Source: a virus. Taken from it: DNA of 64,000 bases. Positions within the stretch are counted from its first letter, which is position 1; the number at the start of each line of letters is the position of its first letter. The position numbers were made by a program, and so were the translations under genes. The stretch is taken from the UHGV virus genome UHGV-0209617; one strand, given 5' to 3'. Shown one piece after another: positions 1 through 64,000 of the stretch. The notes beneath the pieces were generated by a model. It made no database searches and had not been told where the DNA came from. It worked only from the letters and a program-made list of their open reading frames with translations.

Positions 1-267
1 AAGGATATGAACCTGCCTACCAAGGAACTTATGAAGCTGACATTGGAAAAAAGAATAGCTCATGGAGGCCACCCGGTGCTTAGATGGATGATGGATAACA
101 TCTTCATAAAAACGGATCCGGCGGGAAATATAAAGCCGGACAAAGAAAAATCCACAGAGAAGATTGACGGTGTGGTAGCAACCATAATGGCACTGGACCG
201 AGCAATCCGCTGTGGATTGGATGATGATGAAAGCGTGTATGATGAACGTGGGATATTACTGTTGTAA
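1..267 (+). CDS. Phage terminase large subunit, C-terminal end (gene continues upstream of the window)
   Basis: Frame is open from nt 1; the last ~85 aa (KELMKLTLEK...DRAIRCGL...RGILL) closely match the C-terminus of the intact terL at 38563-40170. Confidence 0.7.
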   Translation, partial: KDMNLPTKELMKLTLEKRIAHGGHPVLRWMMDNIFIKTDPAGNIKPDKEKSTEKIDGVVATIMALDRAIRCGLDDDESVYDERGILLL

Positions 268-639
268 GGGTGGCATATCTGAAAGAGAAACCTTAGCATA
301 AGCACCATTCTTTTTATCTTCTGGATGTGGTTCAAGTCCAATCACTGTAATAGCTTTATGGTCAGGTCCATACACCCAATACATACGCATGGCGCGGCTT
401 GTTTTGTTTTCTAAATAAGATTGCCATACTTTCATTCCATATCTTTTTGTAAGATCAGATATTTCATGGGTGTTCAAACTAGGATAAAATTGGTTTTCCG
501 AGAGCAGCTTCATGGTTTTACCCCATTTTTTATAGAGTTGAACGTCTGACTTTGATATTGTGCCTTCAGCATTTGATTTTTTGAGTCTGGTCCATAAAGC
601 AAGTATTTCAGGAATACCCAAGTGAATAGAAAATTTCAT
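256..639 (-). CDS. Putative toxin of a two-gene toxin-antitoxin-like module (RelE/ParE-like C-terminal region; family uncertain)
   Basis: About 127 aa from ATG at 639; C-terminal MRMYWVYGPDHKAITVIGLEPHPE resembles the RelE/ParE-type core; 4-nt gap to the upstream small ORF. Confidence 0.35.
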   Translation of the reverse strand: MKFSIHLGIPEILALWTRLKKSNAEGTISKSDVQLYKKWGKTMKLLSENQFYPSLNTHEISDLTKRYGMKVWQSYLENKTSRAMRMYWVYGPDHKAITVIGLEPHPEDKKNGAYAKVSLSDMPPLQQ

Positions 640-643
640 AATA

Positions 644-889
644 TCAGAACTCCGATAAATCAATTGCTTCAGAAACATTTCCCACAGTTATATTTTTTAC
701 AGCATTATCCATCATTTTTAGGGTATTTGCGGATATTTCTGCAGGAACCACAAGCTCACGAGGTTCAAGAAGAATGAAGCCATTATCATATTCCTTAACA
801 TTGTAGTACTCATGAGAGGCACCTCTTAATGTAAGGCGTTTTTTGGCATCAAGATGTGCATTATAGTTTGTTCTTATAGCAGCTTCCAT
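644..889 (-). CDS. Putative antitoxin partner (small protein directly upstream of the toxin-like ORF)
   Basis: 81-aa ORF, same strand, immediately upstream of 256-639; classic antitoxin-toxin order. Confidence 0.35.
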   Translation of the reverse strand: MEAAIRTNYNAHLDAKKRLTLRGASHEYYNVKEYDNGFILLEPRELVVPAEISANTLKMMDNAVKNITVGNVSEAIDLSEF

Positions 890-985
890 AATTTTTACCT
901 CCGTTCATAATGGTGGGATTTCCCACTGTTGTATATATCTATTTTAAACTAAAAAGAAATTTTTTTCAAGAGTAAAATGTAGAGA

Positions 986-1203
986 AACGAATAGTTCATG
1001 GAGGCCACCCGGTGCTTAGATGGATGATGGATAATATTTTCATAAAAACGGATCCAGCGGGAAATATAAAACCGGACAAAGAAAAATCCACAGAGAAGAT
1101 TAACGGTGTGGTAGCAACCATAATGGCGCTAGACCGTGCAATCCGCTGTGGATTGGATAATAGTGAAAGTGTTTATGATGAGCGTGGAATATTACTTATC
1201 TGA
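986..1203 (+). pseudogene. Duplicated 3' fragment of the terminase large subunit gene (no 5' body)
   Basis: About 216 bp at roughly 90% identity to 52-267; translation MLRWMMDNIFIKTDPAGNIKPDKEKSTEKINGVVATIMALDRAIRCGL matches the terL C-terminus. Confidence 0.7.
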
Positions 1204-1587
1204 AAAAGAATGATGCTCAGATGGGTTCATATAAAGGGTAGCCGTTTTGACACCATATTTCTTTACGGTGCATCGTTCTTTCTGGGAAGTGTATCCAAGT
1301 ACATACTTGAACACATAGCCCATTAAAGCACCCATGCACTGGCTTTCACTAGGAGAAAATTTAAAGTCGGGTGCTGGATTCATGGTTCGTTCATATATCA
1401 GAAGAAGTGATTTTACCGGGGGAATCTCAAGGTCATTGGCAAATACAATGTTTCCCATATGTACTGGATTAGCAATTGTGTTAATACAGAAATTCCACAA
1501 AGCACCAGAATTAACAAAAGGGGTTGCAGTTTTATAGGTAGTAGAGAAATCGGAATTGATTGCTTTTATAATTTCGCTGGTATTCAT
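1192..1587 (-). CDS. Hypothetical protein (131 aa)
   Basis: ORF in the intergenic space between the terL fragment and the portal fragment; no recognisable motif. Confidence 0.4.
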   Translation of the reverse strand: MNTSEIIKAINSDFSTTYKTATPFVNSGALWNFCINTIANPVHMGNIVFANDLEIPPVKSLLLIYERTMNPAPDFKFSPSESQCMGALMGYVFKYVLGYTSQKERCTVKKYGVKTATLYMNPSEHHSFSDK

Positions 1588-1720
1588 ATTAAAACCTCAT
1601 AAAAATATAACAGACAAAATATTGATGGTTTTATTATAAGCGTTTACATTGCCATTGTCAATAGTGAACATACAAAAAAATAATGGTTTAATAAGATTGA
1701 TATAAAGGAGGCATCAGCCT

Positions 1721-2212
1721 ATGAATTTCTTTTCTAAACTGTTCCGTTCAGGGGACAAGCCGACAAATTTTTTATCTACCCATTGGCCGTTCCTTTGGGG
1801 GCAGACCATATCAGGGCGGTCGGTAAATGACAGAACCGCTATGCAGGTTACAGCTGTTTATGCCTGTGTCAGAATTCTGGCAGAAGCTATAGCTGGGTTG
1901 CCGCTTAATGTGTATCAGTACCGCCCAGATGGTAGCAAGGAAAAACTTTACAGCCATCCGCTTTACCATCTTCTGCATGATGAGCCAAATCCTGAAATGA
2001 CCAGCTTCATTTTTAGGGAAACCATGATGAGCCATCTTCTGCTCCATGGTAATGCCTATGCCCAGATTATTCGTAATGGCAGGGGAGAGGTTGTGGCTTT
2101 GTACCCATTGCTTCCAAACAAGATGGATGTGAGCCGGGATAACTCTGGAAGACTTTACTACACCTACACCAGAAATTCTGACGAGCCAAATGGCAGACAG
2201 AATTATGTTTGA
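1721..2212 (+). pseudogene. Truncated phage portal protein gene (N-terminal 163 codons only)
   Basis: MNFFSKLFRSGDKPTNF...MQVTAVYACVRILAEAIAGLPL...HDEPNPEMTSFIFRET aligns with the N-terminus of the 425-aa portal at 40890-42167 and ends prematurely. Confidence 0.75.
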
Positions 2213-2543
2213 ACCACATAATACCAGTGCTATCTTCTCTGAAGTTGTATTAGCACGTTTTGCTTTTGTTTTATGGGTAGCCCCAACAGCAATTAATAGA
2301 GAACTTTTTATACATCCAGTGAGTGAGGCGTTATGCATCTATTTCATATATAGCCAATATTCAAGATAAATATCTACTGCTTCAGCGGCAGATACTTTAG
2401 TTGGTTGTACGGCAATAGAACAGCCAATAAAACTGCAATAGTAAGAAGAAAAATAGTAAAAATTTTTTTCGATGTAATCATCTAAAAAAGTATATTATCT
2501 GTCATTTGGAATACTTATTCATTAGAAGAATGTTTTCAGAAAA

Positions 2544-3044
2544 TCAATCTAGATACTGGCTGAGGTCAGCATAATAAGCTGACTTCCAGAATAATCTTTT
2601 CAGAAATCCGTTGTCCCATTTCACCATGCTTTTGGTAATATTTTCTCCTGTTTTTTGAAGAACAACGCTGTCAAGCATTATTATCCTTGTATTATTCATG
2701 CTTAATGTGCGGAATTTGTAAATTGCAGGAGTTACCTTGGCGGGAGAACCATCAGGGTTGGCACCACCGCCAGTGTTATATACCAAGCAACCGACTATTG
2801 CATAATCGCCATCAATGTAGTAATTGCAACTGGATGGATCAATATAATATGCACTTGATTCGCTGGCTCCTACCATTGGGTACTTACCATAAAGCATACG
2901 ATCGGGGTGTTCTTCCTCATTCATAGGGATAATTCCCCAAGGCTTCAGTAAATCGTGGTTTGAATTGGTGATGTTGTAAGAAGCAAAGCATACATTTGCT
3001 ACAAGGGATAGCATTAACATAGTGATAAATAAGATTTTTTTCAT
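2544..3044 (-). CDS. Secreted hypothetical protein (N-terminal signal peptide)
   Basis: ATG at 3044 gives MKKILFITMLMLSLVANVCFA..., a signal-peptide-like N-terminus; SD-like GAGGAGA upstream on the minus strand. Confidence 0.6.
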   Translation of the reverse strand: MKKILFITMLMLSLVANVCFASYNITNSNHDLLKPWGIIPMNEEEHPDRMLYGKYPMVGASESSAYYIDPSSCNYYIDGDYAIVGCLVYNTGGGANPDGSPAKVTPAIYKFRTLSMNNTRIIMLDSVVLQKTGENITKSMVKWDNGFLKRLFWKSAYYADLSQYLD

Positions 3045-3780
3045 ATCAGTATTATCTCCTCTCATATAATGGTTATTTGTGGTTATAGTAACACAACATA
3101 TTACTGTTTTCACTTTATAGGAAAGTTCTAGATTCTTTATCGTGATAAAGGCTCTAGAATAATAAAATATGACACAGCAAACAGAAGAATTAGTCAAATA
3201 ATTCTTCAAAAGGATCATCTTCGTTTAAAAAGTAGTCCATGTCTAGAATATCTTCATCTGTCATTTGTTGAATTTCTTTTTTGCTGAAGCCCTCTGGTAG
3301 ACGTTTTAGGTATTTTTTCGTATTTCTGCTACATTTTTTGGATTCATTTTATCCCTCCTCACTATTATATATTAACAAGTGGGGAGGGATTTTTCCAGTT
3401 AGAATTAAATCCTCTCTTTTCTTTGAGATAAAATTCAACAAATGGAATATTGTGATGTTCGTGGTATAGGGCGATCATCTTCATTGATGTACGGCAGTGG
3501 GGACAAGATAGTGGATCATAGCCAAATGATACCATTATTCGACAACGCCATGATTCTAGAGATCGCATATAGTTTTGCTGTTCTGGAAAATTTAAAAGAG
3601 TAGTATATAAAGGTGGTATGTAATTATGAACAGGGAAGAAATAAAAAAGGCAGCTGGGAAAGATATTGGGTGCCTTATTTTTTTGCAGGAGATTTGGGAT
3701 TTATGTAGAATAATTAAGATAGGATAGTAGATACATAGGTAAATAAAACTAAGGCTATAGGTATGGGAGGAAATGAGAAT

Positions 3781-4326
3781 ATGTATAAAAGAATATTCAT
3801 AATGATTATCGTGTTGCAGGCACTTTTTATAGGGGTATGCTCTGCCAATTCGGGCAGATTAGCAGACATTGGAGCAGAAGTATTTAAAGAAAGAATAGCT
3901 GCAGTCTCATCTTGTCGAGTGACGGAATTTGTCATTAGTACCCCAACAGGTGTTATAGCAAATTCGCGTCCAGAAACAACGGAGTATGAGTTCCGCATTT
4001 TCAATACCTCAGACAATATGGTACTTTTTGATGTATATGTGAATCAAGAAGGGTATATTGACAGTATAGTAATAAGTGGCCCATTCGCTAATCAAACAAA
4101 TCGTAAATTTTTATCCGATCTTGTAGTTAAATCAATGCTTGTTATTGGCTTGAGTTATGATGAGATGAGGTGGTTAGTTAACAATGGTAGTAATCAAAGT
4201 AGGCTATACGAAGGTAGGGTATATTCTGAAAAATTACTTAGGGATGTTTATTACTCTTTATGCATAGAATCAAACGGTTTTTGTATAAATACCATAGACA
4301 AAGTGTCGTTTAAAGATAGGTTGTAA
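3781..4326 (+). CDS. Secreted protein, paralog family member 1 (unknown function)
   Basis: MYKRIFIMIIVLQALFIGVCSANSGRLADIGAEVF signal-peptide-like N-terminus; conserved VYVNQEGYIDSI and GRDVYY motifs shared with 7393-7959 and 8061-8633; GGGAGG upstream. Confidence 0.7.
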   Translation: MYKRIFIMIIVLQALFIGVCSANSGRLADIGAEVFKERIAAVSSCRVTEFVISTPTGVIANSRPETTEYEFRIFNTSDNMVLFDVYVNQEGYIDSIVISGPFANQTNRKFLSDLVVKSMLVIGLSYDEMRWLVNNGSNQSRLYEGRVYSEKLLRDVYYSLCIESNGFCINTIDKVSFKDRL

Positions 4327-4441
4327 TAAGGAGAGATGTTTTTAAGATAATAAGCTAGTAGGATGTGTAGAATACTATAAAATAGGTTAACGGATACATC
4401 GGTAAATAAAATTAAGGTTATATGTATGGTGGCCAGATGAT

Positions 4442-4740
4442 ATGATAAAAAGAGTATTTTTTACGTTTATCGTGCTGCAGATATTTTTATAGGTCCGTGC
4501 TATGCAAGTTCAGACAGATTAGCAGATATTGGAGCGGAGTTATTTAAAGAAAGAATTGTAGAAGATATACCTTTCAAGGTTGCAGATTTCAAAATAACAA
4601 ATGAAGCGACCGTTGCTAGAGAACAGCCACATATGGCTGGTGACTCTAAATACGAATTTATGGCAGTGCAGAATCAAAATGTAATGCTTATGATTGATGT
4701 TTATGTGAACCGAGAAGGTTACATAGATAGTATTATTAAC
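4442..4740 (+). pseudogene. Frameshifted and 3'-truncated copy of the secreted paralog family (closest to 8061-8633)
   Basis: Near-identical DNA to the 5' part of 8061-8633 but with one T missing in a T-run (5 T vs 6 T), giving a stop after 16 codons; homology ends near 4740 where the 536-aa ORF begins. Confidence 0.7.
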
Positions 4741-4754
4741 TGTGGGGAAAATAT

Positions 4755-6365
4755 ATGGATGAGAAGAATTTTATCAGATATGGGGAGAAAGCTATAGAAT
4801 ACCTACATATGGGAGATGAACAAGGTTTTTTTGAGGCCTTGGGGGTTATTAAACATGTTGGAAATAAAGACTACGCTAATATGCTAACATCACTCTATTT
4901 TTATAAGAAAAAGCAGTTTAGAAAATGTATGGACTGTTTAGAAAAAATAGCAGAATGCAAAAACGATAATTTGAAGGAGATGTTAACGGTATGGTATTGG
5001 GATTTTAAAATATGTTGTTTGGCAGAGCAAAAAAAGTTTTCTGAAATATCGAGTATTTTTTGTGAAGATAAAGGACTGTTTAGCGAAGATGATGAGATCA
5101 TAATGCAATATTCAAGCTACGTATATGCTAGATATCTTGCAATAAAAAGTGGATTTCAAAAAGATAAAAACACTGTATATTATCCTGGAATTTTGGGTAA
5201 GAATGTTATTCGTACAGAAGATCAGTTTATGTCTGTTATTTACAGAGAATTAGGTCGAGATTTACTAGATATACATTTAAATTATCATGCTCTTTTACAA
5301 TTGAAGAAGGCAAATGTTGAAAAGAACATTTGTAGGGAAATGAAGGAAAAATTGTTAGTCAAGGTACAATATATCTGTGATTTAGGTGACCAGAAATATT
5401 ATGCATTAACACCGCAAGTTGTTAAATACATGGAGTATATTACAAATATCATTACCAATGAAAAAAATTTAAATGAGGATAAACTTAATGATTTGATTAT
5501 TTCTTTATTTTCAGACGAAATTTTAATCCAAGATATAGACAATTGGTTATTTATGGTTGATTTATTTTCTGTAACGGCAGATAATGAAAAATTTATTAAT
5601 TTCTTTAGATGTTATGATCAATTTATACTTAAATGTCTAAGTAGAGATAATGAGATCGTAGCAAAAAAATTAATATGGATGTGTAATGACGAGAGATTTT
5701 CCTCATTAAAATATGAACATACAACCTTTAAAGATTATTGGGAACATAAGATTGAGCTGTATATGCCTGGGTTTATTGCAAATAGTAGAGTTTATTCATG
5801 TGATAAATATATTCTTGATAATTTATCAGAAAAGAGTAAATGGGCATATGAAGCAGCAATATGGCAGTATGAAAATGTTATGGAATATGGCAGTGAATAT
5901 ATGGATGCTGGTTTGTTGAGTCTAGCGTTTATGAGAGTGCTAGAAACAGAATTGAATGCTAGAGTAATAGCGCCTTTATCAAAAGCTATAAGTGAAGATA
6001 CAAAGGGAAAAGCTTTACTAGACAAATTATTAGTTGGGGCTAATAGTTACCATTATAAGTTTTTGAAAAAAACGAATAAGGGAGCTACATTAGGTCAAAT
6101 CGGGCATTTTCTTGAGGGAATTCGGAAAAAAAGTATCGCAGAATATTCCTGTTTTTATAATATTTTATGTAATAGCTTATTGAGTATTTCTGGAAAAGAG
6201 GCCATAGATGCAGGGATATTCGAAGAAATGACTAGCCAAAAACTAATTGATAAGTATAGAAATCCACCTGCACATTCTAAATATCTTCAAAAGTCAGAAG
6301 CAGTAAAGGGAAAACTATTTGTAGAAGATAGTTTGAGAAAACTATTTACATATATTAACCGATAA
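4755..6365 (+). CDS. Hypothetical protein, 536 aa, unknown function, no signal peptide
   Basis: Long uninterrupted AT-rich ORF beginning where the paralog pseudogene homology stops; no P-loop, nuclease or other recognisable motif. Confidence 0.65.
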   Translation: MDEKNFIRYGEKAIEYLHMGDEQGFFEALGVIKHVGNKDYANMLTSLYFYKKKQFRKCMDCLEKIAECKNDNLKEMLTVWYWDFKICCLAEQKKFSEISSIFCEDKGLFSEDDEIIMQYSSYVYARYLAIKSGFQKDKNTVYYPGILGKNVIRTEDQFMSVIYRELGRDLLDIHLNYHALLQLKKANVEKNICREMKEKLLVKVQYICDLGDQKYYALTPQVVKYMEYITNIITNEKNLNEDKLNDLIISLFSDEILIQDIDNWLFMVDLFSVTADNEKFINFFRCYDQFILKCLSRDNEIVAKKLIWMCNDERFSSLKYEHTTFKDYWEHKIELYMPGFIANSRVYSCDKYILDNLSEKSKWAYEAAIWQYENVMEYGSEYMDAGLLSLAFMRVLETELNARVIAPLSKAISEDTKGKALLDKLLVGANSYHYKFLKKTNKGATLGQIGHFLEGIRKKSIAEYSCFYNILCNSLLSISGKEAIDAGIFEEMTSQKLIDKYRNPPAHSKYLQKSEAVKGKLFVEDSLRKLFTYINR

Positions 6366-6519
6366 TGTATTTTTGTTATTCATATCAAAAATAAGAAAAC
6401 ATAGATAATATTTACAGAATATATAGTTTATTAAATGAACTATATAATACGACGCAATTAAAATATGTACTGGGTTGATTAACAATTTTATTTCAAAGTG
6501 ATGATAGGAGTGTTTAAAG

Positions 6520-7197
6520 TTGAGGAGAATATTTTCATATTTTTTAGCATTAATAATCATGTTATCGGCTACCACAGGAATGGCTGCTGATGACAGATGG
6601 GTATGTATAGAAGATGATGGTATAGGTCAATTCTATTTAGATTCCAAGACAACGTCATATGATTCAGCAGCAAATACAGTAAAGTTCTGGGTTAAATACG
6701 AAGAGAATTCCAAAATCGTAAATATGGATTACTATTTGGTGGATATCAGTAACACAAAATATGGTATTATGCGTTCAGCATTTTATCAAAATAAAACATA
6801 TCCGGAGATAAAGAATTATGAAAATGTGGTACCGCAAAATCCGATTTGGCCAGATGATATTATAGAGAAGGCAGCTAACATGGTATGTGATAATAACAAC
6901 GCTAAGCATATGTATCCTAGTGGTGTCGACAGGTGGCATTGGCTGTATTCCACTGAGCAGTGCACATACAATTATGCTCCTGGTATGGTAGTTGTAGATA
7001 AAGAAAAACGCACAGTGACAGTGTGGACGCAATCTGTATACCCGGAGCATGGAATTGGTGGTGTAACACGGTGGGTATGTTATTTTAATGAAAATATGGT
7101 GGAGCACACTAATAGCAGAGGTGTATATAAGCAGTATGTCTTGCCAGATACATTAGAGGAAGCTGTCTGGGAAAAAGCTGAGCCATATATGAAGTAA
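6520..7197 (+). CDS. Secreted hypothetical protein (TTG start, signal peptide)
   Basis: TTG preceded by AGGAG at 9-nt spacing; N-terminus RRIFSYFLALIIMLSATTGMAADD is signal-peptide-like. Confidence 0.55.
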   Translation: MRRIFSYFLALIIMLSATTGMAADDRWVCIEDDGIGQFYLDSKTTSYDSAANTVKFWVKYEENSKIVNMDYYLVDISNTKYGIMRSAFYQNKTYPEIKNYENVVPQNPIWPDDIIEKAANMVCDNNNAKHMYPSGVDRWHWLYSTEQCTYNYAPGMVVVDKEKRTVTVWTQSVYPEHGIGGVTRWVCYFNENMVEHTNSRGVYKQYVLPDTLEEAVWEKAEPYMK

Positions 7198-7392
7198 ATT
7201 ATTTATTTCATATATGGCCTATAGGTTAGAATTAAGGTCTAACTTTTTGAGGTTGGTACAACATAGGGGGAAATCTTTGCTGTCTTATTTTTTGTGCATG
7301 AAATTAGGAATTTATGTGGAATACTATAAAATATGTCAATAGATACATCAGTAAATAAGACTAAGGTTATAAGTATGGGAGGGGACCATAAT

Positions 7393-7959
7393 ATGCTTAA
7401 AAGAATATTCATAATGATTATCGTGTTGCAGGCATTTTTTATAGGGGTATGCTCTGCCAATTCGGGCAGATTAGCAGATATTGGAGCAGAAGTATTTAGA
7501 GGAAAAATGGTGGAGAGTACGAATTCTTTTGTGAGTGGATTAGAAATTAAAAAGCTATCAGGAGGAATGGCAAAGCTATATCCAGGAACAACATTATATA
7601 CATTTTTTATGTTTGATAATTTGAATACAGATAAAGTTGTCAGTGTTTCGGTATTTGTAAATCAAGAAGGTTATATTGATGCTATAGGCGTAGCTGGCTC
7701 AGGAGCAAGTGAAAGCAGTAGAGCGTTTTCGACAAATATTGTGGAAGAGTCTATGAGGGCTATTGGTTTAAGTAATGATGACATTAACTGCTTGACAACT
7801 AAAGGTATACAAGGGAAAAAATATCAAGGGGTAGTTTTTTCTGAAAATATGGGTAGAGACGTTTATTATACATTTTGGATGGGACCTAATGCTGTCCATT
7901 CAAGTATTATAGATAGAATGTCTTATACGAATAGGGGTAATTTGTTTAGAGCAAGTTAG
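7393..7959 (+). CDS. Secreted protein, paralog family member 2
   Basis: MLKRIFIMIIVLQAFFIGVCSANSGRLADIGAEVF...FVNQEGYIDAI...GRDVYY; conserved ~70-nt upstream leader shared with the copy at 3781. Confidence 0.7.
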   Translation: MLKRIFIMIIVLQAFFIGVCSANSGRLADIGAEVFRGKMVESTNSFVSGLEIKKLSGGMAKLYPGTTLYTFFMFDNLNTDKVVSVSVFVNQEGYIDAIGVAGSGASESSRAFSTNIVEESMRAIGLSNDDINCLTTKGIQGKKYQGVVFSENMGRDVYYTFWMGPNAVHSSIIDRMSYTNRGNLFRAS

Positions 7960-8060
7960 TAAAATATACACAAAATGTATGTCACGGCTATGTATAGCTT
8001 AAGGGAGATAGGTATAAAGAAATAAATTTTTGAGTATATTTATGTAAAGGGGAAGATGAT

Positions 8061-8633
8061 ATGATAAAAAGAATATTTTTTACGTTTATCGTGCTGCAGA
8101 TATTTTTTATAGGGCCATGCTATGCAAGTTCAGACAGATTAGCAGATATTGGAGCGGAGTTATTTAAAGAAAGAATTGTAGAAGATATACCTTTTGAGGT
8201 TACAGATTTCAAAATAGCAAATGAAGCGTCCGTTGCTAGAGAACAGCCACATATGGCTTGTGACTCTAAATACGAATTTATGGCAGTGCAGAATCAAAAT
8301 GTAATGCTTATGATTGATGTTTATGTAAACCGAGAAGGTTACATAGATAGTATTATTATATGTGGGCCATCCGTCGAAAAAAGAAATAGCAAGTTTTTAA
8401 CACTCGTATTAGCAGAGTCTATGAAGGCTATAGGATTAAATATGGATGAGATAATGTGGTTATGTTCTAAAGGTTCAATATCAGGAAATACATATGAGGG
8501 GAGTGTTTTTTCTACAGGAATGGGAAGAACTGTCTATTATAGTATGAGTTTAACATCGGATGGCTTTGGTATTAATAGAATCGATAGAATGTCTTTAACA
8601 GATAGGTTTACAAGATCAATGTTAGCTAACTAA
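8061..8633 (+). CDS. Secreted protein, paralog family member 3
   Basis: MIKRIFFTFIVLQIFFIGPCYASSDRLADIGAELF...VYVNREGYIDSI...GRTVYY; SD-like AAAGGGGAAG upstream. Confidence 0.7.
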   Translation: MIKRIFFTFIVLQIFFIGPCYASSDRLADIGAELFKERIVEDIPFEVTDFKIANEASVAREQPHMACDSKYEFMAVQNQNVMLMIDVYVNREGYIDSIIICGPSVEKRNSKFLTLVLAESMKAIGLNMDEIMWLCSKGSISGNTYEGSVFSTGMGRTVYYSMSLTSDGFGINRIDRMSLTDRFTRSMLAN

Positions 8634-8702
8634 GTTTAGATGATTGGCCTTTGGTTTGTGTTTTAGGTTGTTTACTAATAATTTTGCGTGTTAAATGGCA
8701 AT

Positions 8703-8736
8703 AAGGCAGCAGGGAAAATATCCTTGCTGCTTTATT
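8703..8736 (+). terminator. Rho-independent terminator candidate after paralog 3
   Basis: Imperfect hairpin GGCAGCAGGG / CCTTGCTGC followed by a T-rich run. Confidence 0.45.
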
Positions 8737-8988
8737 GTAGACAATTAAACAGAATGGCTAAGGAAAATAGATATTAATTCATTTTTACAGAACGTATGTA
8801 GATATGAGAGGTAGGCAGAAATGAACTTTCTTTTTTATGGGAAATTTGGGATAAATTTGTGTGATTTGCTCCAGTATTTTTCATTTTCATACTTTTTCAA
8901 AGCTTATTATGGTACAATATTATAAATAGATAATGCCTTAACTTATACTTTGAAGTGTTAATTGCTAGCTGAAATGGGTGTGATATAA

Positions 8989-9231
8989 ATGAGCGTTGTA
9001 GTAAAAAAAATAGGTGATATGTCTGTAAAAGTAATCAGTGCAGACGATATTGCTTCAATCCGCCGGGAAATAAGTAGTAGAGATATGGAAATGGATAAAA
9101 GAGCTGTTGTAGCCGTAAATTCAGCTATAAATAGGGCGCAGGTATGTAATAAGCCTATAGCTAAATATGATTTGGCAAGTGGAAGGGCATATTTAGAATA
9201 TGCTGATGGGAGTAGGGATTATGTCAACTAA
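8989..9231 (+). CDS. Hypothetical small protein (80 aa) overlapping the start of the zeta-like kinase pseudogene
   Basis: ORF with an extended -10-like TGgTACAAT upstream; its 3' end overlaps the ATG at 9221 by 11 nt. Confidence 0.5.
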   Translation: MSVVVKKIGDMSVKVISADDIASIRREISSRDMEMDKRAVVAVNSAINRAQVCNKPIAKYDLASGRAYLEYADGSRDYVN

Positions 9232-9773
9232 GAAGCAGATGATATTGGTGTTAGTTGGTTCCAATGGCTCTGGAAAAAGTACTATTACCAAATTCTTTGA
9301 TGTTGTTGGCGAATATACTAATGCTGATGATATTGTAGCAGCCACTGGAATGGATAATCTTGCTGCAGCACGAATGGCTGATGAAAAATGTATTCTGCTA
9401 TAAAAGAAAAACGGGATTTTACCTTTGAAACGGTACTATCTTCAGAGTATAAGTTTGATATATTAAATAAGGCTAAAGCAGAGGGTATTTTATTAAGTGT
9501 GTATTTGTATTGACCGTGAATCCCTACATAAATGTAGCTAGAGTGCAGATGCGTGTAGCTAATGGTGGTCATTTTGTGGAAAAAGATAAGATTTTATCAA
9601 GATACTATAAATCATTGACAAATATAAAGAAACTGTTAGAAATATGTGATATTATGCATGTTTATGATAATACCGTTACCCCAACGCGTATCATACGAAA
9701 GCATAAGGATGATATTTCTACTTTTGCTAGTGAAATATGGAGCGAAGAGCAGATTCTAAAACTTATGTATTAA
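9221..9773 (+). pseudogene. Zeta-toxin-like P-loop kinase gene disrupted by at least two frame changes
   Basis: Walker A LVGSNGSGKST in the first segment, ...RDFTFETVLSSEYKFDILNKAKAEGILLSVYLY in a second frame, ...RVQMRVANGGHFVEKDKILSRYY in a third; stops at 9403 and about 9511. Confidence 0.55.
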
Positions 9774-9815
9774 GATGGTTTATGTGTTTGTATTTGTGTA
9801 AAAATAAGTGAGGAT

Positions 9816-10085
9816 ATGATTTATCCATTTATGACATTGGAAGATGATACAGAAATTACTAATTCTGAAATGCAGGCAAATGGTGAGGTAAAGGTGTATG
9901 TTGAAACACCAGATGAAAAGGATTGTTTCCATAGTATGATATGTTATCTTCCTGATTATCGTGTTGAAAAGGTAGAGGGGTATTCAGAAGAAGTGGAAAA
10001 GTATCTTGATTTTATTCGCAAGGCTGCGAATCTTATCCTTGAATTTTCTCAGGAAGGTGGATTTAACCATGCCAAAGCTGTTTAA
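9816..10085 (+). CDS. Hypothetical protein (89 aa)
   Basis: ORF only; no recognisable motif. Confidence 0.4.
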   Translation: MIYPFMTLEDDTEITNSEMQANGEVKVYVETPDEKDCFHSMICYLPDYRVEKVEGYSEEVEKYLDFIRKAANLILEFSQEGGFNHAKAV

Positions 10086-10380
10086 GATTGGTTGCCTCAT
10101 ATTCCAGATACATTAAGAAACATTATGCGTATTTTTAGCAATGGGGCAGAATAGGGCATAACGGGGCATTTTAGAGCATTTCAGGAAAGGAAAATGGCAT
10201 GAATAAGATTTTGTTTATCTGCCACGGCAGCGTATAAGGATAGAGTCGATAAACCGCATGGCTACGGGACTTTTGCAACGGTTAAATGATATTCATATAC
10301 TGAAAGCATACCGTTTATGCTGGGTCTTGTATATTCTATTGTGAAACGGTTACATTGAATTATTAAACGATACATATACA

Positions 10381-10399
10381 TTAACGATTTAATCGTTAA
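10381..10399. promoter_or_regulatory. Perfect 9-1-9 palindrome TTAACGATT-T-AATCGTTAA (operator-like)
   Basis: Read directly; lies just upstream of a hairpin plus T-run. Confidence 0.4.
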
Positions 10400-10411
10400 A
10401 TAATACCTTTG

Positions 10412-10439
10412 AGACTCCCGGCTGTGCCTGGGAGTTTTT
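10412..10439 (+). terminator. Rho-independent terminator candidate
   Basis: ACTCCC...GGGAGT stem followed by TTTTT. Confidence 0.45.
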
Positions 10440-10488
10440 CAATATAGGAGAAGGCGAATTTACTTCATAGGAAATGTTCTTATAGCTG

Positions 10489-10517
10489 TTGCCGTTGTAC
10501 TATTGACTTGCTATAAT
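10489..10517 (+). promoter_or_regulatory. Sigma-A-type promoter candidate (TTGCCG, 17-bp spacer, extended -10 TGcTATAAT)
   Basis: Hexamer spacing and extended -10 read directly; 49 nt upstream of the ATG at 10566. Confidence 0.5.
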
Positions 10518-10565
10518 TTAATAAATGACAATATTAATTTAATGAAGATACGGAGATTTGAGCAT

Positions 10566-11384
10566 ATGGAAAAGAATCTTGATGAGGCTGTTAAATGGTT
10601 GCGTAAGGCAGCAGAGCTTGGGCATAAGGATGCAATGGTAAAGCTGGGCGAGCTACTCAGTGGTACAGAGGAGCCATTGACAAAACTATTGGAAAAATCA
10701 TATATGGAAGGCTATGCAGATGGCAAAAATGGCAAGGCTAATAAATATTTCAAGGAAGCATATATTAAATCTACTATGGATAGAGCAGGTTTTGTTAATG
10801 TTAAGGTTGGAGATATAATCACATTTGGCAATTATTGGCAGGATAAAGATAAGTCAGCTGGTAAGCAGCCAGTAGAGTGGCAGGTGCTTGATGTCAAGGA
10901 TGGCAAGGCATTAGTTATTAGTAAATATGGTTTAATAAATCATAAATATAATAAAGAATGGACGGATGTTACATGGGAAACATGTACCTTGAGAAAATGG
11001 CTGAATGATACCTTTATTAAGGATATTTTCTCCGCAGAGGAAATGAAGGCTGTTATGTTATCAGATGTTAGTGCAGATAAAAATCCTAATTATAACACAA
11101 ATCAGGGAAATGACACTAAGGATAAATTGTTCCTGCTGAGTATAAAGGAAGTGGAGCAATATTTTGTTAGTGATGAAAAAAGACTGTGTAAGCCAACAGA
11201 ATATGCAGTTAACAACGGAGCTTATGAGAATAACCGTGGGCATAGTTGGTGGTGGCTACGCTCTGCTGGTGGCTATAGTAGCGATGCGGCGTATGTGGTC
11301 AGTTATGGCTGCGTCTACTACAGTGGCCGTAGTGTGTTCAGCGACGATGGTTCTGTGCGCCCAGCTTTTTGGCTAAATCTTTAG
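10566..11384 (+). CDS. Sel1-like repeat plus DUF6273-like domain protein
   Basis: N-terminal DEAVKWLRKAAELGHKDAMVKLGELL is Sel1/TPR-like; C-terminal W-rich block (WQVLDV...WETCTLRKWLN...WWWLRSAGGYS...VRPAFWLNL) is typical of the DUF6273 pattern as I recall it; start chosen at the ATG with a GGAG upstream. Confidence 0.6.
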   Translation: MEKNLDEAVKWLRKAAELGHKDAMVKLGELLSGTEEPLTKLLEKSYMEGYADGKNGKANKYFKEAYIKSTMDRAGFVNVKVGDIITFGNYWQDKDKSAGKQPVEWQVLDVKDGKALVISKYGLINHKYNKEWTDVTWETCTLRKWLNDTFIKDIFSAEEMKAVMLSDVSADKNPNYNTNQGNDTKDKLFLLSIKEVEQYFVSDEKRLCKPTEYAVNNGAYENNRGHSWWWLRSAGGYSSDAAYVVSYGCVYYSGRSVFSDDGSVRPAFWLNL

Positions 11385-11680
11385 TCTAAAATCTTCAAAT
11401 CTATGAATACGATAAGTGAAAAGTAGAAAAATAAAACAGGTAATTTACCTGCGAAGCAGGGGTGAAATTTTTTAGGAGTATAGGCTGTGAAAAAAAGGTT
11501 AGCGAAACTTTTGTAAGCAGATTGCAGAATTTAAGTTTATCAGCCATAGAAAATCTGTATAGAGCCAATGATATATTTGTGCAGCGTGGCAATTTGAGTG
11601 CCTTGGAACTGACAGGCACTTTTAATGATAAATAGTAATGTTAAATAGCTGTATTATAAAGACAGCTAGAAACAATTTTT

Positions 11681-11735
11681 CAGCGGGGTAACATACTCAA
11701 TAGGAAGCAAGAGTATGTTGCTCCGCTGATTTTTT
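11681..11735 (+). terminator. Long hairpin plus T-run (terminator or small-RNA 3' end)
   Basis: CAGCGGGGTAACATACTC / GAGTATGTTGCTCCGCTG, about 15 of 18 bp paired, followed by TTTTTT. Confidence 0.45.
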
Positions 11736-12357
11736 AGTTTAGGTTGAGTATGTAGAACTGCTATTGGCAGGGGTGGGTATGTAGGGACAATGTGGTTCTG
11801 AAATAGTGAACATATCGAAGCTGAAAGGTACGTGGATATTGAGGTTAGGTAGATATGTTCAGTGCGAGCAGGTTGAATAGATATGAAAAGAAAATGCCCC
11901 AGACCGTGGTATTCCACTTCCTACAATAATTCAGTATGGCAGTGCCGTAACCGCTATTCAGCCGTGAAATGCAAGACCATGAATATCTATGACAAGCTGC
12001 TGTTTATGTCCTGCACGATGTGGCAAAGGACATACGGACAGCAATAGTGGAATTCGCAGCAGATGTGGTCAGTGCTGACAGGCTGGCAGCCATTGAACGC
12101 TACATAGAGAACTTTGAAAGCATGAGTGCCTGGAAGATGCTTTCCAATGCAGATGACCTGTAATTCGTGATGAACATGGTTCTGGTCAAAACGGATAGGC
12201 GCATTGAGGTGATATGGTTGGACGGTGGTGTGGATGGATATGAAATTCCGAGGTATACACCGAAGGGGGGATAGAATGATTAGGTGTCTTTTTAGCATTG
12301 TAAAAGTAATTACATTTACAATGCTAAAAAGATGTAGAAAATATTTTGTAATAGGGA

Positions 12358-12386
12358 TTGTAATTACAGCTTAAATATGCTAAAAT
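12358..12386 (+). promoter_or_regulatory. Promoter candidate for the R-M operon (TTGTAA, 17 bp, TAAAAT) overlapped by palindrome TGTAATTACA; second GTAATTAC palindrome at 12306-12313
   Basis: Hexamers and palindromes read directly; the palindrome overlaps the -35. Confidence 0.4.
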
Positions 12387-12631
12387 ATAAGATGAAAGAC
12401 TATATGGAAATGGAGGAACTACAGTTGAGCGAAATGAAAAGAAAAATGCCTATGGAACATTTGAATATTGGTGAGTTCAACCGTGGGCAATCTTCAAAAC
12501 TAATCCGTAACTTGGTGGAAAAAGATAATGCTGCATTTATACAAAAAAATGGGAAGCCAATAGCCGTTGTTATCTCCTATGAACGATACGAGAGACTGCT
12601 TGAGTCTGGCATTGATATCAATGAGTTCTGA
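12377..12631 (+). CDS. Phd/YefM-fold small protein, first gene of the R-M operon (candidate controller); true start may be the in-frame TTG at 12425 or ATG at 12434-12452
   Basis: NIGEFNRGQSSKLIRNLVEKDNAAFIQKNGKPIAVVISYERYERLLE matches the Phd/YefM N-terminal pattern; ends 11 nt before the methyltransferase ORF; no toxin partner follows. Confidence 0.55.
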   Translation: MLKYKMKDYMEMEELQLSEMKRKMPMEHLNIGEFNRGQSSKLIRNLVEKDNAAFIQKNGKPIAVVISYERYERLLESGIDINEF

Positions 12632-12642
12632 GTATTCAAAAC

Positions 12643-14298
12643 ATGATTAAGGAGGTAACGGAGATGGTTGCGAAAAATTATGGTGTTGTTTACACACCGA
12701 ATAGACTGGCTGAGTTCGCAGCAGAACTTTTATATAGAGAGGCAGCAGAAACTAATACAGAAATAAAGTCGGTATTGGATCCTGCGTGTGGCGAATGCGC
12801 ATTGCTATGTGCTGCAAAGAAATATTTGAATGGTAATGTGAAATATTTGGGAATTGATGTCGATAAAGAAGCAATAATGAATGTTGAGGATGATTTTGAA
12901 ATTCTTTATAATGATTCAATTCTTCCGCGAAATGTAAAAAAACAGACGGCAGAATATTGGAAGAGCAAGATGCCAGTAATATCTGCTATAATTGCAAATC
13001 CACCGTGGAGTTCCGAAAAAATATATGTGCGAGAAGAATTGCAGAGTGCCGGTTTCTCGTTGACCACAGGACAATATGATAGCTTTGTGCTATTTATTGA
13101 GTTGGCATATAATCTGCTTGATGATGGAGGATACTTTTCGTTTATTATCCCCGATTCGTTATTTGATGCACAAAACGAAAAACTAAGAAGATTTTTGACT
13201 GAAAAGATGCAAATCAAAGTGATTGCCAGACTTGGAGAGAAGATTTTTGAAGAAGTGAATAGAGCAACTACTGTTATTGTTTGCAGAAAAGAAAAGCCAG
13301 TCAAAGATTCTGTCACCCACTGTTTCAGACTTACTACGGAAGAAAGAAGAAAGTTTTTGAATTCGAATCAGAGTTTGTTAAACTTTTACAACGAAGATGT
13401 GCATGATGTGTTGCAGGGGCGATTTGCTGAAAACGCTGCCTGTAACTTTGACGTTGATACGCGCACTGATGAAGAGGCATTGTTGGCTAAAATTAAGAAG
13501 CAGTCTATAAGTTGGGAGGATATATTCATTTTTGGTCGAGGTGTTGAGATATCCAAAACAGGAAAGGTCGTATTTTGTCCTTCGTGTGGTTATGCCCAAG
13601 GGTATAAAAAATCACAAATGGCTGAAGGAAAAAAAGAATGTACGAACTGTGGCAGTGAGATATCGGTTACTACGGCAAGTGTTCAAAATGTTATTTCACA
13701 AAGTCAAACGCCACAGACTGTTCAGATATATGTTGGAGAGAATGTTCGGAGATATGGAATAACAGGAGAATGCTATATCAAACCCAACATTCCCGGAATC
13801 AATTATAAAAATCGTGCGATGTACAACCCACCAAAACTGTTGGTGAGAAAGACTGGACTTGGAATATATGCATCGATTGATTATACGGGAAGCATGACAA
13901 GTCAGGCTGTATATATTTTGAAATTTAAAAACAGTCAACATAAGGCTCCGTTGGAATATTATCTGGCATTGCTTAACTCACGAGTGGTCTACTATTTTTA
14001 TTTGAAAGTATATGGAGAAAATGAATGGAAGTCCCATCCGTACTTTACGAAACAGATTATTTATTCTCTGCCTATTAGAGAATATGAGGATAGTGAGTTA
14101 GATAAACAGATCATTAAAGTGGCATCGGAATTGGCGCATAAATATGAATATGTCAAGGATGTTCAGCTTGAGAAGTTGGTAATGAAAAAGTATGGTCTGT
14201 CAGAGACCGAAAGCAATATGGTTTATGGTGAGATGAATCGTCTGCCTGACTTGAGTGCGATTAACAATATGAAAGTTGAGGTGGAAGCGAATGTATAG
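12643..14298 (+). CDS. N6-adenine DNA methyltransferase, gamma-class order (motif I then NPPW), with zinc ribbon and C-terminal recognition domain; probable start ATG at 12664
   Basis: VLDPACGECALL (motif I-like), IIANPPWS (motif IV), CPSCG...CTNCG zinc ribbon; AAGGAGGT 8 nt before the ATG at 12664. Confidence 0.85.
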   Translation: MIKEVTEMVAKNYGVVYTPNRLAEFAAELLYREAAETNTEIKSVLDPACGECALLCAAKKYLNGNVKYLGIDVDKEAIMNVEDDFEILYNDSILPRNVKKQTAEYWKSKMPVISAIIANPPWSSEKIYVREELQSAGFSLTTGQYDSFVLFIELAYNLLDDGGYFSFIIPDSLFDAQNEKLRRFLTEKMQIKVIARLGEKIFEEVNRATTVIVCRKEKPVKDSVTHCFRLTTEERRKFLNSNQSLLNFYNEDVHDVLQGRFAENAACNFDVDTRTDEEALLAKIKKQSISWEDIFIFGRGVEISKTGKVVFCPSCGYAQGYKKSQMAEGKKECTNCGSEISVTTASVQNVISQSQTPQTVQIYVGENVRRYGITGECYIKPNIPGINYKNRAMYNPPKLLVRKTGLGIYASIDYTGSMTSQAVYILKFKNSQHKAPLEYYLALLNSRVVYYFYLKVYGENEWKSHPYFTKQIIYSLPIREYEDSELDKQIIKVASELAHKYEYVKDVQLEKLVMKKYGLSETESNMVYGEMNRLPDLSAINNMKVEVEANV

Positions 14299-15349
14299 AT
14301 ATATAGGAAACAAATCAAAGCTGACTCCATACATTCTTGATAGGGTGGAACAGCTTATTGGAAAAACAGGAATTGTTGCTGACATTATGGCTGGAACAGG
14401 AACTGTGGCATTAGAATTGAGAAAAGCAGGTTATTCGGTTATCGCATCTGATGTAATGACCTATTCGTACCATCATTTGATGGTTAATCTTTGCTTAGAT
14501 TCAGCTCCTTCTTTTTCTGGGCTTGTGAATCATGGAGCAATAGGCAAGAATGAGGTGGATGCATATGGTGCAATCCTGACTTATTTAAATTGCATTGAAC
14601 CCAAAGAAGGTTTTTTCTTCAAGGAATTTTCTCCGGGTGGAACACCGCAGAATGGTTGCGACCCGAGAAAATATTTCACTACGGAAAATGCAAAGAAAAT
14701 TGATGCGATTAGAGAAAAAATAAATGAGTGGATTGATAATGGATATGTGAGCAAAGCTGAAGAATCGCTTTTAAAACATACTCTTATTATGGCAGTAAAC
14801 GAGGTTGCCAATATATCTGGAACTTACGGATATTTTTTGGCTGATTTCAAAAAGAATGCCAATGCACAGATTGATTTAAAACCTGTGGAATTTTGTTCTG
14901 TGAATTCAACTGGTCACATGGTAAAATTGGGATTTGCTGAAAATTTAGCTGCAACAATTACAGTTGATTTGTGCTACATCGACCCTCCGTATATGAAGAG
15001 ACAGTATGCTGCGAATTATCATATTCTGGAAACCATTGCACGAGGAGATTTCCCTGATGCTGTTGGTAAAAGTGGCTTGCGTGACTGGTGGGAGCAGCAC
15101 TCTAAATTGTGTACCAAAACACGAGGATTACAATCGTTTGAAAAGATATTAGGTGATATGCATTGCCCGAAATTTCTGATTAGCTACAGTGAGGATGGTT
15201 TGTTTACGCTGGGGCAATTAGAAGAATGTTTTAGCAAGTTTGGAACTGTTGACGTTCAAGAAATTGATTACAATCGATTTAGAAGCAATGATAGCAAGTT
15301 GCCTAAAAAACTGAAGGAATATTTGATTTCTATAGAAAGGCAGGTATAA
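14291..15349 (+). CDS. D12-class (Dam-like, alpha-order) N6-adenine DNA methyltransferase
   Basis: RYIGNKSKL N-terminal motif, ADIMAGTGTV (motif I), CYIDPPYM (motif IV); ATG overlaps the upstream stop (ATGTATAG). Confidence 0.85.
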   Translation: MYRYIGNKSKLTPYILDRVEQLIGKTGIVADIMAGTGTVALELRKAGYSVIASDVMTYSYHHLMVNLCLDSAPSFSGLVNHGAIGKNEVDAYGAILTYLNCIEPKEGFFFKEFSPGGTPQNGCDPRKYFTTENAKKIDAIREKINEWIDNGYVSKAEESLLKHTLIMAVNEVANISGTYGYFLADFKKNANAQIDLKPVEFCSVNSTGHMVKLGFAENLAATITVDLCYIDPPYMKRQYAANYHILETIARGDFPDAVGKSGLRDWWEQHSKLCTKTRGLQSFEKILGDMHCPKFLISYSEDGLFTLGQLEECFSKFGTVDVQEIDYNRFRSNDSKLPKKLKEYLISIERQV

Positions 15350-15353
15350 GTGA

Positions 15354-17024
15354 ATGGAGTGCATTGAAAGAATATTTTACAGAAAGATTAATCCTTCTGA
15401 TTTCAAAAAGTTGTATGATATTGACAAACCAGAAGGTGGCGGTGGTCAGACATACTTGGAAGCCGCTGGTATTTCAAATGAAAAAATCGTTGATTTCCTT
15501 TCCTATGCGGAGGTTACAAACAGTCCTTTGCCAGATGAAACAAGGTCTGTTTATACATTCAATGCCTATGTTTTGGGCGATTCAAAGGGTAAATGTTCGT
15601 TTGTAGAATTTGCACCTCGCAAAGGAAGAAATAACTATCGTATAAGCCGTCAGAACATGAAATATAAACATCCGGCATGGAGTTTGGATAATGGATTTCC
15701 CGAACCATCAAAAGGTGATGATGGCGAATACACATCTGCAGGCGATTTTGTGGGAATCATTGATAATCTTGTTATTCTTATCATAAGAACTACAAATCGG
15801 CGTTATTATGCAGGTTTTGTAAATATAGCGACAATGCCAGAGAACTGGCCACACAATATTGGCTTAGAGGGCATTTTTAGTGGTGAACGCAGAGATGTAC
15901 TAAAAATGGATGCGTATAAACTACAGTTTGTTAATGATGCCTGTAATCCATTCGGTGATTATGTCCCAACAATCGAAGAATGTAATCGAGCGACTACTGG
16001 TTGCAATGTGCTTTTGTACGGAGTTCCCGGAGCAGGAAAGAGTTGGACAATTGAACACGAATATTGTGCCGATGAAGGGTGTATGGAGCGATTGGTTTTC
16101 CATCCGGATTATATGTATTCGGATTTCGTTGGACAAATTTTGCCTGTAGTAAGGGACGATGACAAGGTTCGTTATGAGTTTACGCCGGGTCCGTTTACCA
16201 AATTATTAAAAAAAGCATATTGGAATACAGAACAGTCTTTTTACCTTATAATAGAAGAAATAAATCGTGGTAATGCACCAGCGATATTCGGTGAAATATT
16301 TCAGCTTTTGGATAGAAAAGATGAAGACGAAATAGATGAAAATAGGGAGATTCTCTACAAAAAAGGCACAAGTGAGTATGGAATAACAAATGCCAATATT
16401 GCACGAATCGTTTATGGCGATGAAAACCATAAGGTTCGAATTCCTGCAAATATGTCTATTTTGGGTACAATGAATACTTCTGACCAAAATGTTTTTACAT
16501 TAGACACAGCATTTCAGAGAAGATGGATTATGAGAATGATTCCGAATTCATTTGATAACCATAAGTTCGCAGACAAGAAGATTTTGGATACTGATATTTC
16601 CTGGAGACAGTTCTGTGAAGCAATTAATGAGGAAATTTTGCGTAGAAACAACATCACATCTTCTGAGGATAAGCGACTTGGGGCATATTTTATCTCGGCT
16701 TCGGATTTGGAGATGAAACCAATCACAGACGGGATGAGCGAAAAAGAAAAAATCCAAGTGGAGCATAGCAACAGCAGATTTGCAGAAAAAGTATTGAAAT
16801 ATTTATGGGATGATGCTTTCAAATTTTCCCATCAAGATACATTTAACACAAGACAGTTTGGTAGTCTTGAAAAAGTTATCGAAGGCTTTATGAATCCTGC
16901 CAAGCCTAAAAATGAGCGTTTTCGTGTATTCAATGAGAACCTTCGTAAAATGATTTTGGATGGAGTAACAGCAGAATCAAACGAGGTTTCTGATGATGAC
17001 AGCGAAGGCTCACAGGAATCTTAA
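15354..17024 (+). CDS. McrB-like AAA+ GTPase restriction subunit with an N-terminal domain of about 200 aa that I cannot assign
   Basis: LLYGVPGAGKSW (Walker A), LIIEEINRGNAPAIFGEIFQLLDR (McrB-type IDEINRAN-like motif), ILGTMNTSDQN (NTxD-type motif). Confidence 0.85.
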   Translation: MECIERIFYRKINPSDFKKLYDIDKPEGGGGQTYLEAAGISNEKIVDFLSYAEVTNSPLPDETRSVYTFNAYVLGDSKGKCSFVEFAPRKGRNNYRISRQNMKYKHPAWSLDNGFPEPSKGDDGEYTSAGDFVGIIDNLVILIIRTTNRRYYAGFVNIATMPENWPHNIGLEGIFSGERRDVLKMDAYKLQFVNDACNPFGDYVPTIEECNRATTGCNVLLYGVPGAGKSWTIEHEYCADEGCMERLVFHPDYMYSDFVGQILPVVRDDDKVRYEFTPGPFTKLLKKAYWNTEQSFYLIIEEINRGNAPAIFGEIFQLLDRKDEDEIDENREILYKKGTSEYGITNANIARIVYGDENHKVRIPANMSILGTMNTSDQNVFTLDTAFQRRWIMRMIPNSFDNHKFADKKILDTDISWRQFCEAINEEILRRNNITSSEDKRLGAYFISASDLEMKPITDGMSEKEKIQVEHSNSRFAEKVLKYLWDDAFKFSHQDTFNTRQFGSLEKVIEGFMNPAKPKNERFRVFNENLRKMILDGVTAESNEVSDDDSEGSQES

Positions 17025-17040
17025 AGCGAGGTGAGCGACA

Positions 17041-18321
17041 TTGGATTTAGGCTTAAACTTAAAAGTTAAATGTCATGTGAATAAAAATGGTGATGGCGAT
17101 AGGTTTGTCGGGATTAAGGCTGATGCTAATCAAGCAATGGTCTATTTTCCAATGGGGTATCGCCTGCCAGACAATGAAGAAGATATTAGGGATGATATTC
17201 TAAAATTGATTTCTGTATTAGCTGAGTTTACGGATTCAAAAGACAAGGTATTGGCTATGCAGAAATTTGAAGCACCACAGTCTGTGAATTTTCCAATCAA
17301 TGCCTATATGAATATTATCCGATACTATTTGGAACAACGTTCATATTACACAGAAAAGGATCCTATTCTAAAGACGAGTGACAGAGGAAAAATCGACTTT
17401 GCAGCATCTTTGCGTAGAAATGTTAGCTTTTTTCAAGAAGATGGAACTCCGTTTTTTGATAAATATACAGTAAAAGGGTCAACTCCTAATGATAAAAATT
17501 TAATAACTATGATTCACAAATACTGTGTGCATGAAAGTTTTGCTCAGATGGGTTGGCTGTTTATGCCGGATGTCCCACAAGATCCACATATTGAACGAAA
17601 CATTCCGCTTTTCCTCAGTGTACTGAAGAAAAAATTGGCAGTCACGCATCTTGAAAAGGATATTCTGCTATTTGAAGCAATGATTTCTATGCTGGAATAT
17701 TTGGATGAGAAAAGTGACGATAAACAATACTATTTTGGAACAGATAGATTTGAATATGTGTGGGAAAAACTGATAGATGCAGTGTTTGGCATAAAAGAAA
17801 AGAATGATTATTTTCCACGAACCTCTTGGAAACTAAACTATGGTGACCAACGAAGAAATTATGCATTAGAGCCGGACACCATAATGCTTTGTAATGGAAA
17901 AATCTATGTCATTGATGCAAAGTATTATAGATACGGTGTAACCGGTACACCTTCGCATTTGCCGGAATCATCATCTATCAACAAGCAGATTACATATGGT
18001 GAGTACATATATAATCATAAGAAATTTAAGGATGTATATGGTGATGATGTTCCTGTGTATAACGCATTCCTTATGCCGTATAACAAACAGGATAATCCAT
18101 TTCATATCAATGAGTATTTCGCCAATATTGGTGAGGCTGATAGTGACTGGAAATATGGCAATCATAATTATGAACGGGTGCAAGGAATTGTAGTTGATAT
18201 TCGTTTCTTGATGAACAATTACTATGGTTCGCACAAGAGTAAAATTATTAAGATGGCGAAGCTCATCGAGGAAGCCCTGCAGGAAAATGCAGATACGCTT
18301 CCAGAAGAAAAGACTGAATAA
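17041..18321 (+). CDS. McrC-like PD-(D/E)xK nuclease subunit (TTG start)
   Basis: ALEPDTIMLCNGKIYVIDAKYY gives PD...D-x-K; position immediately after the McrB-like gene; GAGGTGA 7 nt before the TTG. Confidence 0.75.
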   Translation: MDLGLNLKVKCHVNKNGDGDRFVGIKADANQAMVYFPMGYRLPDNEEDIRDDILKLISVLAEFTDSKDKVLAMQKFEAPQSVNFPINAYMNIIRYYLEQRSYYTEKDPILKTSDRGKIDFAASLRRNVSFFQEDGTPFFDKYTVKGSTPNDKNLITMIHKYCVHESFAQMGWLFMPDVPQDPHIERNIPLFLSVLKKKLAVTHLEKDILLFEAMISMLEYLDEKSDDKQYYFGTDRFEYVWEKLIDAVFGIKEKNDYFPRTSWKLNYGDQRRNYALEPDTIMLCNGKIYVIDAKYYRYGVTGTPSHLPESSSINKQITYGEYIYNHKKFKDVYGDDVPVYNAFLMPYNKQDNPFHINEYFANIGEADSDWKYGNHNYERVQGIVVDIRFLMNNYYGSHKSKIIKMAKLIEEALQENADTLPEEKTE

Positions 18322-18362
18322 AAAATCCGCAAGCAGTGATTATGCTGTTTGCGGATTTTTTA
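18321..18362. terminator. Bidirectional rho-independent terminator between the R-M operon and the convergent CGNR gene
   Basis: A-run, ATCCGCAAGCAG / CTGTTTGCGGAT stem, then TTTTTT. Confidence 0.65.
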
Positions 18363-19544
18363 TTTGCCCTTTTGAACTTTGATGCGATGGGAACGTTGAT
18401 TATTTGCGTTTCTACAGTTACTGCAACAATATTTATTTCTACTATTGGATGTCTTTACTAAGAAATATTTATGGCAAGAAGGATTGGCACACTTTCTATA
18501 TATTTCAGATCCGGGTTTCATGTAGAAAATAGAAAAATATAATGCAGAAAGCAATGATGGTGCCTTCCACGACGGTTCCAGTGAATTGGGACTGTAGAAA
18601 GGTTTTATACTTCTGGTATTATGATTTATTTCCCCACTTAAAACGAGTCGTGCGATAAGAGTAGCAGCCTCTTTTAATGGACTGTTAAATTTGCTGAAAT
18701 CTGGACTACTATAGTATTCAATGCCGCCCTCGAAAGTTACAGCTTTTATTACACCAACAGAATGCATATAGTGAAACAGGAATTCAACCATTAGTCGGAG
18801 CTTCTTGGATTGAATATTGTTATTCTTGTAAGCAATAGTAACCTGGCGATACAGCGTATCATTAATTCCAGGATAATCGTATGTAAATGTTTCTCCGTTT
18901 GAAATATCATCATATTCATCAGCATTTAATTCATATGAAGGAGCATAAATCATGTCTTTTACGGTAATAGATTCTGTTTCAGAGGATTGCTGTAGTGAAT
19001 CGATAGAGGCTTGATTTCTGATGCTATCATGAAATGGATGCCGATAGGTTGAATAAGTAATTCGTGCAGTGCCATTAAGCGTAACTTGTGTCCCAAGAAG
19101 CAAATACAAAGTTAAATGTAGAATCTGTTCATAATCAAGTGATGGTTTTTCCACTGCGGCCATAAGGAGAACTGTAGCCTTTATTCGATTCAAGACTTCT
19201 ACAAGCGCTACTATATCAATTTCCGTTCCTTCGGGCGAAATAGGAAGTAGATAACCATGTTCCTCGAAAAAACCAAGGACCTTTTTTACATTGGTTGCCG
19301 GAAGCGATATCAGAGAACCGAGAACATTTTTATTTTGAAGTGAACCGTGTGGAGTCGTTAAACATAAACCTCGGCTTCCGCTAAAGGCATAATTTATAAT
19401 TTCATCATTCACGGGATAGACTGTTAATATTTTATGCGCCTGCCCGTCCGTCTTTAAGACTTCTTCTATTCTAAATGTACATTTTTTGCAACTCAAAGAA
19501 AAATAATCGTTGCTAAGATTGAAAAAATTGTCTAACTCAGTCAT
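18360..19544 (-). CDS. Protein with C-terminal CGNR-type zinc finger; N-terminal ~340 aa unassigned
   Basis: C-terminus CANPSCHKYFLVKTSNSRNKYCCSNCRNANNQRSHRIK fits the CGNR zinc-finger pattern (C-x2-C ... C-x2-C-R). Confidence 0.65.
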   Translation of the reverse strand: MTELDNFFNLSNDYFSLSCKKCTFRIEEVLKTDGQAHKILTVYPVNDEIINYAFSGSRGLCLTTPHGSLQNKNVLGSLISLPATNVKKVLGFFEEHGYLLPISPEGTEIDIVALVEVLNRIKATVLLMAAVEKPSLDYEQILHLTLYLLLGTQVTLNGTARITYSTYRHPFHDSIRNQASIDSLQQSSETESITVKDMIYAPSYELNADEYDDISNGETFTYDYPGINDTLYRQVTIAYKNNNIQSKKLRLMVEFLFHYMHSVGVIKAVTFEGGIEYYSSPDFSKFNSPLKEAATLIARLVLSGEINHNTRSIKPFYSPNSLEPSWKAPSLLSALYFSIFYMKPGSEIYRKCANPSCHKYFLVKTSNSRNKYCCSNCRNANNQRSHRIKVQKGK

Positions 19545-19978
19545 AAAAAACTACTCCATATTTCCTTGCCCCTCGTAGAAGGGTCTTTTTTTATGTCGAA
19601 AAGTAAGTGATTACATAAGTAATAATGTAATTATAACGCTTACTATTGCTTGTTTCAAGCTAGTATAGTAATGAAATACACAGAAAGTAAGTGATTATAT
19701 CAGAAATTTACTTACTATACTGAAATTCTTATACTTAAAGACAGTGAAGGACAACCAAACTTTATATACAGCGGAGGTGTTTTTCACATCCCTGTTTCAA
19801 TGTTCATCGCCTGATCAGCGATGCCCAGAGCGGAGAAACGGACACAAGTAAATATCAGTCAACCCACTGGGACGGTTGGCCAGCTAAGAAATGAGGATTT
19901 CATTCTTATGGCCAATTATTATGGGAAGTTCAGTGTGGGTCCTCATTTCGGTTTTCAGACCGAAGGAGGGTCTACACG

Positions 19979-20488
19979 ATGGACAAATTTGAAAATCTAC
20001 AGACAAGCAACGAGAAGCAGTATTACATTCCTTTGGAAGTAACCGCAGAAACTATCAGAGATTTTGGCATCAACCCTAAAGATGTGGTATGGACGAGAAT
20101 CGGGAACAAGCCTAAAAAGGTTGTTATGATTCCCGTAACCGAGGAGCAGTACAAAACATTTATGCGTCCTCTGTGGCGTGAGGACAAGCGTCAGCAAAGA
20201 CAGGAGCCGATGGCATCGCTGGATAAGATGTACGAAAAAACCGAGTACGAAGCGGCTGATACCGACTCTGACCTTGAAGCGAATATTATGAAGAAAATGC
20301 TGATTGATGAGCTTCACAAGGCACTGGATGAACTGGAAGAAATCGACCGCACCATTATGAAGATGTACAGCAATAACCATAGCGAAGCCGAAATCGGACA
20401 GACTATCGGTATGAGCCAGAAGGGTGTTAATAAACGTAAGCACAAGGTGCTGCTGAAACTTAACACCAGATTGAAAGACTTCAGATAA
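19979..20488 (+). CDS. Sigma-70 region-4-like HTH protein (putative phage transcription factor)
   Basis: C-terminal EIGQTIGMSQKGVNKRKHKVLLKL HTH; GAAGGAGGG SD. Confidence 0.65.
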   Translation: MDKFENLQTSNEKQYYIPLEVTAETIRDFGINPKDVVWTRIGNKPKKVVMIPVTEEQYKTFMRPLWREDKRQQRQEPMASLDKMYEKTEYEAADTDSDLEANIMKKMLIDELHKALDELEEIDRTIMKMYSNNHSEAEIGQTIGMSQKGVNKRKHKVLLKLNTRLKDFR

Positions 20489-20502
20489 GGGATAATACCC
20501 TG

Positions 20503-20541
20503 CCTGCTCTGCCACAGCATTATCCGGTGGAGCAGGTTTTT
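20503..20541 (+). terminator. Rho-independent terminator candidate
   Basis: CCTGCTC ... GAGCAGG stem then TTTTT, 15 nt after the stop. Confidence 0.5.
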
Positions 20542-20562
20542 ATATTGTTTTCAAAAAATAGT

Positions 20563-20629
20563 GGTTCTTAAAACAACCGTATATGTCCTTTCACTCTCAG
20601 AGGGGCAAACAAGGCACCTCGGAAAGGAC
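20563..20629 (+). promoter_or_regulatory. Conserved leader element copy 1 (GGTTCTTAAAAC ... GTCCTTTCACTCTCAGAGGGG ... GAAAGGAC)
   Basis: Same blocks recur at 25507-25571; TCCTTTC and GAAAGGA can pair as a stem. Confidence 0.45.
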
Positions 20630-20807
20630 GGTGTCAAACGATGACAACCAGATGTAGAACAGGCACGAGGGGCTGCGGCAGTCAGGAACTCGACCGAGAG
20701 TTATCTGATGCGCTTATCGCAATCAGTGTCGTGTCAAAAAGAATCGCTGACCGTATTACAGCAGTCAGCGGCAGAGAAAAAAAAGAATATGGAAGGAGGA
20801 AGCCTAA

Positions 20808-21170
20808 ATGGGAAAGATGAACGAGTTGTCTATGCTCACAGAGGAACTTCGCAAATGTGGTGAAACGCTTATCAGCATTTCAGAGGAATTGGCGGGTATG
20901 TTCAGCGGCTCTGCGGAAGAAAAGCAGCCTGTCAAAAAGAGTGCTGCTAAGAATAAAGCCGCCGAGGCGACGAAGCCAGAAGCGCCGAAGAAAAAGGCTC
21001 TCACGCTGGAAGATGTCCGTGCCGTGTGTGCAGACAAATCCCGCAGTGGTTTTACGGCAGAAGTCAAAGCAATCCTGAATAAGCACGGTGTGGAAAAGCT
21101 GTCGGAGGTTAATCCAGCAGAATATAAGGCACTGCTTGCTGAAGTGGAGGTGCTGGGAAATGCCGGATAA
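20808..21170 (+). CDS. Hypothetical phage protein (120 aa, lysine- and alanine-rich middle)
   Basis: ORF with GAAGGAGG SD. Confidence 0.55.
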   Translation: MGKMNELSMLTEELRKCGETLISISEELAGMFSGSAEEKQPVKKSAAKNKAAEATKPEAPKKKALTLEDVRAVCADKSRSGFTAEVKAILNKHGVEKLSEVNPAEYKALLAEVEVLGNAG

Positions 21171-22332
21171 ACAGAAGGTGAATTGCACCGCAGGTGCAAG
21201 AGAGGCTGGCCTGGGCCACGCAGTTTTATCAGCATCATCCAGTCACCGCTGGCTTGCCTGCCCTCCTTCGGCTTTGCTTTGTGCGAAAGTCGGAGATACC
21301 ATAAGCGAGTTTGCTATGCAGGGTACCGATGCCCACAGCCTTTGCGAACATAAGGTGAAAACAGCATTGGGGCAGCAGTCGAAAGACCCTACAGAGAATT
21401 TAACGTTCTTTGACGAGGAGATGGCAGACTGTTCCGATATGTATGCTCAGTATGTGATGGAGCAGCTTGGGGCGGCAAAGGAAAAGTGCAAAGACCCAAT
21501 CGTTCTGATTGAACAGCGTCTTGATTTTTCCAAGTGGGTACCGCAGGGGTTCGGCACCGGGGACTGTGTCATTGTAGCTGATGAAACGCTGACAATCATT
21601 GACATGAAATACGGAGTCGGGATTCTTGTTTACGCAGAGAAAAATCCGCAAATGATGTGTTACGCATTGGGAGCTTTGGCGCTGTTTGATGGGATTTACG
21701 ATATAACACAGGTATCAATGACAATCTTCCAGCCGCGAAGAGACAATGTCAGCACATACACCATTTCTAAAGTAGAACTTCTGAAATGGGCGGATGAGGT
21801 GCTTGCTCCGACCGCACAGCTTGCAGCCAAGGGAGAAGGAGAATACAAGGCCGGAGACCACTGCCAGTTCTGCAAGGTCAAAGCCAAGTGTCGCAAAAGA
21901 GCCGAATACAACCTGGAACTTGCCCGTTATGATTTTGAAATGCCTTCCACCCTTGAAGACGATGAGATTGAGGCCATTTTAGAAAAAGCAGACGCGCTGG
22001 TATCCTGGGCGGGCGATGTCAAGGAATATGCATTGCAGCAGGCAGTCAGCGGCAAGCAGTGGAAAGACTGGAAGATTGTCGAAGGACGCTCCAACAGGAA
22101 GTATGTAAATGAAACAGCCGTGGCAGATACGGTCAAGGATGCAGGTTATGACCCGTTTGAACATAAGGTTCTGGGGATTACCGCAATGACCAAACTACTC
22201 GGCAAGGCAAAATTTGAAGAATTGCTCTCCGGGTTTATTGAAAAAACACAGGGCAAGCCAACATTGGTACCTATGTCGGACAAACGTCCGGCAATGAATA
22301 CAGCAGCTAACGATTTTAAGGAGGACAACTAA
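21160..22332 (+). CDS. DUF2800-type PD-(D/E)xK nuclease (Cas4/RecB-like, with Cys cluster)
   Basis: SASSSHRWLACP N-terminal motif, IIDMKYG, C-terminal CQFCKVKAKC cysteine cluster. Confidence 0.75.
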   Translation: MPDKQKVNCTAGAREAGLGHAVLSASSSHRWLACPPSALLCAKVGDTISEFAMQGTDAHSLCEHKVKTALGQQSKDPTENLTFFDEEMADCSDMYAQYVMEQLGAAKEKCKDPIVLIEQRLDFSKWVPQGFGTGDCVIVADETLTIIDMKYGVGILVYAEKNPQMMCYALGALALFDGIYDITQVSMTIFQPRRDNVSTYTISKVELLKWADEVLAPTAQLAAKGEGEYKAGDHCQFCKVKAKCRKRAEYNLELARYDFEMPSTLEDDEIEAILEKADALVSWAGDVKEYALQQAVSGKQWKDWKIVEGRSNRKYVNETAVADTVKDAGYDPFEHKVLGITAMTKLLGKAKFEELLSGFIEKTQGKPTLVPMSDKRPAMNTAANDFKEDN

Positions 22333-22333
22333 T

Positions 22334-22900
22334 ATGTCAAAGAATTACACAAATCCTACCAAGGTAATCACAGGAGTCAATACTCGTTGGTCTTACGCAA
22401 ATGTGTGGGATCCGAAATCCATCAACGGCGGTGCACCGAAGTACAGCGTGAGCCTTATCATTCCGAAGTCTGATACCGCAACGGTAAACAAGATAAAGGC
22501 AGCTATCCAGTCTGCTTATGAAGAGGGCGAATCCAAGCTGAAGGGCAATGGCAAGAGTGTACCTGCTCTTTCCATTATTAAGACCCCTCTTCGTGATGGT
22601 GATTTGGAGCGTCCGGATGATGTAGCGTATGCAGGCTGTTACTTCGTCAATGCCAACTCTGCAACTGCTCCCGGTATTGTTGACGCAGAACGTCAGCCGA
22701 TTCTTGACCGCAGTGAGGTATACAGCGGTGTGTATGGCCGTGCATCCATCAACTTCTATGCCTTCAATTCCAATGGGAATAAGGGTATCGCCTGCGGTCT
22801 TAATAACCTGCAGAAGATCCGTGATGGTGAGCCTCTTGGTGGAAAGAGCCGTGCCGAGGACGATTTTGCTACCGATGCAGATGAAGATTTTCTCGCATAA
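22334..22900 (+). CDS. DUF2815-type phage protein (SSB-like, usually partnered with DUF2800 and DNA polymerase)
   Basis: Size, position and sequence character fit my recollection of this family; AAGGAGGA SD. Confidence 0.6.
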   Translation: MSKNYTNPTKVITGVNTRWSYANVWDPKSINGGAPKYSVSLIIPKSDTATVNKIKAAIQSAYEEGESKLKGNGKSVPALSIIKTPLRDGDLERPDDVAYAGCYFVNANSATAPGIVDAERQPILDRSEVYSGVYGRASINFYAFNSNGNKGIACGLNNLQKIRDGEPLGGKSRAEDDFATDADEDFLA

Positions 22901-23127
22901 GGAGGACGGCTTATTATGACAACCATTCAGAGTATGATGCTGTGTGTTTCGGTGCCGTGATGGGAACTTTCATTGCAGATGTGGGGTTTCTCATCAAGTG
23001 TGTCATTGACAAGCACAAGGAGAAAAAGAGTAAGAAAAAAGAAGAGTCTGCTGATAAGGCAGAGTAAATGACAGCGGGCGGCGTAGGTGTATTCTTCGCC
23101 GCCTTGCTTATATGAAGGAGTGACAAT

Positions 23128-25119
23128 ATGGGAAAAATACAAACATTGTCCTTGGACTTGGAGACTTATTCTGATGTGGATTTGCAGAAGTGCGGGGTCT
23201 ATAAATATGCCCAGTCTCCTAATTTTGAAATTCTGCTATTTGGTGTATCCGTAAATGGCGGTGCGGTTGTGGTCTATGACCTGGCACAGGGCGATACCGT
23301 GCCGATTGAAATTATCAAAGCACTGACCGATGAAACCGTAACCAAATGGGCATATAATGCGGCTTTCGAGAGAATCTGTTTGTCAGTGTGGCTGCAGAGA
23401 AACTACCCGGAATATTTTTGCAGTTACAGCATCAATGAGGATACTGTCGGGGATTATCTGGATCCTTCTGCCTGGAAATGCTCCATGATATGGGCGGCAT
23501 ACATGGGACTGCCGTTATCCCTTGCGGGAGCCGGCACGGTGTTGGGATTGGAGGAACAGAAACTCAAGGAGGGCAAAGACCTTATAAGGTATTTCTGTGT
23601 TCCCTGCAAGCCGACCAAAGTGAACGGCGGCAGGACACGCAATCTGCCGGAGCATGATATGGAGAAATGGAATACCTTCGTTTTATATAACAAGCGAGAT
23701 GTGGAAGTGGAGACGTCCATACAGGACAAACTAAAAAAATTCCCTGTGCCGGATTTTGTGTGGGATGAGTACCACCTCGACCAGGAAATCAACGACCGTG
23801 GGATTGCTCTTGATATGGCGGTAGTGGAGAATGCCATTGCTTTTGATGCAAAATCCAAGGCGGAACTGGCAGAGAAAATGCAGGAACTGACTGACCTTGA
23901 TAACCCAAACTCCGTGGTACAGATGAAGCAGTGGCTATTGGATAACGGTTTGGAGATGGACAGCCTTGGAAAAAAGAAAGTAGCACAGGCGATAAAAACT
24001 GCTCCGAAGGAACTGGCGGAGGTTCTGCAGCTGCGACAACAATTATCCAAGTCCTCCGTAAAAAAGTATCAGGCAATGCAGAATGCTGTCTGTGAGGATG
24101 GCAGAGCCAGAGGGATGTTTCAGTTTTACGGGGCAAACAGAAGCGGCAGATGGGCAGGCAGAATGATACAGCTGCAAAATCTGCCTCAGAACCATATGCC
24201 GGATTTGGAACAGGCACGAGGACTGGTGAAGTCTGGTAATTACGCAGCGATGGAACTCTTATATGATGATATCCCCGATACTCTATCGCAGCTTATCCGC
24301 ACTGCCTTTGTGCCGAGACCGGGTATGAAATTTGTCGTGGCGGACTTCTCGGCAATTGAAGCAAGGGTGCTGTCGCATCTTGCAAAAGAAAACTGGCGAA
24401 CAGAAGTCTTTGCAAATAACAGGGATATTTATTGTGCATCGGCATCAGCCATGTTCGGTGTTCCTGTGGAAAAACATGGTGTCAACGGAAACCTCCGTCA
24501 AAAGGGCAAAATTGCTGAATTGGCTCTGGGCTACGGCGGTTCAGTCGGTGCTTTGAAAGCAATGGGTGCCATTGATATGGGACTTTCCGAAGAGGAATTA
24601 CAGCCACTGGTGGATTCTTGGAGAGCCGCCAACCCTAACATTGTGAAGTTCTGGTGGGAGGTTGACCGATGTGTCAAGGAAACTGTGAAAAAGAGAGTGC
24701 CGACCGAAACGCATGGCATCCGTTTTATCTATCAGAGCGGGATGCTTTTTATCAAGCTCCCTTCCGGCAGACAGCTTTCCTATGTGAAGCCTCGCATGGG
24801 AGAAAACCGTTTTGGCGGTGAGTCCGTAACCTATGAAGGTGTCGGAGGTACAAAGAAATGGGAACGCATCGAAAGTTATGGTCCAAAGTTTGTGGAAAAT
24901 ATCGTGCAGGCAATCAGCAGGGACATTTTGGCGCATTCCATGAGAACCTTGTCGCACTGCTTTATCTGCGGTCATGTGCATGATGAATTGATTATTGAGT
25001 GTAGTATGGGAGTTTCCCTTGATGCCGTGTGTGAACAGATGGGCAGGACTCCGGCCTGGATACCGGGTCTGCTTCTCCGTGCAGATGGGTACGAATGCAG
25101 CTTCTATAAAAAAGATTAA
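23128..25119 (+). CDS. Family A DNA polymerase (phage type, with 3'-5' exonuclease domain)
   Basis: LSLDLETYS (exo I), DFSAIEARV (motif A), RQKGKIAELALGYGG (motif B), VHDELIIE (motif C). Confidence 0.9.
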   Translation: MGKIQTLSLDLETYSDVDLQKCGVYKYAQSPNFEILLFGVSVNGGAVVVYDLAQGDTVPIEIIKALTDETVTKWAYNAAFERICLSVWLQRNYPEYFCSYSINEDTVGDYLDPSAWKCSMIWAAYMGLPLSLAGAGTVLGLEEQKLKEGKDLIRYFCVPCKPTKVNGGRTRNLPEHDMEKWNTFVLYNKRDVEVETSIQDKLKKFPVPDFVWDEYHLDQEINDRGIALDMAVVENAIAFDAKSKAELAEKMQELTDLDNPNSVVQMKQWLLDNGLEMDSLGKKKVAQAIKTAPKELAEVLQLRQQLSKSSVKKYQAMQNAVCEDGRARGMFQFYGANRSGRWAGRMIQLQNLPQNHMPDLEQARGLVKSGNYAAMELLYDDIPDTLSQLIRTAFVPRPGMKFVVADFSAIEARVLSHLAKENWRTEVFANNRDIYCASASAMFGVPVEKHGVNGNLRQKGKIAELALGYGGSVGALKAMGAIDMGLSEEELQPLVDSWRAANPNIVKFWWEVDRCVKETVKKRVPTETHGIRFIYQSGMLFIKLPSGRQLSYVKPRMGENRFGGESVTYEGVGGTKKWERIESYGPKFVENIVQAISRDILAHSMRTLSHCFICGHVHDELIIECSMGVSLDAVCEQMGRTPAWIPGLLLRADGYECSFYKKD

Positions 25120-25131
25120 AGCATAAAAAAT

Positions 25132-25157
25132 GGAGAGACGAAATAAATCGTCTCTCC
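25132..25157. terminator. Perfect 9-bp hairpin GGAGAGACG-AAATAAAT-CGTCTCTCC with an A-run on its 5' side
   Basis: Read directly; no T-run on the plus strand, so it is oriented to stop leftward transcription or to act as a structured site. Confidence 0.4.
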
Positions 25158-25506
25158 TGAAAGTCCAATCGGTTTGAGCATCTGTGAGAGGCTTGATTGG
25201 TTCTGTCAAATCCCAAAATGCAAGGAGAGCCGGATTTCTCTGACTCTCTCAAGTATGTATCCTTGAATACATACCCCAATTAGTGTCCATATTATACAGC
25301 TTCCGTTCGAAATATGCAAGACCTAAATGAAATTTTTCAAGGCAGACATTCGTGCTGATAAATCCGGATGAATGACGATTGCTGCTACTGCGGGATTGAC
25401 GGATATTTTATAGTCATCTGTGATTTTCTCAAATTCTCGAATGAAGGCCTTTATTTCGGTTTTGGCATATGTAGCAATTTTAAGAGCAAAAAAAGATTAA
25501 AAATAC

Positions 25507-25571
25507 GGTTCTTAAAACGCAGGGTTTTGTCCTTTCACTATCAGAGGGCAAGACCCTACTTTTATGAAAGG
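25507..25571 (+). promoter_or_regulatory. Conserved leader element copy 2; 3' arm overlaps the SD of the Rha gene
   Basis: GGTTCTTAAAAC ... GTCCTTTCACTATCAGAGGG ... GAAAGG; CCTTTCA can pair with TGAAAGG, which includes the SD. Confidence 0.45.
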
Positions 25572-25581
25572 CGGTATTTTT

Positions 25582-26247
25582 ATGAAAGAATTGATACCCA
25601 AAGACGAATACGGCATCTTTGCCGATGCACATGACACCGCAAGAGTAGACAGCTTGTTTGTAGCGGAGTTTTTTGAGAAGAACCATAAAGAGGTGCTGCG
25701 AGATATCCGCAAAATCACTGACCCCACATCCGGGTTAAGTGAAGAATTCCGACAGCGCAATTTTGCGCCGTCCTCATACACCAACAACCAGAATAAAAAG
25801 CAGCCGTGCTACTGCATGACTCGTGATGGATTCACAATGTTGGCAATGGGATATACCGGGCAAAAGGCAATGAAGTTCAAAGAACTGTACATTCACAGAT
25901 TTAATGAGATGGATGCTTTTATTAAGAACCTGGTATCTGCAAGACAGGAGTTTCCTCTTCTGACTGAAAATATCAAACTGCTCCATGACAAGCCGAAGCC
26001 TTACCACTTCAGCAATGAGTGCGATATGTTAAACCGCATCGTGCTTGGTATGACGGCAAAGCAGTTCAGACTTGCCAATAACATCGAAAAAGGCAAAAGT
26101 ATCAGACCGTATCTGACCAAAGAACAAATTGAGATGCTGGAAATCCTGCAGAAAGTTGATGTGGGTCTGCTCGTAGCATTCCCTGCTTACGAAGACAGAA
26201 AACGCCATCTTGAATGGTACAAAACCAAATTAGAGGAGGACAAATAA
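25582..26247 (+). CDS. Rha family phage regulatory protein
   Basis: DTARVDSLFVAEFFEKNHKEVLRDIRKI matches the Rha N-terminal domain. Confidence 0.8.
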   Translation: MKELIPKDEYGIFADAHDTARVDSLFVAEFFEKNHKEVLRDIRKITDPTSGLSEEFRQRNFAPSSYTNNQNKKQPCYCMTRDGFTMLAMGYTGQKAMKFKELYIHRFNEMDAFIKNLVSARQEFPLLTENIKLLHDKPKPYHFSNECDMLNRIVLGMTAKQFRLANNIEKGKSIRPYLTKEQIEMLEILQKVDVGLLVAFPAYEDRKRHLEWYKTKLEEDK

Positions 26248-26249
26248 AG

Positions 26250-26474
26250 ATGTTTTATGTGAAAGAACAGCTGAATGATGCGATGGAGGTTTCCATTGAA
26301 ATTAACGATGAGAATGTATTCTGCCGCTGCCCGTCCTGCGGGTCTGAGGTACAGGTTGACCTGGCAAAGGTATTTTCCGATGGTGACGGTGATCTGTTTG
26401 GCACATCGGTACTTTGCGACAGCTGCAGCAGAAAAATGATGGGAGGAAAGCCTTGTGGGAGTGAACAGGTATAA
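26250..26474 (+). CDS. Small zinc-ribbon protein
   Basis: CRCPSCG...CDSC four-cysteine ribbon; GAGGAGGA SD. Confidence 0.55.
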   Translation: MFYVKEQLNDAMEVSIEINDENVFCRCPSCGSEVQVDLAKVFSDGDGDLFGTSVLCDSCSRKMMGGKPCGSEQV

Positions 26475-26886
26475 CAGCGAGGGTTATCCTGCTCCGACCA
26501 CCTATGTGGCACTCACTTCCATCGAAAAAGAAACGAAAGCGGCAAGAGCGTACAGACCGATTGTGTATGTATGCTCTCCGTTTTCCGGAGATATTGCCGG
26601 GAACATTGCAAATGCACGAAAGTACAGTCGATTTGCTGTAGAGCAGGGGTATATCCCCATTGCTCCGCATTTGCTGTTTCCGCAGTTTCTTAATGATAAC
26701 GATTTAAGGTCACGTGAGCTGGGGCTTCATTTTGGAAATGTGCTGATGAGCCATTGCAGCGAGGTTTGGGTGTTCGGAGAAATTGTATCAGCCGGAATGG
26801 ATGCTGAAATCAGGAGAGCCAAAAGAAAAAATTACAGGCTGCGCTACTTTGGCAGTGATTTGAAGGAGGTTACAGAAAATGCGTGA
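26455..26886 (+). CDS. DUF4406-like (nucleoside 2-deoxyribosyltransferase-like) phage protein, GTG start
   Basis: RPIVYVCSPFSGD...GYIPIAPHLLF...CSEVWVFGE pattern; family name recalled with moderate certainty. Confidence 0.5.
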   Translation: MGVNRYNSEGYPAPTTYVALTSIEKETKAARAYRPIVYVCSPFSGDIAGNIANARKYSRFAVEQGYIPIAPHLLFPQFLNDNDLRSRELGLHFGNVLMSHCSEVWVFGEIVSAGMDAEIRRAKRKNYRLRYFGSDLKEVTENA

Positions 26887-29209
26887 TTTGAGTATTGCCT
26901 ATGGGAACGGCAGGACGGCAAAATTCTGGTCGAATAAAACGATTCGATTTGATGAATTATGTGACCGCCTGCGCAGTCCTATTTATACTTCGGAAACGGC
27001 AGAGGAATATCCGAAACTGCCCAAAGGTCAGCGTGATGATATCAAGGACAAAGGCGGATTTGTTGCCGGACATTTGCGTGATAACCGCAGACAGGCAAAT
27101 AAAGTGGTGTGCCGTTCTATGTTGGTGTATGACCTTGACAGCATCGAAGCAGAGTTTTTGAAGGACATCGGCAGCAAAATTTCCAACAAGGGATGCTATT
27201 ACACTACCCACAGCCATACCCCGGAGCATCCGAGGGCGAGAATGATTATTCCGGTCAGCCGTGATATGTCTCCGGATGAGTTCAATGCGGCTGCAAGATA
27301 TTATGCCCAAGATAACGGCTTTATCAGTATGCTTGATCCGTGTTCGTTTTCTCCACATCAGCTGATGTATTGGCCGACCTGTTCGTCCAATGGAGAATAC
27401 CTCTTTGACACAATAGACGGTGGCTGGCTTGACCCAGATACGATTTTTGCGAAGCATCCTAATTGGAGAGATTGTTCGCTGCTTCCTACCACACCGAAGG
27501 AGAGTAAGGCATCCGACCATAATGTAAAACAGCAGAAAGACCCGCTTGAAAAAGAGGGGGTGGTCGGTCTGTTCAACCGTGTTTATTTCCCTATCAGCAC
27601 GGCAATTGATGAGTTCCTTCAAGGTGTATATGAGCCGACCGCAGATACCTCCGGCAGATATGATTTTATCCCCGGCGAGGGTTCTGCGGGTGTTGTAATT
27701 TATGATGATAAATTCTCCTACAGCCACCATGCAACTGACCCTGCAGGCGGTAAACTGTGCAATGCCTTTGACCTTGTCCGCCTTCATAAATTCAGTGAGG
27801 ACGATGAGAAAAAATCCTATAAGCAGATGTGCGAGTTTGCCATGACCCTTGATAAAGTCAAACTGCAGGATCTTGAGGAAAAGAAACAAAGGGCAGCAGA
27901 TGATTTTTCGGAGAATGCCAACTGGCAGACCAAACTTCGCTATATGCCAAGAAGCAAGTGCCTGGAAAACAGCGTGTGGAATCTGATGCTGATATTAAAC
28001 AATGACCCGGATTTTGCAAATATTGCCTTCAATGAACTGGTAGGCAGAGTGCAGATTACGGGTGCCATTCCGTGGACAAGACCCAGTGACAATAAGTTCT
28101 GGAGGGATGCGGATACAGCACAGCTGAAGGCACTCATTGACATTCGTTATGAAACTTTCTCAAGCAGAAACCATGATGTGGCTTTTACTAAGGTGGTTGA
28201 GGACAGACATTTCAATCCCCTTCGTGATTGGCTTGACGCATTGCCAGAATGGGATGGTGTGGTAAGGCTTGAAAATCTGTATATCGATTTTCTTGGTGCG
28301 AATAACACGGTATATGTTAAGGCTGCGACCAGAAAATCCTTTGTGGCGGCTGTAGCGAGAATTTACGAGCCGGGTACAAAGTTTGATTCGGTTGTTGTAT
28401 TGGTGGGTCCGCAGGGCTGTGGTAAGTCTACGATTTTTGCAAGGATGGGAAATGAGTATTATTCCGACAGCTTGAATCTGACGGATATGAAGGACAAGAG
28501 CGGTGCGGAGAAACTGCAGGGATACTGGATTTTGGAACTAGGCGAACTGGCAGGACTCAAAAAAGCGGATGTTGAGGTAGTGAAAGCCTTTGTCAGCCGT
28601 ACCGATGATATTTACCGCCCTTCCTATGGTAGAACGATTGAAAGCCACCCAAGGCAGTGCATTATTGTGGGGACAACAAACTCGGAGTCCGGCTTTCTGC
28701 GTGATATTACGGGAAACCGCAGATTCTGGCCTATTAAGGTCACAGGTGTCAGCAAAAGAAAATCATGGGATATGACTGATGAAGAAGTCCTGCAAATGTG
28801 GGCGGAGGCAAAGTACCTGTATGGGCAGGGCGAGCCTTTGTATCTGAATTCGCAGGAAAGCAGTGAAGCATTGAGCGAACAGATTGATGCAATGGAAAGC
28901 GATGAGCGCCAGGGCATAGTCGAGGAGTACTTAAATACACTTCTGCCGGATAACTGGAACAGCATGGATCTGTATGAGAGAAGGAATTTTCTGACAGACA
29001 GCGCTTCGGCAAAGGGTACGGTACAAAGAAAGACCGTAAGCAATGCGGAAATATGGAGCGAGTGTTTTTGCAGAAACTTGTCCGACCTCAAGCCCTCTGA
29101 CTCCTATGCGATAGCTGCCCTTATGACCAAAGTGGACGGTTGGCAGAGAACCGACAAAATCAGAAAGCTTGCCATCTATGGAAGGCAGAGGATTTACGAG
29201 AGGTTGTGA
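26879..29209 (+). CDS. VirE-family (virulence-associated protein E) phage primase/helicase-like P-loop NTPase
   Basis: VLVGPQGCGKST Walker A; 776 aa; position in the replication module. Confidence 0.8.
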   Translation: MRDLSIAYGNGRTAKFWSNKTIRFDELCDRLRSPIYTSETAEEYPKLPKGQRDDIKDKGGFVAGHLRDNRRQANKVVCRSMLVYDLDSIEAEFLKDIGSKISNKGCYYTTHSHTPEHPRARMIIPVSRDMSPDEFNAAARYYAQDNGFISMLDPCSFSPHQLMYWPTCSSNGEYLFDTIDGGWLDPDTIFAKHPNWRDCSLLPTTPKESKASDHNVKQQKDPLEKEGVVGLFNRVYFPISTAIDEFLQGVYEPTADTSGRYDFIPGEGSAGVVIYDDKFSYSHHATDPAGGKLCNAFDLVRLHKFSEDDEKKSYKQMCEFAMTLDKVKLQDLEEKKQRAADDFSENANWQTKLRYMPRSKCLENSVWNLMLILNNDPDFANIAFNELVGRVQITGAIPWTRPSDNKFWRDADTAQLKALIDIRYETFSSRNHDVAFTKVVEDRHFNPLRDWLDALPEWDGVVRLENLYIDFLGANNTVYVKAATRKSFVAAVARIYEPGTKFDSVVVLVGPQGCGKSTIFARMGNEYYSDSLNLTDMKDKSGAEKLQGYWILELGELAGLKKADVEVVKAFVSRTDDIYRPSYGRTIESHPRQCIIVGTTNSESGFLRDITGNRRFWPIKVTGVSKRKSWDMTDEEVLQMWAEAKYLYGQGEPLYLNSQESSEALSEQIDAMESDERQGIVEEYLNTLLPDNWNSMDLYERRNFLTDSASAKGTVQRKTVSNAEIWSECFCRNLSDLKPSDSYAIAALMTKVDGWQRTDKIRKLAIYGRQRIYERL

Positions 29210-29430
29210 TTCTATCCTCTTGTGTTTCCAGCAGAAGTTGTGAACCGTAAAAAAGCCATTAAAACAGGCACTTCCAAGCACCAACTGACACAAGTATCAC
29301 AAGAATTTCTATATTAAATGAAATCTATTATATAGAGAATATCGTAAGCGTGTATACGCACATACACACGTATAGGATTTTTCCGAAACTGTTGTGTCAG
29401 TTGTGTCTTGTGAATTTTAGGAGGAATGGA

Positions 29431-29715
29431 ATGCGAGAAAAAACGATTGAACAGAAACTTGTAACGGCAGTAAAAAAGCATGGCGGGATTTGTCCGAAGT
29501 TTGTATCTCCCGGCTTCGATGGAATGCCAGACCGTTTATTGCTTTTACCACATGGCAGGTTTGCCTTTGTGGAAGTCAAAGCACCGGGAGAAAAACCAAG
29601 ACCACTGCAATTGGCAAGACACCGACTCCTTCACCGTTTGGGACTTATGGTATATGTCCTGGACAGCGAAGGACAGATTGGGGGGATAATAGATGAAATT
29701 ATCAATTCAATGTGA
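29431..29715 (+). CDS. VRR-NUC domain nuclease
   Basis: GICPKFVSPGFDGMPDRLLLLPHGRFAFVEVKAPGEK has the PD...E-x-K core. Confidence 0.7.
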   Translation: MREKTIEQKLVTAVKKHGGICPKFVSPGFDGMPDRLLLLPHGRFAFVEVKAPGEKPRPLQLARHRLLHRLGLMVYVLDSEGQIGGIIDEIINSM

Positions 29716-30202
29716 TTGGTGCGGGAAAGAATTTGTAAGAGATTCTTCCAAATTGAAAGGTAAAAAGCATCACTTTTGTTGCAGACAGTGTCTTGCCGAT
29801 TTTAGCAATAAGGCAAAGAATCCTAGTGGGTATGCCTCCTTGAAGGACTTTACAAATATCAGCAAAAATATGACACAGATTAATGAGCGTATGAATCCAA
29901 GCAGGATGATGAAGAAAACGAGAAAAAAACTGAGAGAGGCTCATCTTGGAAAAGGAGAATGCACTGGGTATTCAAAAATCTACAGTAGGCTTGCACATCG
30001 TGTAATTGCAGAGAAAATGTTAGGCAGACCACTTAAACCAGAGGAAGTAGTGCATCACAGGGATGGAAACAGGTATAACAATATTCCAGAAAACTTGGTC
30101 GTGTTCCCTTCGGTTAGTGAGCATTCAAGATTTCATAACGAGTTTAGATGGTTTCTGCGAGAGTTGGAGAGATTGGAGATGGAGAATGTTGAAACGAAGT
30201 GA
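29693..30202 (+). CDS. HNH endonuclease
   Basis: CxxC pairs and VVHHRDGNRYNNIPENL. Confidence 0.75.
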   Translation: MKLSIQCDWCGKEFVRDSSKLKGKKHHFCCRQCLADFSNKAKNPSGYASLKDFTNISKNMTQINERMNPSRMMKKTRKKLREAHLGKGECTGYSKIYSRLAHRVIAEKMLGRPLKPEEVVHHRDGNRYNNIPENLVVFPSVSEHSRFHNEFRWFLRELERLEMENVETK

Positions 30203-31568
30203 CCTGCATTATTATCAATCATATTGTGTGGAATACATTAAGCAAAATCACACTGCTGCAGTTTTATTGGATTGTGGATTAGGAAAAACTTCAATAACTT
30301 TGACGGCTCTTGCCGATTTGCTGTTTGACAGCTTCGAGATTCATAAGGTTTTGGTTATCGCACCTCTTCGAGTGGCTTCTGTAACATGGAGCGCGGAGAT
30401 TGAAAAATGGGAGCATTTGAAAATTCTAAAGTATTCCGTGGCAGTGGGTACCGAAGCAGAAAGGCTGGCGGCACTGAATGCACAGGCAGATATTTATATC
30501 ATAAACCGAGAAAACGTGCAGTGGCTGATTGAGAAAAGTGGTATTCCCTTTGATTTTGATATGCTTGTTGTCGATGAACTGTCAAGTTTCAAGAACCACC
30601 AGTCCAAGCGATTCAAGGCACTGATGAAGGTAAGACCAAAAGTAAAAAGAGCCGTGGGTCTGACAGGTACTCCTTTCAGCAACGGTTTAATGGATTTATT
30701 CGCAGAATTTAAACTGCTGGATATGGGAGCAAGGCTTGGCAGATTTATCGGTCAATACCGAAATGCCTACTTCTCCCCGGATAAGCGAAACGGTCAGATT
30801 ATTTACAGTTATAAGCCACTGCCGGATGCTGAACAGCAGATTTATGAGAAAATCTCCGATATTACGATTTCCATGAAATCCACGGACCATTTGAAAATGC
30901 CGGAGCTGATCAACACGCAGTATGAAGTGGTGCTTTCCAACAAGGAGCAGGAAAAGTACGAGGAGCTTAAAAAGGATCTGGTGCTGCAGCTTCCAAACGG
31001 AGAAATCACAGCCGCCAATGCTGCAAGTCTTACCGGAAAACTGTCACAGATGGCAAATGGTGCGGTGTATGGGGATGATGAGAAAGTTCTGGAGATACAC
31101 GAAAAGAAGCTGGATGCTTTGGAGGATATCATTGAAGCCGCAAATGGGAAACCGATACTGGTGGCATATTGGTTTAAGCACGATTTGGAACGCATCTGCA
31201 GACGGCTGGAGGAACTGAAGGTGGAGTATGCCAGAATATCTTCTCCCGGCAGTATCGAAATGTGGAACAGAGGTGAGTTTGCAGTAGGTCTTATCCATCC
31301 CGCATCAGCTGGTCACGGCTTGAATTTGCAGGCTGGAGGAAGTACACTGATATGGTATGGCTTAACCTGGAGCCTTGAACTTTACCAGCAGACCAATGCG
31401 AGGCTCTATCGCCAGGGACAGAAGGATACGGTGGTCATTCAGCACATCGTGGCTGAAGGCACCATTGATGAAAGAGTCCTTGCTGCTCTTGAAGCAAAGG
31501 ATAAAACACAGTCAGCACTCATGGATGCCGTGAAAGCTGAACTTGGAGGTGATGGCTGTGTCGGATAA
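30186..31568 (+). CDS. SNF2-family helicase
   Basis: LDCGLGKTS (motif I), VVDELSSF (motif II), QTNARLYRQGQ (motif VI). Confidence 0.85.
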   Translation: MLKRSDLHYYQSYCVEYIKQNHTAAVLLDCGLGKTSITLTALADLLFDSFEIHKVLVIAPLRVASVTWSAEIEKWEHLKILKYSVAVGTEAERLAALNAQADIYIINRENVQWLIEKSGIPFDFDMLVVDELSSFKNHQSKRFKALMKVRPKVKRAVGLTGTPFSNGLMDLFAEFKLLDMGARLGRFIGQYRNAYFSPDKRNGQIIYSYKPLPDAEQQIYEKISDITISMKSTDHLKMPELINTQYEVVLSNKEQEKYEELKKDLVLQLPNGEITAANAASLTGKLSQMANGAVYGDDEKVLEIHEKKLDALEDIIEAANGKPILVAYWFKHDLERICRRLEELKVEYARISSPGSIEMWNRGEFAVGLIHPASAGHGLNLQAGGSTLIWYGLTWSLELYQQTNARLYRQGQKDTVVIQHIVAEGTIDERVLAALEAKDKTQSALMDAVKAELGGDGCVG

Positions 31569-31782
31569 AGGTATAGAAAATCTCCGTAATGCTATCATCC
31601 TTCAGGCAGTAAATGATTTGAAGAGAGCGTACAGAAACCTAAAGAGGAATCCAGACAGCGTACAGCTGAAGGCTGCTGCAGAATACGAGGAGAGGTTCTT
31701 CAGTTCCAAATGGTACAAGACCCTTACCACGATTGATGGCAGTATGGTGGTAGCCCATGTAAGAGAGGAGGCAGGCTTATGA
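31558..31782 (+). CDS. Hypothetical small phage protein (probable GTG start)
   Basis: ORF overlapping the SNF2 3' end; GGAGGTGA upstream. Confidence 0.45.
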   Translation: MSDKGIENLRNAIILQAVNDLKRAYRNLKRNPDSVQLKAAAEYEERFFSSKWYKTLTTIDGSMVVAHVREEAGL

Positions 31783-32222
31783 CAGCAAAAGAATACTTGA
31801 GTCAGGCATTCCTGCTGAACGAACAGATAAACACAAAGCTTGAGCAGGTCAGTGCCTTGAGGCATCTTGCCACAAAGACCTGCACACCTATAAACGATAT
31901 GCCGGGTTCTCCAACAAAGCGTGTTGATGGAATGGAGGAAACCATAATCAAGATGGTTACCTTAGAGAATGAAATCAATGCAGACATCGATAAGCTGGTG
32001 GATTTGAAGGTTGAAATAACACGGCTCATCAACAAGGTGAGCAAGGTTGAATGCAGACTGCTCCTGGAGAAAAGATATCTCTGCATGGAAGCATGGGAGG
32101 TTATAGCAGCGGGGCTTAATTACAACCTGAGGTATATCCACAAACTGCACAGCAAAGCATTATCTTCTTTTGATGAAGTCATGGCAGAATATAAAGTAGA
32201 CACCAAAGGGCACTATTTGTGA
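31779..32222 (+). CDS. Putative late-gene transcriptional activator (sigma-region-4-like HTH; ArpU/RinA-type position)
   Basis: Small protein just upstream of HNH, terS and terL with an HTH-like C-terminus. Confidence 0.5.
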   Translation: MTAKEYLSQAFLLNEQINTKLEQVSALRHLATKTCTPINDMPGSPTKRVDGMEETIIKMVTLENEINADIDKLVDLKVEITRLINKVSKVECRLLLEKRYLCMEAWEVIAAGLNYNLRYIHKLHSKALSSFDEVMAEYKVDTKGHYL

Positions 32223-32325
32223 CTGCCAAACTATAGTATAATGTAAACTGTGAAAAGAATATAATCATAGAGCCATTGGAGAGCAATCTTCGATGGCTTT
32301 TCTTATGCCCGAAAGAGGTGAAGCC

Positions 32326-32697
32326 ATGCCAAGGAAACCAAAGCGTCCCTGCAGATACAGCGGATGCCCGAAGCTGACAGAAGGATACTATTGCGATGAA
32401 CATCAGAAGCTAATGGACAGGCAGTACGATAAATACCGCCGCCCGGCTGAAGCCAAGAAAAGGTATGGCTATCAGTGGAGAAAGATAAGAGCTGCGGTAC
32501 TGGCAAGAGAGCCGTTCTGTCTGGAGTGCCGAAAGGCTGGAAGAATAACCAAGGCCACAGAGGTGCATCATGCTGTGCCATTAGACCACGGCGGTACCAA
32601 CGAGGATAGTAATTTGATACCGCTCTGCAAGCCGTGTCACTCCCGCATAACTGTGGAGATGGGGGATAGATGGCATAAGAAAAAGCTGCCCATATGA
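32326..32697 (+). CDS. HNH endonuclease (packaging-associated)
   Basis: CxxC...EVHHAVPLDHGG...CKPCH; AGGTGA SD. Confidence 0.8.
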   Translation: MPRKPKRPCRYSGCPKLTEGYYCDEHQKLMDRQYDKYRRPAEAKKRYGYQWRKIRAAVLAREPFCLECRKAGRITKATEVHHAVPLDHGGTNEDSNLIPLCKPCHSRITVEMGDRWHKKKLPI

Positions 32698-32778
32698 GCA
32701 GCTTAAAATAAATCGGAATGGCTTCCTGTGCGAGATAGAAAGAGCATTAAATCATTACCATCAATTCGATAGATGATA

Positions 32779-33060
32779 TTAAGCATCACCTAATACCTCG
32801 TTGCGTAATTCCTTGAATGAAGAATAACGTTTATACTTTTCCGGATTAGCTTTCATTGTATAGTATTCATTCATGGCATCGAGTGTTTCCGGATTAGGTA
32901 CTGAACGCTTGATGTCGAAGGGAATGCGCTGTTCACGAACAGCCTGCCGAAGGAATATTGTGACAGCTGTAGTCAAATCCATACCAAGGTCTGAAAAAAG
33001 ACTTTGTGCATTGAGCTTCAACTGAGGGTCTAATGCTATGTTTGTACTTACTTTAGCCAT
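32779..33060 (-). CDS. RelB/DinJ-family antitoxin-like protein with no adjacent toxin gene
   Basis: MAKVSTNIALDPQLKLNAQSLFSDLGMDLTTAVTIFLRQAVREQRIPFDI matches the RelB/DinJ fold; strong SD AGGAGGTG; opposite strand to all neighbours. Confidence 0.7.
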   Translation of the reverse strand: MAKVSTNIALDPQLKLNAQSLFSDLGMDLTTAVTIFLRQAVREQRIPFDIKRSVPNPETLDAMNEYYTMKANPEKYKRYSSFKELRNEVLGDA

Positions 33061-33119
33061 ATCTATGCACCTCCTATTAAGGTTAATTGTAGCATAATAT
33101 GTGCAAAAAGAAAGCATGA

Positions 33120-33129
33120 CATGCGCATG
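33120..33129. promoter_or_regulatory. Perfect palindrome CATGCGCATG upstream of the DinJ-like gene (operator candidate)
   Basis: Read directly, about 60 nt upstream of the minus-strand ATG. Confidence 0.35.
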
Positions 33130-33252
33130 ATAAGCATAAAAATAACGGGAGGGGGTGTCTGATTCTCTACAGATGTACAAATGTAGACCGGGGGGCTCCC
33201 TTCACGCGCAAAAAAGGCGATTTCAAAAGGGTAAAAGAAGGGAGGAGTTGGA

Positions 33253-33804
33253 TTGCCAACAAAATCCAACAACACCGGCGGCCGTGGAGGTAAAAGACTA
33301 GGTGCCGGACGCAAGAAAAAAGCACTGGCAGACAAGCTGGAAACAAATAATCCAGGTGGCCGCCCGCTGGTGGTTTTAGACATACCAGAATTTGAAGGAA
33401 TGGATATGCCACCGCCCAGGGAATTTCTATCCGCCCAGCAGCGTGATGGAAGTGACCTGCAAGCAAATGAGATATATGAGGAAACATGGGAGTGGCTGAA
33501 GAAAATCGGCATGGCAGGAAAGGTAAGCAAGCAGCTTCTTGAACGCTATGCAATGTGCGCTGCCCGCTGGGTGCAGTGCGAGGAAATGACCAGCCGAATG
33601 GGTATGCTTTCTAAGCACCCTACAACGGGAAAACCTATCCCAAGTCCATTCATAAACATCGGGATAAACTACATGAATCAGGCTAACAGGCTGTGGGGAG
33701 AAATCTTCCAGCTTGTTAAGGAGAACTGCTCGACAGGCTATGAGGGAGCCAATCCAACAGACGATGTGATGGAGCGGCTGCTCAGAGCAAGGAGCGGAAG
33801 GTAA
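33253..33804 (+). CDS. Phage terminase small subunit (P27-like), TTG start
   Basis: Basic glycine-rich N-terminus NTGGRGGKRLGAGRKKK and position before terL; GGAGGAG SD. Confidence 0.75.
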   Translation: MPTKSNNTGGRGGKRLGAGRKKKALADKLETNNPGGRPLVVLDIPEFEGMDMPPPREFLSAQQRDGSDLQANEIYEETWEWLKKIGMAGKVSKQLLERYAMCAARWVQCEEMTSRMGMLSKHPTTGKPIPSPFINIGINYMNQANRLWGEIFQLVKENCSTGYEGANPTDDVMERLLRARSGR

Positions 33805-33849
33805 TATGCTAGTGCAGAATTGTACTGGCTATTTTTTATGGAGGCAGCA

Positions 33850-35127
33850 ATGGCGAATACAGAACGATTTGAAAAAGTACATATAGACAAGCTGGTGCCC
33901 TATGCCAGAAATGCCAGGACACACAGCAAGGAGCAGGTCATGGAACTGAGAGCGTCCTTAAGGGAGTTCGGATTCGTTACTCCCGTCCTGGTAGATGAAA
34001 ACTATACAATCCTCGCGGGGCACGGACGTGTCAGGGCTGCAAAGGAAGAAGGCATTACCGAGGTGCCATGTGTATTTGCGAACCAGCTGACGGATGCACA
34101 GAAGAAAGCCTATATCCTAGCAGATAACCGTCTTGCGCTTAATGCGGGATGGGATAACGAGATGCTGGCAGTTGAACTGGCTGATCTGCAGGGCGAGGCT
34201 TTTGATATCGGCCTTTTGGGATTTGATGACAAGGAGCTGGAGAAGCTCCTTGGCAATAACGATGAGGCAGAGGATGATGATTTCGATGTTGATGCCGAAC
34301 TTCAAAAACCATGCTTCAGCCGCCCAGGAGATATCTGGAAACTCGGCAGGCACAAGGTTATCTGTGGTGACAGCACTGACCCGAATGTTTACACTTCTCT
34401 TCTTGGAGATGTGAAAGTAAACCTAGTCTGCACTGACCCGCCGTATTTTGTAGCCTTCGAGAATAAATCAGGGAAAATCCAGAATGACAATCTGGGTGAT
34501 GAGGAAGGATATAAATTCCTCAAATCCGCTATGGATAATTTCCATAATGCTATGGCAAAGGATGCCAGCATTTATGTGTTTTATGCTACATCCAAAGCCA
34601 GGGTATTCCATGATGCTTTTGAGGATGCAGGGTTTAAGGTTGGAGCAGGACTTGTCTGGAAGAAGGATCGCCTGGTGCTGACCCGCACGGATTGGAAGTA
34701 CATCCATGAGCCAATTATCTTCGGCTGGCGTAAGGACGGAAAGCATATCTGGTACGGAGATCAGAAGCAGACTACTGTATTTGAGTTTTCCCGTATCAAG
34801 GATTCTGGCAAGGATGGATACGGTCATCCTACCAGCAAGCCTGTACCTCTCATTGCTTATCTCATTAAGCAGTGCACCCAGACTAACGGTATTGTGCTGG
34901 ATGGCTTCTTGGGTTCTGCCAGCACCCTTATTGCCTGTGAGCAGCTTGAAAGAAACTGTTATGGCGTAGAGCTTGAGCCGAAGTTCGTGGATGTGGCTGT
35001 AAACAGATACATCGCAGCCCATGATGGCTCCGCCCAGGATGTTGTCCTTATCCGAGATGGAAAAGAATACAGCTACGAAGAGTCCCAAGCGATGATGGAG
35101 GATAGTGCTGAAAATGACGAACAATAA
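33850..35127 (+). CDS. ParB-like nuclease domain fused to a DNA methyltransferase (N6-adenine or N4-cytosine)
   Basis: N-terminal ParB-N pattern (VPYARNARTHSKEQV...GHGRVRAAKEEG); C-terminal LVCTDPPYF and HPTSKPVPL methyltransferase motifs. Confidence 0.85.
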   Translation: MANTERFEKVHIDKLVPYARNARTHSKEQVMELRASLREFGFVTPVLVDENYTILAGHGRVRAAKEEGITEVPCVFANQLTDAQKKAYILADNRLALNAGWDNEMLAVELADLQGEAFDIGLLGFDDKELEKLLGNNDEAEDDDFDVDAELQKPCFSRPGDIWKLGRHKVICGDSTDPNVYTSLLGDVKVNLVCTDPPYFVAFENKSGKIQNDNLGDEEGYKFLKSAMDNFHNAMAKDASIYVFYATSKARVFHDAFEDAGFKVGAGLVWKKDRLVLTRTDWKYIHEPIIFGWRKDGKHIWYGDQKQTTVFEFSRIKDSGKDGYGHPTSKPVPLIAYLIKQCTQTNGIVLDGFLGSASTLIACEQLERNCYGVELEPKFVDVAVNRYIAAHDGSAQDVVLIRDGKEYSYEESQAMMEDSAENDEQ

Positions 35128-35246
35128 CGGAGTCGATACTTTAATCGTTTAAAGTCGAGCCACTAGCTGGTGTGAAAGTCAAAGTATACAGTATCTTCTG
35201 CCCTAAGAGAGAAAAAGCCGCCCGCAGGCGGCAGGGAGAAGATGAG

Positions 35247-35420
35247 TTATTCTCCGTAGAGAATGAACTTCACATAAGCGGCACGGTCTTCCTCAATGAA
35301 GCATACCAGCTCGTAGTAGTGGCTTTCAAAGGCCAGCCGCTGTACATAATTGGTATCAAGCATATTGGTCTTGCCGGTGTCCCTGATTGCCAGAATCTGT
35401 TCCTTGATTTTCTCTGTCAT
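35247..35420 (-). CDS. DUF5049-like small protein
   Basis: MTEKIKEQILAIRDTGKTNMLDTNYVQRLAFESHYYELVCFIEEDRAAYVKFILYGE; SD AAAGGAGG on the minus strand. Confidence 0.65.
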   Translation of the reverse strand: MTEKIKEQILAIRDTGKTNMLDTNYVQRLAFESHYYELVCFIEEDRAAYVKFILYGE

Positions 35421-35596
35421 TGAAATGACCTCCTTTGTTTTTGGTATGTACATATATCACTCTAAAGAGGACAAATAGCAAGTCATTTCTTTGGAATATG
35501 TAATAAATATTTTTACAAAAAATATCTACAAAACCCTTGCTATTACTGGCGTTTAGAGTGATTAATGTAGTACCGAAATTAAAGGAGGCAAACAAA

Positions 35597-36298
35597 ATGA
35601 TTTACAAGCTGAAAATGGAAAACGGCACCCGCAAGGAGCTGGCAAAGGAAATCGGAAAGATTATCGCCCAGGAAGCAAAGTACATGGGAGTTCCAAGCTG
35701 CGGCTACAGGATCGGGGACATGGTCTTGGATAAGGATTGGAACCTTGAGGTTCCGGATGGCATGGATGCGCGGGAGCTTCTGATGGCACTAACAGACCTT
35801 GGCTTCTACGAGCCGAAGGAAGAAATACCCGCAAAGACAGAAGAAGAGCCAACACAGGCGGCCACAGCCCCTCTTACGGGTCTTGTGGTAAAGATTCCGC
35901 TGAGTGCCATGACCACGGAAGCAATCATAAACCTTACGGATTTGCTTATCGCAAAGGACAAGCTGCTCTGCCACGCATTTGGCATAGAAAGCCTTGACCT
36001 TATCCGAAACGAGGAGAACATAGAGTTCAGATGGTTTGAAGGGATGGATATCGGAGCGGAGGAAGCCAATGCTTACATGACCTTTATTTCCAAGCTCTGC
36101 GATTTGGCAAGAACCCTCAAGAGGGTAAACGGTAAGGAAAAAGAAGTGCCGAATGAGAAATACGCCTTCAGATGTTTCCTGCTGAGACTTGGCTTTGTCG
36201 GCAAGGAATACAAGGAGCAGAGAAAAATCCTTTTAAGTAAGCTCAGCGGTTCATCCGCATTCAGGGATGGGAGGAAAAAAGATGAAGTATCCGAATAA
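35597..36298 (+). CDS. Protein whose C-terminal ~100 aa are homologous to the C-terminal region of the adjacent amidoligase; lacks the amidoligase N-terminal catalytic part
   Basis: IEFRWFEGMDIGAEEANAYMTF...NEKYAFRCFLLRLGFVGKEYKEQRKILLSKLSGSSAFR versus VEFRLFNSTLHAGELKAYIQF...[38 protein letters not shown]. Confidence 0.7.
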   Translation: MIYKLKMENGTRKELAKEIGKIIAQEAKYMGVPSCGYRIGDMVLDKDWNLEVPDGMDARELLMALTDLGFYEPKEEIPAKTEEEPTQAATAPLTGLVVKIPLSAMTTEAIINLTDLLIAKDKLLCHAFGIESLDLIRNEENIEFRWFEGMDIGAEEANAYMTFISKLCDLARTLKRVNGKEKEVPNEKYAFRCFLLRLGFVGKEYKEQRKILLSKLSGSSAFRDGRKKDEVSE

Positions 36299-36500
36299 GG
36301 AATTGCTGGAAAGTCTCAGAAAGGAATACCCAAATGGGTGCAGGGTGGAGCTGGTGCAGATGGATGATGCACAGGCACCGCCGCCCGGCACGAAGGGAAC
36401 GGTAAAGCACGTGGATGATATCGGCACCATCCATATCAGCTGGGATACCGGCTCAGGACTTGGGGCGGTTTACGGTGAAGATATCATCAGAAAGGTCTAA
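36282..36500 (+). CDS. DUF4314-like small phage protein
   Basis: MKYPNKELLESLRKEYPNGCRVELVQMDD...GTKGTVKHVDDIGTIHISWDTGSGLGAVYGEDIIRKV. Confidence 0.6.
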   Translation: MKYPNKELLESLRKEYPNGCRVELVQMDDAQAPPPGTKGTVKHVDDIGTIHISWDTGSGLGAVYGEDIIRKV

Positions 36501-36575
36501 TGGAAAGGCGGGGATAAAACCCCGCCAGCCCAGTAAAATAGTGTAAAAATAATCCATAAATCTCGCATAAATGAC

Positions 36576-36604
36576 TTGATAATAATACAGATGTACGGTA
36601 ATAT
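36576..36604 (+). promoter_or_regulatory. Near-consensus sigma-A promoter (TTGATA, 17 bp, TAATAT) upstream of the amidoligase gene
   Basis: Hexamers and spacing read directly; the same architecture and flanking sequence recur at 38144-38172. Confidence 0.6.
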
Positions 36605-36653
36605 ACACACAACAAAAGGGAACACCCCACCAAGAGAAAGCGAGGAAAACAAA

Positions 36654-37541
36654 ATGGATTTAAGAGCACAGACCTTCGGAGTAGAGATTGAGATGACCGG
36701 CCTTACAAGAAACAGGGCCGCAAAGGTAATCGCCGCATACTTCGGAACGGAGGCAACCTACTTCGGAGGCGGATACGATGAGCACCACGCAAAGGACAGC
36801 AAGGGCAGAATCTGGAAGGCCATGAGCGATTCAAGCATCAGGGCAGAAAAGAAGGACGGCTCCTACGCAAGCGACCTTTACAAGACCGAGGTGGTAACCC
36901 CAATCCTCAGATACGAGGACATTGAAGACCTACAGGAAATCCTGAGAAAGCTCAGAAAGGCAGGGGCGATGGTAAACAGCAGCACAGGGATTCACATCCA
37001 CATCGGAGCGGAGAATTTCACCCCGGCTACCCTTTGCAACCTTCTGAAGAACATCCGAAGCAAGGAGGACATTCTTTACAGAGCCATTCAGGTCAAGGAA
37101 AACCGCGCAAGGTACTGCAGAAAAACAAACCAGAAGCTCATCGAGATGATTGAGGCACACCGCCCCAAGACAAAGGAGCAGCTTGCAGACCTTTGGTATG
37201 CAGAAGCACCATACGGAAGAAACAGGCATTACAACGACAGCAGATACCACGGACTTAACCTCCACGCATACTTCACTAAGGGAACGGTCGAGTTCAGGCT
37301 TTTCAACAGCACCCTCCACGCAGGCGAATTGAAAGCCTACATACAGTTCTGCATGGCGGTTACAGCAAAGGCCATAAACACCAAGAAGGCAAGCGCGAAG
37401 CCAAGCATCAGCGACAACGAAAAATACACTTTCAGATGCTGGCTCCTCCGCCTGGGCCTTAACGGAGAAGAATTCAAGACCTGCAGAACCCACCTTTTGA
37501 AGCACCTCGAAGGAAACAGCGCCTGGAGGCACCTTTCCTAA
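36654..37541 (+). CDS. Amidoligase-family enzyme (phage-associated amidoligase)
   Basis: N-terminal FGVEIEMTG and overall pattern consistent with the Amidoligase_2 family; GGCT-like gene follows. Confidence 0.7.
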   Translation: MDLRAQTFGVEIEMTGLTRNRAAKVIAAYFGTEATYFGGGYDEHHAKDSKGRIWKAMSDSSIRAEKKDGSYASDLYKTEVVTPILRYEDIEDLQEILRKLRKAGAMVNSSTGIHIHIGAENFTPATLCNLLKNIRSKEDILYRAIQVKENRARYCRKTNQKLIEMIEAHRPKTKEQLADLWYAEAPYGRNRHYNDSRYHGLNLHAYFTKGTVEFRLFNSTLHAGELKAYIQFCMAVTAKAINTKKASAKPSISDNEKYTFRCWLLRLGLNGEEFKTCRTHLLKHLEGNSAWRHLS

Positions 37542-37638
37542 AACAAACCGGCCTACCAGCCCCGAAAGGGGCCTTTCGGTGGTAGAAGCACCTAGCTTCT
37601 GAATAAACCGATTTGCTTTAGGAAGGGAGTCTTCAACA

Positions 37639-38097
37639 ATGAAAAGAAAAATCTATCTGGCCTACGGAAGCAACATGAGCCTTTTGCAGATGTACCACCG
37701 TTGCCCTGATGCAGAACCGATTGGCAAGGGCATCATCAAGGATTACCGCCTGATGTTTAAGGGAAGTAAGAGTGGCAACTATGCGACCATCGAATACGAG
37801 GAAGGACGGCAGGTGCCTGTGGTAGCCTGGGCAATCAGTGAAAGGGATGAAAAATGCCTTGACCGCTATGAAGGATTTCCGAGCTTTTATGTGAAGGACA
37901 CCATCGCATTTGAATATATCGGTGATCGCCCAGGAAGAAGGATGAAGGATGAGGGCATGGTTTATGTGATGCCGCCAGATGAGACTGTTCTGGGGCTTCC
38001 AAGTGGTCACTACATGGATGTCCTTCTTGAAGGCTACCATCGCTTCGGATTTAATTCCAGAATCCTTTGGGAAGCCTACGAATACAGCGATGAGTGA
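37639..38097 (+). CDS. Gamma-glutamylcyclotransferase-like (GGCT/AIG2-like) protein
   Basis: N-terminal YLAYGSNMS motif typical of the GGCT fold; GGAAGGGAG SD. Confidence 0.75.
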   Translation: MKRKIYLAYGSNMSLLQMYHRCPDAEPIGKGIIKDYRLMFKGSKSGNYATIEYEEGRQVPVVAWAISERDEKCLDRYEGFPSFYVKDTIAFEYIGDRPGRRMKDEGMVYVMPPDETVLGLPSGHYMDVLLEGYHRFGFNSRILWEAYEYSDE

Positions 38098-38143
38098 GCC
38101 GATAAAGTATACAAAAATATCCTCCGAATGTGTGAAGTATAAC

Positions 38144-38172
38144 TTGATATAAGTACGAATGTACGGTAATAT
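38144..38172 (+). promoter_or_regulatory. Second copy of the TTGATA-17-TAATAT promoter, upstream of an unlisted small ORF
   Basis: Identical -35 and -10 and near-identical spacer and downstream sequence (GTACGGTAATATACACACAAC) to the copy at 36576. Confidence 0.6.
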
Positions 38173-38220
38173 ACACACAACGAAAGGGGAACAGCCCTAA
38201 AGCAAAAGGAGGAAACCACA

Positions 38221-38400
38221 ATGACAAAGAAGGAAAGCGCAAGGATTTTAGAGATTGCAAAGAAGTACATTTACGCAATCGAAGTGAGAGGGAGCCTTGA
38301 GATGATGCAGTCCGACAGCGATGACTTCATCGAAACCTCGGTCGGCAGCATCGAGGCAGCCCTTGAAGCGGCCTACAGAGCAGGCAAGGCCGCAAGATAA
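38221..38400 (+). CDS. Small protein (59 aa), just below the ORF-track length cutoff
   Basis: ATG preceded by AAAGGAGGAAACCACA; MTKKESARILEIAKKYIYAIEVRGSLEMMQSDSDDFIETSVGSIEAALEAAYRAGKAAR; its own promoter upstream and hairpin downstream. Confidence 0.55.
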   Translation: MTKKESARILEIAKKYIYAIEVRGSLEMMQSDSDDFIETSVGSIEAALEAAYRAGKAAR

Positions 38401-38562
38401 CAAAGAAAAGCCGGAAGGACCTCGGAAGGGGGCCTTTTGGTCGTGGTAGCATAAATAGACTTTACAAGTTCCCAACTACACCATGTTAAAGTATCGGCTC
38501 CGATGGGAGCTTCATATCTAACCGCCTCTGGGCGGATTTTTTTATGTCTGGAAGTGAGAGAA

Positions 38563-40170
38563 ATGGCAATAAGGAAACTGAAAAAATACATACCGACAAA
38601 ATTCATGTCTGAAGACAGCCATTATGATAAGGGGGCGGCTGACTATGCCGTAGCATTTATTGAAGCCTTATGCCATACCAAGGGAACTTGGGCAGGTAAG
38701 CCTTTTGAGCTAATCGATTGGCAGGAACAGATTATTCGTGACCTTTTTGGTATCCTAAAGCCAAATGGATATAGGCAGTTTAATACAGCCTATGTTGAAA
38801 TACCCAAAAAGCAAGGAAAATCTGAGCTGGCAGCGGCCGTTGCAATCCTTTTAACCTGCGGTGATGGTGAGGAACGTGCGGAGGTTTATGGCTGTGCTGC
38901 AGACCGGCAACAGGCATCCATTGTTTTTGATGTTGCTGCGGATATGGTCAGTATGTGTCCTGCTTTAGCCAAGCGCGTAAAAATACAGAAATCTATGAAG
39001 CGCATGATATATCTTCCTACGAACAGCTTCTACCAGGTGCTTTCGGCAGAGGCCTATTCAAAGCATGGCTTCAATATCCATGGTGTTATCTTTGATGAGC
39101 TTCATACCCAGCCAGACCGCAAGCTGTATGATGTAATGACCAAAGGCTCCGGCGATGCAAGAATGCAGCCGATGTATTTTAATATAACTACAGCAGGGAC
39201 GGATACTCATTCCATATGCTACGAAATACATCAGAAGGCAAAGGATATTATTGCTGGGCGGAAGATTGATACAACCTTCTATCCTGTGATTTATGGTGCG
39301 GATGAAGGAGAGGATTGGACTTCTCCAGAAGTGTGGAAGAAGGCAAATCCGTCTCTTGGCATTACTGTTGGCATGGATAAGGTTGAAGTTGCTTGTGAGT
39401 CTGCAAGGCAGAATCCAGGGGAAGAAAATGCTTTTCGCCAACTTCGTCTTAACCAATGGGTAAAGCAGTCGGTTCGTTGGATGCCTATGGAAAAATGGGA
39501 TGAGTGCAGCTTCAAAGTTAACCCTGATGACCTAGAAGGACGCGTATGCTATGGAGGTCTTGACCTATCCAGCACCACAGATATAACAGCCTTTGTATTG
39601 GTGTTTCCTCCGGAGGATGAGGAGGATAAATATCATATACTGCCTTATTTCTGGATACCGGAGGAAACAATGGATCTTCGTGTAAAGCGTGACCATGTGC
39701 CCTATGATATCTGGCATAAGCAGGGATTCCTTGAAACCACCGAAGGCAATGTAGTCCACTATGGCTACATCGAGAAATTCATTGAATCCCTCGGTGAAAA
39801 ATATAATATCCGTGAGATTGCCTTTGATAGATGGGGTGCGACACAGATGGTGCAGAATCTTGAGGGCATGGGATTTACTGTTGTTCCCTTTGGACAAGGT
39901 TACAAGGATATGAGTCCGCCAACCAAGGAGCTGATGAAGCTGACCCTTGAAAAGAAACTGGCTCATGGCGGTCATCCAGTTCTGAGGTGGATGGCAGACA
40001 ATATCTTCATCCGAAGGGATCCCGCTGGGAACATCAAGGCAGACAAAGAAAAGTCCACAGAGAAGATTGACGGTGTCATAGCCACCATAATGGGGCTGGA
40101 CAGAGCAATTCGCTGTGGATTGAATTCTGGAGATTCCGTTTATGATGGGCGAGGAATTTTGTTAATATAA
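38563..40170 (+). CDS. Phage terminase large subunit (intact)
   Basis: 536-aa ORF; nuclease-domain C-terminus matches the fragments at 1-267 and 986-1203; preceded by CCGCC/GGCGG hairpin plus T-run at 38523-38543. Confidence 0.9.
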   Translation: MAIRKLKKYIPTKFMSEDSHYDKGAADYAVAFIEALCHTKGTWAGKPFELIDWQEQIIRDLFGILKPNGYRQFNTAYVEIPKKQGKSELAAAVAILLTCGDGEERAEVYGCAADRQQASIVFDVAADMVSMCPALAKRVKIQKSMKRMIYLPTNSFYQVLSAEAYSKHGFNIHGVIFDELHTQPDRKLYDVMTKGSGDARMQPMYFNITTAGTDTHSICYEIHQKAKDIIAGRKIDTTFYPVIYGADEGEDWTSPEVWKKANPSLGITVGMDKVEVACESARQNPGEENAFRQLRLNQWVKQSVRWMPMEKWDECSFKVNPDDLEGRVCYGGLDLSSTTDITAFVLVFPPEDEEDKYHILPYFWIPEETMDLRVKRDHVPYDIWHKQGFLETTEGNVVHYGYIEKFIESLGEKYNIREIAFDRWGATQMVQNLEGMGFTVVPFGQGYKDMSPPTKELMKLTLEKKLAHGGHPVLRWMADNIFIRRDPAGNIKADKEKSTEKIDGVIATIMGLDRAIRCGLNSGDSVYDGRGILLI

Positions 40171-40178
40171 ATTATAGG

Positions 40179-40207
40179 TTGAATATATCCTAGAGATGGT
40201 ATATAAT
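40179..40207 (+). promoter_or_regulatory. Promoter candidate for Phd-Doc (TTGAAT, 17 bp, TATAAT)
   Basis: Hexamers and spacing read directly. Confidence 0.5.
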
Positions 40208-40230
40208 AGCCATGAAAGGAGATGATACCT

Positions 40231-40473
40231 ATGATGGTTGATACTAATAATCTTGTTTCAATAACTGAGGCAAACCAGAATTTTTCAAAGGTCGCTCGTA
40301 TGGTAGATGAGTCAGGTTCTGTTGTAATCCTAAAAAATAATGTACCTAAATATTTAGTAGTTAATTTTGATGTGGCTGATAGCGTGGATTATACTTCAGA
40401 TGAAGAGCTGCTCATGGTATCAGATAAATTTATGAAGAAAAATAAAAAGGCGTATGAGGTATTGGCAAAATGA
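40231..40473 (+). CDS. phd: Phd/YefM-family antitoxin
   Basis: VSITEANQNFSKVARMVDESGSVVILKNNVPKYLVV; stop overlaps the Doc start (ATGA). Confidence 0.8.
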   Translation: MMVDTNNLVSITEANQNFSKVARMVDESGSVVILKNNVPKYLVVNFDVADSVDYTSDEELLMVSDKFMKKNKKAYEVLAK

Positions 40474-40844
40474 AGCGAATATCTAAACGTCAGGTATTAT
40501 TGCTGCATAATAAGCTGATAGAGGAAAGTGGCGGCTCTGATGGTATCAGGGAAGATGGACTCTTGGAATCAGCTTTGAATGCGCCTTACCATGAGTTTGC
40601 AGGTTTTTCAAACTATCCCACGATAGAAGAAAAAGCTGCCAGGCTCGGTTATGGTATAATCAAGAACCATCCATTTGTTGATGGGAATAAAAGAATTGGT
40701 ACCCATATTATGCTTCTGCTTTTGTATATCAATGGTGTTGAGTTGGTATATGAACAGGAGGAGCTGATAGACATAATTCTACAAGTTGCATCAGGACAAG
40801 CTGATTATGAAGAGTTATATGCTTGGGTTTTAGATCATGAATAA
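40470..40844 (+). CDS. doc: Doc (death-on-curing) Fic-family toxin
   Basis: Fic motif HPFVDGNKRIG. Confidence 0.85.
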   Translation: MKRISKRQVLLLHNKLIEESGGSDGIREDGLLESALNAPYHEFAGFSNYPTIEEKAARLGYGIIKNHPFVDGNKRIGTHIMLLLLYINGVELVYEQEELIDIILQVASGQADYEELYAWVLDHE

Positions 40845-40889
40845 CAAGGGTGTTGCCGTAATGGTAACGCCTATTTTTATGGAGGAAAA

Positions 40890-42167
40890 ATGAATATATT
40901 TACAAAACTTTTCAAGTCGAGGGATAAGCCGACCAACTATCTGGGCGGTTTATCCTTTTTATTTGGTCAGACTGCAGCCGGTAAGCCGGTTAATGAGAAG
41001 TCTGCCATGCAGGTAACAGCAGTTTATGCCTGTGTCAGAATTTTGGCAGAATCCATAGCAGGGCTGCCGCTTCATGTGTATAGGTACAATTCGGGTGGCG
41101 GCAAGGAAATGGTGACAGACCATAATCTGTACCGCATCCTGCATGATGAGCCTAATCCGGATATGACAAGCTTCATATTTAGGGAAACACTGATGAGCCA
41201 TCTTCTCTTGTGGGGTAATGCCTATGCACAGATTATTCGTGATCATGCTGGCAGGATGATAGGGCTGTATCCTTTACTTCCAGATAAGGTAGAGGTAGAT
41301 AGGGACAGCAGCACCGGTGAAATCTTCTATACCTATACCAAAAGCACAGACGAAAATCCGAACTTCAAGCAGGGCGGACAGATAAGGCTTAACAAGAATG
41401 CTGTACTTCATATTCCAGGTCTTGGCTTTGATGGACTTGTAGGATATAGTCCTATTGCCATGGCGAAAAATGCTGTAGGTATTGCTCTTGCCACCGAAGA
41501 ATATGGTGCTACCTTCTTTGCTAACGGTGCAACACCGGGCGGTATCTTAGAGCACCCTGGTGTGGTAAAAGACCCAGAACGTCTACGTCAGAGCTGGCAG
41601 AGTCAGTTTGGGCAGAAGAACAGCCACAGGGTAGCTGTGCTGGAAGAAGGCATGACCTTTCACCAGATGACCATACCGCCAGAAGAAGCACAGTTCCTGG
41701 AAACAAGGAAGTTTCAGATTGATGAGATTGCCCGTATTTTCAGGGTACCGCCACACATGGTAGGTGACCTTGAAAAATCCAGCTTCTCTAATATTGAGCA
41801 GCAGAGCCTTGAGTTTGTGAAATACACACTGAACCCTTGGGTTATCCGCTGGGAGCAGGCCCTTCAGAAAGCACTCCTTACAGATAAGGAAAAGGGCGAG
41901 TATTTCGTAAAGTTCAACGTGGATGGACTTCTCCGTGGTGACTACCAGAGCCGTATGAACGGCTACGCCATTGGGCGGCAGAATGGCTGGTTTTCAGCCA
42001 ATGACATCAGGGAAATGGAGAACCTAAATCCAATACCTGATGAAGAAGGTGGAAATCTCTATCTTATTAATGGCAATATGACAAAATTAAAGGATGCTGG
42101 CCTTTTTGCCGGTCAGCAGAAAGGAAAAGAAAATGAAGAGAAAGTTTTGGAACTGGGTGCGAAATGA
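40890..42167 (+). CDS. Phage portal protein (HK97-like)
   Basis: 425 aa; position after terL; homolog of the fragment at 1721-2212. Confidence 0.85.
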   Translation: MNIFTKLFKSRDKPTNYLGGLSFLFGQTAAGKPVNEKSAMQVTAVYACVRILAESIAGLPLHVYRYNSGGGKEMVTDHNLYRILHDEPNPDMTSFIFRETLMSHLLLWGNAYAQIIRDHAGRMIGLYPLLPDKVEVDRDSSTGEIFYTYTKSTDENPNFKQGGQIRLNKNAVLHIPGLGFDGLVGYSPIAMAKNAVGIALATEEYGATFFANGATPGGILEHPGVVKDPERLRQSWQSQFGQKNSHRVAVLEEGMTFHQMTIPPEEAQFLETRKFQIDEIARIFRVPPHMVGDLEKSSFSNIEQQSLEFVKYTLNPWVIRWEQALQKALLTDKEKGEYFVKFNVDGLLRGDYQSRMNGYAIGRQNGWFSANDIREMENLNPIPDEEGGNLYLINGNMTKLKDAGLFAGQQKGKENEEKVLELGAK

Positions 42168-42846
42168 TGAAACCCAGGAGCGTATTCTTATGTTAAACGG
42201 TCAGATTTCCGATGAGACCTGGTTTGGTGACGAGGTAACTCCGGGACTGTTTCGTGATGAGCTTAATGCTGGTGATGGTGATGTTACTGTATGGATTAAC
42301 AGTCCAGGTGGTGACTGCTTTGCAGCCGCCCAGATTTACAATATGCTTATGAATTACAAGGGCAATGTAAATGTAAAGATTGATGGTCTTGCAGCGTCAG
42401 CGGCTTCCGTCATTGCCATGGCAGGCACTACCGTAGAAATGAGTCCTGTGGCCATGATGATGATTCATAATCCTATGACAGCAGCTATCGGTGACAGCAG
42501 GGAAATGCAGAAAGCCATCGAGATGCTGAGTGAGGTTAAGGAAAGTATTATCAATGCCTATAACCTTAAATCTGGTATGTCCAGAAATAAGCTATCTAAA
42601 CTGATGGATGCCGAAACTTGGATGAATGCCAAAAAGGCAGTGGAGCTAGGCCTAGCAGATAGTATCATGTTTTCAGATAAAGAAGCAGATGAAGATGATG
42701 AAAGGATAGAAGCTATGCTGTTTAGTCGGGCGGCGGTAAATAACTCGCTGATGGATAAGCTCAGAAGCAAGTTTACAGAAAACAAAATTGAAAATAAAGT
42801 TGATGCAGGGCAGCTTCAAAAGAGGCTGTCTTTAATTATGCACTGA
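42133..42846 (+). CDS. ClpP-like prohead maturation protease
   Basis: WINSPGGDCFAAAQIYNML and GLAASAASVIAMAG fit the ClpP-type serine protease pattern. Confidence 0.8.
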   Translation: MKRKFWNWVRNDETQERILMLNGQISDETWFGDEVTPGLFRDELNAGDGDVTVWINSPGGDCFAAAQIYNMLMNYKGNVNVKIDGLAASAASVIAMAGTTVEMSPVAMMMIHNPMTAAIGDSREMQKAIEMLSEVKESIINAYNLKSGMSRNKLSKLMDAETWMNAKKAVELGLADSIMFSDKEADEDDERIEAMLFSRAAVNNSLMDKLRSKFTENKIENKVDAGQLQKRLSLIMH

Positions 42847-42859
42847 GGAGGAATTTACA

Positions 42860-44056
42860 ATGGATAAGATTACAGAACTTCGTGAAAAAAGAGTAAAGGC
42901 ATGGGAGGATGCCAAGGCATTTCTTGATTCCCATACCGATGCAGATGGCAAGATGTCTGTTGAAGATGCAGCCGCCTATGACAAGATGGAAGCAGATATG
43001 GTGGAGCTGGGTAAGTCCATCGAGCGCTTTGAAAAGCAGGCGGCTATGGATAAGGCCATGGCTCAGCCTGTGGCAAAGCCTATAATGAATCAACCTACTA
43101 AGGATACTGCCGTAAAGATTGGCAGAGCTAGTGATGAGTATCGGGAAGCTATGCTGGCAGCTCTCCGTTCCAACTTTCAGAAGGTAAGCAATGTGCTTAT
43201 GGAGGGAACTGACACAGCTGGCGGTTATCTTGTTCCTGTGGAATATGACCGCCGCCTGGTGGATGTGCTGACTGAGGAGAACATTATGCGTGGCCTTGCT
43301 ACCAAGATTACTACCTCTGGTGAGCACAAAATTAATATCGCAGCTACTAAGCCTGCTGCCTCCTGGATTGAGGAAGGGGCGGCTATCAGCTTTGGTGATG
43401 CAACCTTTGACCAGATCATGATGGATGCCTATAAGCTGCATATCGCCATCAAGATTACCGAGGAGCTTCTTTATGATAATGCTTTTAATCTTGAAAGCTA
43501 CATTATTGAGCAGTTTGGTAAGGCTATGGCAAATGCCGAGGAGGATGCCTTCTTAAATGGTGATGGTAAGGGTAAGCCTACCGGTCTTTTTCATGCTACC
43601 CTGGGCGGTCAGTATAACTGCACTACAGCAACTGCAAATATTTCAGCTGATGATGTGATTAACCTTATCTACACCTTGAAGCGACCATACCGCCGTAACG
43701 CTTCCTTCATTACTAATGACCAGACCATTGCGGCCCTTCGTAAGCTGAAGGACAATAATGGTGCGTATATCTGGCAGCCAGCACTTACAGCAGGTGAGCC
43801 TGACCGTATCTTTGGCTATGCCATTCATACCTCGCAGTTTGCACCGGTGGCAGCTGCTGGAAAGCCTGTCATGTCTTTCGGTGATTACAGCTACTACAAT
43901 ATCGGTGATCGCGGTCCTCGTTCCCTGCAGCAGCTCCGTGAGCTCTTTGCGGGCAACGGCATGGTGGGTTATCTCATGAAGGAGCGTGTGGATGGCCGTC
44001 TGATTCTGCCGGAGGCAGTTCAGATTCTGAAAATGAAGGGGACAGCCTCTTCTTGA
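42860..44056 (+). CDS. Major capsid protein (HK97-like)
   Basis: 398 aa immediately after the protease; typical module order. Confidence 0.8.
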   Translation: MDKITELREKRVKAWEDAKAFLDSHTDADGKMSVEDAAAYDKMEADMVELGKSIERFEKQAAMDKAMAQPVAKPIMNQPTKDTAVKIGRASDEYREAMLAALRSNFQKVSNVLMEGTDTAGGYLVPVEYDRRLVDVLTEENIMRGLATKITTSGEHKINIAATKPAASWIEEGAAISFGDATFDQIMMDAYKLHIAIKITEELLYDNAFNLESYIIEQFGKAMANAEEDAFLNGDGKGKPTGLFHATLGGQYNCTTATANISADDVINLIYTLKRPYRRNASFITNDQTIAALRKLKDNNGAYIWQPALTAGEPDRIFGYAIHTSQFAPVAAAGKPVMSFGDYSYYNIGDRGPRSLQQLRELFAGNGMVGYLMKERVDGRLILPEAVQILKMKGTASS

Positions 44057-44069
44057 TGGGGTGATGTAA

Positions 44070-44348
44070 ATGCTGGTAACACTTGAGGAAATGAAGAACT
44101 ACCTACGGGTAGATTCGGAGGAGGACGATGTGCTTATTACCAGCCTTCTCATGACAGCGGAAAGCCTGTGCAGGGATATACTGAGGATTCAGGATGTGGC
44201 AGTCTTGGCGGATTCAGCTGAAACGCTAAAGACTGCCATTTTATATGCTGTGAGCTATATGTATGAGCATAGGGAAGAGGCAGACCATAAGGAGCTGGTG
44301 CTTACCCTGCGCTCACTGCTGTTTGGTATAAGAGAGGAGCAGTTCTAA
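44070..44348 (+). CDS. Head-tail connector (gp6-like)
   Basis: LEEMKNYLRVDSEEDDVLITSLLMTAESL pattern. Confidence 0.7.
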   Translation: MLVTLEEMKNYLRVDSEEDDVLITSLLMTAESLCRDILRIQDVAVLADSAETLKTAILYAVSYMYEHREEADHKELVLTLRSLLFGIREEQF

Positions 44349-44662
44349 TGAGGGTTTCAAGGCTTGATAAAAGAGTCGGCATCTATAAGCCTGTGTCAGA
44401 AGCTGATGAGTATGGCGGCAGGAACGAGTCCTTTGAGCTGGAATGTTACCGCTGGGCGGAGTTCCTGCGGCCTAACTTCTCCAGCCGTACCCTTGAAGGT
44501 GACGGAAGGGCGGAGATTATTACTCAGGGTATAAGGCTTAGAAACACAGATGCTGAGACCGGATGGCAGGTTCATCACAAGGGTCACATCTATGAGGTGC
44601 TTCATGTTGATGAGTCAGCCAAGGGTGAAATAATCCTTACTACATCGGAGGTGAACCGCTGA
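44348..44662 (+). CDS. Head closure / head-tail adaptor protein
   Basis: Size and position; translational coupling. Confidence 0.6.
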   Translation: MRVSRLDKRVGIYKPVSEADEYGGRNESFELECYRWAEFLRPNFSSRTLEGDGRAEIITQGIRLRNTDAETGWQVHHKGHIYEVLHVDESAKGEIILTTSEVNR

Positions 44663-45108
44663 TGGCCAGAAGTTTCTGGGTAAATACCAATAAGAGCCAG
44701 GCTATAAGCTCTGCTATACGGGATATAGATAAGTTTCAGGATAAGACACAGCGGAATATAAAGGATGCCATAGCAGACAGCACTAGAGCTGTAAAGGATG
44801 CGGCTGTATCAAGGGTCAGGGTGCATAGCGGTAAGCTTAAGAAATCTATCGGTATGAAGCTGAGTGAAAAGGAAACCACAGGCTTTGTATCAGCCAATGC
44901 TCCCCATGCCCATCTGGTAGAGTTTGGGGTATCTGCTGCTCTCGTCATGCCGAAGAATAAGAAGGCCATAAAGATTGGTGACAGGCTAGTGCATCATGCC
45001 ATTGTGCCTGAGCGAAAGGCCAAGCCTTTCATGAGGCCTGCTGCTGACAGTGAAAAAGCAAACCTTGAGAAAAGGATTGTGGAGGCGATAAAGGATGAGC
45101 GTCATTAA
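44662..45108 (+). CDS. HK97 gp10-like tail component
   Basis: RVHSGKLKKSIGMKL...PHAHLVEFG pattern. Confidence 0.6.
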   Translation: MARSFWVNTNKSQAISSAIRDIDKFQDKTQRNIKDAIADSTRAVKDAAVSRVRVHSGKLKKSIGMKLSEKETTGFVSANAPHAHLVEFGVSAALVMPKNKKAIKIGDRLVHHAIVPERKAKPFMRPAADSEKANLEKRIVEAIKDERH

Positions 45109-45511
45109 GACCAGGGTTCCTATACTGGCTTTTCATAAGGCGGTATATAAGCTTTTGTCTGAAGGGCAGACCACATCCGTATATGATGATGTGCTGCCTA
45201 AATCAAAGCCGCCCTATGTGACAATAGGAGCCATAAACATAAAGCCCAACGGCAGCAAGGACAAAGCAATATATGATGCAAGCGTACAGCTTCATATATG
45301 GTCCAGCTACCAGGGCAAGCGTGAAATAAACAGTATCATGAATGACATTTCTACAGTGCTCTCTTATGCGAAACTGAGCCTGGAGGATGGATTCCAGCTT
45401 ATTTCACAGGATGTAGATTTCTATGAGGTCTATTCCGAGGAGGAATACGGCTATCATGGAGTAATAACAGTGATTGCAAGAATACAGGATATGGAGTGTG
45501 AAAGACTATGA
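45095..45511 (+). CDS. Tail completion/terminator-like protein
   Basis: Position between gp10-like and major tail genes. Confidence 0.5.
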   Translation: MSVIKTRVPILAFHKAVYKLLSEGQTTSVYDDVLPKSKPPYVTIGAINIKPNGSKDKAIYDASVQLHIWSSYQGKREINSIMNDISTVLSYAKLSLEDGFQLISQDVDFYEVYSEEEYGYHGVITVIARIQDMECERL

Positions 45512-45990
45512 GTACTACTTTAGATAACATTACCCTTCCGCAGAATCCAGATGTAAGTGCGGCAGAGGTAGGCAAGGATTTTCTTTTGTATATAAATACT
45601 GGGACTGAGGCAGTTCCTGAGTGGCAGATGATTGGCGGTCAGCGAAACAGCGGTCTTACCCGTCAGGCTGAAACTATTGATGTGTCCCACAAGACCAGTG
45701 GTGGCTGGAGTGCTACCAAGGCAGGTCTTCGCTCCTGGAGCATCTCTCTTGATGGGCTGGTGCTTCTGCAGGACATCGGTGTCCGAGCAGTATCCCTTGC
45801 TTTTGAGGATGGCAAGGATGTTCATATCAAGCTGGAATATCCGGATAGCTCCTACCGAACCGGTTGGGCATCTGTGACAGAATTCAGCCTGGATAATCCG
45901 CATGATGGTGCGGCCACTATTTCTGGCACTTTATCTGGTAATGGTGCGCTTTCTGCACTTACAAAAGATAGTATTGGAGGTGGCATCTGA
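45508..45990 (+). CDS. Major tail protein
   Basis: 160 aa; position immediately before the chaperone pair. Confidence 0.65.
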   Translation: MSTTLDNITLPQNPDVSAAEVGKDFLLYINTGTEAVPEWQMIGGQRNSGLTRQAETIDVSHKTSGGWSATKAGLRSWSISLDGLVLLQDIGVRAVSLAFEDGKDVHIKLEYPDSSYRTGWASVTEFSLDNPHDGAATISGTLSGNGALSALTKDSIGGGI

Positions 45991-46328
45991 TGATTAAGTC
46001 AGTGACTGTAACAATAAATGGAAAGCCTCAGAGCATGGCTTTCAACATCAAGCGTCTGGCAAGGTTTGAGCAGTATATCGGTAAGAGTCTGTTTTTTGTA
46101 ATGAGTAGTGGCGGTATCCTAAAATCCATGGATATCAACTTTACCGTAGCTGGCATTGCAACCGCCCTGGATAAGGAAATGACTATGGAGGAGGCAGCTG
46201 ATCTGGTGCAGGCTCACTGCGATGGCGGCGGTCTTTTGGATGACCTTAATGATGGCATCTACAGAGCTATCATTGCATCCGGTCTATTCGTGAAGAATGA
46301 GGATTCAGCCAGCCAGGGAAACGACTGA
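45990..46328 (+). CDS. Tail assembly chaperone (short form)
   Basis: Position before the tape measure gene; overlapping -1 frame open to 46648. Confidence 0.7.
   Translation: MIKSVTVTINGKPQSMAFNIKRLARFEQYIGKSLFFVMSSGGILKSMDINFTVAGIATALDKEMTMEEAADLVQAHCDGGGLLDDLNDGIYRAIIASGLFVKNEDSASQGND
46316..46322 (+). promoter_or_regulatory. Slippery heptamer G_GGA_AAC for a programmed -1 frameshift producing the long chaperone form (45990-46648)
   Basis: X_XXY_YYZ heptamer in the 0 frame, 4 nt before the stop; the -1 frame is open from 46301 to 46648. Confidence 0.6.
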
Positions 46329-46871
46329 ACTCCTTTGCTGAGTGGGTAGAGTATGCCGAAGGTTATGCTTACGGCATACTCGCACTTAAGCCAAGGGAGC
46401 TTGATGAAATAACGCCTGGAGAGTTTTATAAGATGCTGAAGGGCTACGAGGAACGGCAGGAAGTACACAATACTACCACAGCCTATTTCGTGACTAATCT
46501 TATGAACCTCTTTGGTAAATCACTTAAATCCAGTATGACAGTAGAGAAGCTCATGAAGCCGCTTCTCGGAACAAAGAAGAAATCCCCATCAGACAGGAAA
46601 GCTGATGAGGAATATCTACGGACATTATTCAACTTGGCGAAGAAGTAATATCTTCTTTTGGTGGTGCAGGTTGTACGGTGGTTTTACGGATACCTTCGAC
46701 AACCTGTTCTTTAGCATCCATAAGGGCTTCGTTTAACCCTTCGAGAATGGCTTCTGCAGGTGCAGATATTTTTTAACCCATAATTCTCGGCCTCCTTTAT
46801 GGTAAGCACTGCTGATATAGATATTATGCTTGGTTAATTGTAGTAAGTCAACAAATTATGGAGGGATTAGT

Positions 46872-49800
46872 GTGTCGGTAATTTCAAATTTAATGGTTAA
46901 GATCGGTGCAGATTCCTCCGGTCTTAAAAAAGGGCTGGCAGAAGCCGGCAATCAGATAAAAACATCATTCAATACGGCGCCCGTTGAAGCATTCAGCACC
47001 CAGGTGGATGCTTCAAGGAAAACTGTCGAGGGTCTTATCGGAAAGATGAAAGGCTTTGCCGTTCTTGCTGCCGGCGGTTTTGGTATGACTGCCATGATTA
47101 AGGGCATTGCTGAAGCAGGAGATAACTCCTATCGCCTCGCACAGCGTATGCACATAACTGCAGCAGAGGCAGGTGCCTTATCCAGAATCATGAGCATAAC
47201 GGGCGGTGATGTAAACTCCCTCTCCGGTGCCATGATGCGTCTAGATAAATCCTTTTCGTCTGCATCCACGGATGGAGAGCAGACAAGGGCAATCCTTGAT
47301 GCGGTTGGAGTAAGCCTTACCAATCAGAAGGGACAGCTTCTTCCGATAAACGAACAGCTGAAGAACTTGGCGGCTGGATATAAGAAAGCAACGGATGCTG
47401 GCTACGGTCAGGAGTTTATCATGAACACCCTGGGCGTAAAGGGTATGGCTCTTGTATCTACCCTGGAGCAGTACAATGAGGCTGCTGAAGCTGCAGGAAA
47501 GGTAAAGACTGTAGGCCTTGACCCGAAGGCTATGCATGAGCTTAATATGCAGCTGAAGATCATGCAGATGGAAAGCGGTCAGATACAGAATGCCCTTGTG
47601 ATGGGATTTGCACCCGTGGTGCAGGAGTTTCTGCCAGGAATTATGACAGGGCTTCAGACAACGGCCTTATTCCTTCGTGAAAATAAGACTGAGATTGCTG
47701 CCCTTACCAAGGCGGCAGTTGAGTTCTACCTTACCATGAAGGCAATAAGCCTTGTTACTACAGCTGGTGCCAATGTACTGAATTTCTGGAAATCCATAAG
47801 CATGGCTGCCAAGGAAAGTGCGGTCGTTCAGGAAGCAGTATCAGCAGAACTTACAGCAAAGCAGATATCCCAGATAAACAAGGTGGTGGCAAAGTCCAAT
47901 CAGGGCTATGCCAAGATGCAGGTTGATGCAATTAAGGCCGCCCAGAAGCAAGGGATGGCTTCTGAAGAAGCAAGGGCTAAGCTTGAAAAAGACCTGCTTG
48001 CAATTCAACTTGAGGCAGAAAAGACTGCAGCCTTCATAACAAGAAGCTTTACGGCACACTTTATGGAGGTAAATGCAGCGGCTAATGCCATGGCTGCGGG
48101 AACTGCTGAATCCATGACTGCTATGGGGGCGGCTGGGGTTAAGGCAACTACTGCCCAGACCATGGCAACAGCAGAGCTTACGGCAGCTCATGCAGCAGAA
48201 GGAGCTGCGGCATTAAGGGCTGGCGAGAGCAATGTGGCTGCCAGTGCTATGGCAACAAAGGCCACTGTATCACAGACTGTTGCAACAGGTGAGCTTACCG
48301 TTGCTACGGTAGCGTCTGGAAATGCTGCAGCCGTGGCAGGAGCAAAGACAGTTTCCTTTACAGCAGGGGCATTGAAGGGAATCAAGGCACTGCAGGCAGG
48401 AGTTCTTGCTCTGACTGGCGGCTGGCTTGGCCTTGCAGCTGCCATTGCCTATGCCGGATACTGCCTTTATGAGTATCAGAGCGAGAAGATCGCAGAGGAA
48501 AAAGCACATACCTATACTGTTGATGGCCAGCAGTATGAAGAAAAGAATGGCTATTTCTATACCAAGGACAGGGTGAATCCTGATTGGGAGCCAAGCCCTT
48601 ATGATGAGTTTGATGATACTGCCATCATCAAGGGCGGTGAGCTGGTAACAGACAATGACCTCAATGAAAAGCTACAGGCAGCATGGTGGGAACGCCATAA
48701 GGATGACCCGGATTATAAGGCACATCTTGAGCAGGAGGCTGCCGAGACAAAGATGCGTGAGGCAGACAGCAAGCTGGCCGAACTAATGCAGAACCTTAAT
48801 GTAGGAACAGAAAGCGGCTCTAAGGCTCCAGTAAAGGAGCCTGTTACTTATGAGGTGGCTGTGCCAGTAGGTGAGGATGTTGTTGCGGCCGCTATGTATC
48901 ATGTTGGAGAGTCCTGGGGTGAAAATACCTGCTCCATCTTTGCGTCCAAGATGCTGGAAGAGGCAGGTATAACAGGACTATCAGATCCAAACGGGGATAA
49001 TATGGCAGCAAAAGCAGGAGCAGCCTATCACGATGTGAATGATGGTTACCAGCCGAAAGCTGGTGATGTCATTGAGTGGGGCGGTCATGTCGGTATTTAT
49101 GATGGAAATGGCGGATATATTGCATCCAACACAAAGACAGGAGTTCATCATGGCTCCATGGATGAAGCTGAAAGCTGGTTCGGACCGGTGCAGGGTTATA
49201 TCAGCACAGCAGAGTACACTGGGAACAAGACGGTGCTCAAGAACATGGATAGTGAAGCCAAGGCTGTGGAAGATGCCACCGCCAAGCTGAATAAGGCTAA
49301 AGAGGATGCCAAGAAATTATTCTCATCCATGGAATCCGAGATTCAGCGTGAGACAGGCACAGAATACAGCTATGGCATGAACCAGATTGAAGCCAATATC
49401 CGCAAAAAGCAGGTGGAAATTAATCAGCTGAAGGAGTCTGGGGTAGATACCGGTATGCTTGAAAAGGAGCTTCAGGACTATGAGACAGTGCTTAAATCCA
49501 AGATTATAGATAACTGGGAAAAAGCAAACGAGGAAATAAAGGGTTCTACCGCTGTAACCCTGGCAGAGGTAAAGAAAAACTACATCCAGGCAGCAGACGA
49601 AGAGTACAAGGTTACTCTTCAGAAGCTTGCCAGGGAGAGGGAGGAAAAGGAAAAAGAGCTGCTTCGGGATAAGGAGGATGCAGAAAGCCGCCTTGCTATA
49701 GATGAGTGGTATGCAGCTGAATCCTTGAAAGCTATGGAAACAAGGAATAAGAACATACGGGCAAGCTACAGCAAACTGATTTCAGATCTGGAAGAGACTG

Positions 49801-50579
49801 GTGATATAGATGCCCTGCAGGATTTTCTAGGTTCTAATGATGCGCAGGATATGATGTATCTTGAAGGACAGCAGAATCTTGCCAGAGCCTATGTGGATAT
49901 TTGGAAGGAAGCCCATAAAACCACCGAGGATATGGTGGCTGACCTTGCTGTAAGCGTCAACAGCTCAATGGCTGACAGCCTTAAAAGCTTCATTACTGGC
50001 TCAAAGACTGCAATGGATGTGGTGCATGACCTTGGCAGAACCATCATGAACACAATAGCTGAAATCGTAGCCAAGAAAGCTGCCACCCAGATTGTTACCT
50101 CCATGTTTGGAGGATTCTTCAAGGATGGCGGTGAGCTGCCAGGATTTGCTTCGGGAGGCTCTATTGCCGGCGGATATATCAGCGGTGCGGGGACGGGTAA
50201 AAGCGACAGCATAGTTGCGTATCTTGAGAGAAGCGGTCAGTTCGTAAGGCTCTCTGATGGAGAGTTCGTCATGACTGCCGAGGCTACAAGGAAGAACCGC
50301 CCAATGCTTGAAGCCATGAACGCAGGTGCCTATGCTAATGGTGGCTTCATAACAGCTCCGGGAGTAAGACCAGCCTATGCCGGTTCATATTCTGTTGGAA
50401 GCAATCAGCCGGCTGGTGGTGTCATAGTAAACATTACAAATAACTCCGACAGCAGGGTTGAAGCAAGACAGGCAGGATTTGACTCGCAGGCCCAGCGTTA
50501 TATTTTGGATATTGTGATAGACGGAGCACAGAGAAATGTAAACGGTTTTGGAAATAATCTTAAAGCAGTGATGGGGTGA
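46872..50579 (+). CDS. Tape measure protein with embedded CHAP/NlpC-P60-like peptidoglycan hydrolase domain (GTG start)
   Basis: 1236 aa, Ala/Gln-rich coiled-coil-like segments; ENTCSIFASKML...GDVIEWGGHVGIYDG Cys/His hydrolase-like block. Confidence 0.8.
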   Translation: MSVISNLMVKIGADSSGLKKGLAEAGNQIKTSFNTAPVEAFSTQVDASRKTVEGLIGKMKGFAVLAAGGFGMTAMIKGIAEAGDNSYRLAQRMHITAAEAGALSRIMSITGGDVNSLSGAMMRLDKSFSSASTDGEQTRAILDAVGVSLTNQKGQLLPINEQLKNLAAGYKKATDAGYGQEFIMNTLGVKGMALVSTLEQYNEAAEAAGKVKTVGLDPKAMHELNMQLKIMQMESGQIQNALVMGFAPVVQEFLPGIMTGLQTTALFLRENKTEIAALTKAAVEFYLTMKAISLVTTAGANVLNFWKSISMAAKESAVVQEAVSAELTAKQISQINKVVAKSNQGYAKMQVDAIKAAQKQGMASEEARAKLEKDLLAIQLEAEKTAAFITRSFTAHFMEVNAAANAMAAGTAESMTAMGAAGVKATTAQTMATAELTAAHAAEGAAALRAGESNVAASAMATKATVSQTVATGELTVATVASGNAAAVAGAKTVSFTAGALKGIKALQAGVLALTGGWLGLAAAIAYAGYCLYEYQSEKIAEEKAHTYTVDGQQYEEKNGYFYTKDRVNPDWEPSPYDEFDDTAIIKGGELVTDNDLNEKLQAAWWERHKDDPDYKAHLEQEAAETKMREADSKLAELMQNLNVGTESGSKAPVKEPVTYEVAVPVGEDVVAAAMYHVGESWGENTCSIFASKMLEEAGITGLSDPNGDNMAAKAGAAYHDVNDGYQPKAGDVIEWGGHVGIYDGNGGYIASNTKTGVHHGSMDEAESWFGPVQGYISTAEYTGNKTVLKNMDSEAKAVEDATAKLNKAKEDAKKLFSSMESEIQRETGTEYSYGMNQIEANIRKKQVEINQLKESGVDTGMLEKELQDYETVLKSKIIDNWEKANEEIKGSTAVTLAEVKKNYIQAADEEYKVTLQKLAREREEKEKELLRDKEDAESRLAIDEWYAAESLKAMETRNKNIRASYSKLISDLEETGDIDALQDFLGSNDAQDMMYLEGQQNLARAYVDIWKEAHKTTEDMVADLAVSVNSSMADSLKSFITGSKTAMDVVHDLGRTIMNTIAEIVAKKAATQIVTSMFGGFFKDGGELPGFASGGSIAGGYISGAGTGKSDSIVAYLERSGQFVRLSDGEFVMTAEATRKNRPMLEAMNAGAYANGGFITAPGVRPAYAGSYSVGSNQPAGGVIVNITNNSDSRVEARQAGFDSQAQRYILDIVIDGAQRNVNGFGNNLKAVMG

Positions 50580-50583
50580 TTGT

Positions 50584-50943
50584 ATGCTTGTTTTTCCGGA
50601 TATTGAACCTAATATATCCTCTGCCAATGGCTGCGGAGACAGCTATAAGATGTCTATAAAAGACAGTACCGTTTCAACGGTGACAGATGGAAACTATAAA
50701 ATGACCAGACCACGCACGACCAGGATGCTGGCTGCGTGGTCTTTTTCCTGGGTGGCCTTATCTGAGGATGAGTTCAGGAAAATAGAGGACTTCTTCCGAA
50801 AGGTGGGTACCTTCCAGAAGTTCCTCTTTAATAATCCCATGGATGGCAAGGAATACACTGTGAGATTTTCCGAGCCACTTACAGATTGGCAGTATGTTCA
50901 TCCCTATGGCTGGCAGGGAAAGCTCAGTTTTGAGGAGGTGTAA
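50584..50943 (+). CDS. Minor tail protein (lambda gpM-like position)
   Basis: Position and size after the tape measure gene. Confidence 0.5.
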   Translation: MLVFPDIEPNISSANGCGDSYKMSIKDSTVSTVTDGNYKMTRPRTTRMLAAWSFSWVALSEDEFRKIEDFFRKVGTFQKFLFNNPMDGKEYTVRFSEPLTDWQYVHPYGWQGKLSFEEV

Positions 50944-50946
50944 GCC

Positions 50947-51531
50947 ATGCAGGTATGGTCACAGGCGGCAACCCTTGAAAAGAACAGCCTATCTTCGGAT
51001 ACACCGTTTCTTCTTCTGGTTGAGGTCATATCCAAGGAGATGTCAGAGCCGATATATCTGGTCAGAAATACAGAGAATATCGTATGGCGTGGAAAGGAAT
51101 GGACGGCCTTTCCCATAGAGGTGGAATCATCCTCCGAGGATGGAAAGACAATACCGTACATAAACATCAAGGTCAGCAACTGCGGAGGCATGATAGGTGC
51201 CTACCTTCAAAGGTATAACGGCCTTGTGGATTCCGAGATAAGGATTTATGTGGTACTTGCTAGCAATCTGCGATCTGAGTCAGCTGAGTTTGAGCTGGAC
51301 TTTCTTATAACCGAGGCAAAGTACACCGAGGACTGGATAACCTTTGTCCTGGGGGCAAGTGCAGAGCTGGTATCAAGATTTCCCACATTCCGCTATAACA
51401 AGAATTTCTGTCCTTTTATCTGCGGAGATGTGCGGTGCGGCTATGTGGGAAATGAAAGCTGTGTTAATACCCTGGATTCATGTAAGATTCCAGGAAGATT
51501 TGGCGGGGAGCCAGGGATGGTGAGTGCATGA
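50947..51531 (+). CDS. Minor tail protein L-like, with C-terminal cysteine cluster
   Basis: C-terminal FCPFICGDVRCGYVGNESC...C cluster, as in gpL-type tail tip proteins. Confidence 0.6.
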   Translation: MQVWSQAATLEKNSLSSDTPFLLLVEVISKEMSEPIYLVRNTENIVWRGKEWTAFPIEVESSSEDGKTIPYINIKVSNCGGMIGAYLQRYNGLVDSEIRIYVVLASNLRSESAEFELDFLITEAKYTEDWITFVLGASAELVSRFPTFRYNKNFCPFICGDVRCGYVGNESCVNTLDSCKIPGRFGGEPGMVSA

Positions 51532-51911
51532 TGTACAGTGATTTGATTGGTGTGCCATTTGAAGATGGCGGCAGGAACAAAAATGGTATGGACTGCTGGG
51601 GTCTTGTGATGGAGTGCTTTTTCCGTAAGGGAATAGTTCTGCCGGAATATGGTATATCTGCAGAGGAGCTTCTAAGAATTTCAGACAAAATGGCATCTGA
51701 AGAATCCAAATGGGAAAAGCTCACTGAACCGACAGACGGATGCCTTGTGCTTATCCGCACTGCTGAAGGTGCATGGGCAAACCATGTGGGAATCTATATC
51801 GGGGATGGCAGGTTCATCCATGCATATCCCGCAGCAGGGGTATGCATTTCTAAAATCTCTCGCTGGAAGAGTCACATTGTAGGTTTTTATTATCCGAAGG
51901 AGGGCGGCTGA
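51528..51911 (+). CDS. NlpC/P60-family tail-associated peptidase (gpK-like)
   Basis: DCWGLVMECF...H...GDGRFIHA Cys/His pattern. Confidence 0.7.
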   Translation: MMYSDLIGVPFEDGGRNKNGMDCWGLVMECFFRKGIVLPEYGISAEELLRISDKMASEESKWEKLTEPTDGCLVLIRTAEGAWANHVGIYIGDGRFIHAYPAAGVCISKISRWKSHIVGFYYPKEGG

Positions 51912-54900
51912 TGGTAAAGGTCATAATAATTGAAAATCCATTCGAGCCGCATATCCATGATGCATATGAGGTTCTATATACCGGTAAATCCTTGGAAAGC
52001 TACACATCCCTTGAAAGCAGGGATGTGTTCATCAACGGTCATAAGGCTGAAGATATAGCTATTCCAGCAGACGAGGACTGTATCATTTCCATTCCACACA
52101 TAGCAGGAGGCGGTGTAGGAAAGATTCTAGGCTTTGTGGCTATGGTAGCACTTACTGTGGTTACAGGTGGTATTGCTGCTAATGGTCTTACTGGCTTTCT
52201 TGGGCTTACCGTAAAGGGAGCGACCCTTGCCAGCTGTCTTATCTCAGGCGCTGTGATGTATCTGGGCGGCAGGCTCATAAATGCAGTGTTTCCGCAGGGG
52301 GCAGCTACCCAAAGTATTGGAGGATACAGCGAAGGACAGAAGACTCAGACCTATGGCTGGGATCTTCCGACAGTAGCAACAAGAGAAGGCGGCATCATAG
52401 GAGAAACCTATGGCACCTGCATTCCACAGCCCCAGCTCTTGGAGGAGCACGTTGAAACAATCGGTGGAAAGCAGTACCTTAATCTTCTATATTGCGGCGG
52501 TTATGGTGAAGTGGACAACATAACGGATATGCGGATTGATTCTACTCCCATTGACTGCTTTTCAAATGTACAGATAGAAAAGAGGTTTGGCACCAATGAC
52601 CAGAAGCCAATCTCCTTCTTTGACGATACTCCGACCGACCAGGGCGTGAGCCTTCTATTAGACCTCAATAAGCCAATCATCCGTACCACGGATTCCATCA
52701 AGGCATCAGCTCTTGAGGTAACTTTGGAGTGGCCTAATGGACTATACCATCTGAACAATGATGGCAACTATGAAAGTGCCAGCATCGTATGCAGGATAGA
52801 TTACAGGCTTCGCGGGGATGAAGCATGGATTTACCATAATTCCTATACGGTCAGCAACTCATCAGCGGATGCCTTCAGGCGTTCCTTCAAGTGGAAGGTA
52901 TCAAAGGCAGGGCAGTATGATGTAAAGCTGGTGCTTACAACAAAGCCATCTGGCTCAAGGTATATGACCTACACCAGCTGGTCTATCCTGACCTCATATA
53001 ATTCTGGCATTTACAGCAGGCCCAATAAGGTGCTTATTGGCCTTCGCATCCTGGCAACGAATCAGCTGTCGGGCGGAGTTCCTAACCTTACCTGGAAACA
53101 GACACGAAGCAGGGTGTATGTCTATAATCCGCATCTTAAATGCTATGAGATTAAGCCTGCCGACAATCCAATCTGGGCGGCATATGATATCCTTCATGGC
53201 TGCAGGTATCTGAAGAATATCAACACAGGAAGCTTTGAGTATGTGGTGGACGGATGTGCTCATGAGAGACTTGATGCCTATTACGATGAGTGGCTAAGTG
53301 CAGCAGCTTATGCTGATGAAGAAATAGTAAACCATGATGGCGAAAAGGAAAGACGCTTCAAGTTTGATGCGTTCTATGATACCGCCCAGAAACGCTATGA
53401 TGCAGCAGTCAAGGCTGCGGCAGTAGGACACAGTAACATAATAATCCATGGCTGTAACTACGGCATCACAGTGGATAGGCCGGGTATCATAACCCAGGTG
53501 TTCAGCGAAGGGAGAACCACAAAATCCTCTGTGATAGGCTCATTCTTAAGCAGGAGCGAAAGAGCCAGGTCTGTAGAGATTACCTATAATGATGAAAACA
53601 ATGACTACAAGAATACTCAGTTCACCCTGAGAAGTGCCTTGTATGACAGGGATATGGAGCAGGATAATACCGCTCAGCTTACTCTCTTTGGTGTGAGCCG
53701 AAGAAGCCAGGCATACCGTGAGGGTATCATGGCCCTGGCTGCATCAGAAAGACAGCTACAGACAATCGAGCTATCTACGGACATAAATGGCATTACGGCA
53801 GAATACGGGGATATCGTTGGTTACTCACACAGTATCAGCAGAATTGGCATCGCATCCGGCAGGATCGTAAGTGCCACTAAAAACACAGTGAAGCTGGATA
53901 AGAGCGTAACCATGGATGAGGGCAGAACCTATGAAATCTATCTTCAGACACGGAAGGATGAGCTTATACATAGGCTGGTCAAGACCGAGGAGGGCACAAC
54001 TGACCTTCTTACTGTGATGCTGCCGTTTGACACTGCTGTATCTGAATACGACTGCTATTCCTTTGGTGAGGCTGAAAGGGCAGTAAAGCCTTTCCGCATT
54101 GTGGGAGCAGAGCGTGACGGAGATTTTCTGGTGAAGCTGAAGCTCATAGAATATGACGAGGCAGTCTATGCTACCGAAATGGACTATAGTAAATATCCAA
54201 GGATTGACTACACATCATCCGATAGCTTTACCACAGATAACATAACCCTTACGGAAGATACCTATGTGCAAAAAGACGGTACTGTGGTATCTGCTATAGA
54301 TATCGAGTGGGAAAGCCAGTCGGTGTATCAGTCCTCCTTGGATGGCTACAGCGTTGAGATAACGGATATGGAGACTGATACCACAGAGGAGTTCATCGTA
54401 AGCGGTCTGTCTTACAGATACTCTGGGGTAAAGGCAGGAAATACCTATAAGGTAAGGGTGCGGCCTGTGGTTCATGGCAACCGCATCAACGGAAGGTCAG
54501 CATCCATAACCATCACGGGAAAGGTTACGCCACCAGGGGATGTGGCTTATATGTCACTTGTAGAGGTGGATGGCAAAATCCTCGTAACAATCCAGCAGGT
54601 GGCAGAGCCGGATATTGACCACTATGAGCTTAGGCTTGGCAGCAGCTGGGATAATTCCTTTAAGGTATGTGATTTTTCAGGAAGTCCTGTAACTGTCCAG
54701 CCAAGTATGAACGGCACCTGCACATACTTTGTAAAGGCAGTGGATACCTCTGGTAATAAGTCGGAAAATGCCTGCAGGCAGATCATAAACATCAGCAGCA
54801 TCACGGCAAACAATGTAATCCTTGAAAGAAACTTTGATATTCATGACTTTGCTGACTGGGACAATTTTTATGAGCATAGGGGAGCTTTGCTGATGGCAAG

Positions 54901-55603
54901 CAGAGAAAGAATCACTGACTTTGAGTATTTCTGGGAAATCTTCGACCAGCTTACCTATCTTGATGGTTCGGTGTATCTTCCGCTTATTGATTTAGGGGAA
55001 AACATCATAGATACTGACTGCTACTACATAGACAGCAAGGGAATCATCCATCAGCAGAATCTACGGCGCATAAGGGATTTTAAGTATTTTTCCGAGCTAT
55101 TCGAGAAGGATGACCGCCTTGCGGCTCCCGTATCCCTGGACAGTACATTCTTAAGGATTGCCATTGATGGTGATAACAGCAGTGATGTACTGAAGGCAGT
55201 GGAGTATCGGACAAGCATTGATGGATATACCTTCAGCAATTGGATAGCCGCATCCCAGACAGCCTTCAAGGGAAGGTTCGTGCAGATAAGGATTAATCTC
55301 AGCAGCATATCCGGTCATACCCAAGGATACATTAAATCAGTATGTGTCAGCATAGATGTGCCAGATACGGAGGTAATCCTTGAAAATGTACTCCTTAATG
55401 CGGGAGATAACTACATTCGGTATAATCACCGCTTCATGGAAAAGCCATCCTCGGTTGCCGTTTTTACGGCAGATGATAACGGCATGGCTGCAACATGGCA
55501 GATTACGGATTATGACAGGGATGGAGTACACCTTACCATATTCAATGCAAAAGGTGAAAGCTGTAGTGGTAAATTAATAAGAGCCATGGTTCGTGGCTAC
55601 TAA
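51911..55603 (+). CDS. Host-specificity (gpJ-like) tail tip protein
   Basis: 1230 aa immediately after the gpK-like gene. Confidence 0.7.
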   Translation: MVKVIIIENPFEPHIHDAYEVLYTGKSLESYTSLESRDVFINGHKAEDIAIPADEDCIISIPHIAGGGVGKILGFVAMVALTVVTGGIAANGLTGFLGLTVKGATLASCLISGAVMYLGGRLINAVFPQGAATQSIGGYSEGQKTQTYGWDLPTVATREGGIIGETYGTCIPQPQLLEEHVETIGGKQYLNLLYCGGYGEVDNITDMRIDSTPIDCFSNVQIEKRFGTNDQKPISFFDDTPTDQGVSLLLDLNKPIIRTTDSIKASALEVTLEWPNGLYHLNNDGNYESASIVCRIDYRLRGDEAWIYHNSYTVSNSSADAFRRSFKWKVSKAGQYDVKLVLTTKPSGSRYMTYTSWSILTSYNSGIYSRPNKVLIGLRILATNQLSGGVPNLTWKQTRSRVYVYNPHLKCYEIKPADNPIWAAYDILHGCRYLKNINTGSFEYVVDGCAHERLDAYYDEWLSAAAYADEEIVNHDGEKERRFKFDAFYDTAQKRYDAAVKAAAVGHSNIIIHGCNYGITVDRPGIITQVFSEGRTTKSSVIGSFLSRSERARSVEITYNDENNDYKNTQFTLRSALYDRDMEQDNTAQLTLFGVSRRSQAYREGIMALAASERQLQTIELSTDINGITAEYGDIVGYSHSISRIGIASGRIVSATKNTVKLDKSVTMDEGRTYEIYLQTRKDELIHRLVKTEEGTTDLLTVMLPFDTAVSEYDCYSFGEAERAVKPFRIVGAERDGDFLVKLKLIEYDEAVYATEMDYSKYPRIDYTSSDSFTTDNITLTEDTYVQKDGTVVSAIDIEWESQSVYQSSLDGYSVEITDMETDTTEEFIVSGLSYRYSGVKAGNTYKVRVRPVVHGNRINGRSASITITGKVTPPGDVAYMSLVEVDGKILVTIQQVAEPDIDHYELRLGSSWDNSFKVCDFSGSPVTVQPSMNGTCTYFVKAVDTSGNKSENACRQIINISSITANNVILERNFDIHDFADWDNFYEHRGALLMASRERITDFEYFWEIFDQLTYLDGSVYLPLIDLGENIIDTDCYYIDSKGIIHQQNLRRIRDFKYFSELFEKDDRLAAPVSLDSTFLRIAIDGDNSSDVLKAVEYRTSIDGYTFSNWIAASQTAFKGRFVQIRINLSSISGHTQGYIKSVCVSIDVPDTEVILENVLLNAGDNYIRYNHRFMEKPSSVAVFTADDNGMAATWQITDYDRDGVHLTIFNAKGESCSGKLIRAMVRGY

Positions 55604-55617
55604 GGAGGTAGAGATGA

Positions 55618-57972
55618 ATGATAAAGTTTTACGATAGCATGGGAGCCGCCCAGGGCATATCCGTCCTGTCGGACCTGGTGGATGCCTGTGACTTCTGGCA
55701 AAATGGCAAAGAGATTAAGTCGGGCAGTATTGCAAGAAGCTCAACGGACAGCCTTATTTATGCTGAGTGCATTGCAGGAGGCATAACAGGTGATGCAGAA
55801 CCCATCTGGGGGATAACAGATGGAACAGAGATAAACGATGGCAGCGTTAAATGGAAGGTGCATGATTTAAGAAAGGCACTTACTGCAGAAACGACTGACA
55901 GGTTCTCAGTTCCAAGGAAAATAAACGGCATAGAATTTGATGGCAGCAAGGATATAATCCTTCCGGCAGATTCCGTAGACGAGTCCACCTACATTGCAAA
56001 GGGACTGAAGGTTGGCGGTTTCTCTGGGAAGGATTTATTTATTTCCAGCGGTACGGCAAAGGTCAATGGCCGTACTGTAAACTTTGATGGTGGCAGCATT
56101 GAATTAGGGGAAAGGGAAACAGCCCTTGTTCATGTCACGGCAGAGGGGAAGCTGGGCAAGCGAAAGGCGGCATATCCAACGGAGTGGATTGATGACAATA
56201 CCATTGGCTTTTGGATTTTCAACAAGACAATAGCTGGTGATGCCGTGCCTAACATTGCTGTTGGAAAGTCAGCTGTAGCACAGAAAAATGACTTCATTCC
56301 ATACGGTGGCATTACATCGGTTGATGGTTGGGCGGATTATTCCCTGCAGACTGATGTGGCAACAGGTTATTTTGAGCTTCAGAATAACCTTGGCTTTATG
56401 ACGGGTGTTGTGCCATTTGAGTACAACATCCTTATAACACCAGATAAGATTGATGGCTCTACAGACTTCATTTTCAATTATGCAGGAAATGTTACGACCA
56501 TATACATCAACAGCAACGGCCTTCTTTACTGCGGTGGTCAGAACACTGGCTATATCTGCGAGACAGGGAGAACCTTCTTCCTGACCTATCAGTATGATGG
56601 CAGGATTGCCTATGTGTATATTGACGGAAGGCTTGTATTCCAGGTTACAGTAAATATCTCTCTTTCTCTGAATACCAGCCAGAACACAAGAATTGGCTGT
56701 GCCTATGATAAGTCGGATATGTTTCCGGCCACATTCCATTTCGTGGAGATCAGAAAAGCAATCCGTAAGCCGGAGGAGATTGCACATATATCAAATGAAC
56801 TGCTTTTGCCATGCTTCTATGAAAAGGGCAGTTCTACTTATCCTGTCATTCCATCTGAGTATACCAATTATGCCGAGTGGAAATTCGATGATGAGACACC
56901 GGATACTTTGAAGGAAACCAACGGTATCAATAGCGGTGTGGTCGGCAGTACTGTTACTCCCACACAGGAAGAAAGCCAGCTTGGACTTGGCAAGGCTATG
57001 CGTTTTACGGGAGCCAATACCTGCTATATGAGTATCGGCACCATTACAATCCCAGAGGAGTTTACCATCATAGCTGTAGCTAATCCATTCCAGCTCACTG
57101 GACTGAACCGAATCTTTGGCAACAAGATTGGTGCAAGCCAAACCTTCATGTTCTGCTCCTCACAGGATGGAACGCTTGGAGTGTCATTTTACACGGGAAA
57201 TCAGAACAGCAACTCATGGATTAACTCTGGCCTTAAGCCGAATGTGGGAATGGAAAACTTCATTGCTCTTAGGACTACCGCCAAGAATCACTATTTTAGA
57301 GTGAACAGGGAAACGGCAGTAAGGCAAAATGCTTATTGGAGAAAGCCGGTATCTACAGAATTTGCCATAGGTGCCTGCTATGACAATAACTATCCATTCA
57401 AGGGTACATTAGCCTATCTGCTCTTTGTGCCTAGAGCCTTGACTGATGCAGAAATAGAGGAAATGTATGACTGCCTTATGGTAAAGGGCAGGAAGAACAT
57501 CATTGATGATATGGTTCCCGCAGATGCCGCAGTTGTTGCCATGGCAAGGGCTGATGGGGAGTCTGTCATTGAGTATAACGATGCTGACTACAAGTTCGGC
57601 AGGCGAGAAGGCGCGGTTGGCGGCAATAGGAAGGTGTTCCTTGGCTATAAGTATTTCTCTGGCACATCGGTATTATCATGGGATAACCCATTCGGGACAA
57701 GCAGAGTGAAACGATACTTCACATGGGCATCTGATGCCAAGGGTACCAATGAGATTGAAGCCATGAAGATGGTCTATGTGTATAACACTGGCTGGGGAGG
57801 TCTGTGGCCATTCTCGGATTCTGACACAGGAAACGATGATATGAAGATTACCTGTTATGTTAGCACCGTCTATGGAGGTGTTGCTCTATACAACGGAGCA
57901 TGGAAATCCTCTGGCTATATTGGCTGCTATGTGGAGGTAATGGAAGATTATACGGGGGTTGATGGCAGATGA
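55618..57972 (+). CDS. Tail fiber / receptor-binding protein candidate
   Basis: 784 aa at the end of the tail module. Confidence 0.55.
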   Translation: MIKFYDSMGAAQGISVLSDLVDACDFWQNGKEIKSGSIARSSTDSLIYAECIAGGITGDAEPIWGITDGTEINDGSVKWKVHDLRKALTAETTDRFSVPRKINGIEFDGSKDIILPADSVDESTYIAKGLKVGGFSGKDLFISSGTAKVNGRTVNFDGGSIELGERETALVHVTAEGKLGKRKAAYPTEWIDDNTIGFWIFNKTIAGDAVPNIAVGKSAVAQKNDFIPYGGITSVDGWADYSLQTDVATGYFELQNNLGFMTGVVPFEYNILITPDKIDGSTDFIFNYAGNVTTIYINSNGLLYCGGQNTGYICETGRTFFLTYQYDGRIAYVYIDGRLVFQVTVNISLSLNTSQNTRIGCAYDKSDMFPATFHFVEIRKAIRKPEEIAHISNELLLPCFYEKGSSTYPVIPSEYTNYAEWKFDDETPDTLKETNGINSGVVGSTVTPTQEESQLGLGKAMRFTGANTCYMSIGTITIPEEFTIIAVANPFQLTGLNRIFGNKIGASQTFMFCSSQDGTLGVSFYTGNQNSNSWINSGLKPNVGMENFIALRTTAKNHYFRVNRETAVRQNAYWRKPVSTEFAIGACYDNNYPFKGTLAYLLFVPRALTDAEIEEMYDCLMVKGRKNIIDDMVPADAAVVAMARADGESVIEYNDADYKFGRREGAVGGNRKVFLGYKYFSGTSVLSWDNPFGTSRVKRYFTWASDAKGTNEIEAMKMVYVYNTGWGGLWPFSDSDTGNDDMKITCYVSTVYGGVALYNGAWKSSGYIGCYVEVMEDYTGVDGR

Positions 57973-58202
57973 TGTATTACAACAGAAAAACAGGAGACTT
58001 GAGCAGTGTTCCACCATGGGGCGCTGCTTTTTTACTGCCCAAAATCAGGAAGGCAAGATTTCCAGATTGGGAAGAAGTGGATGATGGCTTTGTTCCAAAG
58101 AATAAGAAGGTTGAGCTATCTGAGCCTGAAACCAGCAAGGCTGACATCGAGCTTGCTGAGGCTTTAATAGAAATCTACAGCATATTGGAGGAGAGAAAAT
58201 GA
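57969..58202 (+). CDS. Hypothetical small phage protein
   Basis: ORF translationally coupled to the fiber gene. Confidence 0.5.
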   Translation: MMYYNRKTGDLSSVPPWGAAFLLPKIRKARFPDWEEVDDGFVPKNKKVELSEPETSKADIELAEALIEIYSILEERK

Positions 58203-58357
58203 AGATTTACAAGTACAAGGCAAAGGCCTACGCAGTGCTGGTAAAGGCAGGAAGGTACATACTGTCTGAAGATCAGAGGGAGAACAAGAAGCAGGAGCTT
58301 GTACCAGAGGAGTATGCAGATCTTGTGGCAGAGATTCTTCTTGGAGGCGATAGCTGA
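58199..58357 (+). CDS. Small protein (52 aa), not in the ORF track
   Basis: ATG overlaps the upstream stop (ATGA), GGAGGAGAGAAA SD, and its stop overlaps the next ATG (ATGA). Confidence 0.5.
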   Translation: MKIYKYKAKAYAVLVKAGRYILSEDQRENKKQELVPEEYADLVAEILLGGDS

Positions 58358-58725
58358 TGGATGAGAGGGATGTAGTCATGCTTTACATCCAGGTTGGTGG
58401 TGCGTTACTTGTCAGTGCCATCACAGGCGTAATGGGTGCTCTGGTACGTGAGGTATGGGCGCTTAGAAAGGAACGACAGGAAAAAGCCATAGAGGAAGAA
58501 GCTGAACGGGGAAAACGCAGAAAGGCATTAAAGGCACTCTTGAAGTTTCAGCTTCATCGCTCCTGGCAGTATCACACCAGCAATGGCTTCATGCCAGCCA
58601 ACGAGATGAGCCTTCAGACAGAGCTGTATGAGGCTTATCACGATATGGGAGGTAACGGCACCGGGACAAAGCTCTATAACGAGATGATGGAGCTGCCACA
58701 TATCAAGCACACGGAGGTAAAGTAA
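58357..58725 (+). CDS. Membrane protein, holin-like (one N-terminal TM segment plus charged coiled region)
   Basis: VMLYIQVGGALLVSAITGVMGALV hydrophobic segment; GGAGG SD; in the lysis cassette. Confidence 0.5.
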   Translation: MDERDVVMLYIQVGGALLVSAITGVMGALVREVWALRKERQEKAIEEEAERGKRRKALKALLKFQLHRSWQYHTSNGFMPANEMSLQTELYEAYHDMGGNGTGTKLYNEMMELPHIKHTEVK

Positions 58726-59030
58726 TGAAGAACTTAATAGTACAGTTTTCTGCATGGGCGCAGGCCAACTGGCTTGCGCTTGTTATTTTTATGATTTTTT
58801 CCATGATGGCATTCCTGTGCATGGTCATGGGAAGCTGGCTTTATGGCTACTGGTCAAATGCTCTCTGCGGCACGAAGTTTGAACTTGGTAGCTGCTGGCA
58901 GGGAATCACTGTTGTTATCACGGGCCTTGGCGGTGTTGCAGCACTGGCCAAGGCTGCATGGACCAAGTATTCAACGGACAGCCAGTATAACAGCATGATG
59001 GGGAGTCATCCATACGAAAGGGGTAAGTGA
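58725..59030 (+). CDS. Holin (two predicted TM segments)
   Basis: Two hydrophobic stretches; immediately upstream of the endolysin. Confidence 0.6.
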   Translation: MKNLIVQFSAWAQANWLALVIFMIFSMMAFLCMVMGSWLYGYWSNALCGTKFELGSCWQGITVVITGLGGVAALAKAAWTKYSTDSQYNSMMGSHPYERGK

Positions 59031-59602
59031 TTATGATTAAGGGTATTGATGTATCGGAGAACAACGGCACTGTAGATTGGCAGGCAGTAAAGAATGCCGG
59101 GATTGAGTTTGCTATTGTAAGAAGCTCCTATGGTAAGACGGGAGTGGATGAGAAGTTCCTGGAAAATGTAAATGGTGCTCATGCAGTGGGGCTGAAGGTT
59201 GGTGCTTACCATTATGGCTATGGCCTGACTCCGGCTGATGCAGTGCTTGAAGCAAGGAACTGCCGTGAGGTAATTGATGAGGCAGGAGTGCTTCTGGAGC
59301 TTCCTGTTTTCTATGACATGGAAGATGCTGATGGCTATAAAGAAAGACACGGATTTTGGTTTGACCCAGAGAATGCCACAGGTATCTGCAGGGCATTCCT
59401 GGATAACATTGGCCTGAACTGTGGTGTATACGCATCATACAGCTGGCTTTGTGATTTGATTGACTGGCGCAGTCTCGGCTGCTCAGTCTGGAACGCAGAA
59501 TGGGGAGGTAGCGATGATATTGAAGGATATATGTGGCAGTTTACGGAAAAGCTTTATATCTCTGGTAAGCAGTTTGATGGAAACTATCTCTACAACTGGT
59601 AA
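59027..59602 (+). CDS. GH25-family lysozyme endolysin (muramidase)
   Basis: IKGIDVSENNGTVDWQAVKNAGIEFAIVR ... GAYHY pattern typical of GH25. Confidence 0.8.
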   Translation: MIMIKGIDVSENNGTVDWQAVKNAGIEFAIVRSSYGKTGVDEKFLENVNGAHAVGLKVGAYHYGYGLTPADAVLEARNCREVIDEAGVLLELPVFYDMEDADGYKERHGFWFDPENATGICRAFLDNIGLNCGVYASYSWLCDLIDWRSLGCSVWNAEWGGSDDIEGYMWQFTEKLYISGKQFDGNYLYNW

Positions 59603-59616
59603 GGCGGTGATGGGGC

Positions 59617-60036
59617 ATGAGAAAATCATTCTGGTTTGTGCTGCTGTTATTGCTCTTGTGTGTGCCGCAGCTTTCCTTTGCTGCAGAGAGGACATACCAA
59701 GTGACGGAGACAGAGCTGACGAGGTTAGAACAGAACTTGACGGAGCTATCCGAAATGAACAGCAAGCAATCAATGAACTTAGAACAGCAGAAGATACAGC
59801 TTCAGAACTCGGATTTGCAGTTGAAGCAGGCCGAAGAGAAGTACAGTCTGCTATCCAGTCAAATGAAGAACTTGGAGAAGGAAATGCTAGAGCAGCAGGA
59901 CTCATTAGAGAATGCCAGGAAATCCTTCGAACAGTTCGCCAAAGAGGAACAATTGAAGAGAGATAAGCTGAAGCGTGAAAAGAATATAGGATACTGGCTT
60001 GCAGGGATACTAGCTGTAGTATGTATTGCCAGATAA
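59617..60036 (+). CDS. Signal peptide + coiled-coil + C-terminal membrane anchor protein (unknown function)
   Basis: MRKSFWFVLLLLLLCVPQLSFAAE signal-like N-terminus; heptad-like Q/E/K/L-rich middle; hydrophobic C-terminus IGYWLAGILAVVCIAR. Confidence 0.6.
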   Translation: MRKSFWFVLLLLLLCVPQLSFAAERTYQVTETELTRLEQNLTELSEMNSKQSMNLEQQKIQLQNSDLQLKQAEEKYSLLSSQMKNLEKEMLEQQDSLENARKSFEQFAKEEQLKRDKLKREKNIGYWLAGILAVVCIAR

Positions 60037-60040
60037 GTGA

Positions 60041-60084
60041 AAAGCCCGATGTGGAGAAAAAATTTCTCTGCATCGGGCTTTTTC
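60041..60084 (+). terminator. Rho-independent terminator after the lysis cassette
   Basis: AGCCCGATG ... CATCGGGCT stem followed by TTTTT. Confidence 0.7.
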
Positions 60085-60174
60085 AGTTATTGGTCATATA
60101 CATAACGAGTAGCAAACGGCGCTAATAAACGTGCGTATATAAATTATAAAATAAGCACGAATGTTAAAATTATC

Positions 60175-60203
60175 TTTACAACTGTGCTTATTTAATTTAT
60201 AAT
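60175..60203 (+). promoter_or_regulatory. Consensus-like promoter for abiE (TTTACA, 17 bp, TATAAT) flanked by ATAAGCAC repeats
   Basis: Hexamers read directly; ATAAGCACG at 60151 and 60204 and its inverse GTGCTTAT at 60184 overlap the promoter. Confidence 0.6.
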
Positions 60204-60228
60204 ATAAGCACGGTTGGAGGTGATTGCC

Positions 60229-60810
60229 ATGAATGACATTGAAAAGCTTGTTGATGAGTCAGGAATGATTACAACTAGAGATATAGTGAAAAATAATCAG
60301 TCAAAAGTAGAATTTTACAATTACCTGAGAAAAAATGATTTTGAACAAGTATCGCGTGGTATATATGCTTCTAAGGATGCGTGGGTAGACCCATTATTGA
60401 TTGCGCATATGAGATGTCCTAAAGCGGTGATCTCTCATGATGTGGCACTTCATTATTATGGCTTGGTTGATAGAGAGCCTTCAGCTCCAACGCTTACTAT
60501 TTATTCTGGATACAACACAAGCAGGTTAAAAGAAGCAGGGTACAAGGTGTTTTTCGTGAAGAAGGAATACCTTGATGCTGGCAAAGAAGAGGTTGTAAAT
60601 TTTGATGGCAACATCATTCCTATGTATAACCTTGAAAGAACGATGTGTGACCTTGTCAGAAACAGAAGCAGCTTTGAGATTCAAGATTTCAATGCAGCTA
60701 TAAAAGCGTATGCCAGAAAAAAGGAAAAGAATCTTACAAGGCTATTTGAATATGCGAAAATGCTTAGGGTGGAAAAATTGATGCGGTCATATATGGAGGT
60801 GCTTTTGTAA
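60229..60810 (+). CDS. abiEi: AbiEi-family antitoxin / transcriptional regulator
   Basis: N-terminal DNA-binding-like region ending ...VSRGIYA; paired with a DUF1814-type nucleotidyltransferase; GGAGGTGA SD. Confidence 0.75.
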   Translation: MNDIEKLVDESGMITTRDIVKNNQSKVEFYNYLRKNDFEQVSRGIYASKDAWVDPLLIAHMRCPKAVISHDVALHYYGLVDREPSAPTLTIYSGYNTSRLKEAGYKVFFVKKEYLDAGKEEVVNFDGNIIPMYNLERTMCDLVRNRSSFEIQDFNAAIKAYARKKEKNLTRLFEYAKMLRVEKLMRSYMEVLL

Positions 60811-61664
60811 TGATCTTATCAGCTGCACAGGCAAGAGGCAGGATTAAGAATATTGTGGCAAAAAATGGTGCGGACCCAAGACTGCTTATGAGAATTTATA
60901 TGATGGAGAGATTTTTGGAACGAGTATCCCTTTCTGCATACAAGGATAATTTCATCATTAAGGGCGGAATGCTTATAACATCATTGGTTGGTATTTCCAT
61001 GCGGTCAACTATGGATATTGACACAACTGTAAAAGGCCAGGATGTAAGCATGGAAAATGCACAGCGTATTGTTAAAGAAATTGCTGACATTCAGATTGAT
61101 GATGGGGTTTCTTTTGTGATTAAAGATGTAGAAAACATAATGGATGAGATGGAATATCCAGGAATCAAATTTCACTTGGAAGTGTTATTAGACAAAATGG
61201 TTACGCCAATAAAGATTGATGTTTCTACGGGCGATGCAATTACACCCAGAGCGATTGAATATAATTACAAGCTTATGCTTGAAGATAGAGAAATCGGGCT
61301 GTGGAGCTATAATCTGGAAACAATCCTTGGGGAAAAATTACAGACGATACTTGTACGTGAACGTGCAAACACCAGAATGAGAGATTTCTATGATATATGT
61401 GTATTGGTAGAAATGTATGACAGTAAGATAAATACTGTCAATTTCAAAGCAGCATATGAGGCGACCTGTAGAAAAAGAGGGTCATTACACTTATTTGGTA
61501 ATGAAGGAAAAATACTGGATATAATAGCTGGTGAAAGTAAAATGATTGATAGATGGACAAATTATCAGAAGAAGTTTTCTTATGCATCTGATATCAGTTT
61601 TGAGAAAGCTATTCAGTGTGCAAAGGGGTTAATTTCATTCTTGAAAAATAGTACCGGAAAATAA
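60810..61664 (+). CDS. abiEii: AbiEii-family nucleotidyltransferase toxin (DUF1814-type)
   Basis: 284 aa directly coupled to the AbiEi gene; typical gene pair. Confidence 0.75.
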   Translation: MILSAAQARGRIKNIVAKNGADPRLLMRIYMMERFLERVSLSAYKDNFIIKGGMLITSLVGISMRSTMDIDTTVKGQDVSMENAQRIVKEIADIQIDDGVSFVIKDVENIMDEMEYPGIKFHLEVLLDKMVTPIKIDVSTGDAITPRAIEYNYKLMLEDREIGLWSYNLETILGEKLQTILVRERANTRMRDFYDICVLVEMYDSKINTVNFKAAYEATCRKRGSLHLFGNEGKILDIIAGESKMIDRWTNYQKKFSYASDISFEKAIQCAKGLISFLKNSTGK

Positions 61665-61697
61665 TATGTCAGCTTAATAGTATATGGAAATGTACGT

Positions 61698-61736
61698 CCC
61701 TATGTGGAACTTGAGGTTCTGCATAGGGTATTTTTT
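61698..61736 (+). terminator. Rho-independent terminator after abiEii
   Basis: CCCTATG ... CATAGGG stem followed by TTTTTT. Confidence 0.65.
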
Positions 61737-61892
61737 GTTATCGCTGGTTCTAAAAATGGTTCTTGTTGTCCTTGTACTGTTGAGGTGAAGAATCATGACG
61801 GATTTCCGTTCAAAGAGTGCATTTCTGTCATGGGACTGTTAAAGGGGTTCGATTTGCCCTGATTTGCCGCATATAAGTAGGAGGGATGCATC

Positions 61893-62270
61893 ATGACAGA
61901 AGTAGAGAAGAAAAGAATAAAGGAGCTTCATTATCAGGGGCTGGGATATCGGAAGATTGCTGCCGAACTTGGCATGTCCCCTAATACTGTGAAATATGTA
62001 ACCAAGAATCTGGTAGCTACGGATAATCATACCTGCAGGAACTGCGGCATCAAAGTTTTACAGACAGCAGGACGCAAGGAGAAGAAGTTCTGTTCAGATA
62101 AATGCCGTATGGATTGGTGGAACAGCCATCTCGATACTGTTAATCGCAAGGGATATAAGACCTTTACCTGTAAATGCTGCAGTAAGGAATTCATGGCTTA
62201 TGCCAGGACAGGCAGGAAATACTGCAGCCGGGAATGTTATTTCAAGGCTAGATATGGAGGTGCAAGATGA
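61893..62270 (+). CDS. HTH protein with C-terminal zinc-ribbon motifs (Tn916 orf7-like position)
   Basis: LHYQGLGYRKIAAELGMSPNTVKY HTH followed by several CxxC pairs. Confidence 0.6.
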   Translation: MTEVEKKRIKELHYQGLGYRKIAAELGMSPNTVKYVTKNLVATDNHTCRNCGIKVLQTAGRKEKKFCSDKCRMDWWNSHLDTVNRKGYKTFTCKCCSKEFMAYARTGRKYCSRECYFKARYGGAR

Positions 62271-62458
62271 GTACGCCGTTGAATGAAAAGTACACACTTA
62301 GTATAAAGGAATCCGCCAAGTATTTCGGTATTGGCATGAAAAGGCTGCGGCGGCTTGCAGAAGAACATATGGACACCTTTGCTATCCGCTGTGGCAACAA
62401 GTATCTCATCATCCGCACTGAGTTTGAAGCCTTTCTGAAGGATTCAGAAGAAATATAG
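62267..62458 (+). CDS. xis: Excisionase-family DNA-binding protein (Tn916 Xis-like)
   Basis: EKYTLSIKESAKYFGIGMKRLRRLAEEH resembles the Tn916 Xis N-terminus. Confidence 0.7.
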   Translation: MSTPLNEKYTLSIKESAKYFGIGMKRLRRLAEEHMDTFAIRCGNKYLIIRTEFEAFLKDSEEI

Positions 62459-62526
62459 CTTATATGCCAAATAGTAGTTGAATAATATCGCAAACAGAGT
62501 GATATATAGTGTCGGAGGTGATGAGC

Positions 62527-62751
62527 ATGCAGAAATCAGATCTTGGGGAACGGGAATACCTTAGCAAGAAGTATACTGCCGTCTTCTTCGGACTCAGTCC
62601 CAGGCGGCTTGAGCGATTCCTCAAAGCAGATGACTATGATTTTGTTGTGTATTATAAGAAAAGAACACTGATATTAAGGGAGGCCTTCAACAGATATCTC
62701 TGGAGGAATCCTGATGTAAGGGAGATGTTGAAACGTGGCAAGACGAGGTGA
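62527..62751 (+). CDS. Second excisionase-like HTH protein
   Basis: YLSKKYTAVFFGLSPRRLERFLK; start chosen at the ATG 8 nt after GGAGG. Confidence 0.55.
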   Translation: MQKSDLGEREYLSKKYTAVFFGLSPRRLERFLKADDYDFVVYYKKRTLILREAFNRYLWRNPDVREMLKRGKTR

Positions 62752-64000
62752 AGTAAGAAGGGATTCAAGGAACAGGCTGTTAAGGATAGGTGAATCCCAG
62801 CGTAAAGATGGCAAGTACATGTTCAAATACCATGTGGATGGCAGACCGTATTTCGTCACCAGCTGGAGACTGCTGCCTTCAGATAGGCAGCCAAAAGGTA
62901 CAAAGCCTACCCTTTCACTGAGGGAATTGGAAAAGAAGGTAGGAAGGGAAATCGACCTGCAGATGAGCCTTGAACTCAGGAACTGCACGGTTAAGGATTT
63001 GGTTGAGCGGTATTTGGCTACCAGGATTAATGCAAAGCCGAATACCAAGATGGGGTATAATACTGTAAAGAATGTACTGGAAAGTGAGCCCTTTTATCAT
63101 AGGAAGATAAAAACAATCAAGGTATCTGATGCAAAGATATTCCTCATCAAGTTGCAGGAAAATGGCAGGAAGGCCAGCACGGTGAAATGCATCAGAGGGG
63201 TTCTCCGCCCGGCTTTTCAGATGGCTGTAGATGATGATATGCTGGTCAAGAATCCTTTTGCTTTCGAGCTGGCAGGTGTCCTGGTAAATGACTCAGTCAC
63301 AAGGGAGGCTGTCAGCAGGAGGGAAATGAAAAAGTTCTTGCAGTTTGTCAGGAACGATGATTGCTACTGCAAATACTATGAGGCAGTACATATACTGTTC
63401 CATACGGGAATGCGAATATCTGAATTCTGCGGTCTGACGATAAATGACCTTGATATGGAGAACAGAATCATAGATATAAACCATCAGCTGGTGCGTGTGG
63501 GAATGAAGCTGATAATACAGACCACAAAGACCAACGCAGGCACCAGAAGGATTCCGATGTCTGAGGATGTATATGAAATGTTCAAGAGCATATTGGCTAA
63601 CAGGCCAACAGGCATAGATGAGAAAGCCGTTGATGGGTATAAGGGGTTCCTCTACCTTGATAATGCCGGACTGCCACTTGTGGCAATGCACTGGTCAAAC
63701 AGGTTCAGGCATATGGTCGGGCGCTACAATGACATTTACAAAGAACAGATGCCTAAAATCACTCCTCACGTCTGCCGCCATACCTACTGCAGCAACATGG
63801 CAAAATCGGGAATGCATCCAAAGATCCTGCAGTACCTTATGGGGCATTCGGACATTGGTGTGACGCTCAATACATATACCCACTTAGGGCTTGAGGACGC
63901 CCAGGGCGAGATGGACAGACTGAAGGATGCCCAACAGGAGATTGACAAGGGCAAGGTAAGGGAACTGCCACCAACCAAGGCTCAATTCAAAGTAGTATAA
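62735..64000 (+). CDS. int: Tyrosine site-specific integrase (Tn916 Int-like), GTG start, stop codon at the window end
   Basis: N-terminal RRDSRNRLLRIGESQRKDGKYMFKY resembles the Tn916 Int arm-binding domain; C-terminal ...HVCRHTYCSNMAKSG...LMGHSDIGVTLNTYTH carries the recombinase R...H-x-x-R...Y region. Confidence 0.85.
   Translation: MARRGEVRRDSRNRLLRIGESQRKDGKYMFKYHVDGRPYFVTSWRLLPSDRQPKGTKPTLSLRELEKKVGREIDLQMSLELRNCTVKDLVERYLATRINAKPNTKMGYNTVKNVLESEPFYHRKIKTIKVSDAKIFLIKLQENGRKASTVKCIRGVLRPAFQMAVDDDMLVKNPFAFELAGVLVNDSVTREAVSRREMKKFLQFVRNDDCYCKYYEAVHILFHTGMRISEFCGLTINDLDMENRIIDINHQLVRVGMKLIIQTTKTNAGTRRIPMSEDVYEMFKSILANRPTGIDEKAVDGYKGFLYLDNAGLPLVAMHWSNRFRHMVGRYNDIYKEQMPKITPHVCRHTYCSNMAKSGMHPKILQYLMGHSDIGVTLNTYTHLGLEDAQGEMDRLKDAQQEIDKGKVRELPPTKAQFKVV

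Follow-up and report, generated by a model that had tools for sequence, protein, structure and literature searches.

The phd-doc operon of phage P1 is the founding and classic addiction module, with two operator sites and conditional cooperativity. The standard hypotheses for the role of such modules are that they stabilize the prophage or that they act against competing phages. P1 is a plasmid prophage, for which post-segregational killing is an obvious role. In the chromosomal Phd-Doc system of Streptococcus pneumoniae, toxicity and autoregulation (repression by the complex) have been shown experimentally (PMC4257102), and modules of Streptococcus phages have also been described as Phd/Doc (PMC9504112, PMC3750634).

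Two other kinds of loci resemble the one that we describe here. The morons of lambdoid and HK97 phages are autonomous units, with a promoter and a terminator, that have deviant base composition and separate genes that adjoin each other in related phages. The defense hotspots of P2- and P4-like phages hold variable, defense-rich cargo between conserved core genes; the P2 old/tin hotspot also adjoins the portal gene (PMC9122126; bioRxiv 10.1101/2024.10.15.618418). However, these examples are from other phage lineages and another host phylum, and the slot that we describe is between terL and the portal gene.

A Phd-Doc cassette between terL and portal

We analyzed a 64,000-nucleotide stretch of the virus genome UHGV-0209617 ("the window"). 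A phd-doc pair lies exactly between terL and the portal gene of an integrated HK97-type prophage, whose integrase is at 62735 to 64000. Our preferred reading, which we consider likely, is that the pair forms a self-contained type II toxin-antitoxin (TA) cassette that was acquired horizontally, that it occupies a recurrent cargo slot in an integrated prophage of a gut Firmicute, and that it acts as an addiction module. The features of the locus are as follows:

38503 to 40170, + strand: terL, large terminase subunit, the upstream conserved flank (Pfam TerL_ATPase, 77 bits; TerL_nuclease, 159 bits); its TAA stop codon, at 40168 to 40170, is 4 nt before the palindrome
40175 to 40192, + strand: palindrome TAGGTTGAATATATCCTA (TAGG-N10-CCTA) over the -35 box, the proposed operator for Phd or Phd-Doc (pattern scan)
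40179 to 40207, + strand: predicted sigma-70/SigA-type promoter, TTGAAT-17-TATAAT, the best promoter-like site in the region (10/12)
40215 to 40221, + strand: Shine-Dalgarno sequence AAAGGAG for phd, 9 nt upstream of the ATG at 40231 (direct reading)
40231 to 40473, + strand: phd, Phd/YefM-like antitoxin, 80 amino acids
40470 to 40844, + strand: doc, Doc-family Fic-fold toxin, 124 amino acids
40668 to 40694, + strand: codons of the catalytic motif HPFVDGNKR, Doc residues 67 to 75 (direct reading)
40848 to 40880, + strand: terminator-like hairpin (40848 to 40872) with a T-run (40874 to 40878) (terminator scan)
40890 to 42167, + strand: portal protein, the downstream conserved flank (Pfam Phage_portal, 428 bits); its ribosome binding site, GGAGG, is at 40881 to 40885

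The cassette (operator/promoter, phd, and doc) spans about 700 nt. Its GC content is 0.365, compared to 0.452 for terL, 0.462 for portal, and 0.460 for the prophage, and the local GC content falls to 0.31 to 0.40 across it. With its own predicted promoter and terminator, its deviant GC content, and its insertion between two genes that are neighbors in related phages, the cassette has the apparent anatomy of a textbook moron.

A first-pass annotation of this DNA had described a Phd/YefM antitoxin and a Doc toxin with an intact Fic motif, joined by an ATGA overlap and preceded by their own promoter, in the gap between the terminase and portal genes. Both flanking genes are confirmed by Pfam, and the overlap is present at 40470 to 40473, where the TGA of phd (40471 to 40473) meets the ATG of doc (40470 to 40472). 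The toxin and the predicted promoter also stood up to closer analysis, while the antitoxin did so in part, as described below. The annotation did not mention the terminator-like hairpin, the fall in GC content, or the palindrome.

The toxin

Doc scores well above the cut-offs of two family models: 73.1 bits against TIGR01550 (DOC_P1; cut-off of 38.65) and 66.1 bits against Pfam Fic (PF02661; cut-off of 24). It also matches phrog_577, "Doc-like toxin" (E = 1.6e-36), and P1 Doc (3k33; E = 3e-7 by phmmer), to which it is about 24 to 25% identical. In the motif of Doc-type proteins, a lysine replaces the second glycine of AMPylating Fic proteins. The window's motif, HPFVDGNKR, aligns with HIFNDANKR of P1 Doc and agrees with the Doc-type consensus HxFx(D/N)(A/G)NKR (PMC4257102). 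Across 42 homologs, residues H67, F69, D71, G72, N73, K74, and R75 are invariant.

We also compared an AF2 model of Doc (pLDDT of 89.9) to known structures using Foldseek. The top five matches were all chains of P1 Doc (TM-scores of 0.84 to 0.86 and rmsd of 2.3 to 2.5 over 123 columns), and the best of these were 3dd7_A and 3k33_A, both at 0.86; the matches that followed were larger Fic proteins with target-normalized TM-scores of around 0.3. As modeled, Doc has a compact all-helical fold that is superimposable on P1 Doc. The sequence evidence for assigning the toxin to the Doc family is solid. Besides this fold (3dd7/3k33) and the catalytic motif HxFxD(A/G)NKR, the locus shares with P1 an antitoxin-first operon and a temperate phage as its carrier. 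We considered whether the toxin might instead be an AMPylating Fic protein, but this is ruled out: the motif has the Doc-specific lysine, and the structures that match best are those of P1 Doc rather than those of FICD or VbhT.

Purifying selection acts on both phd and doc; for doc, dN/dS between the window and a prophage with another version of the junction (L010, allele B) is about 0.04. Given this selection and the thousands of homologs of each gene, a chance pair of open reading frames (ORFs) is ruled out.

The antitoxin

The case for Phd/YefM is weaker than the case for Doc. Phd itself scores 24.4 bits against Pfam PhdYeFM (PF02604), short of the gathering score (29.8). A search of NCBIfam with Phd gave no match. 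The assignment is carried instead by the family as a whole and by profile comparison: all 29 of 29 aligned members of the Phd family match PF02604 (E <= 0.01; best, 5.6e-8), and hhalign against P1 Phd, YefM, and ParE-linked Phd gives a probability of 75% (E = 2.5e-5) across the N-terminal 44 columns. This likeness to P1 Phd would be a remote homology of the N-terminal domain. The family assignment is thus weaker than the first-pass annotation had implied.

Searches of the PDB sequences, with the single sequence and with profiles or HMMs, gave either no match to Phd or only chance matches to PCNA, and its AF2 model, which was built from 26 shallow sequences, is unusable (pLDDT of 48). Phd belongs to phrog_2194, and P0121, a protein of identical sequence, is recorded from 29 contigs. 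Within the family, the N-terminal domain and a C-terminal tail, K-N-K-x-A-Y-E-V-L-A-K, are near-invariant. The full ORF (40222 to 40473; 83 amino acids) begins at an alternative upstream ATG at 40222. The ATG at 40231 is the likelier start, and the resulting 80-amino-acid form is the one that is called on public contigs.

Promoter, operator, and terminator

By itself, a scan for promoter consensus sites was not significant: 7 sites were found and 4.6 were expected. The promoter element is validated by comparison instead, because the -10 box is kept at the same 17-nt spacing in 39 non-redundant cassettes and was not included in the search pattern that gathered them. The promoter region is common to cassettes in chromosomal, terL-portal, and tail-gene contexts. 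It also holds a direct repeat (GAGATGGTA/GAGATGATA), and there is a long-range inverted repeat nearby (40171 to 40179 and 40227 to 40235); neither of these is conserved in other cassettes.

The pattern TAGG-N10-CCTA occurs once in the window, compared to 0.03 occurrences expected by chance. Among exact matches to the palindrome in viral contigs, 76 of 77 have an ORF of the Phd family about 35 nt downstream. We also asked which loci have the palindrome in genomes that were picked on Doc alone: it is present at 24 of 28 loci with this subfamily of Phd and at 0 of 47 without it (Fisher test, 8e-16), against a background of one occurrence per 414 kb. Given its close association with this subfamily of Phd, the palindrome is the probable operator of the cassette.

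The putative operator is not placed as in P1, where the operators have another sequence and are found downstream of the -10 box, ahead of the start codon (PMC4257102); the window's palindrome covers the -35 box. The S. pneumoniae system also has an inverted repeat over -35, as well as a 4-nt overlap, a Doc-type motif, and a Firmicute host. However, its operator is GTAA.TTAC, its motif is HVFANANKR, and it is located in a chromosome next to type I restriction-modification genes, not in the late operon of a phage.

Downstream of doc, the 61-nt stretch that holds the hairpin (40835 to 40895) has a folding energy of -18.2 kcal/mol (z = -3.6), and 0 of 200 shuffled sequences were as good. The hairpin is conserved in allele B, where a U.G pair becomes C-G. 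The T-run is short and interrupted. The predicted terminator must be read through if portal is to be expressed during lytic growth, and we did not identify an antiterminator for read-through into portal.

The terL-portal junction is a recurrent cargo slot

The first-pass annotation had also stated that the terL-portal gap is usually tightly packed and had proposed comparing this junction across related phages. We examined the junction in 77 relatives, which were chosen on portal alone in an alignment-based scan of viral contigs (a single-protein scan returned only 7 loci). Tight packing turned out to be true of only 31 of them. In these sealed junctions (gap of under 150 nt), terL and portal overlap, including by ATGA, or are 13 to 50 nt apart. 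The other 46 relatives have cargo at the junction, so the location of Phd-Doc is not exceptional.

The 69 cargo ORFs represent 42 Pfam families, and several ORFs have no family assignment. The cargo includes HigB/Gp49, ParE, Phd, RelB, pairs of RelB with Doc, AIPR/AbiU, and AbiEi/AbiEii, and also PAPS reductase, HNH endonucleases, and a resistance gene. The terL-portal junction is thus a recurrent and variable cargo slot in this phage lineage, and it often holds TA or abortive infection (Abi) genes. In the literature that we searched, we found no paper that describes this particular slot.

Phd-Doc is at this junction in both of the Streptococcus records that we examined: prophages Javan181 and PhiSdyV1524 have the same order of terL, phd, doc, portal, ClpP-like protease, and HK97 capsid. 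The window's Doc has matches in about 29 records of Streptococcus phages (the phi-m46.1/phi1207.3 family and Javan phages). The phi-m46.1/phi1207.3/phi-SsUD.1/Javan family has homologous terL (63% amino acid identity) and portal (68%) proteins, as well as the 4-nt overlap and the palindrome-plus-promoter arrangement of the window. However, its Doc is only 43 to 44% identical and its Phd about 46 to 56% identical, the C-terminal toxin-binding segment of Phd differs, and it has two adjacent palindromes where the window has one.

Distribution and alleles of the cassette

Cassettes with more similar Doc proteins (57 to 71% identical) are found at unrelated chromosomal sites of gut Clostridia; in a genome scan, relatives of Doc in named species were at most 62% identical. 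In viral contigs, the cassettes are at terL-portal junctions or beside tail genes. Cassettes of this family, palindrome included, are also present in host-range genomes (Flavonifractor, Faecalibacterium, Ruminococcus, and others). Because the window's cassette is nearer to the chromosomal copies in gut Clostridia, it was probably gained independently by, or swapped into, the same slot. Vertical inheritance from an ancestor shared with the Streptococcus phages is unlikely, given Doc identities of 43% there and up to 71% for the chromosomal copies. Furthermore, the nearest phage relatives (portal 77 to 79% identical) have other cargo.

A single phage population contains three alleles of the junction: near-identical prophages have phd-doc, phd-doc with a small convergent ORF, or phd only. 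Allele A (phd-doc) is identical at the protein level, with doc intact, in nine contigs listed from different samples. In allele C, which is found in 19 contigs, doc has been deleted and phd, the promoter, and the palindrome are intact. Because these doc-less sister prophages are common, doc is dispensable for the phage. More broadly, doc is deleted or truncated and phd is retained in three independent lineages, and a motif-anchored set of 76 viral loci includes 74 with both genes, 2 with Phd only, and 0 with Doc only. Loss is asymmetric: doc is lost, phd is kept, and the reverse was never seen. Together with the purifying selection on doc, this pattern gives indirect support for a Doc that is toxic and is neutralized by its antitoxin.

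Role of the cassette

If the cassette works as those of P1 and S. pneumoniae do, then in a lysogen, whose late operon is not expressed, it would be transcribed from its own promoter, with coupled translation of phd and doc. Doc would be neutralized via the C-terminal helix of Phd, the promoter would be repressed by Phd or the Phd-Doc complex bound to TAGG-N10-CCTA over the -35 box, and the hairpin after doc would insulate portal from the cassette's promoter. Should the supply of Phd stop, whether by loss of the prophage or the segment or by an invading phage's shut-off of transcription, the labile antitoxin would decay. The freed Doc, as a Fic-fold kinase, would phosphorylate EF-Tu and arrest translation. 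The net effect would be addiction: the cassette would stabilize itself and the surrounding DNA, and exclusion of other phages might be a by-product. In this scheme, the toxicity and EF-Tu target of Doc, the lability of Phd, its binding to the operator, and the biological role itself (prophage addiction or phage exclusion) are suggested by analogy to the P1 and pneumococcal systems; both of these roles, which the first-pass annotation had raised, fit the comparative data. The advantage of addiction is less obvious for an integrated prophage than for one that is a plasmid, such as P1. A review of TA systems cites a prophage-borne system that stabilizes the integrated prophage CP4So (PMC12548467).

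Exclusion could also be the primary role rather than a by-product. As an abortive infection or superinfection exclusion system, the cassette would respond when an incoming phage halts host transcription: Phd would decay, Doc would arrest translation, and the population of lysogens, and with it the prophage, would be protected from competitors. In relatives, the same slot holds established Abi or defense genes (AbiEi/AbiEii and AbiU/AIPR) along with ParE, HigB/Gp49, and RelB-Doc; the prophage itself encodes AbiEii; and TA systems as phage defenses have been reviewed (PMC12548467). Yet shared position is a weak argument, since the cargo of the slot extends to PAPS reductase, HNH endonucleases, and a resistance gene. 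Doc does match the PADLOC models PDC-S23 (E = 1e-18) and PDC-M59B, but these describe candidate systems, and only the Fic core is covered. Our search of the literature found no demonstration of any Phd-Doc protecting against phage. We therefore consider exclusion to be a rather unlikely primary role. That the cassette is purely a selfish hitchhiker, which owes its persistence to being difficult to delete, benefits neither phage nor host, and is heading for decay, seems more doubtful still. The repeated loss of doc while phd lingers, the three alleles in one population, the many unrelated sites without a common neighbor, and the close phage relatives that manage with a sealed junction would all fit such an element. 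However, doc is under strong purifying selection and is intact in the nine protein-identical contigs with allele A. Moreover, addiction is a selfish mechanism in its own right, and the two explanations do not truly exclude each other.

The persistence of intact phd, promoter, and palindrome in allele C could also mean that Phd is the useful product: it might neutralize or cross-repress related chromosomal Phd-Doc systems of the hosts, and Doc would only hold the cassette in place. Flavonifractor, Faecalibacterium, Ruminococcus, and other host-range genomes do share the cassette family and the palindrome, cross-talk is plausible because the N-terminal domain and C-terminal tail of Phd vary so little, and the same prophage has another orphan antitoxin, from the RelB family. 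But ordinary decay of a TA system is expected to pass through an orphan antitoxin, and TA pairs are usually specific, so we view this role as very improbable. A broader proposal would combine several of these ideas: the terL-portal junction of this very widespread, Heliusvirales-like lineage of Firmicute phages, which has an HK97-type head module, would be a hotspot, not previously described, at which TA and Abi cargo is exchanged; Phd-Doc would be a portable unit with TAGG-N10-CCTA as its universal operator, so that prophage and chromosomal copies cross-regulate and cross-neutralize; and the doc-less alleles would be functional in anti-addiction or counter-defense rather than decaying. Taken jointly, these claims are unlikely to all be correct. 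Addiction, with exclusion as a possible by-product, remains the role that we favor.

Implications

As one more prophage-borne Phd-Doc in the well-populated phrog_577, this cassette by itself changes little. The arrangement is already known from related phages; the new details are the conserved palindrome over the -35 box and the prophages that have deleted doc and retained phd. The palindrome is a sharply defined and comparatively validated cis-element, which offers a handle for tests of DNA recognition by Phd and for annotating these cassettes. This phage lineage is ubiquitous in the human gut, and its terL-portal slot can be mined for new defense and TA genes. Finally, the natural series of alleles is a ready-made experiment on the role of a TA module in an integrated prophage.

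Anatomy of the cassette

As the first-pass annotation had said, two ORFs lie between the genes for the large terminase (terL) and the portal, with doc starting inside the stop codon of phd (ATGA).

Features of the cassette and its flanks (positions in the window)
38503-40170, + strand: terL (large terminase), 5' flank of two same-strand ORFs
40175-40192: palindrome TAGG-N10-CCTA, which encloses the -35 hexamer
40179-40207, + strand: promoter TTGAAT-17-TATAAT, the best promoter-like site of the region
40231-40473, + strand: phd, 80 aa, from the likeliest start (ATG 40231)
40470-40844, + strand: doc, 124 aa
40848-40872, + strand: terminator-like hairpin directly after the doc stop, then ATTTTTAT
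40890-42167, + strand: portal, 3' flank

The phd product is most likely 80 aa because AAAGGAG (40215-40221) stands 9 nt before ATG 40231; the gene calls on public contigs agree. All features of the first-pass annotation are there, with the promoter as a predicted element. The terminator-like hairpin, the palindrome, and a dip in GC content (0.365 over the cassette versus 0.452 in terL and 0.462 in portal) add to the earlier description. The 61-nt stretch that holds the hairpin (40835-40895) folds at -18.2 kcal/mol (z = -3.6), and the hairpin's T-run abuts the RBS of portal (GGAGG, 40881-40885). Further on, the head module encodes a ClpP-like protease and an HK97-type capsid protein.

Identity of the toxin and the antitoxin

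The toxin is unambiguously Doc. It scores 73.1 bits against TIGR01550 (cut-off 38.65) and 66 bits against Pfam Fic, it falls in phrog_577 ("Doc-like toxin"), and it is significantly similar in sequence to the crystallised Doc of bacteriophage P1. Its Fic motif is intact, as claimed: HPFVDGNKR fits the Doc-specific consensus HxFx(D/N)(A/G)NKR (PMC4257102). The best five PDB matches to its confident structural model (pLDDT 89.9) are all P1 Doc chains, over the full length (TM 0.84-0.86).

The antitoxin is less clear-cut. Its own score against Pfam PhdYeFM (24.4 bits) is below the gathering score (29.8), and the family call is weaker than the first-pass annotation implied; however, PF02604 is matched by all 29 aligned family members, over the N-terminal domain. 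An NCBIfam search gave no match, the main PHROG (phrog_2194) carries no annotation, the family HMM had no real match among PDB sequences, and the AF2 model was unusable. A profile-profile comparison with P1 Phd and E. coli YefM (both verified sequences) and ParE-linked Phd gave 75% probability (E = 2.5e-5), and the match spans the beta-alpha-beta-beta N-terminal domain. We treat the antitoxin as a divergent member of the Phd/YefM superfamily with a probably lineage-specific C-terminal toxin-binding part.

Known precedents

The module is real, was correctly interpreted, and is ordinary: it is already annotated at the same place in related phages, and the location is not new. When we compared Doc to 50,697 phage records (tblastn), 53 matched, including 29 Streptococcus phages (42-44% identity). 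Javan181 and PhiSdyV1524 are annotated with the gene order terL, Phd, Doc, portal, protease, capsid, as in the window; Javan191 has DinJ/RelB with Doc at this place. Phd/Doc of phi1207.3, phi-m46.1, and phi-SsUD.1 have been discussed (PMC9504112, PMC3750634). The chromosomal Phd-Doc of pneumococcus, which was demonstrated to be toxic and autorepressed, has a 4-nt overlap and an inverted repeat over the -35 (PMC4257102); the window shares both.

A portable unit with a candidate operator

Gut Clostridia carry cassettes with 57-71% identical Doc in their chromosomes, at sites that are unrelated: next to a two-component system, glutamate dehydrogenase, or a ParE/Phd pair. In every copy compared, homology starts a few bases upstream of AATAGGTTGAATwTATCCTAa and stops at the doc stop. 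The palindrome motif occurs once in the window (0.03 expected by chance). We scanned viral contigs for exact matches, which gave 116 stretches, and fetched 80: a Phd-family ORF lies about 35 nt after the motif in 76 of the 77 with enough downstream sequence. Both Phd and Doc are present in 74 of these 76, Phd only in 2, and Doc only in none. Among 75 genomic loci chosen on Doc similarity alone, the palindrome is upstream in 24 of 28 loci with the window's Phd subfamily versus 0 of 47 without it (Fisher 8e-16); the background in their flanking DNA is one per 414 kb. The -10 box at 17-nt spacing and the RBS are conserved among cassettes, though they lie outside the search pattern. The N-terminal domain of Phd is nearly invariant across the family; with the invariant palindrome, it is best explained as a putative repressor-operator pair. 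The cassette appears to be a portable unit with its own candidate operator.

Streptococcus-phage cassettes have two adjacent palindromes where the window has one, an arrangement that recalls the two-site operators through which P1 achieves conditional cooperativity. Paired palindromes were seen at L159 65-102, at L203 12469-12506, and in Streptococcus-phage cassettes such as L002 (around 3040-3090); in some Streptococcus-phage cassettes, the two copies are exact reverse complements of each other.

Of about 80 viral cassettes, 21-25 are at terL-portal junctions; others adjoin tail-chaperone and tape-measure genes. The cassette has thus landed repeatedly in late structural operons.

The terL-portal junction as a cargo slot

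The first-pass annotation held that this gap is usually tightly packed. We compared the junction across IMG/VR relatives picked by portal similarity only, measuring the distance from terL stop to portal start. This expectation was only partly borne out: the gap is below 150 nt, and so counted as sealed, in 31 of the 77 usable loci (several with a terL-portal ATGA overlap and others 13-50 nt apart with GGAGG), but the remaining 46 hold 0.3-2 kb of cargo. The 69 non-redundant cargo ORFs (at least 60 aa) match 42 Pfam families, including Gp49/HigB with HTH partners (3), ParE (3) with Phd/YefM (2), AIPR/AbiU (2), AbiEi/AbiEii, RelB with Doc, PAPS reductase/SspD-like (2), HNH endonucleases, aminoglycoside nucleotidyltransferase, and isochorismatase. 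The window's Phd-Doc has no close relative among the IMG/VR cargos. In this lineage, the slot is occupied more often than not, frequently with toxin-antitoxin or abortive-infection genes. The concept of such hotspots in phages is well established (PMC9122126; bioRxiv 10.1101/2024.10.15.618418); our literature search found no description of the terL-portal slot in particular.

Selection and loss of doc

Compared with its closest relative (L010), Doc has a single replacement against 8.6% synonymous divergence (dN/dS about 0.04). In distant pairs, synonymous sites are saturated and the proteins are still 43-79% identical. The catalytic residues of Doc are invariant across 42 homologs. These observations speak for a live toxin.

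More telling are the three junction alleles seen among prophages that nearly match the window's (protein identity 97-98% for terL and 96% for portal). Allele A, the window's form, is identical at the protein level in all nine places shown. In allele B, portal is preceded by an additional 59-aa ORF in convergent orientation. Allele C was seen on 19 contigs: promoter and palindrome are retained and phd, with two substitutions, is intact, but doc is gone after codon 12. Because doc is lost while phd is retained in near-identical prophages, doc is dispensable for the phage. Two chromosomal lineages show the same pattern. One has, near jag/trmE, an orphan Phd from this family that shares 83% identity with the window's protein; in the other, a 37-aa Doc stub comes after Phd, and a sibling contig encodes Doc at its full length of 126 aa. 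In all three cases the toxin was lost and the antitoxin kept, and the reverse was never seen, as would be predicted for a functional toxin.

The convergent ORF of alleles B and C (59-61 aa; L026 6320-6505 and L010 1290-1469, both - strand) has a strong RBS (GGAGGTAATTGTTATG) and no PHROG match; it separates portal from doc or the doc stub, and the window lacks it. L010 (GCA_052273725.1, contig DAVZHS010000240.1, 2543 nt) carries an intact phd-doc, with Doc 99% identical to the window's, flanked by only the last 79 codons of terL and the first ~94 of portal, then a serine-recombinase fragment. It is either a decayed prophage with the module as its surviving part or an assembly chimera. In another contig (L020 1-6100), genes for a sigma-70 region-4 protein, a Tn916-type Xis, and an integrase come before an identical terL-phd-doc-portal block, where the window has replication and methylase genes; this suggests a rearranged or tandem element.

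The prophage and its other genes

The element is an integrated prophage. Upstream of the cassette are a DUF2800/PD-(D/E)XK nuclease, a family A DNA polymerase, VapE, and a SNF2 helicase. The cassette is followed by tail genes, an AbiE pair, and a Tn916-type tyrosine integrase (62735-64000). The nearest annotated phages are gut "NatCom" phages (Ca. Heliusvirales; PMC11283538) and Streptococcus Javan and phi-m46.1-type prophages, with terL-portal DNA about 70-74% identical to the window's.

Other genes of the window
12643-18321, + strand: restriction island left of the prophage, with a McrBC-like layout (N6-methylase/Eco57I-like protein with a TaqI_C domain, AAA_5 protein, LlaJI-type restriction endonuclease)
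32779-33060, - strand: orphan RelB/DinJ-family antitoxin gene (93 aa, Pfam RelB 32.8 bits), the prophage's second antitoxin-like gene, between an HNH endonuclease (32293-32697) and the small terminase (33253-33804), with no space for a toxin partner
36576-38097, + strand: Amidoligase_2 and GGACT (gamma-glutamyl cyclotransferase-like) proteins just upstream of terL, identified through the gene table of L017, a near-identical locus; Clostridium clostridioforme prophages are reported to carry this accessory pair too (PMC11318856)
60214-61664, + strand: gene pair just upstream of the integrase, a 198-aa ORF without a Pfam match (presumably AbiEi) and an AbiEii nucleotidyltransferase toxin (60810-61664, PF08843 129 bits); this would be a further toxin-antitoxin/Abi system at the prophage end

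Mechanism and role

The canonical Phd-Doc mechanism is most likely. Our analysis establishes the anatomy, Doc's family membership, the association with the candidate operator, and the signatures of selection; by analogy, we infer toxicity, target, Phd lability, DNA binding, and terminator behaviour from the P1 and pneumococcal modules. In the lysogen, the cassette promoter would give constitutive, autorepressed transcription, Phd and Doc would be translated as a coupled pair with Doc neutralised by Phd, and the terminator would insulate portal. If Phd synthesis stopped, Doc would phosphorylate EF-Tu and arrest translation.

The available data fit several roles without discriminating among them. 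Addiction, in which the cassette and its prophage region are stabilised, is the default because it fits the module's history and there is precedent for integrated prophages (CP4So, as cited in PMC12548467). Phage exclusion is suggested by the toxin-antitoxin and abortive-infection genes among the slot's other cargo and by weak PADLOC candidate matches, but our literature search found no direct evidence of it for any Phd-Doc. A purely selfish cassette is possible, as is counter-defence centred on Phd. Modestly useful by-products, at the level of annotation, are the census of the cargo slot, the palindrome specific to the cassette, and the natural series of alleles.

Follow-up and report, generated by a model that had tools for sequence, protein, structure and literature searches.

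Tape measure proteins (TMPs) with embedded peptidoglycan hydrolases have already been documented in the phages T5 (pb2), TM4 and phiCbK. The TMP of T5, pb2, has a hydrophobic stretch that is followed by a muralytic metallopeptidase, which is released into the periplasm (PMC10038345). Motif 3 of the TM4 TMP was found to hydrolyse peptidoglycan; it is nonessential and improves the infection of stationary-phase cells (PMC1796659). In phiCbK the TMP gp95 contains a CHAP endopeptidase domain (CHAP / NlpC-P60 clan), an arrangement that the authors called 'not unusual' (PMC3556154). A survey of enterococcal TMPs found the lysin domain at the C terminus, with lytic transglycosylase as the sole lysin type in the TMPs of that survey (PMC10194240). 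Outside the TMP, the RcGTA protein g14 (150 aa) is required for tailed particles and also degrades peptidoglycan (PMC7296036). Here we analysed the TMP and the adjoining tail genes of UHGV-0209617 in a stretch of 64,000 nucleotides, referred to below as the window. The features of the TMP gene and of the chaperone pair preceding it are as follows.

45990..46648, plus strand: tail assembly chaperone G/GT pair, with a -1 slippery heptamer GGGAAAC at 46316-46322
46872..50579, plus strand: TMP gene, 1235 aa from a GTG start
48387..48467, plus strand: Gly/Ala-rich hydrophobic segment, candidate membrane-inserting, residues 506-532, ALQAGVLALTGGWLGLAAAIAYAGYCL
48840..49277, plus strand: embedded NlpC/P60-fold domain, 146 aa modelled, with the Pfam core match at nt 48921-49166
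48930..48932, plus strand: candidate catalytic Cys687 (GTG numbering; Cys701 in the 1249-aa ORF), from conservation, model and alignment
49086..49088, plus strand: candidate catalytic His739 (GTG numbering; His753 in the ORF), from conservation, model and alignment
49128..49130, plus strand: candidate third active-site residue Asn753 (GTG numbering), two residues past the canonical position
49902..50096, plus strand: lambda-type TMP C-terminal domain, Pfam PF09718 (Tape_meas_lam_C), 25.1 bits against a cut-off of 23

The ORF listing gives the gene as 46830-50579 with a TTG start and 1249 aa. A GGAGGG ribosome-binding site is located 7 nt 5' of the GTG at 46872, and public gene calls contain the exact 1235-aa product from this position. 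The initial annotation had placed a TMP at 46872-50579, and these coordinates are correct because the 1235-aa product matches the public record exactly. The assignment as a TMP is likewise confirmed by profiles, with PHROG matches 339, 12798, 25241, 2276 and 2335 all described as 'tail length tape measure protein'. The gene has the expected TMP position, with the G/GT frameshift chaperone before it and the genes of the tail tip after it; in the chaperone pair the heptamer precedes the G stop codon closely and in phase, and no stop interrupts the -1 frame between 46301 and 46648. The protein had also been described as Ala/Gln-rich, which holds for alanine (14.7% overall and 37% in residues 401-500) and not for glutamine, as the latter amounts to 4.2% and Gln-richness was rejected. 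The whole TMP has three cysteines. The hydrophobic segment at residues 506-532 reaches a Kyte-Doolittle maximum of 1.59 (19-residue window), is conserved in the homologous TMPs of Pectinatus and Succiniclasticum, and sits approximately 140 residues N-terminal of the peptidase domain.

Residues of about 660-800 of the TMP, approximately 445 residues before the C terminus, are a genuine NlpC/P60 papain-like domain. A Cys...His block resembling CHAP/NlpC-P60 peptidases had been noticed in the middle of the protein, and both of the motifs quoted for it were found, ENTCSIFASKML at nt 48921-48956 (with its Cys at 48930-48932) and GDVIEWGGHVGIYDG at nt 49062-49106 (with its His at 49086-49088). The Pfam NLPC_P60 profile (PF00877; MEROPS C40) scored 22.7 bits on the whole TMP, just under the cut-off of 23, and 26.9 bits (E 4.9e-6) on the excised 141-aa domain, above this cut-off; the profile search of the region thus detects NlpC/P60 in agreement with the initial annotation. 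The same Pfam profile matched 39 of 45 family members. When a profile of these 45 sequences was compared with the PDB, solved NlpC/P60 endopeptidases, including those of the CwlO, Spr/MepS and SagA type, were matched with E values of 1e-10 to 1e-6. At the level of sequence the resemblance to NlpC/P60 is far beyond chance. A model of the domain structure, computed with AF2 from the family alignment, has a papain-like alpha+beta fold, and its closest structural matches are all peptidoglycan endopeptidases, with RipD also among the structural matches. The label CHAP (PF05257; MEROPS C51), which is given publicly to a relative with 90% identity, was rejected, as NlpC/P60 fits both profile and fold; the domain gave no CHAP profile match and its fold was no nearer to CHAP than to NlpC/P60.

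In NlpC/P60 enzymes the catalytic Cys is located in a DCS motif. Cys687 of the TMP aligns with the Cys of this conserved motif in CwlO and 8er5 and begins helix 31-41 of the model, and His739 begins strand 83-87 within an HVGIY motif that is common to Spr, CwlO and the gpK-like protein. The domain thus has a Cys at a helix N terminus and a His that opens a beta-strand, as in NlpC/P60 enzymes. Both residues are invariant (67/67 family sequences each), although the relatives diverge to 26-30% identity. The third position of the triad differs. Twelve residues after the His, where a polar residue (His/Asn/Gln/Glu) is expected, the TMP has Ala751; in alignments with Spr, 8er5 and the gpK-like protein, their canonical His falls on this Ala, and the column is A41/S18/G6 in the family. 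Two residues further, the column of Asn753 is N44/Q12/D8 (N/Q/D in 64/67), and judging from the alignment this conserved residue at +14 from the His may replace the canonical third residue.

An exhaustive HMMER search with the domain retrieved 74 cluster representatives with E below 1e-3 among 1.84 billion proteins, and a word-indexed homologue search retrieved three short fragments only. No ordinary NlpC/P60 protein is included in the 74 representatives. Long TMP-like proteins make up most of the family, and in them the domain lies at 52-66% of the length; among the representatives, 45 have 800-2000 aa and 33 have the common TMP scaffold. The peptidase domain is more conserved than the flanks of the TMP, which we read as selection: identity is 84% in the domain of the Pectinatus cerevisiiphilus TMP versus 68% and 64% in the flanks, and 58% versus 52% and 40% in the TMP of an Anaerovibrio metagenome-assembled genome (MAG). 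The TMP of a Pectinatus haikarae prophage aligns end to end with the studied TMP (33% identity) and carries a Pfam SLT domain (lytic transglycosylase, 75 bits, residues 734-833) in the same slot as NlpC/P60; the hydrophobic segment is present there too and precedes SLT by approximately 150 residues. In the Succiniclasticum homologue no hydrolase domain was found in the slot. The hydrolase is an exchangeable cassette in one TMP scaffold, being NlpC/P60, SLT or none. The exchange of NlpC/P60 and SLT in one slot supports a wall-degrading role of the slot, and the related TMP with no hydrolase domain indicates that tails of this type can do without the activity. A tblastn comparison of the TMP with 50,697 deposited phage genomes gave no close relative among isolated phages; the sole match, Thermoanaerobacterium phage THSA-485A, was weak, N-terminal and of 22% identity.

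Downstream of the TMP gene, the window contains the genes of a lambda-like tail tip.

50584..50943, plus strand: gpM-like minor tail protein, Pfam Phage_min_tail weak (19.7 bits), with PHROG matches
50947..51531, plus strand: gpL-like minor tail protein, Pfam Phage_tail_L, 40.8 bits
51528..51911, plus strand: stand-alone NlpC/P60 protein in the gpK slot, 127 aa, Pfam NLPC_P60, 64.9 bits, E 7.5e-18
51911..55603, plus strand: gpJ-like central tail fibre / tip attachment protein, Pfam FNIII-A_GpJ (74.2 bits) and Phage-tail_3

The position of the gpM-like gene is kept in related loci, and the order gpM-like, gpL-like, NlpC/P60, gpJ-like is kept in the eight loci that cover the gpK slot. The gpJ-like protein matches PHROG 31 (central tail fiber J, 9.6e-129) and has an N-terminal hydrophobic Gly-rich stretch. 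The separate NlpC/P60 gene that had been reported at 51528-51911 is real by its Pfam score, and its product has the canonical triad Cys23, His86 and His98, as read from the sequence; it belongs to PHROG 329 (minor tail protein) and is publicly named 'NlpC/P60 family'. Against the NCBIfam model phage_NlpC_fam TIGR02219 it scored 33.3 bits, with a cut-off of 81.9. Lambda gpK has an additional N-terminal MPN/JAB domain. No JAB/MPN family was found in the 127-aa protein at E values up to 0.1, so that in contrast to lambda gpK it is without a detected MPN/JAB domain, and its size is nearer to that of RcGTA g14. It resembles both lambda gpK and RcGTA g14 in its NlpC/P60 domain and in the placement of its gene between the gpL-like and gpJ-like genes. 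The idea that the gpK-like gene was recently duplicated into the TMP was rejected (19% identity, hhalign probability 88.7%).

An NlpC/P60 gene occupies the gpK slot in 8/8 loci covering it, including two in which the TMP lacks the peptidase domain. Because it is conserved whatever the TMP cassette, and because RcGTA g14 is needed for assembly, this gene is not an added lysin that marks a harder wall. The claim of two wall-degrading activities in the tail thus stands in that both NlpC/P60 domains are real, but the second is the conserved gpK-slot gene and not an extra lysin. Its product is probably a gpK/g14-type component of the tip module with a role in assembly, and it possibly has a second, wall-cutting role.

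The host gene adjoining the prophage on the integrase flank gives an exact match to a protein that is recorded under Anaerovibrio lipolyticus / Veillonellaceae. Relatives of the TMP were found in genomes of Pectinatus, Anaerovibrio, Selenomonas, Succiniclasticum and Veillonellaceae, and every genome match with a reliable host was Negativicutes; this search was queried with peptides of the whole TMP and the host range thus mirrors that of the scaffold, not of the peptidase domain. The closest genome match, a 'Lachnospiraceae' MAG on a 20.5-kb contig, has an untrusted label and was excluded from the host evidence. The non-phage genes inside the window are mobile or defence genes only, and its leftmost ORF has no entry in public gene calls. 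The element is a lambda-like siphovirus prophage, and its host is an Anaerovibrio-like gut or rumen bacterium of the Negativicutes. Negativicutes possess an LPS outer membrane (PMC5007114, PMC5491611). Diderm-type features of the phage are its lambda-like tip module, an endolysin with GH25 as the single domain, and a gene resembling a unimolecular spanin. Since the host lineage has an LPS outer membrane, a thick peptidoglycan does not follow from the tail enzymes.

Based on the sequence and the modelled fold, we consider it likely that the TMP carries a catalytically competent NlpC/P60 cysteine peptidase as an inserted cassette, which would serve in crossing the cell wall. Mostly by analogy with T5 pb2, the gpJ-like tip would bind an outer-membrane receptor and the tip would open, after which, we infer, the TMP leaves the tail lumen for the periplasm. 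The Gly/Ala-rich segment 506-532 would then insert into a membrane and help to form the DNA conduit, and the peptidase domain (approximately 660-800), probably after refolding, would cut peptidoglycan stem peptides locally, so benefiting infection. The bond cut would most likely be gamma-D-Glu-diamino acid, as in the closest structural relatives. The conduit and the DNA would then cross the wall. The tail lumen may have too little room for several copies of a folded domain of approximately 15 kDa, and storage and refolding are assumed. Counted against this explanation were the alanine at the canonical third position, the Pfam score of the whole TMP (22.7 against 23), the location of the domain in mid-protein (the T5 enzyme is C-terminal) and the related TMP without a hydrolase.

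The domain might alternatively be a maturation protease that cleaves the TMP or other tail proteins during assembly and does not act on the host wall. NlpC/P60 domains are papain-like peptidases, and TMPs are commonly processed, as in the conversion of lambda gpH to gpH*. T5 pb2 is cut after R1127 (PMC10038345), and RcGTA without its gpK/g14-type NlpC/P60 protein forms no tailed particles (PMC7296036). However, the slot in the homologous scaffold holds SLT, a cutter of glycan strands that is unable to process proteins, the domain-less homologue indicates that tail assembly is independent of the domain, and the closest structural matches cut peptidoglycan; we therefore regard a role in maturation as quite improbable. 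Equally low is the probability that we give to a weakened or dead domain, acting in peptidoglycan binding or as a structural plug like the non-catalytic NlpC/P60 protein RipD. The Ala at the third triad position, the presence of RipD among the structural matches and the marginal Pfam score of the whole protein would fit such a domain, but RipD-type proteins lack the Cys, and a Cys and His that stay invariant in 67/67 sequences down to 26-30% identity are unexpected without catalysis. A conserved N/Q/D, two residues past the canonical site, also speaks against a dead domain.

That the two tail enzymes reflect a thick peptidoglycan of the Gram-positive type, as had been suggested, is very improbable. 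Both NlpC/P60 domains are indeed real and phages of Gram-positive bacteria commonly carry tail lysins (PMC10194240), but the view is contradicted by the assignment to an Anaerovibrio-like host, whose lineage has an outer membrane with LPS (PMC5007114), and by the diderm-type lysis and tip modules. Moreover, the gpK-slot gene is a core part of the tip module regardless of the TMP cassette, and similar enzymes are found in T5, phiCbK and RcGTA, which have thin-walled Gram-negative hosts (PMC10038345, PMC3556154, PMC7296036). Within the favoured explanation of a wall-cutting cassette, the domain might belong to a divergent subfamily specialised for the stem peptide of Negativicutes with its polyamine modification, in which the D-Glu bears cadaverine or putrescine and is bound by the SLH domain of OmpM (PMC10628300). 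The peptidase would then open the wall and also locally sever the OmpM-peptidoglycan tether of the outer membrane during DNA entry. The rarity and divergence of the subfamily (74 representatives with E below 1e-3 among 1.84 billion), its altered third-residue arrangement and the reliable hosts in the genome matches, all Negativicutes, point in this direction. This evidence is purely circumstantial, however: the query was the whole TMP, so that the host range is that of the scaffold and not of the domain, hosts are known for a minority of the 74 representatives, and the interchangeable SLT cassette would not hit the polyamine site. We consider this adaptation unlikely.

The analysis adds a well-supported TMP with an embedded wall hydrolase from a phage of diderm Firmicutes (Negativicutes), whose phages have received little study, and the domain could supply a peptidoglycan endopeptidase acting on the walls of Selenomonadaceae or Veillonellaceae. 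With NlpC/P60, SLT or none on one scaffold, these TMPs form a natural comparison set for the contribution of the domain to infection. No new principle is revealed; what is corrected is the notion that a thick wall can be deduced from the presence of several lysins in the tail.

Among cellular enzymes, the D,L-endopeptidases CwlO, LytE, SagA and Spr/MepS share the fold and the Cys/His pair with the TMP domain and are its best profile and structural matches. The domain differs from them in having 19-26% identity and an Ala at the third position with N/Q/D two later, and it sits in a virion protein, whereas the cellular enzymes are secreted. The concept is the same as that of the TMP-embedded SLT/GH23 domains of enterococcal phages (PMC10194240), and the P. 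haikarae TMP has scaffold and slot in common with it as well; SLT/GH23 domains cleave the glycan strand, whereas NlpC/P60 cleaves the peptide stem. Motif 3 of mycobacteriophage TM4 is similarly an accessory, cassette-like hydrolase embedded in a TMP, but it comes from an unrelated, Rv0320/Rv1728c-like family, and TM4 infects hosts with a mycobacterial envelope. The TMP gp95 of Caulobacter phage phiCbK also has an embedded papain-like cysteine peptidase and a Gram-negative host. T5 pb2 is likewise a siphovirus TMP with a diderm host and a hydrophobic segment before a peptidoglycan-degrading peptidase. Its enzyme is a C-terminal zinc metallopeptidase that is cleaved off as pb2C, whereas the domain described here is a cysteine peptidase (NlpC/P60) in mid-protein, with approximately 445 residues after it and no known cleavage. 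The course proposed for the present TMP, with expulsion into the periplasm, insertion into the membrane and local digestion of the wall, would be like that of T5 pb2 (PMC10038345).

The gene at 46872-50579 is a tape measure protein (TMP) gene within a lambda-like tail module. Its product matched five PHROG families, all named tail length tape measure protein, and scored above the family cut-off against Pfam Tape_meas_lam_C. The coordinates in the initial annotation were correct, as GGAGGG stands before the GTG and the exact 1235-aa product from GTG 46872 is a verbatim entry in public gene calls. Residues are numbered here from this GTG, and numbers from the ORF listing are higher by 14. The TMP and its neighbors are:

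45990-46648: G/GT tail chaperone pair upstream of the TMP, with the -1 slippery heptamer GGGAAAC, of lambda type
46830-50579, plus strand: TMP reading frame from a TTG start, 1249 aa, as in the ORF listing
46872-50579, plus strand: TMP gene from the GTG start, 1235 aa, with GGAGGG upstream at the right spacing
50584-50943: gpM-like gene, downstream of the TMP
50947-51531: gpL-like gene, downstream of the TMP
51528-51911: NlpC/P60 gene in the gpK slot, 127 aa, downstream of the TMP
51911-55603: gpJ-like central fibre gene, downstream of the TMP

The heptamer (46316-46322) is of the canonical -1 type and in phase immediately ahead of the G stop codon, with the -1 frame open from 46301 to 46648. 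The gpJ-like protein has an N-terminal hydrophobic Gly-rich stretch, GGGVGKILGFVAMVALTVVTGGIAANGLTGFLGL (window 51911-52300), which recalls a fusion of lambda gpI to gpJ and gave no match to Pfam Lambda_tail_I. The TMP had been described as Ala/Gln-rich; the Ala part held (14.7% overall, 37% in residues 401-500) and the Gln part did not (4.2%). Along the protein, a hydrophobic segment (residues 506-532) is followed by a linker of about 140 residues, an NlpC/P60 domain and about 445 residues with the lambda-type C-terminal domain last.

The initial annotation had proposed a wall-hydrolase-like block inside the TMP, with a domain search as the check, and this block was confirmed as a real NlpC/P60 domain. 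The Pfam NLPC_P60 profile was marginal on the whole TMP (22.7 bits, cut-off 23) and passed on the excised domain (26.9 bits, E 4.9e-6). Both quoted motifs were found in the TMP: ENTCSIFASKML at nt 48921-48956, with the Cys687 codon at 48930-48932, and GDVIEWGGHVGIYDG at nt 49062-49106, with the His739 codon at 49086-49088. Searched exhaustively with HMMER, 1.84 billion cluster representatives gave only 74 relatives of the domain (E < 1e-3), and no ordinary cellular NlpC/P60 protein was significant in this search; the subfamily is therefore small and divergent. Among the relatives, 45 of 74 are 800-2000 aa long and 33 of 74 have the TMP scaffold in common outside the domain, which usually lies at 52-66% of protein length. 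An alignment of 45 sequences (A1) had four invariant columns, Cys and His among them, and its profile matched the PDB entries of CwlO (1e-10), the NlpC/P60 endopeptidase 8er5 (1e-9), Spr/MepS (about 4e-8) and the diffocin hub hydrolase (3e-6). Pfam NLPC_P60 was matched by 39 of the 45 members, and CHAP also by 23. The AlphaFold model of the domain built with A1 (pLDDT 96.7, pTM 0.89) has a helix starting at the Cys and a strand starting at the His, as in papain-like enzymes. Its top Foldseek matches in the PDB were exclusively NlpC/P60 domains, and its best matches among predicted viral structures were 'NlpC/P60 family' proteins and a 1082-aa 'Tail tape measure'. The same divergent domain was also seen at residues 403-505 of a 5083-aa relative (P0012), where methyltransferase-like and helicase-like regions seem to be present too when read by eye, and in four other representatives of 2700-2900 aa, so it is not confined to tape measure proteins.

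In Spr, 8er5 and the gpK-like protein of this phage, the third residue of the triad is a His 12 positions past the catalytic His. In the TMP domain, three independent alignments placed Ala751 at this position, and across 67 family sequences the column holds mostly Ala (41), Ser (18) and Gly (6). Two residues further on, N, Q or D is found in 64 of the 67, here as Asn753, which could take over the role since its side chain would point the same way in a beta-strand. Cys and His remain unchanged even in relatives of only 26-30% identity, and this speaks for catalysis.

The domain was better conserved than the remaining TMP in all three relatives compared, with identities for domain, N-terminal and C-terminal part of 84%, 68% and 64% in Pectinatus cerevisiiphilus, 82%, 69% and 63% in a Veillonellaceae MAG and 58%, 52% and 40% in an Anaerovibrio MAG. 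The stronger clue to the role of the slot comes from two homologous scaffolds that differ in the central region:

L009:6001-9837: TMP of a Pectinatus haikarae prophage, with an SLT cassette
L011:6001-8913: TMP of Succiniclasticum ruminis, 970 aa

The P. haikarae protein can be aligned over the full length of this TMP (33% identity over 1-1234) and retains the same hydrophobic segment. About 150 residues past that segment, in the NlpC/P60 slot, lies a lytic transglycosylase domain at residues 734-833 (Pfam SLT, 75 bits). In the S. ruminis homologue the whole central region is absent and there is no hydrolase domain. The hydrolase is thus an exchangeable cassette of the TMP scaffold (NlpC/P60, SLT or none). 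One could propose that the embedded domain acts in protein processing, but this leaves the SLT alternative in the same slot unexplained, whereas a slot that can be filled by a peptidase for stem peptides, by a lyase for glycan strands, or not at all speaks for an accessory role in opening peptidoglycan. Within that accessory role, it seems improbable that the subfamily is adapted to Negativicute peptidoglycan, whose D-Glu carries polyamines and on which the outer membrane is anchored through OmpM (PMC10628300).

The separate NlpC/P60 gene at 51528-51911 proved real as well, with 64.9 bits against Pfam NlpC/P60, a canonical triad (Cys23-His86-His98) and the public label 'NlpC/P60 family'. A recent duplication of the TMP domain was rejected as its origin, as the two have only 19% identity (hhalign probability 88.7%). 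The gene was present in all eight related loci covering the slot, including two without the TMP peptidase cassette, and is therefore a core tip-module gene. Lambda gpK also has an MPN/JAB domain, whereas the 127-aa protein is without it. Its equivalent in RcGTA, g14 (150 aa), is able to degrade peptidoglycan, and deletion of g14 gives heads without tails (PMC7296036).

From two wall-degrading activities the initial annotation had concluded a thick peptidoglycan barrier. The host speaks against this. The window holds mobile DNA only; a 119-kb metagenome scaffold runs past the integrase into host genes (LMWPc, DUF896, pyruvate carboxylase subunit B, aminotransferase, UvrD, CorA), and its pyruvate carboxylase subunit B is identical to an NCBI protein of Anaerovibrio lipolyticus / Veillonellaceae MAGs. 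Anaerovibrio belongs to the Selenomonadaceae, Negativicutes, and TMP relatives in the genome collection came from Pectinatus, Anaerovibrio, Selenomonas, Succiniclasticum and Veillonellaceae. The 'Lachnospiraceae' label of one relative was set aside, its 20.5-kb contig being too short to trust the MAG label. An LPS outer membrane is a trait of the Negativicutes (PMC5007114, PMC5491611). The lambda-type gpM/L/K/J tip fits such a host, as does the lack of a second Pfam domain in the GH25 endolysin. The lysis genes and right end of the prophage are:

window 58725-59602: holin-like 101-aa membrane protein, then GH25 endolysin
window 59617-60036: unimolecular-spanin-like protein, 139 aa, directly after the endolysin
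window 60214-61664: AbiEi antitoxin / AbiEii nucleotidyltransferase toxin pair, in the right arm between lysis genes and integrase
window 61893-64000: HTH protein and Tn916-type integrase (Integrase_DNA + Phage_integrase)
L014:9533-9724: Tn916-type Xis between HTH protein and integrase, on the scaffold copy

In the 139-aa protein, a signal or lipobox-like sequence (LLLLLLC) at the N-terminus is followed by a central coiled coil and, at the C-terminus, by a transmembrane helix. This predicted architecture is like that of unimolecular spanins, the type of phage T1 gp11, and agrees with a host that possesses an outer membrane. The thick-barrier conclusion is thus unsupported: the hydrolase domain is real and the ecological inference from it was wrong. 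An overlapping ORF (59460-59966) with an N-terminal transmembrane segment and coiled coil resembles an i-spanin, if it is a real gene at all. The GH25 endolysin (191-aa ORF; 189 aa in the public call) has no second domain in Pfam, and the AbiEi/AbiEii pair is probably prophage-borne abortive-infection or defence cargo.

Besides terminase, portal, tail and lysis genes, the prophage has a replication module:

window 21088-31568: DUF2800 (PD-(D/E)XK nuclease), Enc34-type ssDNA-binding protein, family A DNA polymerase, VapE-like primase/helicase and SNF2 helicase

To its left, a low-GC defence island (window 12643-18321, GC 0.37-0.38) carries N6 methyltransferases, an AAA_5 (McrB-like) protein and an LlaJI-type restriction enzyme. 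Window 1-12000 (GC 0.31-0.39) holds mostly ORFs without a Pfam match and a DUF6273/Sel1 protein.

Wall hydrolases embedded in TMPs are already well documented, in T5 pb2, in motif 3 of TM4, as GH23 domains in enterococcal TMPs (PMC10194240) and as the CHAP domain of phiCbK, 'not unusual' to its authors (PMC3556154). A protein that falls into one 90% cluster with this TMP already carries the public label 'CHAP domain protein [Caudoviricetes sp.]'. What is less usual in this case is that the subfamily is rare and divergent, the third residue is displaced, the cassette can be exchanged and the host is a diderm Firmicute. As an analogue, T5 pb2 comes closest: there too a hydrophobic stretch precedes the wall-cutting enzyme, a muralytic metallopeptidase (PMC10038345). 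In T5, receptor binding leads to expulsion of the TMP, its hydrophobic segments enter the membrane, and the enzyme digests periplasmic peptidoglycan, perhaps once refolded (PMC10038345). By likeness to pb2, receptor binding would expel the present TMP, segment 506-532 would insert into the membrane, and the NlpC/P60 domain, perhaps refolded by then, would digest the periplasmic peptidoglycan; its bond specificity and a benefit to infection we likewise infer. The TMP motif of TM4 is dispensable and yet can help on stationary-phase walls (PMC1796659), a status that fits the patchy distribution of the domain among the relatives here.

Follow-up and report, generated by a model that had tools for sequence, protein, structure and literature searches.

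The four genes that follow the tape measure gene in this viral genome encode an ordinary lambda-type tail tip. The region, part of a 64,000-nucleotide stretch analysed as a whole (the window), very likely encodes the tail-tip complex of a temperate siphovirus that has an HK97-type head and resides as a prophage in the genome of an Anaerovibrio (Selenomonadaceae, Negativicutes). The gene identities, the homologies and the host assignment were established by the analysis itself. The tip is of a known type and does not constitute a new kind.

Gene order and prophage setting

The tape measure ORF (46830-50579, plus strand, 1249 aa) lies immediately 5′ of the tail-tip genes, all of which are also on the plus strand. 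These are an M-like ORF (50584-50943, 119 aa) for a gpM-type distal tail protein (a minimal Dit), an L-like ORF (50947-51531, 194 aa) for a gpL-type hub protein, a K-like ORF (51528-51911, 127 aa) for a gpK-like NlpC/P60 peptidase without a JAB domain, and a J-like ORF (51911-55603, 1230 aa) in which a gpI-like part is fused to a gpJ-type hub. The four genes are tightly packed, with gaps of 3-4 bases or overlapping stop and start codons, and are preceded by purine-rich ribosome-binding sites. A preliminary description of this DNA had read their order and sizes as the lambda M-L-K-J pattern. Four ORFs of this kind do follow the tape measure gene, but the lambda order is M-L-K-I-J, with I here fused into the J-like gene. 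The resulting M-L-K-I::J order is common to all seven related genome loci.

Profile searches for minor tail protein families, the check proposed in that description, backed the assignment of M, L, K and J, as did structure and synteny. The outcome that it had set against its own reading, assignment to Dit/Tal families, was not obtained, since no Dit/Tal sequence family matched at E <= 0.01. With the best structure and profile matches all lambda-class, it is scarcely credible that these are misread genes of the Dit/Tal type found in Gram-positive siphophages. At the DNA level, a search with positions 44000-58000 against deposited phages gave zero matches.

The tape measure protein has a lambda-type C-terminus, residues 1025-1089 matching PF09718 (Tape_meas_lam_C) with 25.1 bits against a cut-off of 23. 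An internal NlpC/P60-like stretch (residues 699-779) scored 22.7 bits against NLPC_P60, for which the cut-off is 23, and the ORF matches several tape-measure PHROGs.

Three observations would fit a module from a defective prophage, a tailocin or a gene transfer agent rather than from an infectious phage. In a near-identical copy (L009) the tape measure is split into 381 and 838 aa, in other copies the tape measure ORFs span 1194-1235 aa, and the structures closest to the tip include the gene transfer agent of Rhodobacter capsulatus (RcGTA) and F-type pyocin. Such an origin is nevertheless distinctly improbable. The prophage gene set is complete, with portal, protease, capsid, connector, tube, lysis, excisionase and integrase genes all there, and an L-like protein of exactly this sequence occurs on 24 contigs drawn from many samples, as expected of a circulating phage. 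In this phage the lysis genes lie behind those for the tail, an order also seen in phages of Firmicutes. Identification of a 139-aa lysis-region protein as a spanin drew on layout and a weak match (E 0.005), and was excluded from the host evidence. Comparison of positions 17500-21200 with the sequence beyond the integrase gave just 11-12-base matches, which were unconvincing as attachment sites.

The M-like protein

The M-like protein scored 19.7 bits against PF05939 (Phage_min_tail), under the Pfam cut-off of 39, and its link to gpM emerged only from a structure model together with a deeper profile. Lambda gpM was the best structural match of the predicted model, and hhalign aligned the protein with lambda M at 84.6% (E 7e-6). 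An intermediate-sequence link was also found, in that 16 of 85 distant relatives matched PF05939 and 14 of the 85 matched DUF2460. The protein has both the gpM fold and the position directly 3′ of the tape measure gene. A 7-sequence profile produced no matches in the PDB; matches to collagen lysyl hydroxylase, seen in a single-sequence phmmer search of the PDB, were put down to chance.

The L-like protein and its cysteines

Against PF05100 (Phage_tail_L) the L-like protein scored 40.8 bits, above the cut-off of 25, while the stricter NCBIfam equivalog TIGR01600 gave 36.7 bits, under its cut-off of 70.75. The protein is therefore a distant member of the gpL family. The fold of its predicted model agrees with the hub domain of gpL-class hubs.

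The preliminary description had noted that the protein ends in a four-cysteine cluster. The cluster is real, but the quoted stretch holds five cysteines, C155, C159, C164, C172 and C179, of which four are invariant. Taking cysteine as about 1% of residues, the background across 13 structural proteins, the binomial probability of at least five cysteines per 25 residues is about 4e-6. The motif C155-x8-C164-x7-C172-x6-C179 (51409-51483, plus strand) is a predicted [4Fe-4S] site. Conservation is stronger evidence than this probability: the four cysteines of the motif are invariant in 26 of 26 relatives (51-98% identity), whereas the extra C159 is not. The four align one-to-one with C173, C182, C205 and C212 of lambda gpL, the residues that hold the cluster in the published lambda tail structure (PMC10721106).

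By homology, C155, C164, C172 and C179 would bind a [4Fe-4S] cluster. It is unlikely that they instead hold zinc or form disulfides. By sequence alone Cys4 zinc and Cys4 [4Fe-4S] sites are indistinguishable, cysteines 2 and 3 are separated by a loop 15 residues shorter than that of lambda (x7 in the window versus x22), and the cysteine-rich C-terminal part of the model is of low confidence (pLDDT 29-60). Against these points stand the one-to-one alignment with the lambda ligands and the cluster density seen in the RcGTA and T1 homologues of this hub protein. With the predicted [4Fe-4S] protein, the gpL iron-sulfur family now reaches prophages of Negativicutes, and a shorter, distant variant may aid comparisons that bear on the function of the gpL cluster.

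The K-like peptidase

The K-like protein matched PF00877 (NlpC/P60) with 64.9 bits, and residues 58-154 of lambda K by BLASTP (E 3e-6). Its C23, H86 and H98 align with the catalytic residues of MepS/Spr, so that the Cys-His-His triad is intact. A Prok-JAB domain was matched in lambda K at residues 10-56, but no profile matched a JAB/MPN part in the K-like protein, in which only the NlpC/P60 half is present. Nor could a JAB domain be encoded further upstream, because the start codon of the K-like gene overlaps the stop codon of the L-like gene.

The J-like protein

No separate I gene is present between K and J, the J-like gene being one continuous ORF of 1230 codons. Judged from sequence comparison, however, the fifth lambda gene, I, is not missing but is fused to the J-like N-terminus. 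The gpI-like part (51911-52480, plus strand) spans about 190 residues and comprises a short N-terminal domain, a glycine-rich hydrophobic segment (about residues 63-125), supported by a hydropathy peak, and a plug region. When a profile of seven relatives was searched against all PDB sequences, the top match was lambda gpI (8iyk_I, E 1.1e-5, residues 32-184 versus 62-211), followed by the F2-pyocin tail assembly protein. The hhalign comparison with gpI gave 89.8%. The ubiquitin-like N-terminal domain of gpI (PF06805) was not matched in this part even at E <= 10, and the alignments start only at gpI residues 62-64. I is also fused to J in 7 of 7 related loci and in Pseudomonas phage phiK7B1.

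The gpJ-type hub core (52505-54124, plus strand) was recognised by phmmer, Pfam, PHROG and NCBIfam. Residues 199-738 align with residues 37-581 of lambda J (8iyk_J; phmmer, E 3e-13), and the protein scored 74.2 bits against FNIII-A_GpJ (cut-off 27), 44.5 bits against Phage-tail_3 (cut-off 23), 128.6 bits against NF040662, just under the cut-off of 140, and E 1e-128 against phrog_31. The distal part (54125-55603, plus strand) consists of an FN3-like region followed by about 270 C-terminal residues, the presumed receptor-binding end. Alignment to the T1 fibre 9l9p_S extends to residue 879. The last 270 or so residues gave nothing significant and belong to no recognised family, and there is no similarity past residue 581 of lambda J to suggest a lambda-type C-terminal receptor-binding domain.

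Host and distribution

The host is an Anaerovibrio, that is, a Negativicute, a Firmicute with an outer membrane. A contig (L015) identical to the window across 13,191 bases (100% identity) then runs into host genes. One of these is identical to an Anaerovibrio lipolyticus protein and another has 82-88% identity to proteins of Selenomonadaceae and Anaerovibrio. All relatives from assemblies that carry a genus or species name belong to Negativicutes: Selenomonas infelix ATCC 43532, Pectinatus cerevisiiphilus DSM 20467 and Mitsuokella multacida.

A single-membrane Lachnospiraceae host would make the lambda-type tip a true oddity. Two labels point that way: the contig that carries an L-like protein of 81% identity (L002; P0003) is assigned to a Lachnospiraceae MAG, and a left-flank restriction enzyme clusters with a protein labelled Lachnospiraceae. 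These labels stem from the binning of short contigs (20.5 kb and 4.3 kb), while the window's own contig extends into Anaerovibrio genes and the relatives in named assemblies are from Negativicutes, so that a Lachnospiraceae host is highly improbable. Since Anaerovibrio is a two-membrane Firmicute, a lambda-type tip is less out of place than the word Firmicute suggests. The earlier remark that this layout is less common in Firmicutes siphophages is accordingly true but misleading for a host with an outer membrane.

We also compared the affinities of the tip with those of the remaining virion. The capsid and tail tube of the window phage resemble Firmicute phage proteins, whereas among deposited genomes the L-like and M-like proteins match Proteobacteria phages only, and the best matches of the J-like protein are likewise Proteobacteria phages; no Negativicutes phage in the deposited collection matched the L-like or M-like protein. 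The phage may be a mosaic, a reading to which we give slightly less than an even chance, with capsid, tube and genome order of the single-membrane Firmicute type and an envelope-contacting module of the Proteobacteria-phage type among deposited phages. Using the N- and C-terminal parts of the tape measure in tblastn, few and mixed matches were obtained (a Thermoanaerobacterium phage; mycobacteriophages and Brevundimonas phages), and these did not place a mosaic junction. The mosaic bears on how phages of outer-membrane Firmicutes adapt to the host envelope. If it holds across Negativicute prophages, tail-tip type would follow envelope architecture and not host ancestry, and these prophages would offer a natural setting in which to test how phages of Firmicutes deal with an outer membrane. 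A previous comparison of Negativicute prophages raised the outer-membrane question without looking at the tail tip (10.1101/606087).

Comparison with known tail tips

Lambda (PDB 8iyk) shares with the window the gene order after the tape measure, the gpM fold, a gpL hub with four aligned cysteine ligands, an NlpC/P60 peptidase, the hydrophobic and plug regions of gpI, the gpJ core, an FNIII-A domain and the type of tape measure C-terminus. Identity between the proteins is merely 18-26%. In lambda, I is separate and K carries JAB, whereas in the window I is fused to J and K lacks JAB, and the C-terminal receptor-binding end of lambda J is unrelated to the end of the J-like protein.

The four-gene arrangement of phiK7B1 and other Nickievirus phages (ZY21, nickie, Nican01) is identical to that of the window, with proteins of near-identical size (121, 212, 126 and 1304 aa). 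Shared features are a K without JAB, an I-J fusion and four cysteines in the L-like protein. These phages provide the best deposited-phage matches for M, L and the J N-terminus, at 27-30% identity per protein compared for phiK7B1. They differ in having 112-kb lytic-type genomes that are otherwise unrelated and a Proteobacterium host, and their cysteine spacing is x10, x8, x9, unlike the x8, x7, x6 of the window. The layout of K without JAB and I fused to J now extends to Negativicutes prophages.

The RcGTA baseplate (g12, g13, g14 and g15; PDB 6tba) is not that of a virus. Its hub protein has an additional sugar-binding domain, and its large protein has an N-terminal ‘iris’ region in place of the gpI-like part. 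The T1 tail tip (PDB 9l9p) and F2-pyocin (PDB 25vf) gave the best PDB sequence matches, the L-like protein matching 9l9p_J and the J-like protein matching 9l9p_S and 25vf_A, although similarity in sequence is weak (E 0.04 for L). In both T1 and F2-pyocin the I-like protein is a separate chain, unlike the fusion in the window.

Proposed architecture of the tip

The following arrangement is modelled by homology on the solved tips of lambda, T1 and RcGTA, and homologues are likewise the source for its stoichiometry, for iron-sulfur binding, for what the peptidase does and for the course of infection. The M-like protein would form a ring at the junction of tail tube and tip. Three L-like chains would make up the upper hub, each with a [4Fe-4S] cluster on the four invariant cysteines, and three J-like chains would supply the remaining hub and the central fibre, their gpI-like N-termini plugging the lumen beneath the C-terminus of the tape measure. 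The K-like peptidase may act as an assembly factor, as a wall-cutting enzyme, or as both, compare RcGTA g14. On infection, the J-like protein would bind the outer surface with its distal end, probably together with a lectin-like neighbour. After binding, the tip would open, and the gpI-like hydrophobic segment would exit the tail along with the tape measure and help the DNA through the outer membrane and peptidoglycan.

The lectin-like neighbour is a 784-aa protein (55618-57972, plus strand) with a ConA-like lectin domain (Laminin_G_3, 54.8 bits). Its gene adjoins the J-like gene in all identical prophage copies and in two further loci (L002 and L003), and the protein is probably a side fibre or a second receptor-binding protein.

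Organization of the tail tip genes

The tape measure ORF (46830-50579, + strand, 1249 aa) is followed by four ORFs at the positions claimed in the preliminary description: an M-like ORF (50584-50943, 119 aa), an L-like ORF (50947-51531, 194 aa), a K-like ORF (51528-51911, 127 aa) and a J-like ORF (51911-55603, 1230 aa). They are spaced by 3-4 bases or have overlapping stop and start codons, and their ribosome-binding sites are purine-rich. The M-L-K-J pattern proposed for them is borne out at the level of families, with two departures from lambda: a fusion of I to J, and a K without a JAB domain. Profile searches matched the Phage_tail_L, NlpC/P60 and gpJ families. Since no Dit/Tal sequence family was matched by the tip proteins at E ≤ 0.01, the genes were not assigned to Dit/Tal, the alternative previously set against the lambda reading. 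At the fold level gpM is a minimal Dit, so the contrast between the lambda type and Dit/Tal concerns sequence families rather than architecture. The earlier observation and its interpretation are correct, with refinements concerning the cysteines, I and K, and the membranes of the host.

The L-like protein scored 40.8 bits against Pfam Phage_tail_L (cut-off 25) and E 7.6e-25 against phrog_18; it also matches DUF1833 and falls under the stricter NCBIfam equivalog cut-off (36.7 versus 70.75 bits). The cysteine stretch described before as a four-cysteine cluster exists, but it holds five cysteines (C155, C159, C164, C172 and C179), four of which are conserved. Cysteine makes up ∼1% of residues across 13 structural proteins, and the binomial probability of five cysteines per 25 residues is about 4e-6. 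C155, C164, C172 and C179 are invariant in 26 relatives (51-98% identity) while C159 is not, and the four align to lambda gpL C173, C182, C205 and C212, which have been named as surrounding iron-sulfur density in the tail structure (PMC10721106). The spacing is C-x8-C-x7-C-x6-C in the L-like protein, compared with C-x8-C-x22-C-x6-C in lambda gpL.

The K-like protein is an NlpC/P60 peptidase by profile (64.9 bits) with the catalytic Cys23, His86 and His98 present. It aligns to residues 58-154 of lambda K. In contrast to lambda K, which has a partial JAB domain at residues 10-56, it has no JAB domain, and there is no space for one upstream of the gene. Like the K-like protein, g14 of the Rhodobacter capsulatus gene transfer agent (RcGTA) is a small peptidase, one that breaks down peptidoglycan and on which tail formation depends (PMC7296036).

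The J-like protein matches FNIII-A_GpJ (74.2 bits), Phage-tail_3 (44.5 bits) and phrog_31 (E 1e-128), and its residues 199-738 align to lambda J residues 37-581. Profile searches found no match for the final ∼270 residues. The first ∼190 residues precede the part alignable to lambda J. When a profile of this region from seven related loci was searched against all PDB sequences, the top match was lambda gpI (8iyk_I, E 1.1e-5; residues 32-184 aligned to 62-211) and the second an F2-pyocin tail assembly protein; hhalign against gpI gave 89.8%. Within this region, a hydrophobic segment rich in glycine resembles lambda gpI residues 137-152; no counterpart of gpI's ubiquitin-like N-terminal domain was detected there. 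From this N-terminal homology, lambda's I is present as a fusion to J (I::J). In lambda, gpI is a trimeric plug beneath the tape measure C-terminus (PMC10721106). Adjoining the J-like gene is a gene for a 784-aa ConA-like lectin-domain protein (Laminin_G_3; 55618-57972, + strand), conserved in two related loci at about 72% DNA identity, which is probably a side fibre or second receptor-binding protein.

The M-like protein scored 19.7 bits against Phage_min_tail (cut-off 39), and sequence evidence alone places it only weakly in the gpM family. When 1.84 billion representatives were searched with a profile, 492 relatives of about 110-120 aa were found. In a sample of 85, PF05939 was matched by 16 and DUF2460 by 14, with no further Pfam family at E ≤ 0.001; the alignment of their profile with lambda gpM has a probability of 84.6%.

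The tape measure protein has a lambda-type C-terminus, as would be expected if tape measure and tip co-evolve. Within the protein, residues 699-779 form an NlpC/P60-like stretch scoring 22.7 bits, just below the cut-off of 23, so the tail may carry two peptidases. In near-identical prophage copies (among them L009, L011 and L013) the tape measure ORF is split or of differing length (381 plus 838 aa, 1194, 1226 and 1235 aa). The interval between the tube and tape measure genes, the usual place for tail assembly chaperones made by a programmed frameshift, here holds two small ORFs (45990-46328 and 46433-46648, + strand), about 100 bases apart and not overlapping.

Identities and homologies are established here; the other steps of a mechanism we infer from lambda, T1 and RcGTA. 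By homology, an M-like ring would link the tube to a trimeric hub of the L-like and J-like proteins. The K-like peptidase may be an assembly aid, a peptidoglycan cutter or both, and receptor binding would likely fall to the lectin-like neighbour and the distal domains of the J-like protein.

Relatives and host

The M-L-K-I::J order is conserved in seven related genome loci. No DNA-level match was found among deposited phages, a collection with few Negativicute phages. With tblastn, the L-like protein found 19 records among them, all at <30% identity and without exception from phages of Pseudomonas, Klebsiella, Vibrio, Salmonella or Escherichia. The M-like protein found only four records, all Pseudomonas Nickievirus. 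The J-like protein found 1474, of which the ten most frequent name groups consist entirely of Proteobacteria phages. The same arrangement follows the tape measure gene of Pseudomonas phage phiK7B1 (121, 212, 126 and 1304 aa): its peptidase has no JAB domain, its I is joined to J, and its L-like protein has four cysteines. The layout thus already exists in cultured phages, where the tip genes are mostly annotated as hypothetical.

A prophage copy (L015) is 100% identical to window positions 50810-64000 and runs beyond the integrase into host genes; its host proteins and the window's proteins share one 154,734-bp contig. For the host pyruvate carboxylase subunit B, NCBI lists an identical protein under Anaerovibrio lipolyticus, and a host aminotransferase is 82-88% identical to Selenomonadaceae and Anaerovibrio MAG proteins. 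Anaerovibrio belongs to the Selenomonadaceae, within the Negativicutes, which are Firmicutes possessing an outer membrane. The host of this phage has two membranes. The layout had been called less common in Firmicutes siphophages than Dit/Tal; this holds, refined by a host of that kind. Wherever an assembly with an L-like relative has a genus or species name, it too belongs to the Negativicutes (Selenomonas infelix ATCC 43532, Pectinatus cerevisiiphilus DSM 20467 and Mitsuokella multacida). The L-like proteins of two related loci (L002 and L003) are 80-81% identical to that of the window; one contig, of 20.5 kb, is labelled Lachnospiraceae and the other Veillonellaceae. The Lachnospiraceae tag is probably a binning label, and at least one of the two MAG labels is probably a binning error.

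Head, tube and lysis genes

The capsid protein is 63-67% identical to capsids of Ruminococcus, Terrisporobacter, Clostridium and Lachnospiraceae phages, and the matches of the tail tube protein are nearly all to Firmicute phages (Enterococcus, Paenibacillus, Clostridium, Streptococcus and Listeria). In Terrisporobacter phage TPDSL_ph1, one of the capsid relatives, the genes downstream of the tape measure gene are unrelated. The genome order is tail, lysis, then lysogeny, the Firmicute type reported for Negativicute prophages (10.1101/606087), in the text of which study the words 'receptor', 'adsorption' and 'envelope' are absent. Together with a lambda-type tip, these parts would make the phage a mosaic, its tip either acquired or ancestral. 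The tip is ordinary, and the side point on evolution is modest.

The endolysin (59027-59602, + strand, 191 aa) is a single GH25 domain without a wall-binding domain, whereas that of TPDSL_ph1, whose host has a single membrane, has two domains, an amidase and a CW_7 wall-binding repeat. Directly after the endolysin gene of the window lies a gene for a 139-aa protein (59617-60036, + strand). This protein starts with a signal-like hydrophobic stretch, continues in a long, charged, coiled-coil-looking middle and has a hydrophobic C-terminal end. In layout it resembles a spanin, and a spanin would be in keeping with a host that has two membranes; the sole family support is a weak match to the Rz-like spanin PHROG (E 0.005).

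Other features of the window

Positions 60214-61664 (+ strand), between the lysis and excisionase/integrase genes, likely encode an AbiEi/AbiEii pair (toxin-antitoxin, abortive infection). AbiEii has a precomputed Pfam hit, and AbiEi a weak match (18.6 bits versus a cut-off of 25). Some prophage copies have a split AbiEii gene.

The left flank (12643-18321, + strand) has 31-38% GC, compared with about 46% in the prophage. Two of its genes appear to encode DNA methyltransferases and adjoin genes named in source records as a GTPase subunit and a LlaJI-family restriction endonuclease. Three paralogous small proteins (3763-4326, 7333-7959 and 8061-8633, + strand) have similar bodies and a nearly identical N-terminal hydrophobic leader ending in cysteine, and may be lipoproteins. 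Judged by eye, a 163-aa ORF (1721-2212, + strand) resembles the N-terminal portion of a phage portal protein; given its distance from the main prophage, it may be left over from a different element.
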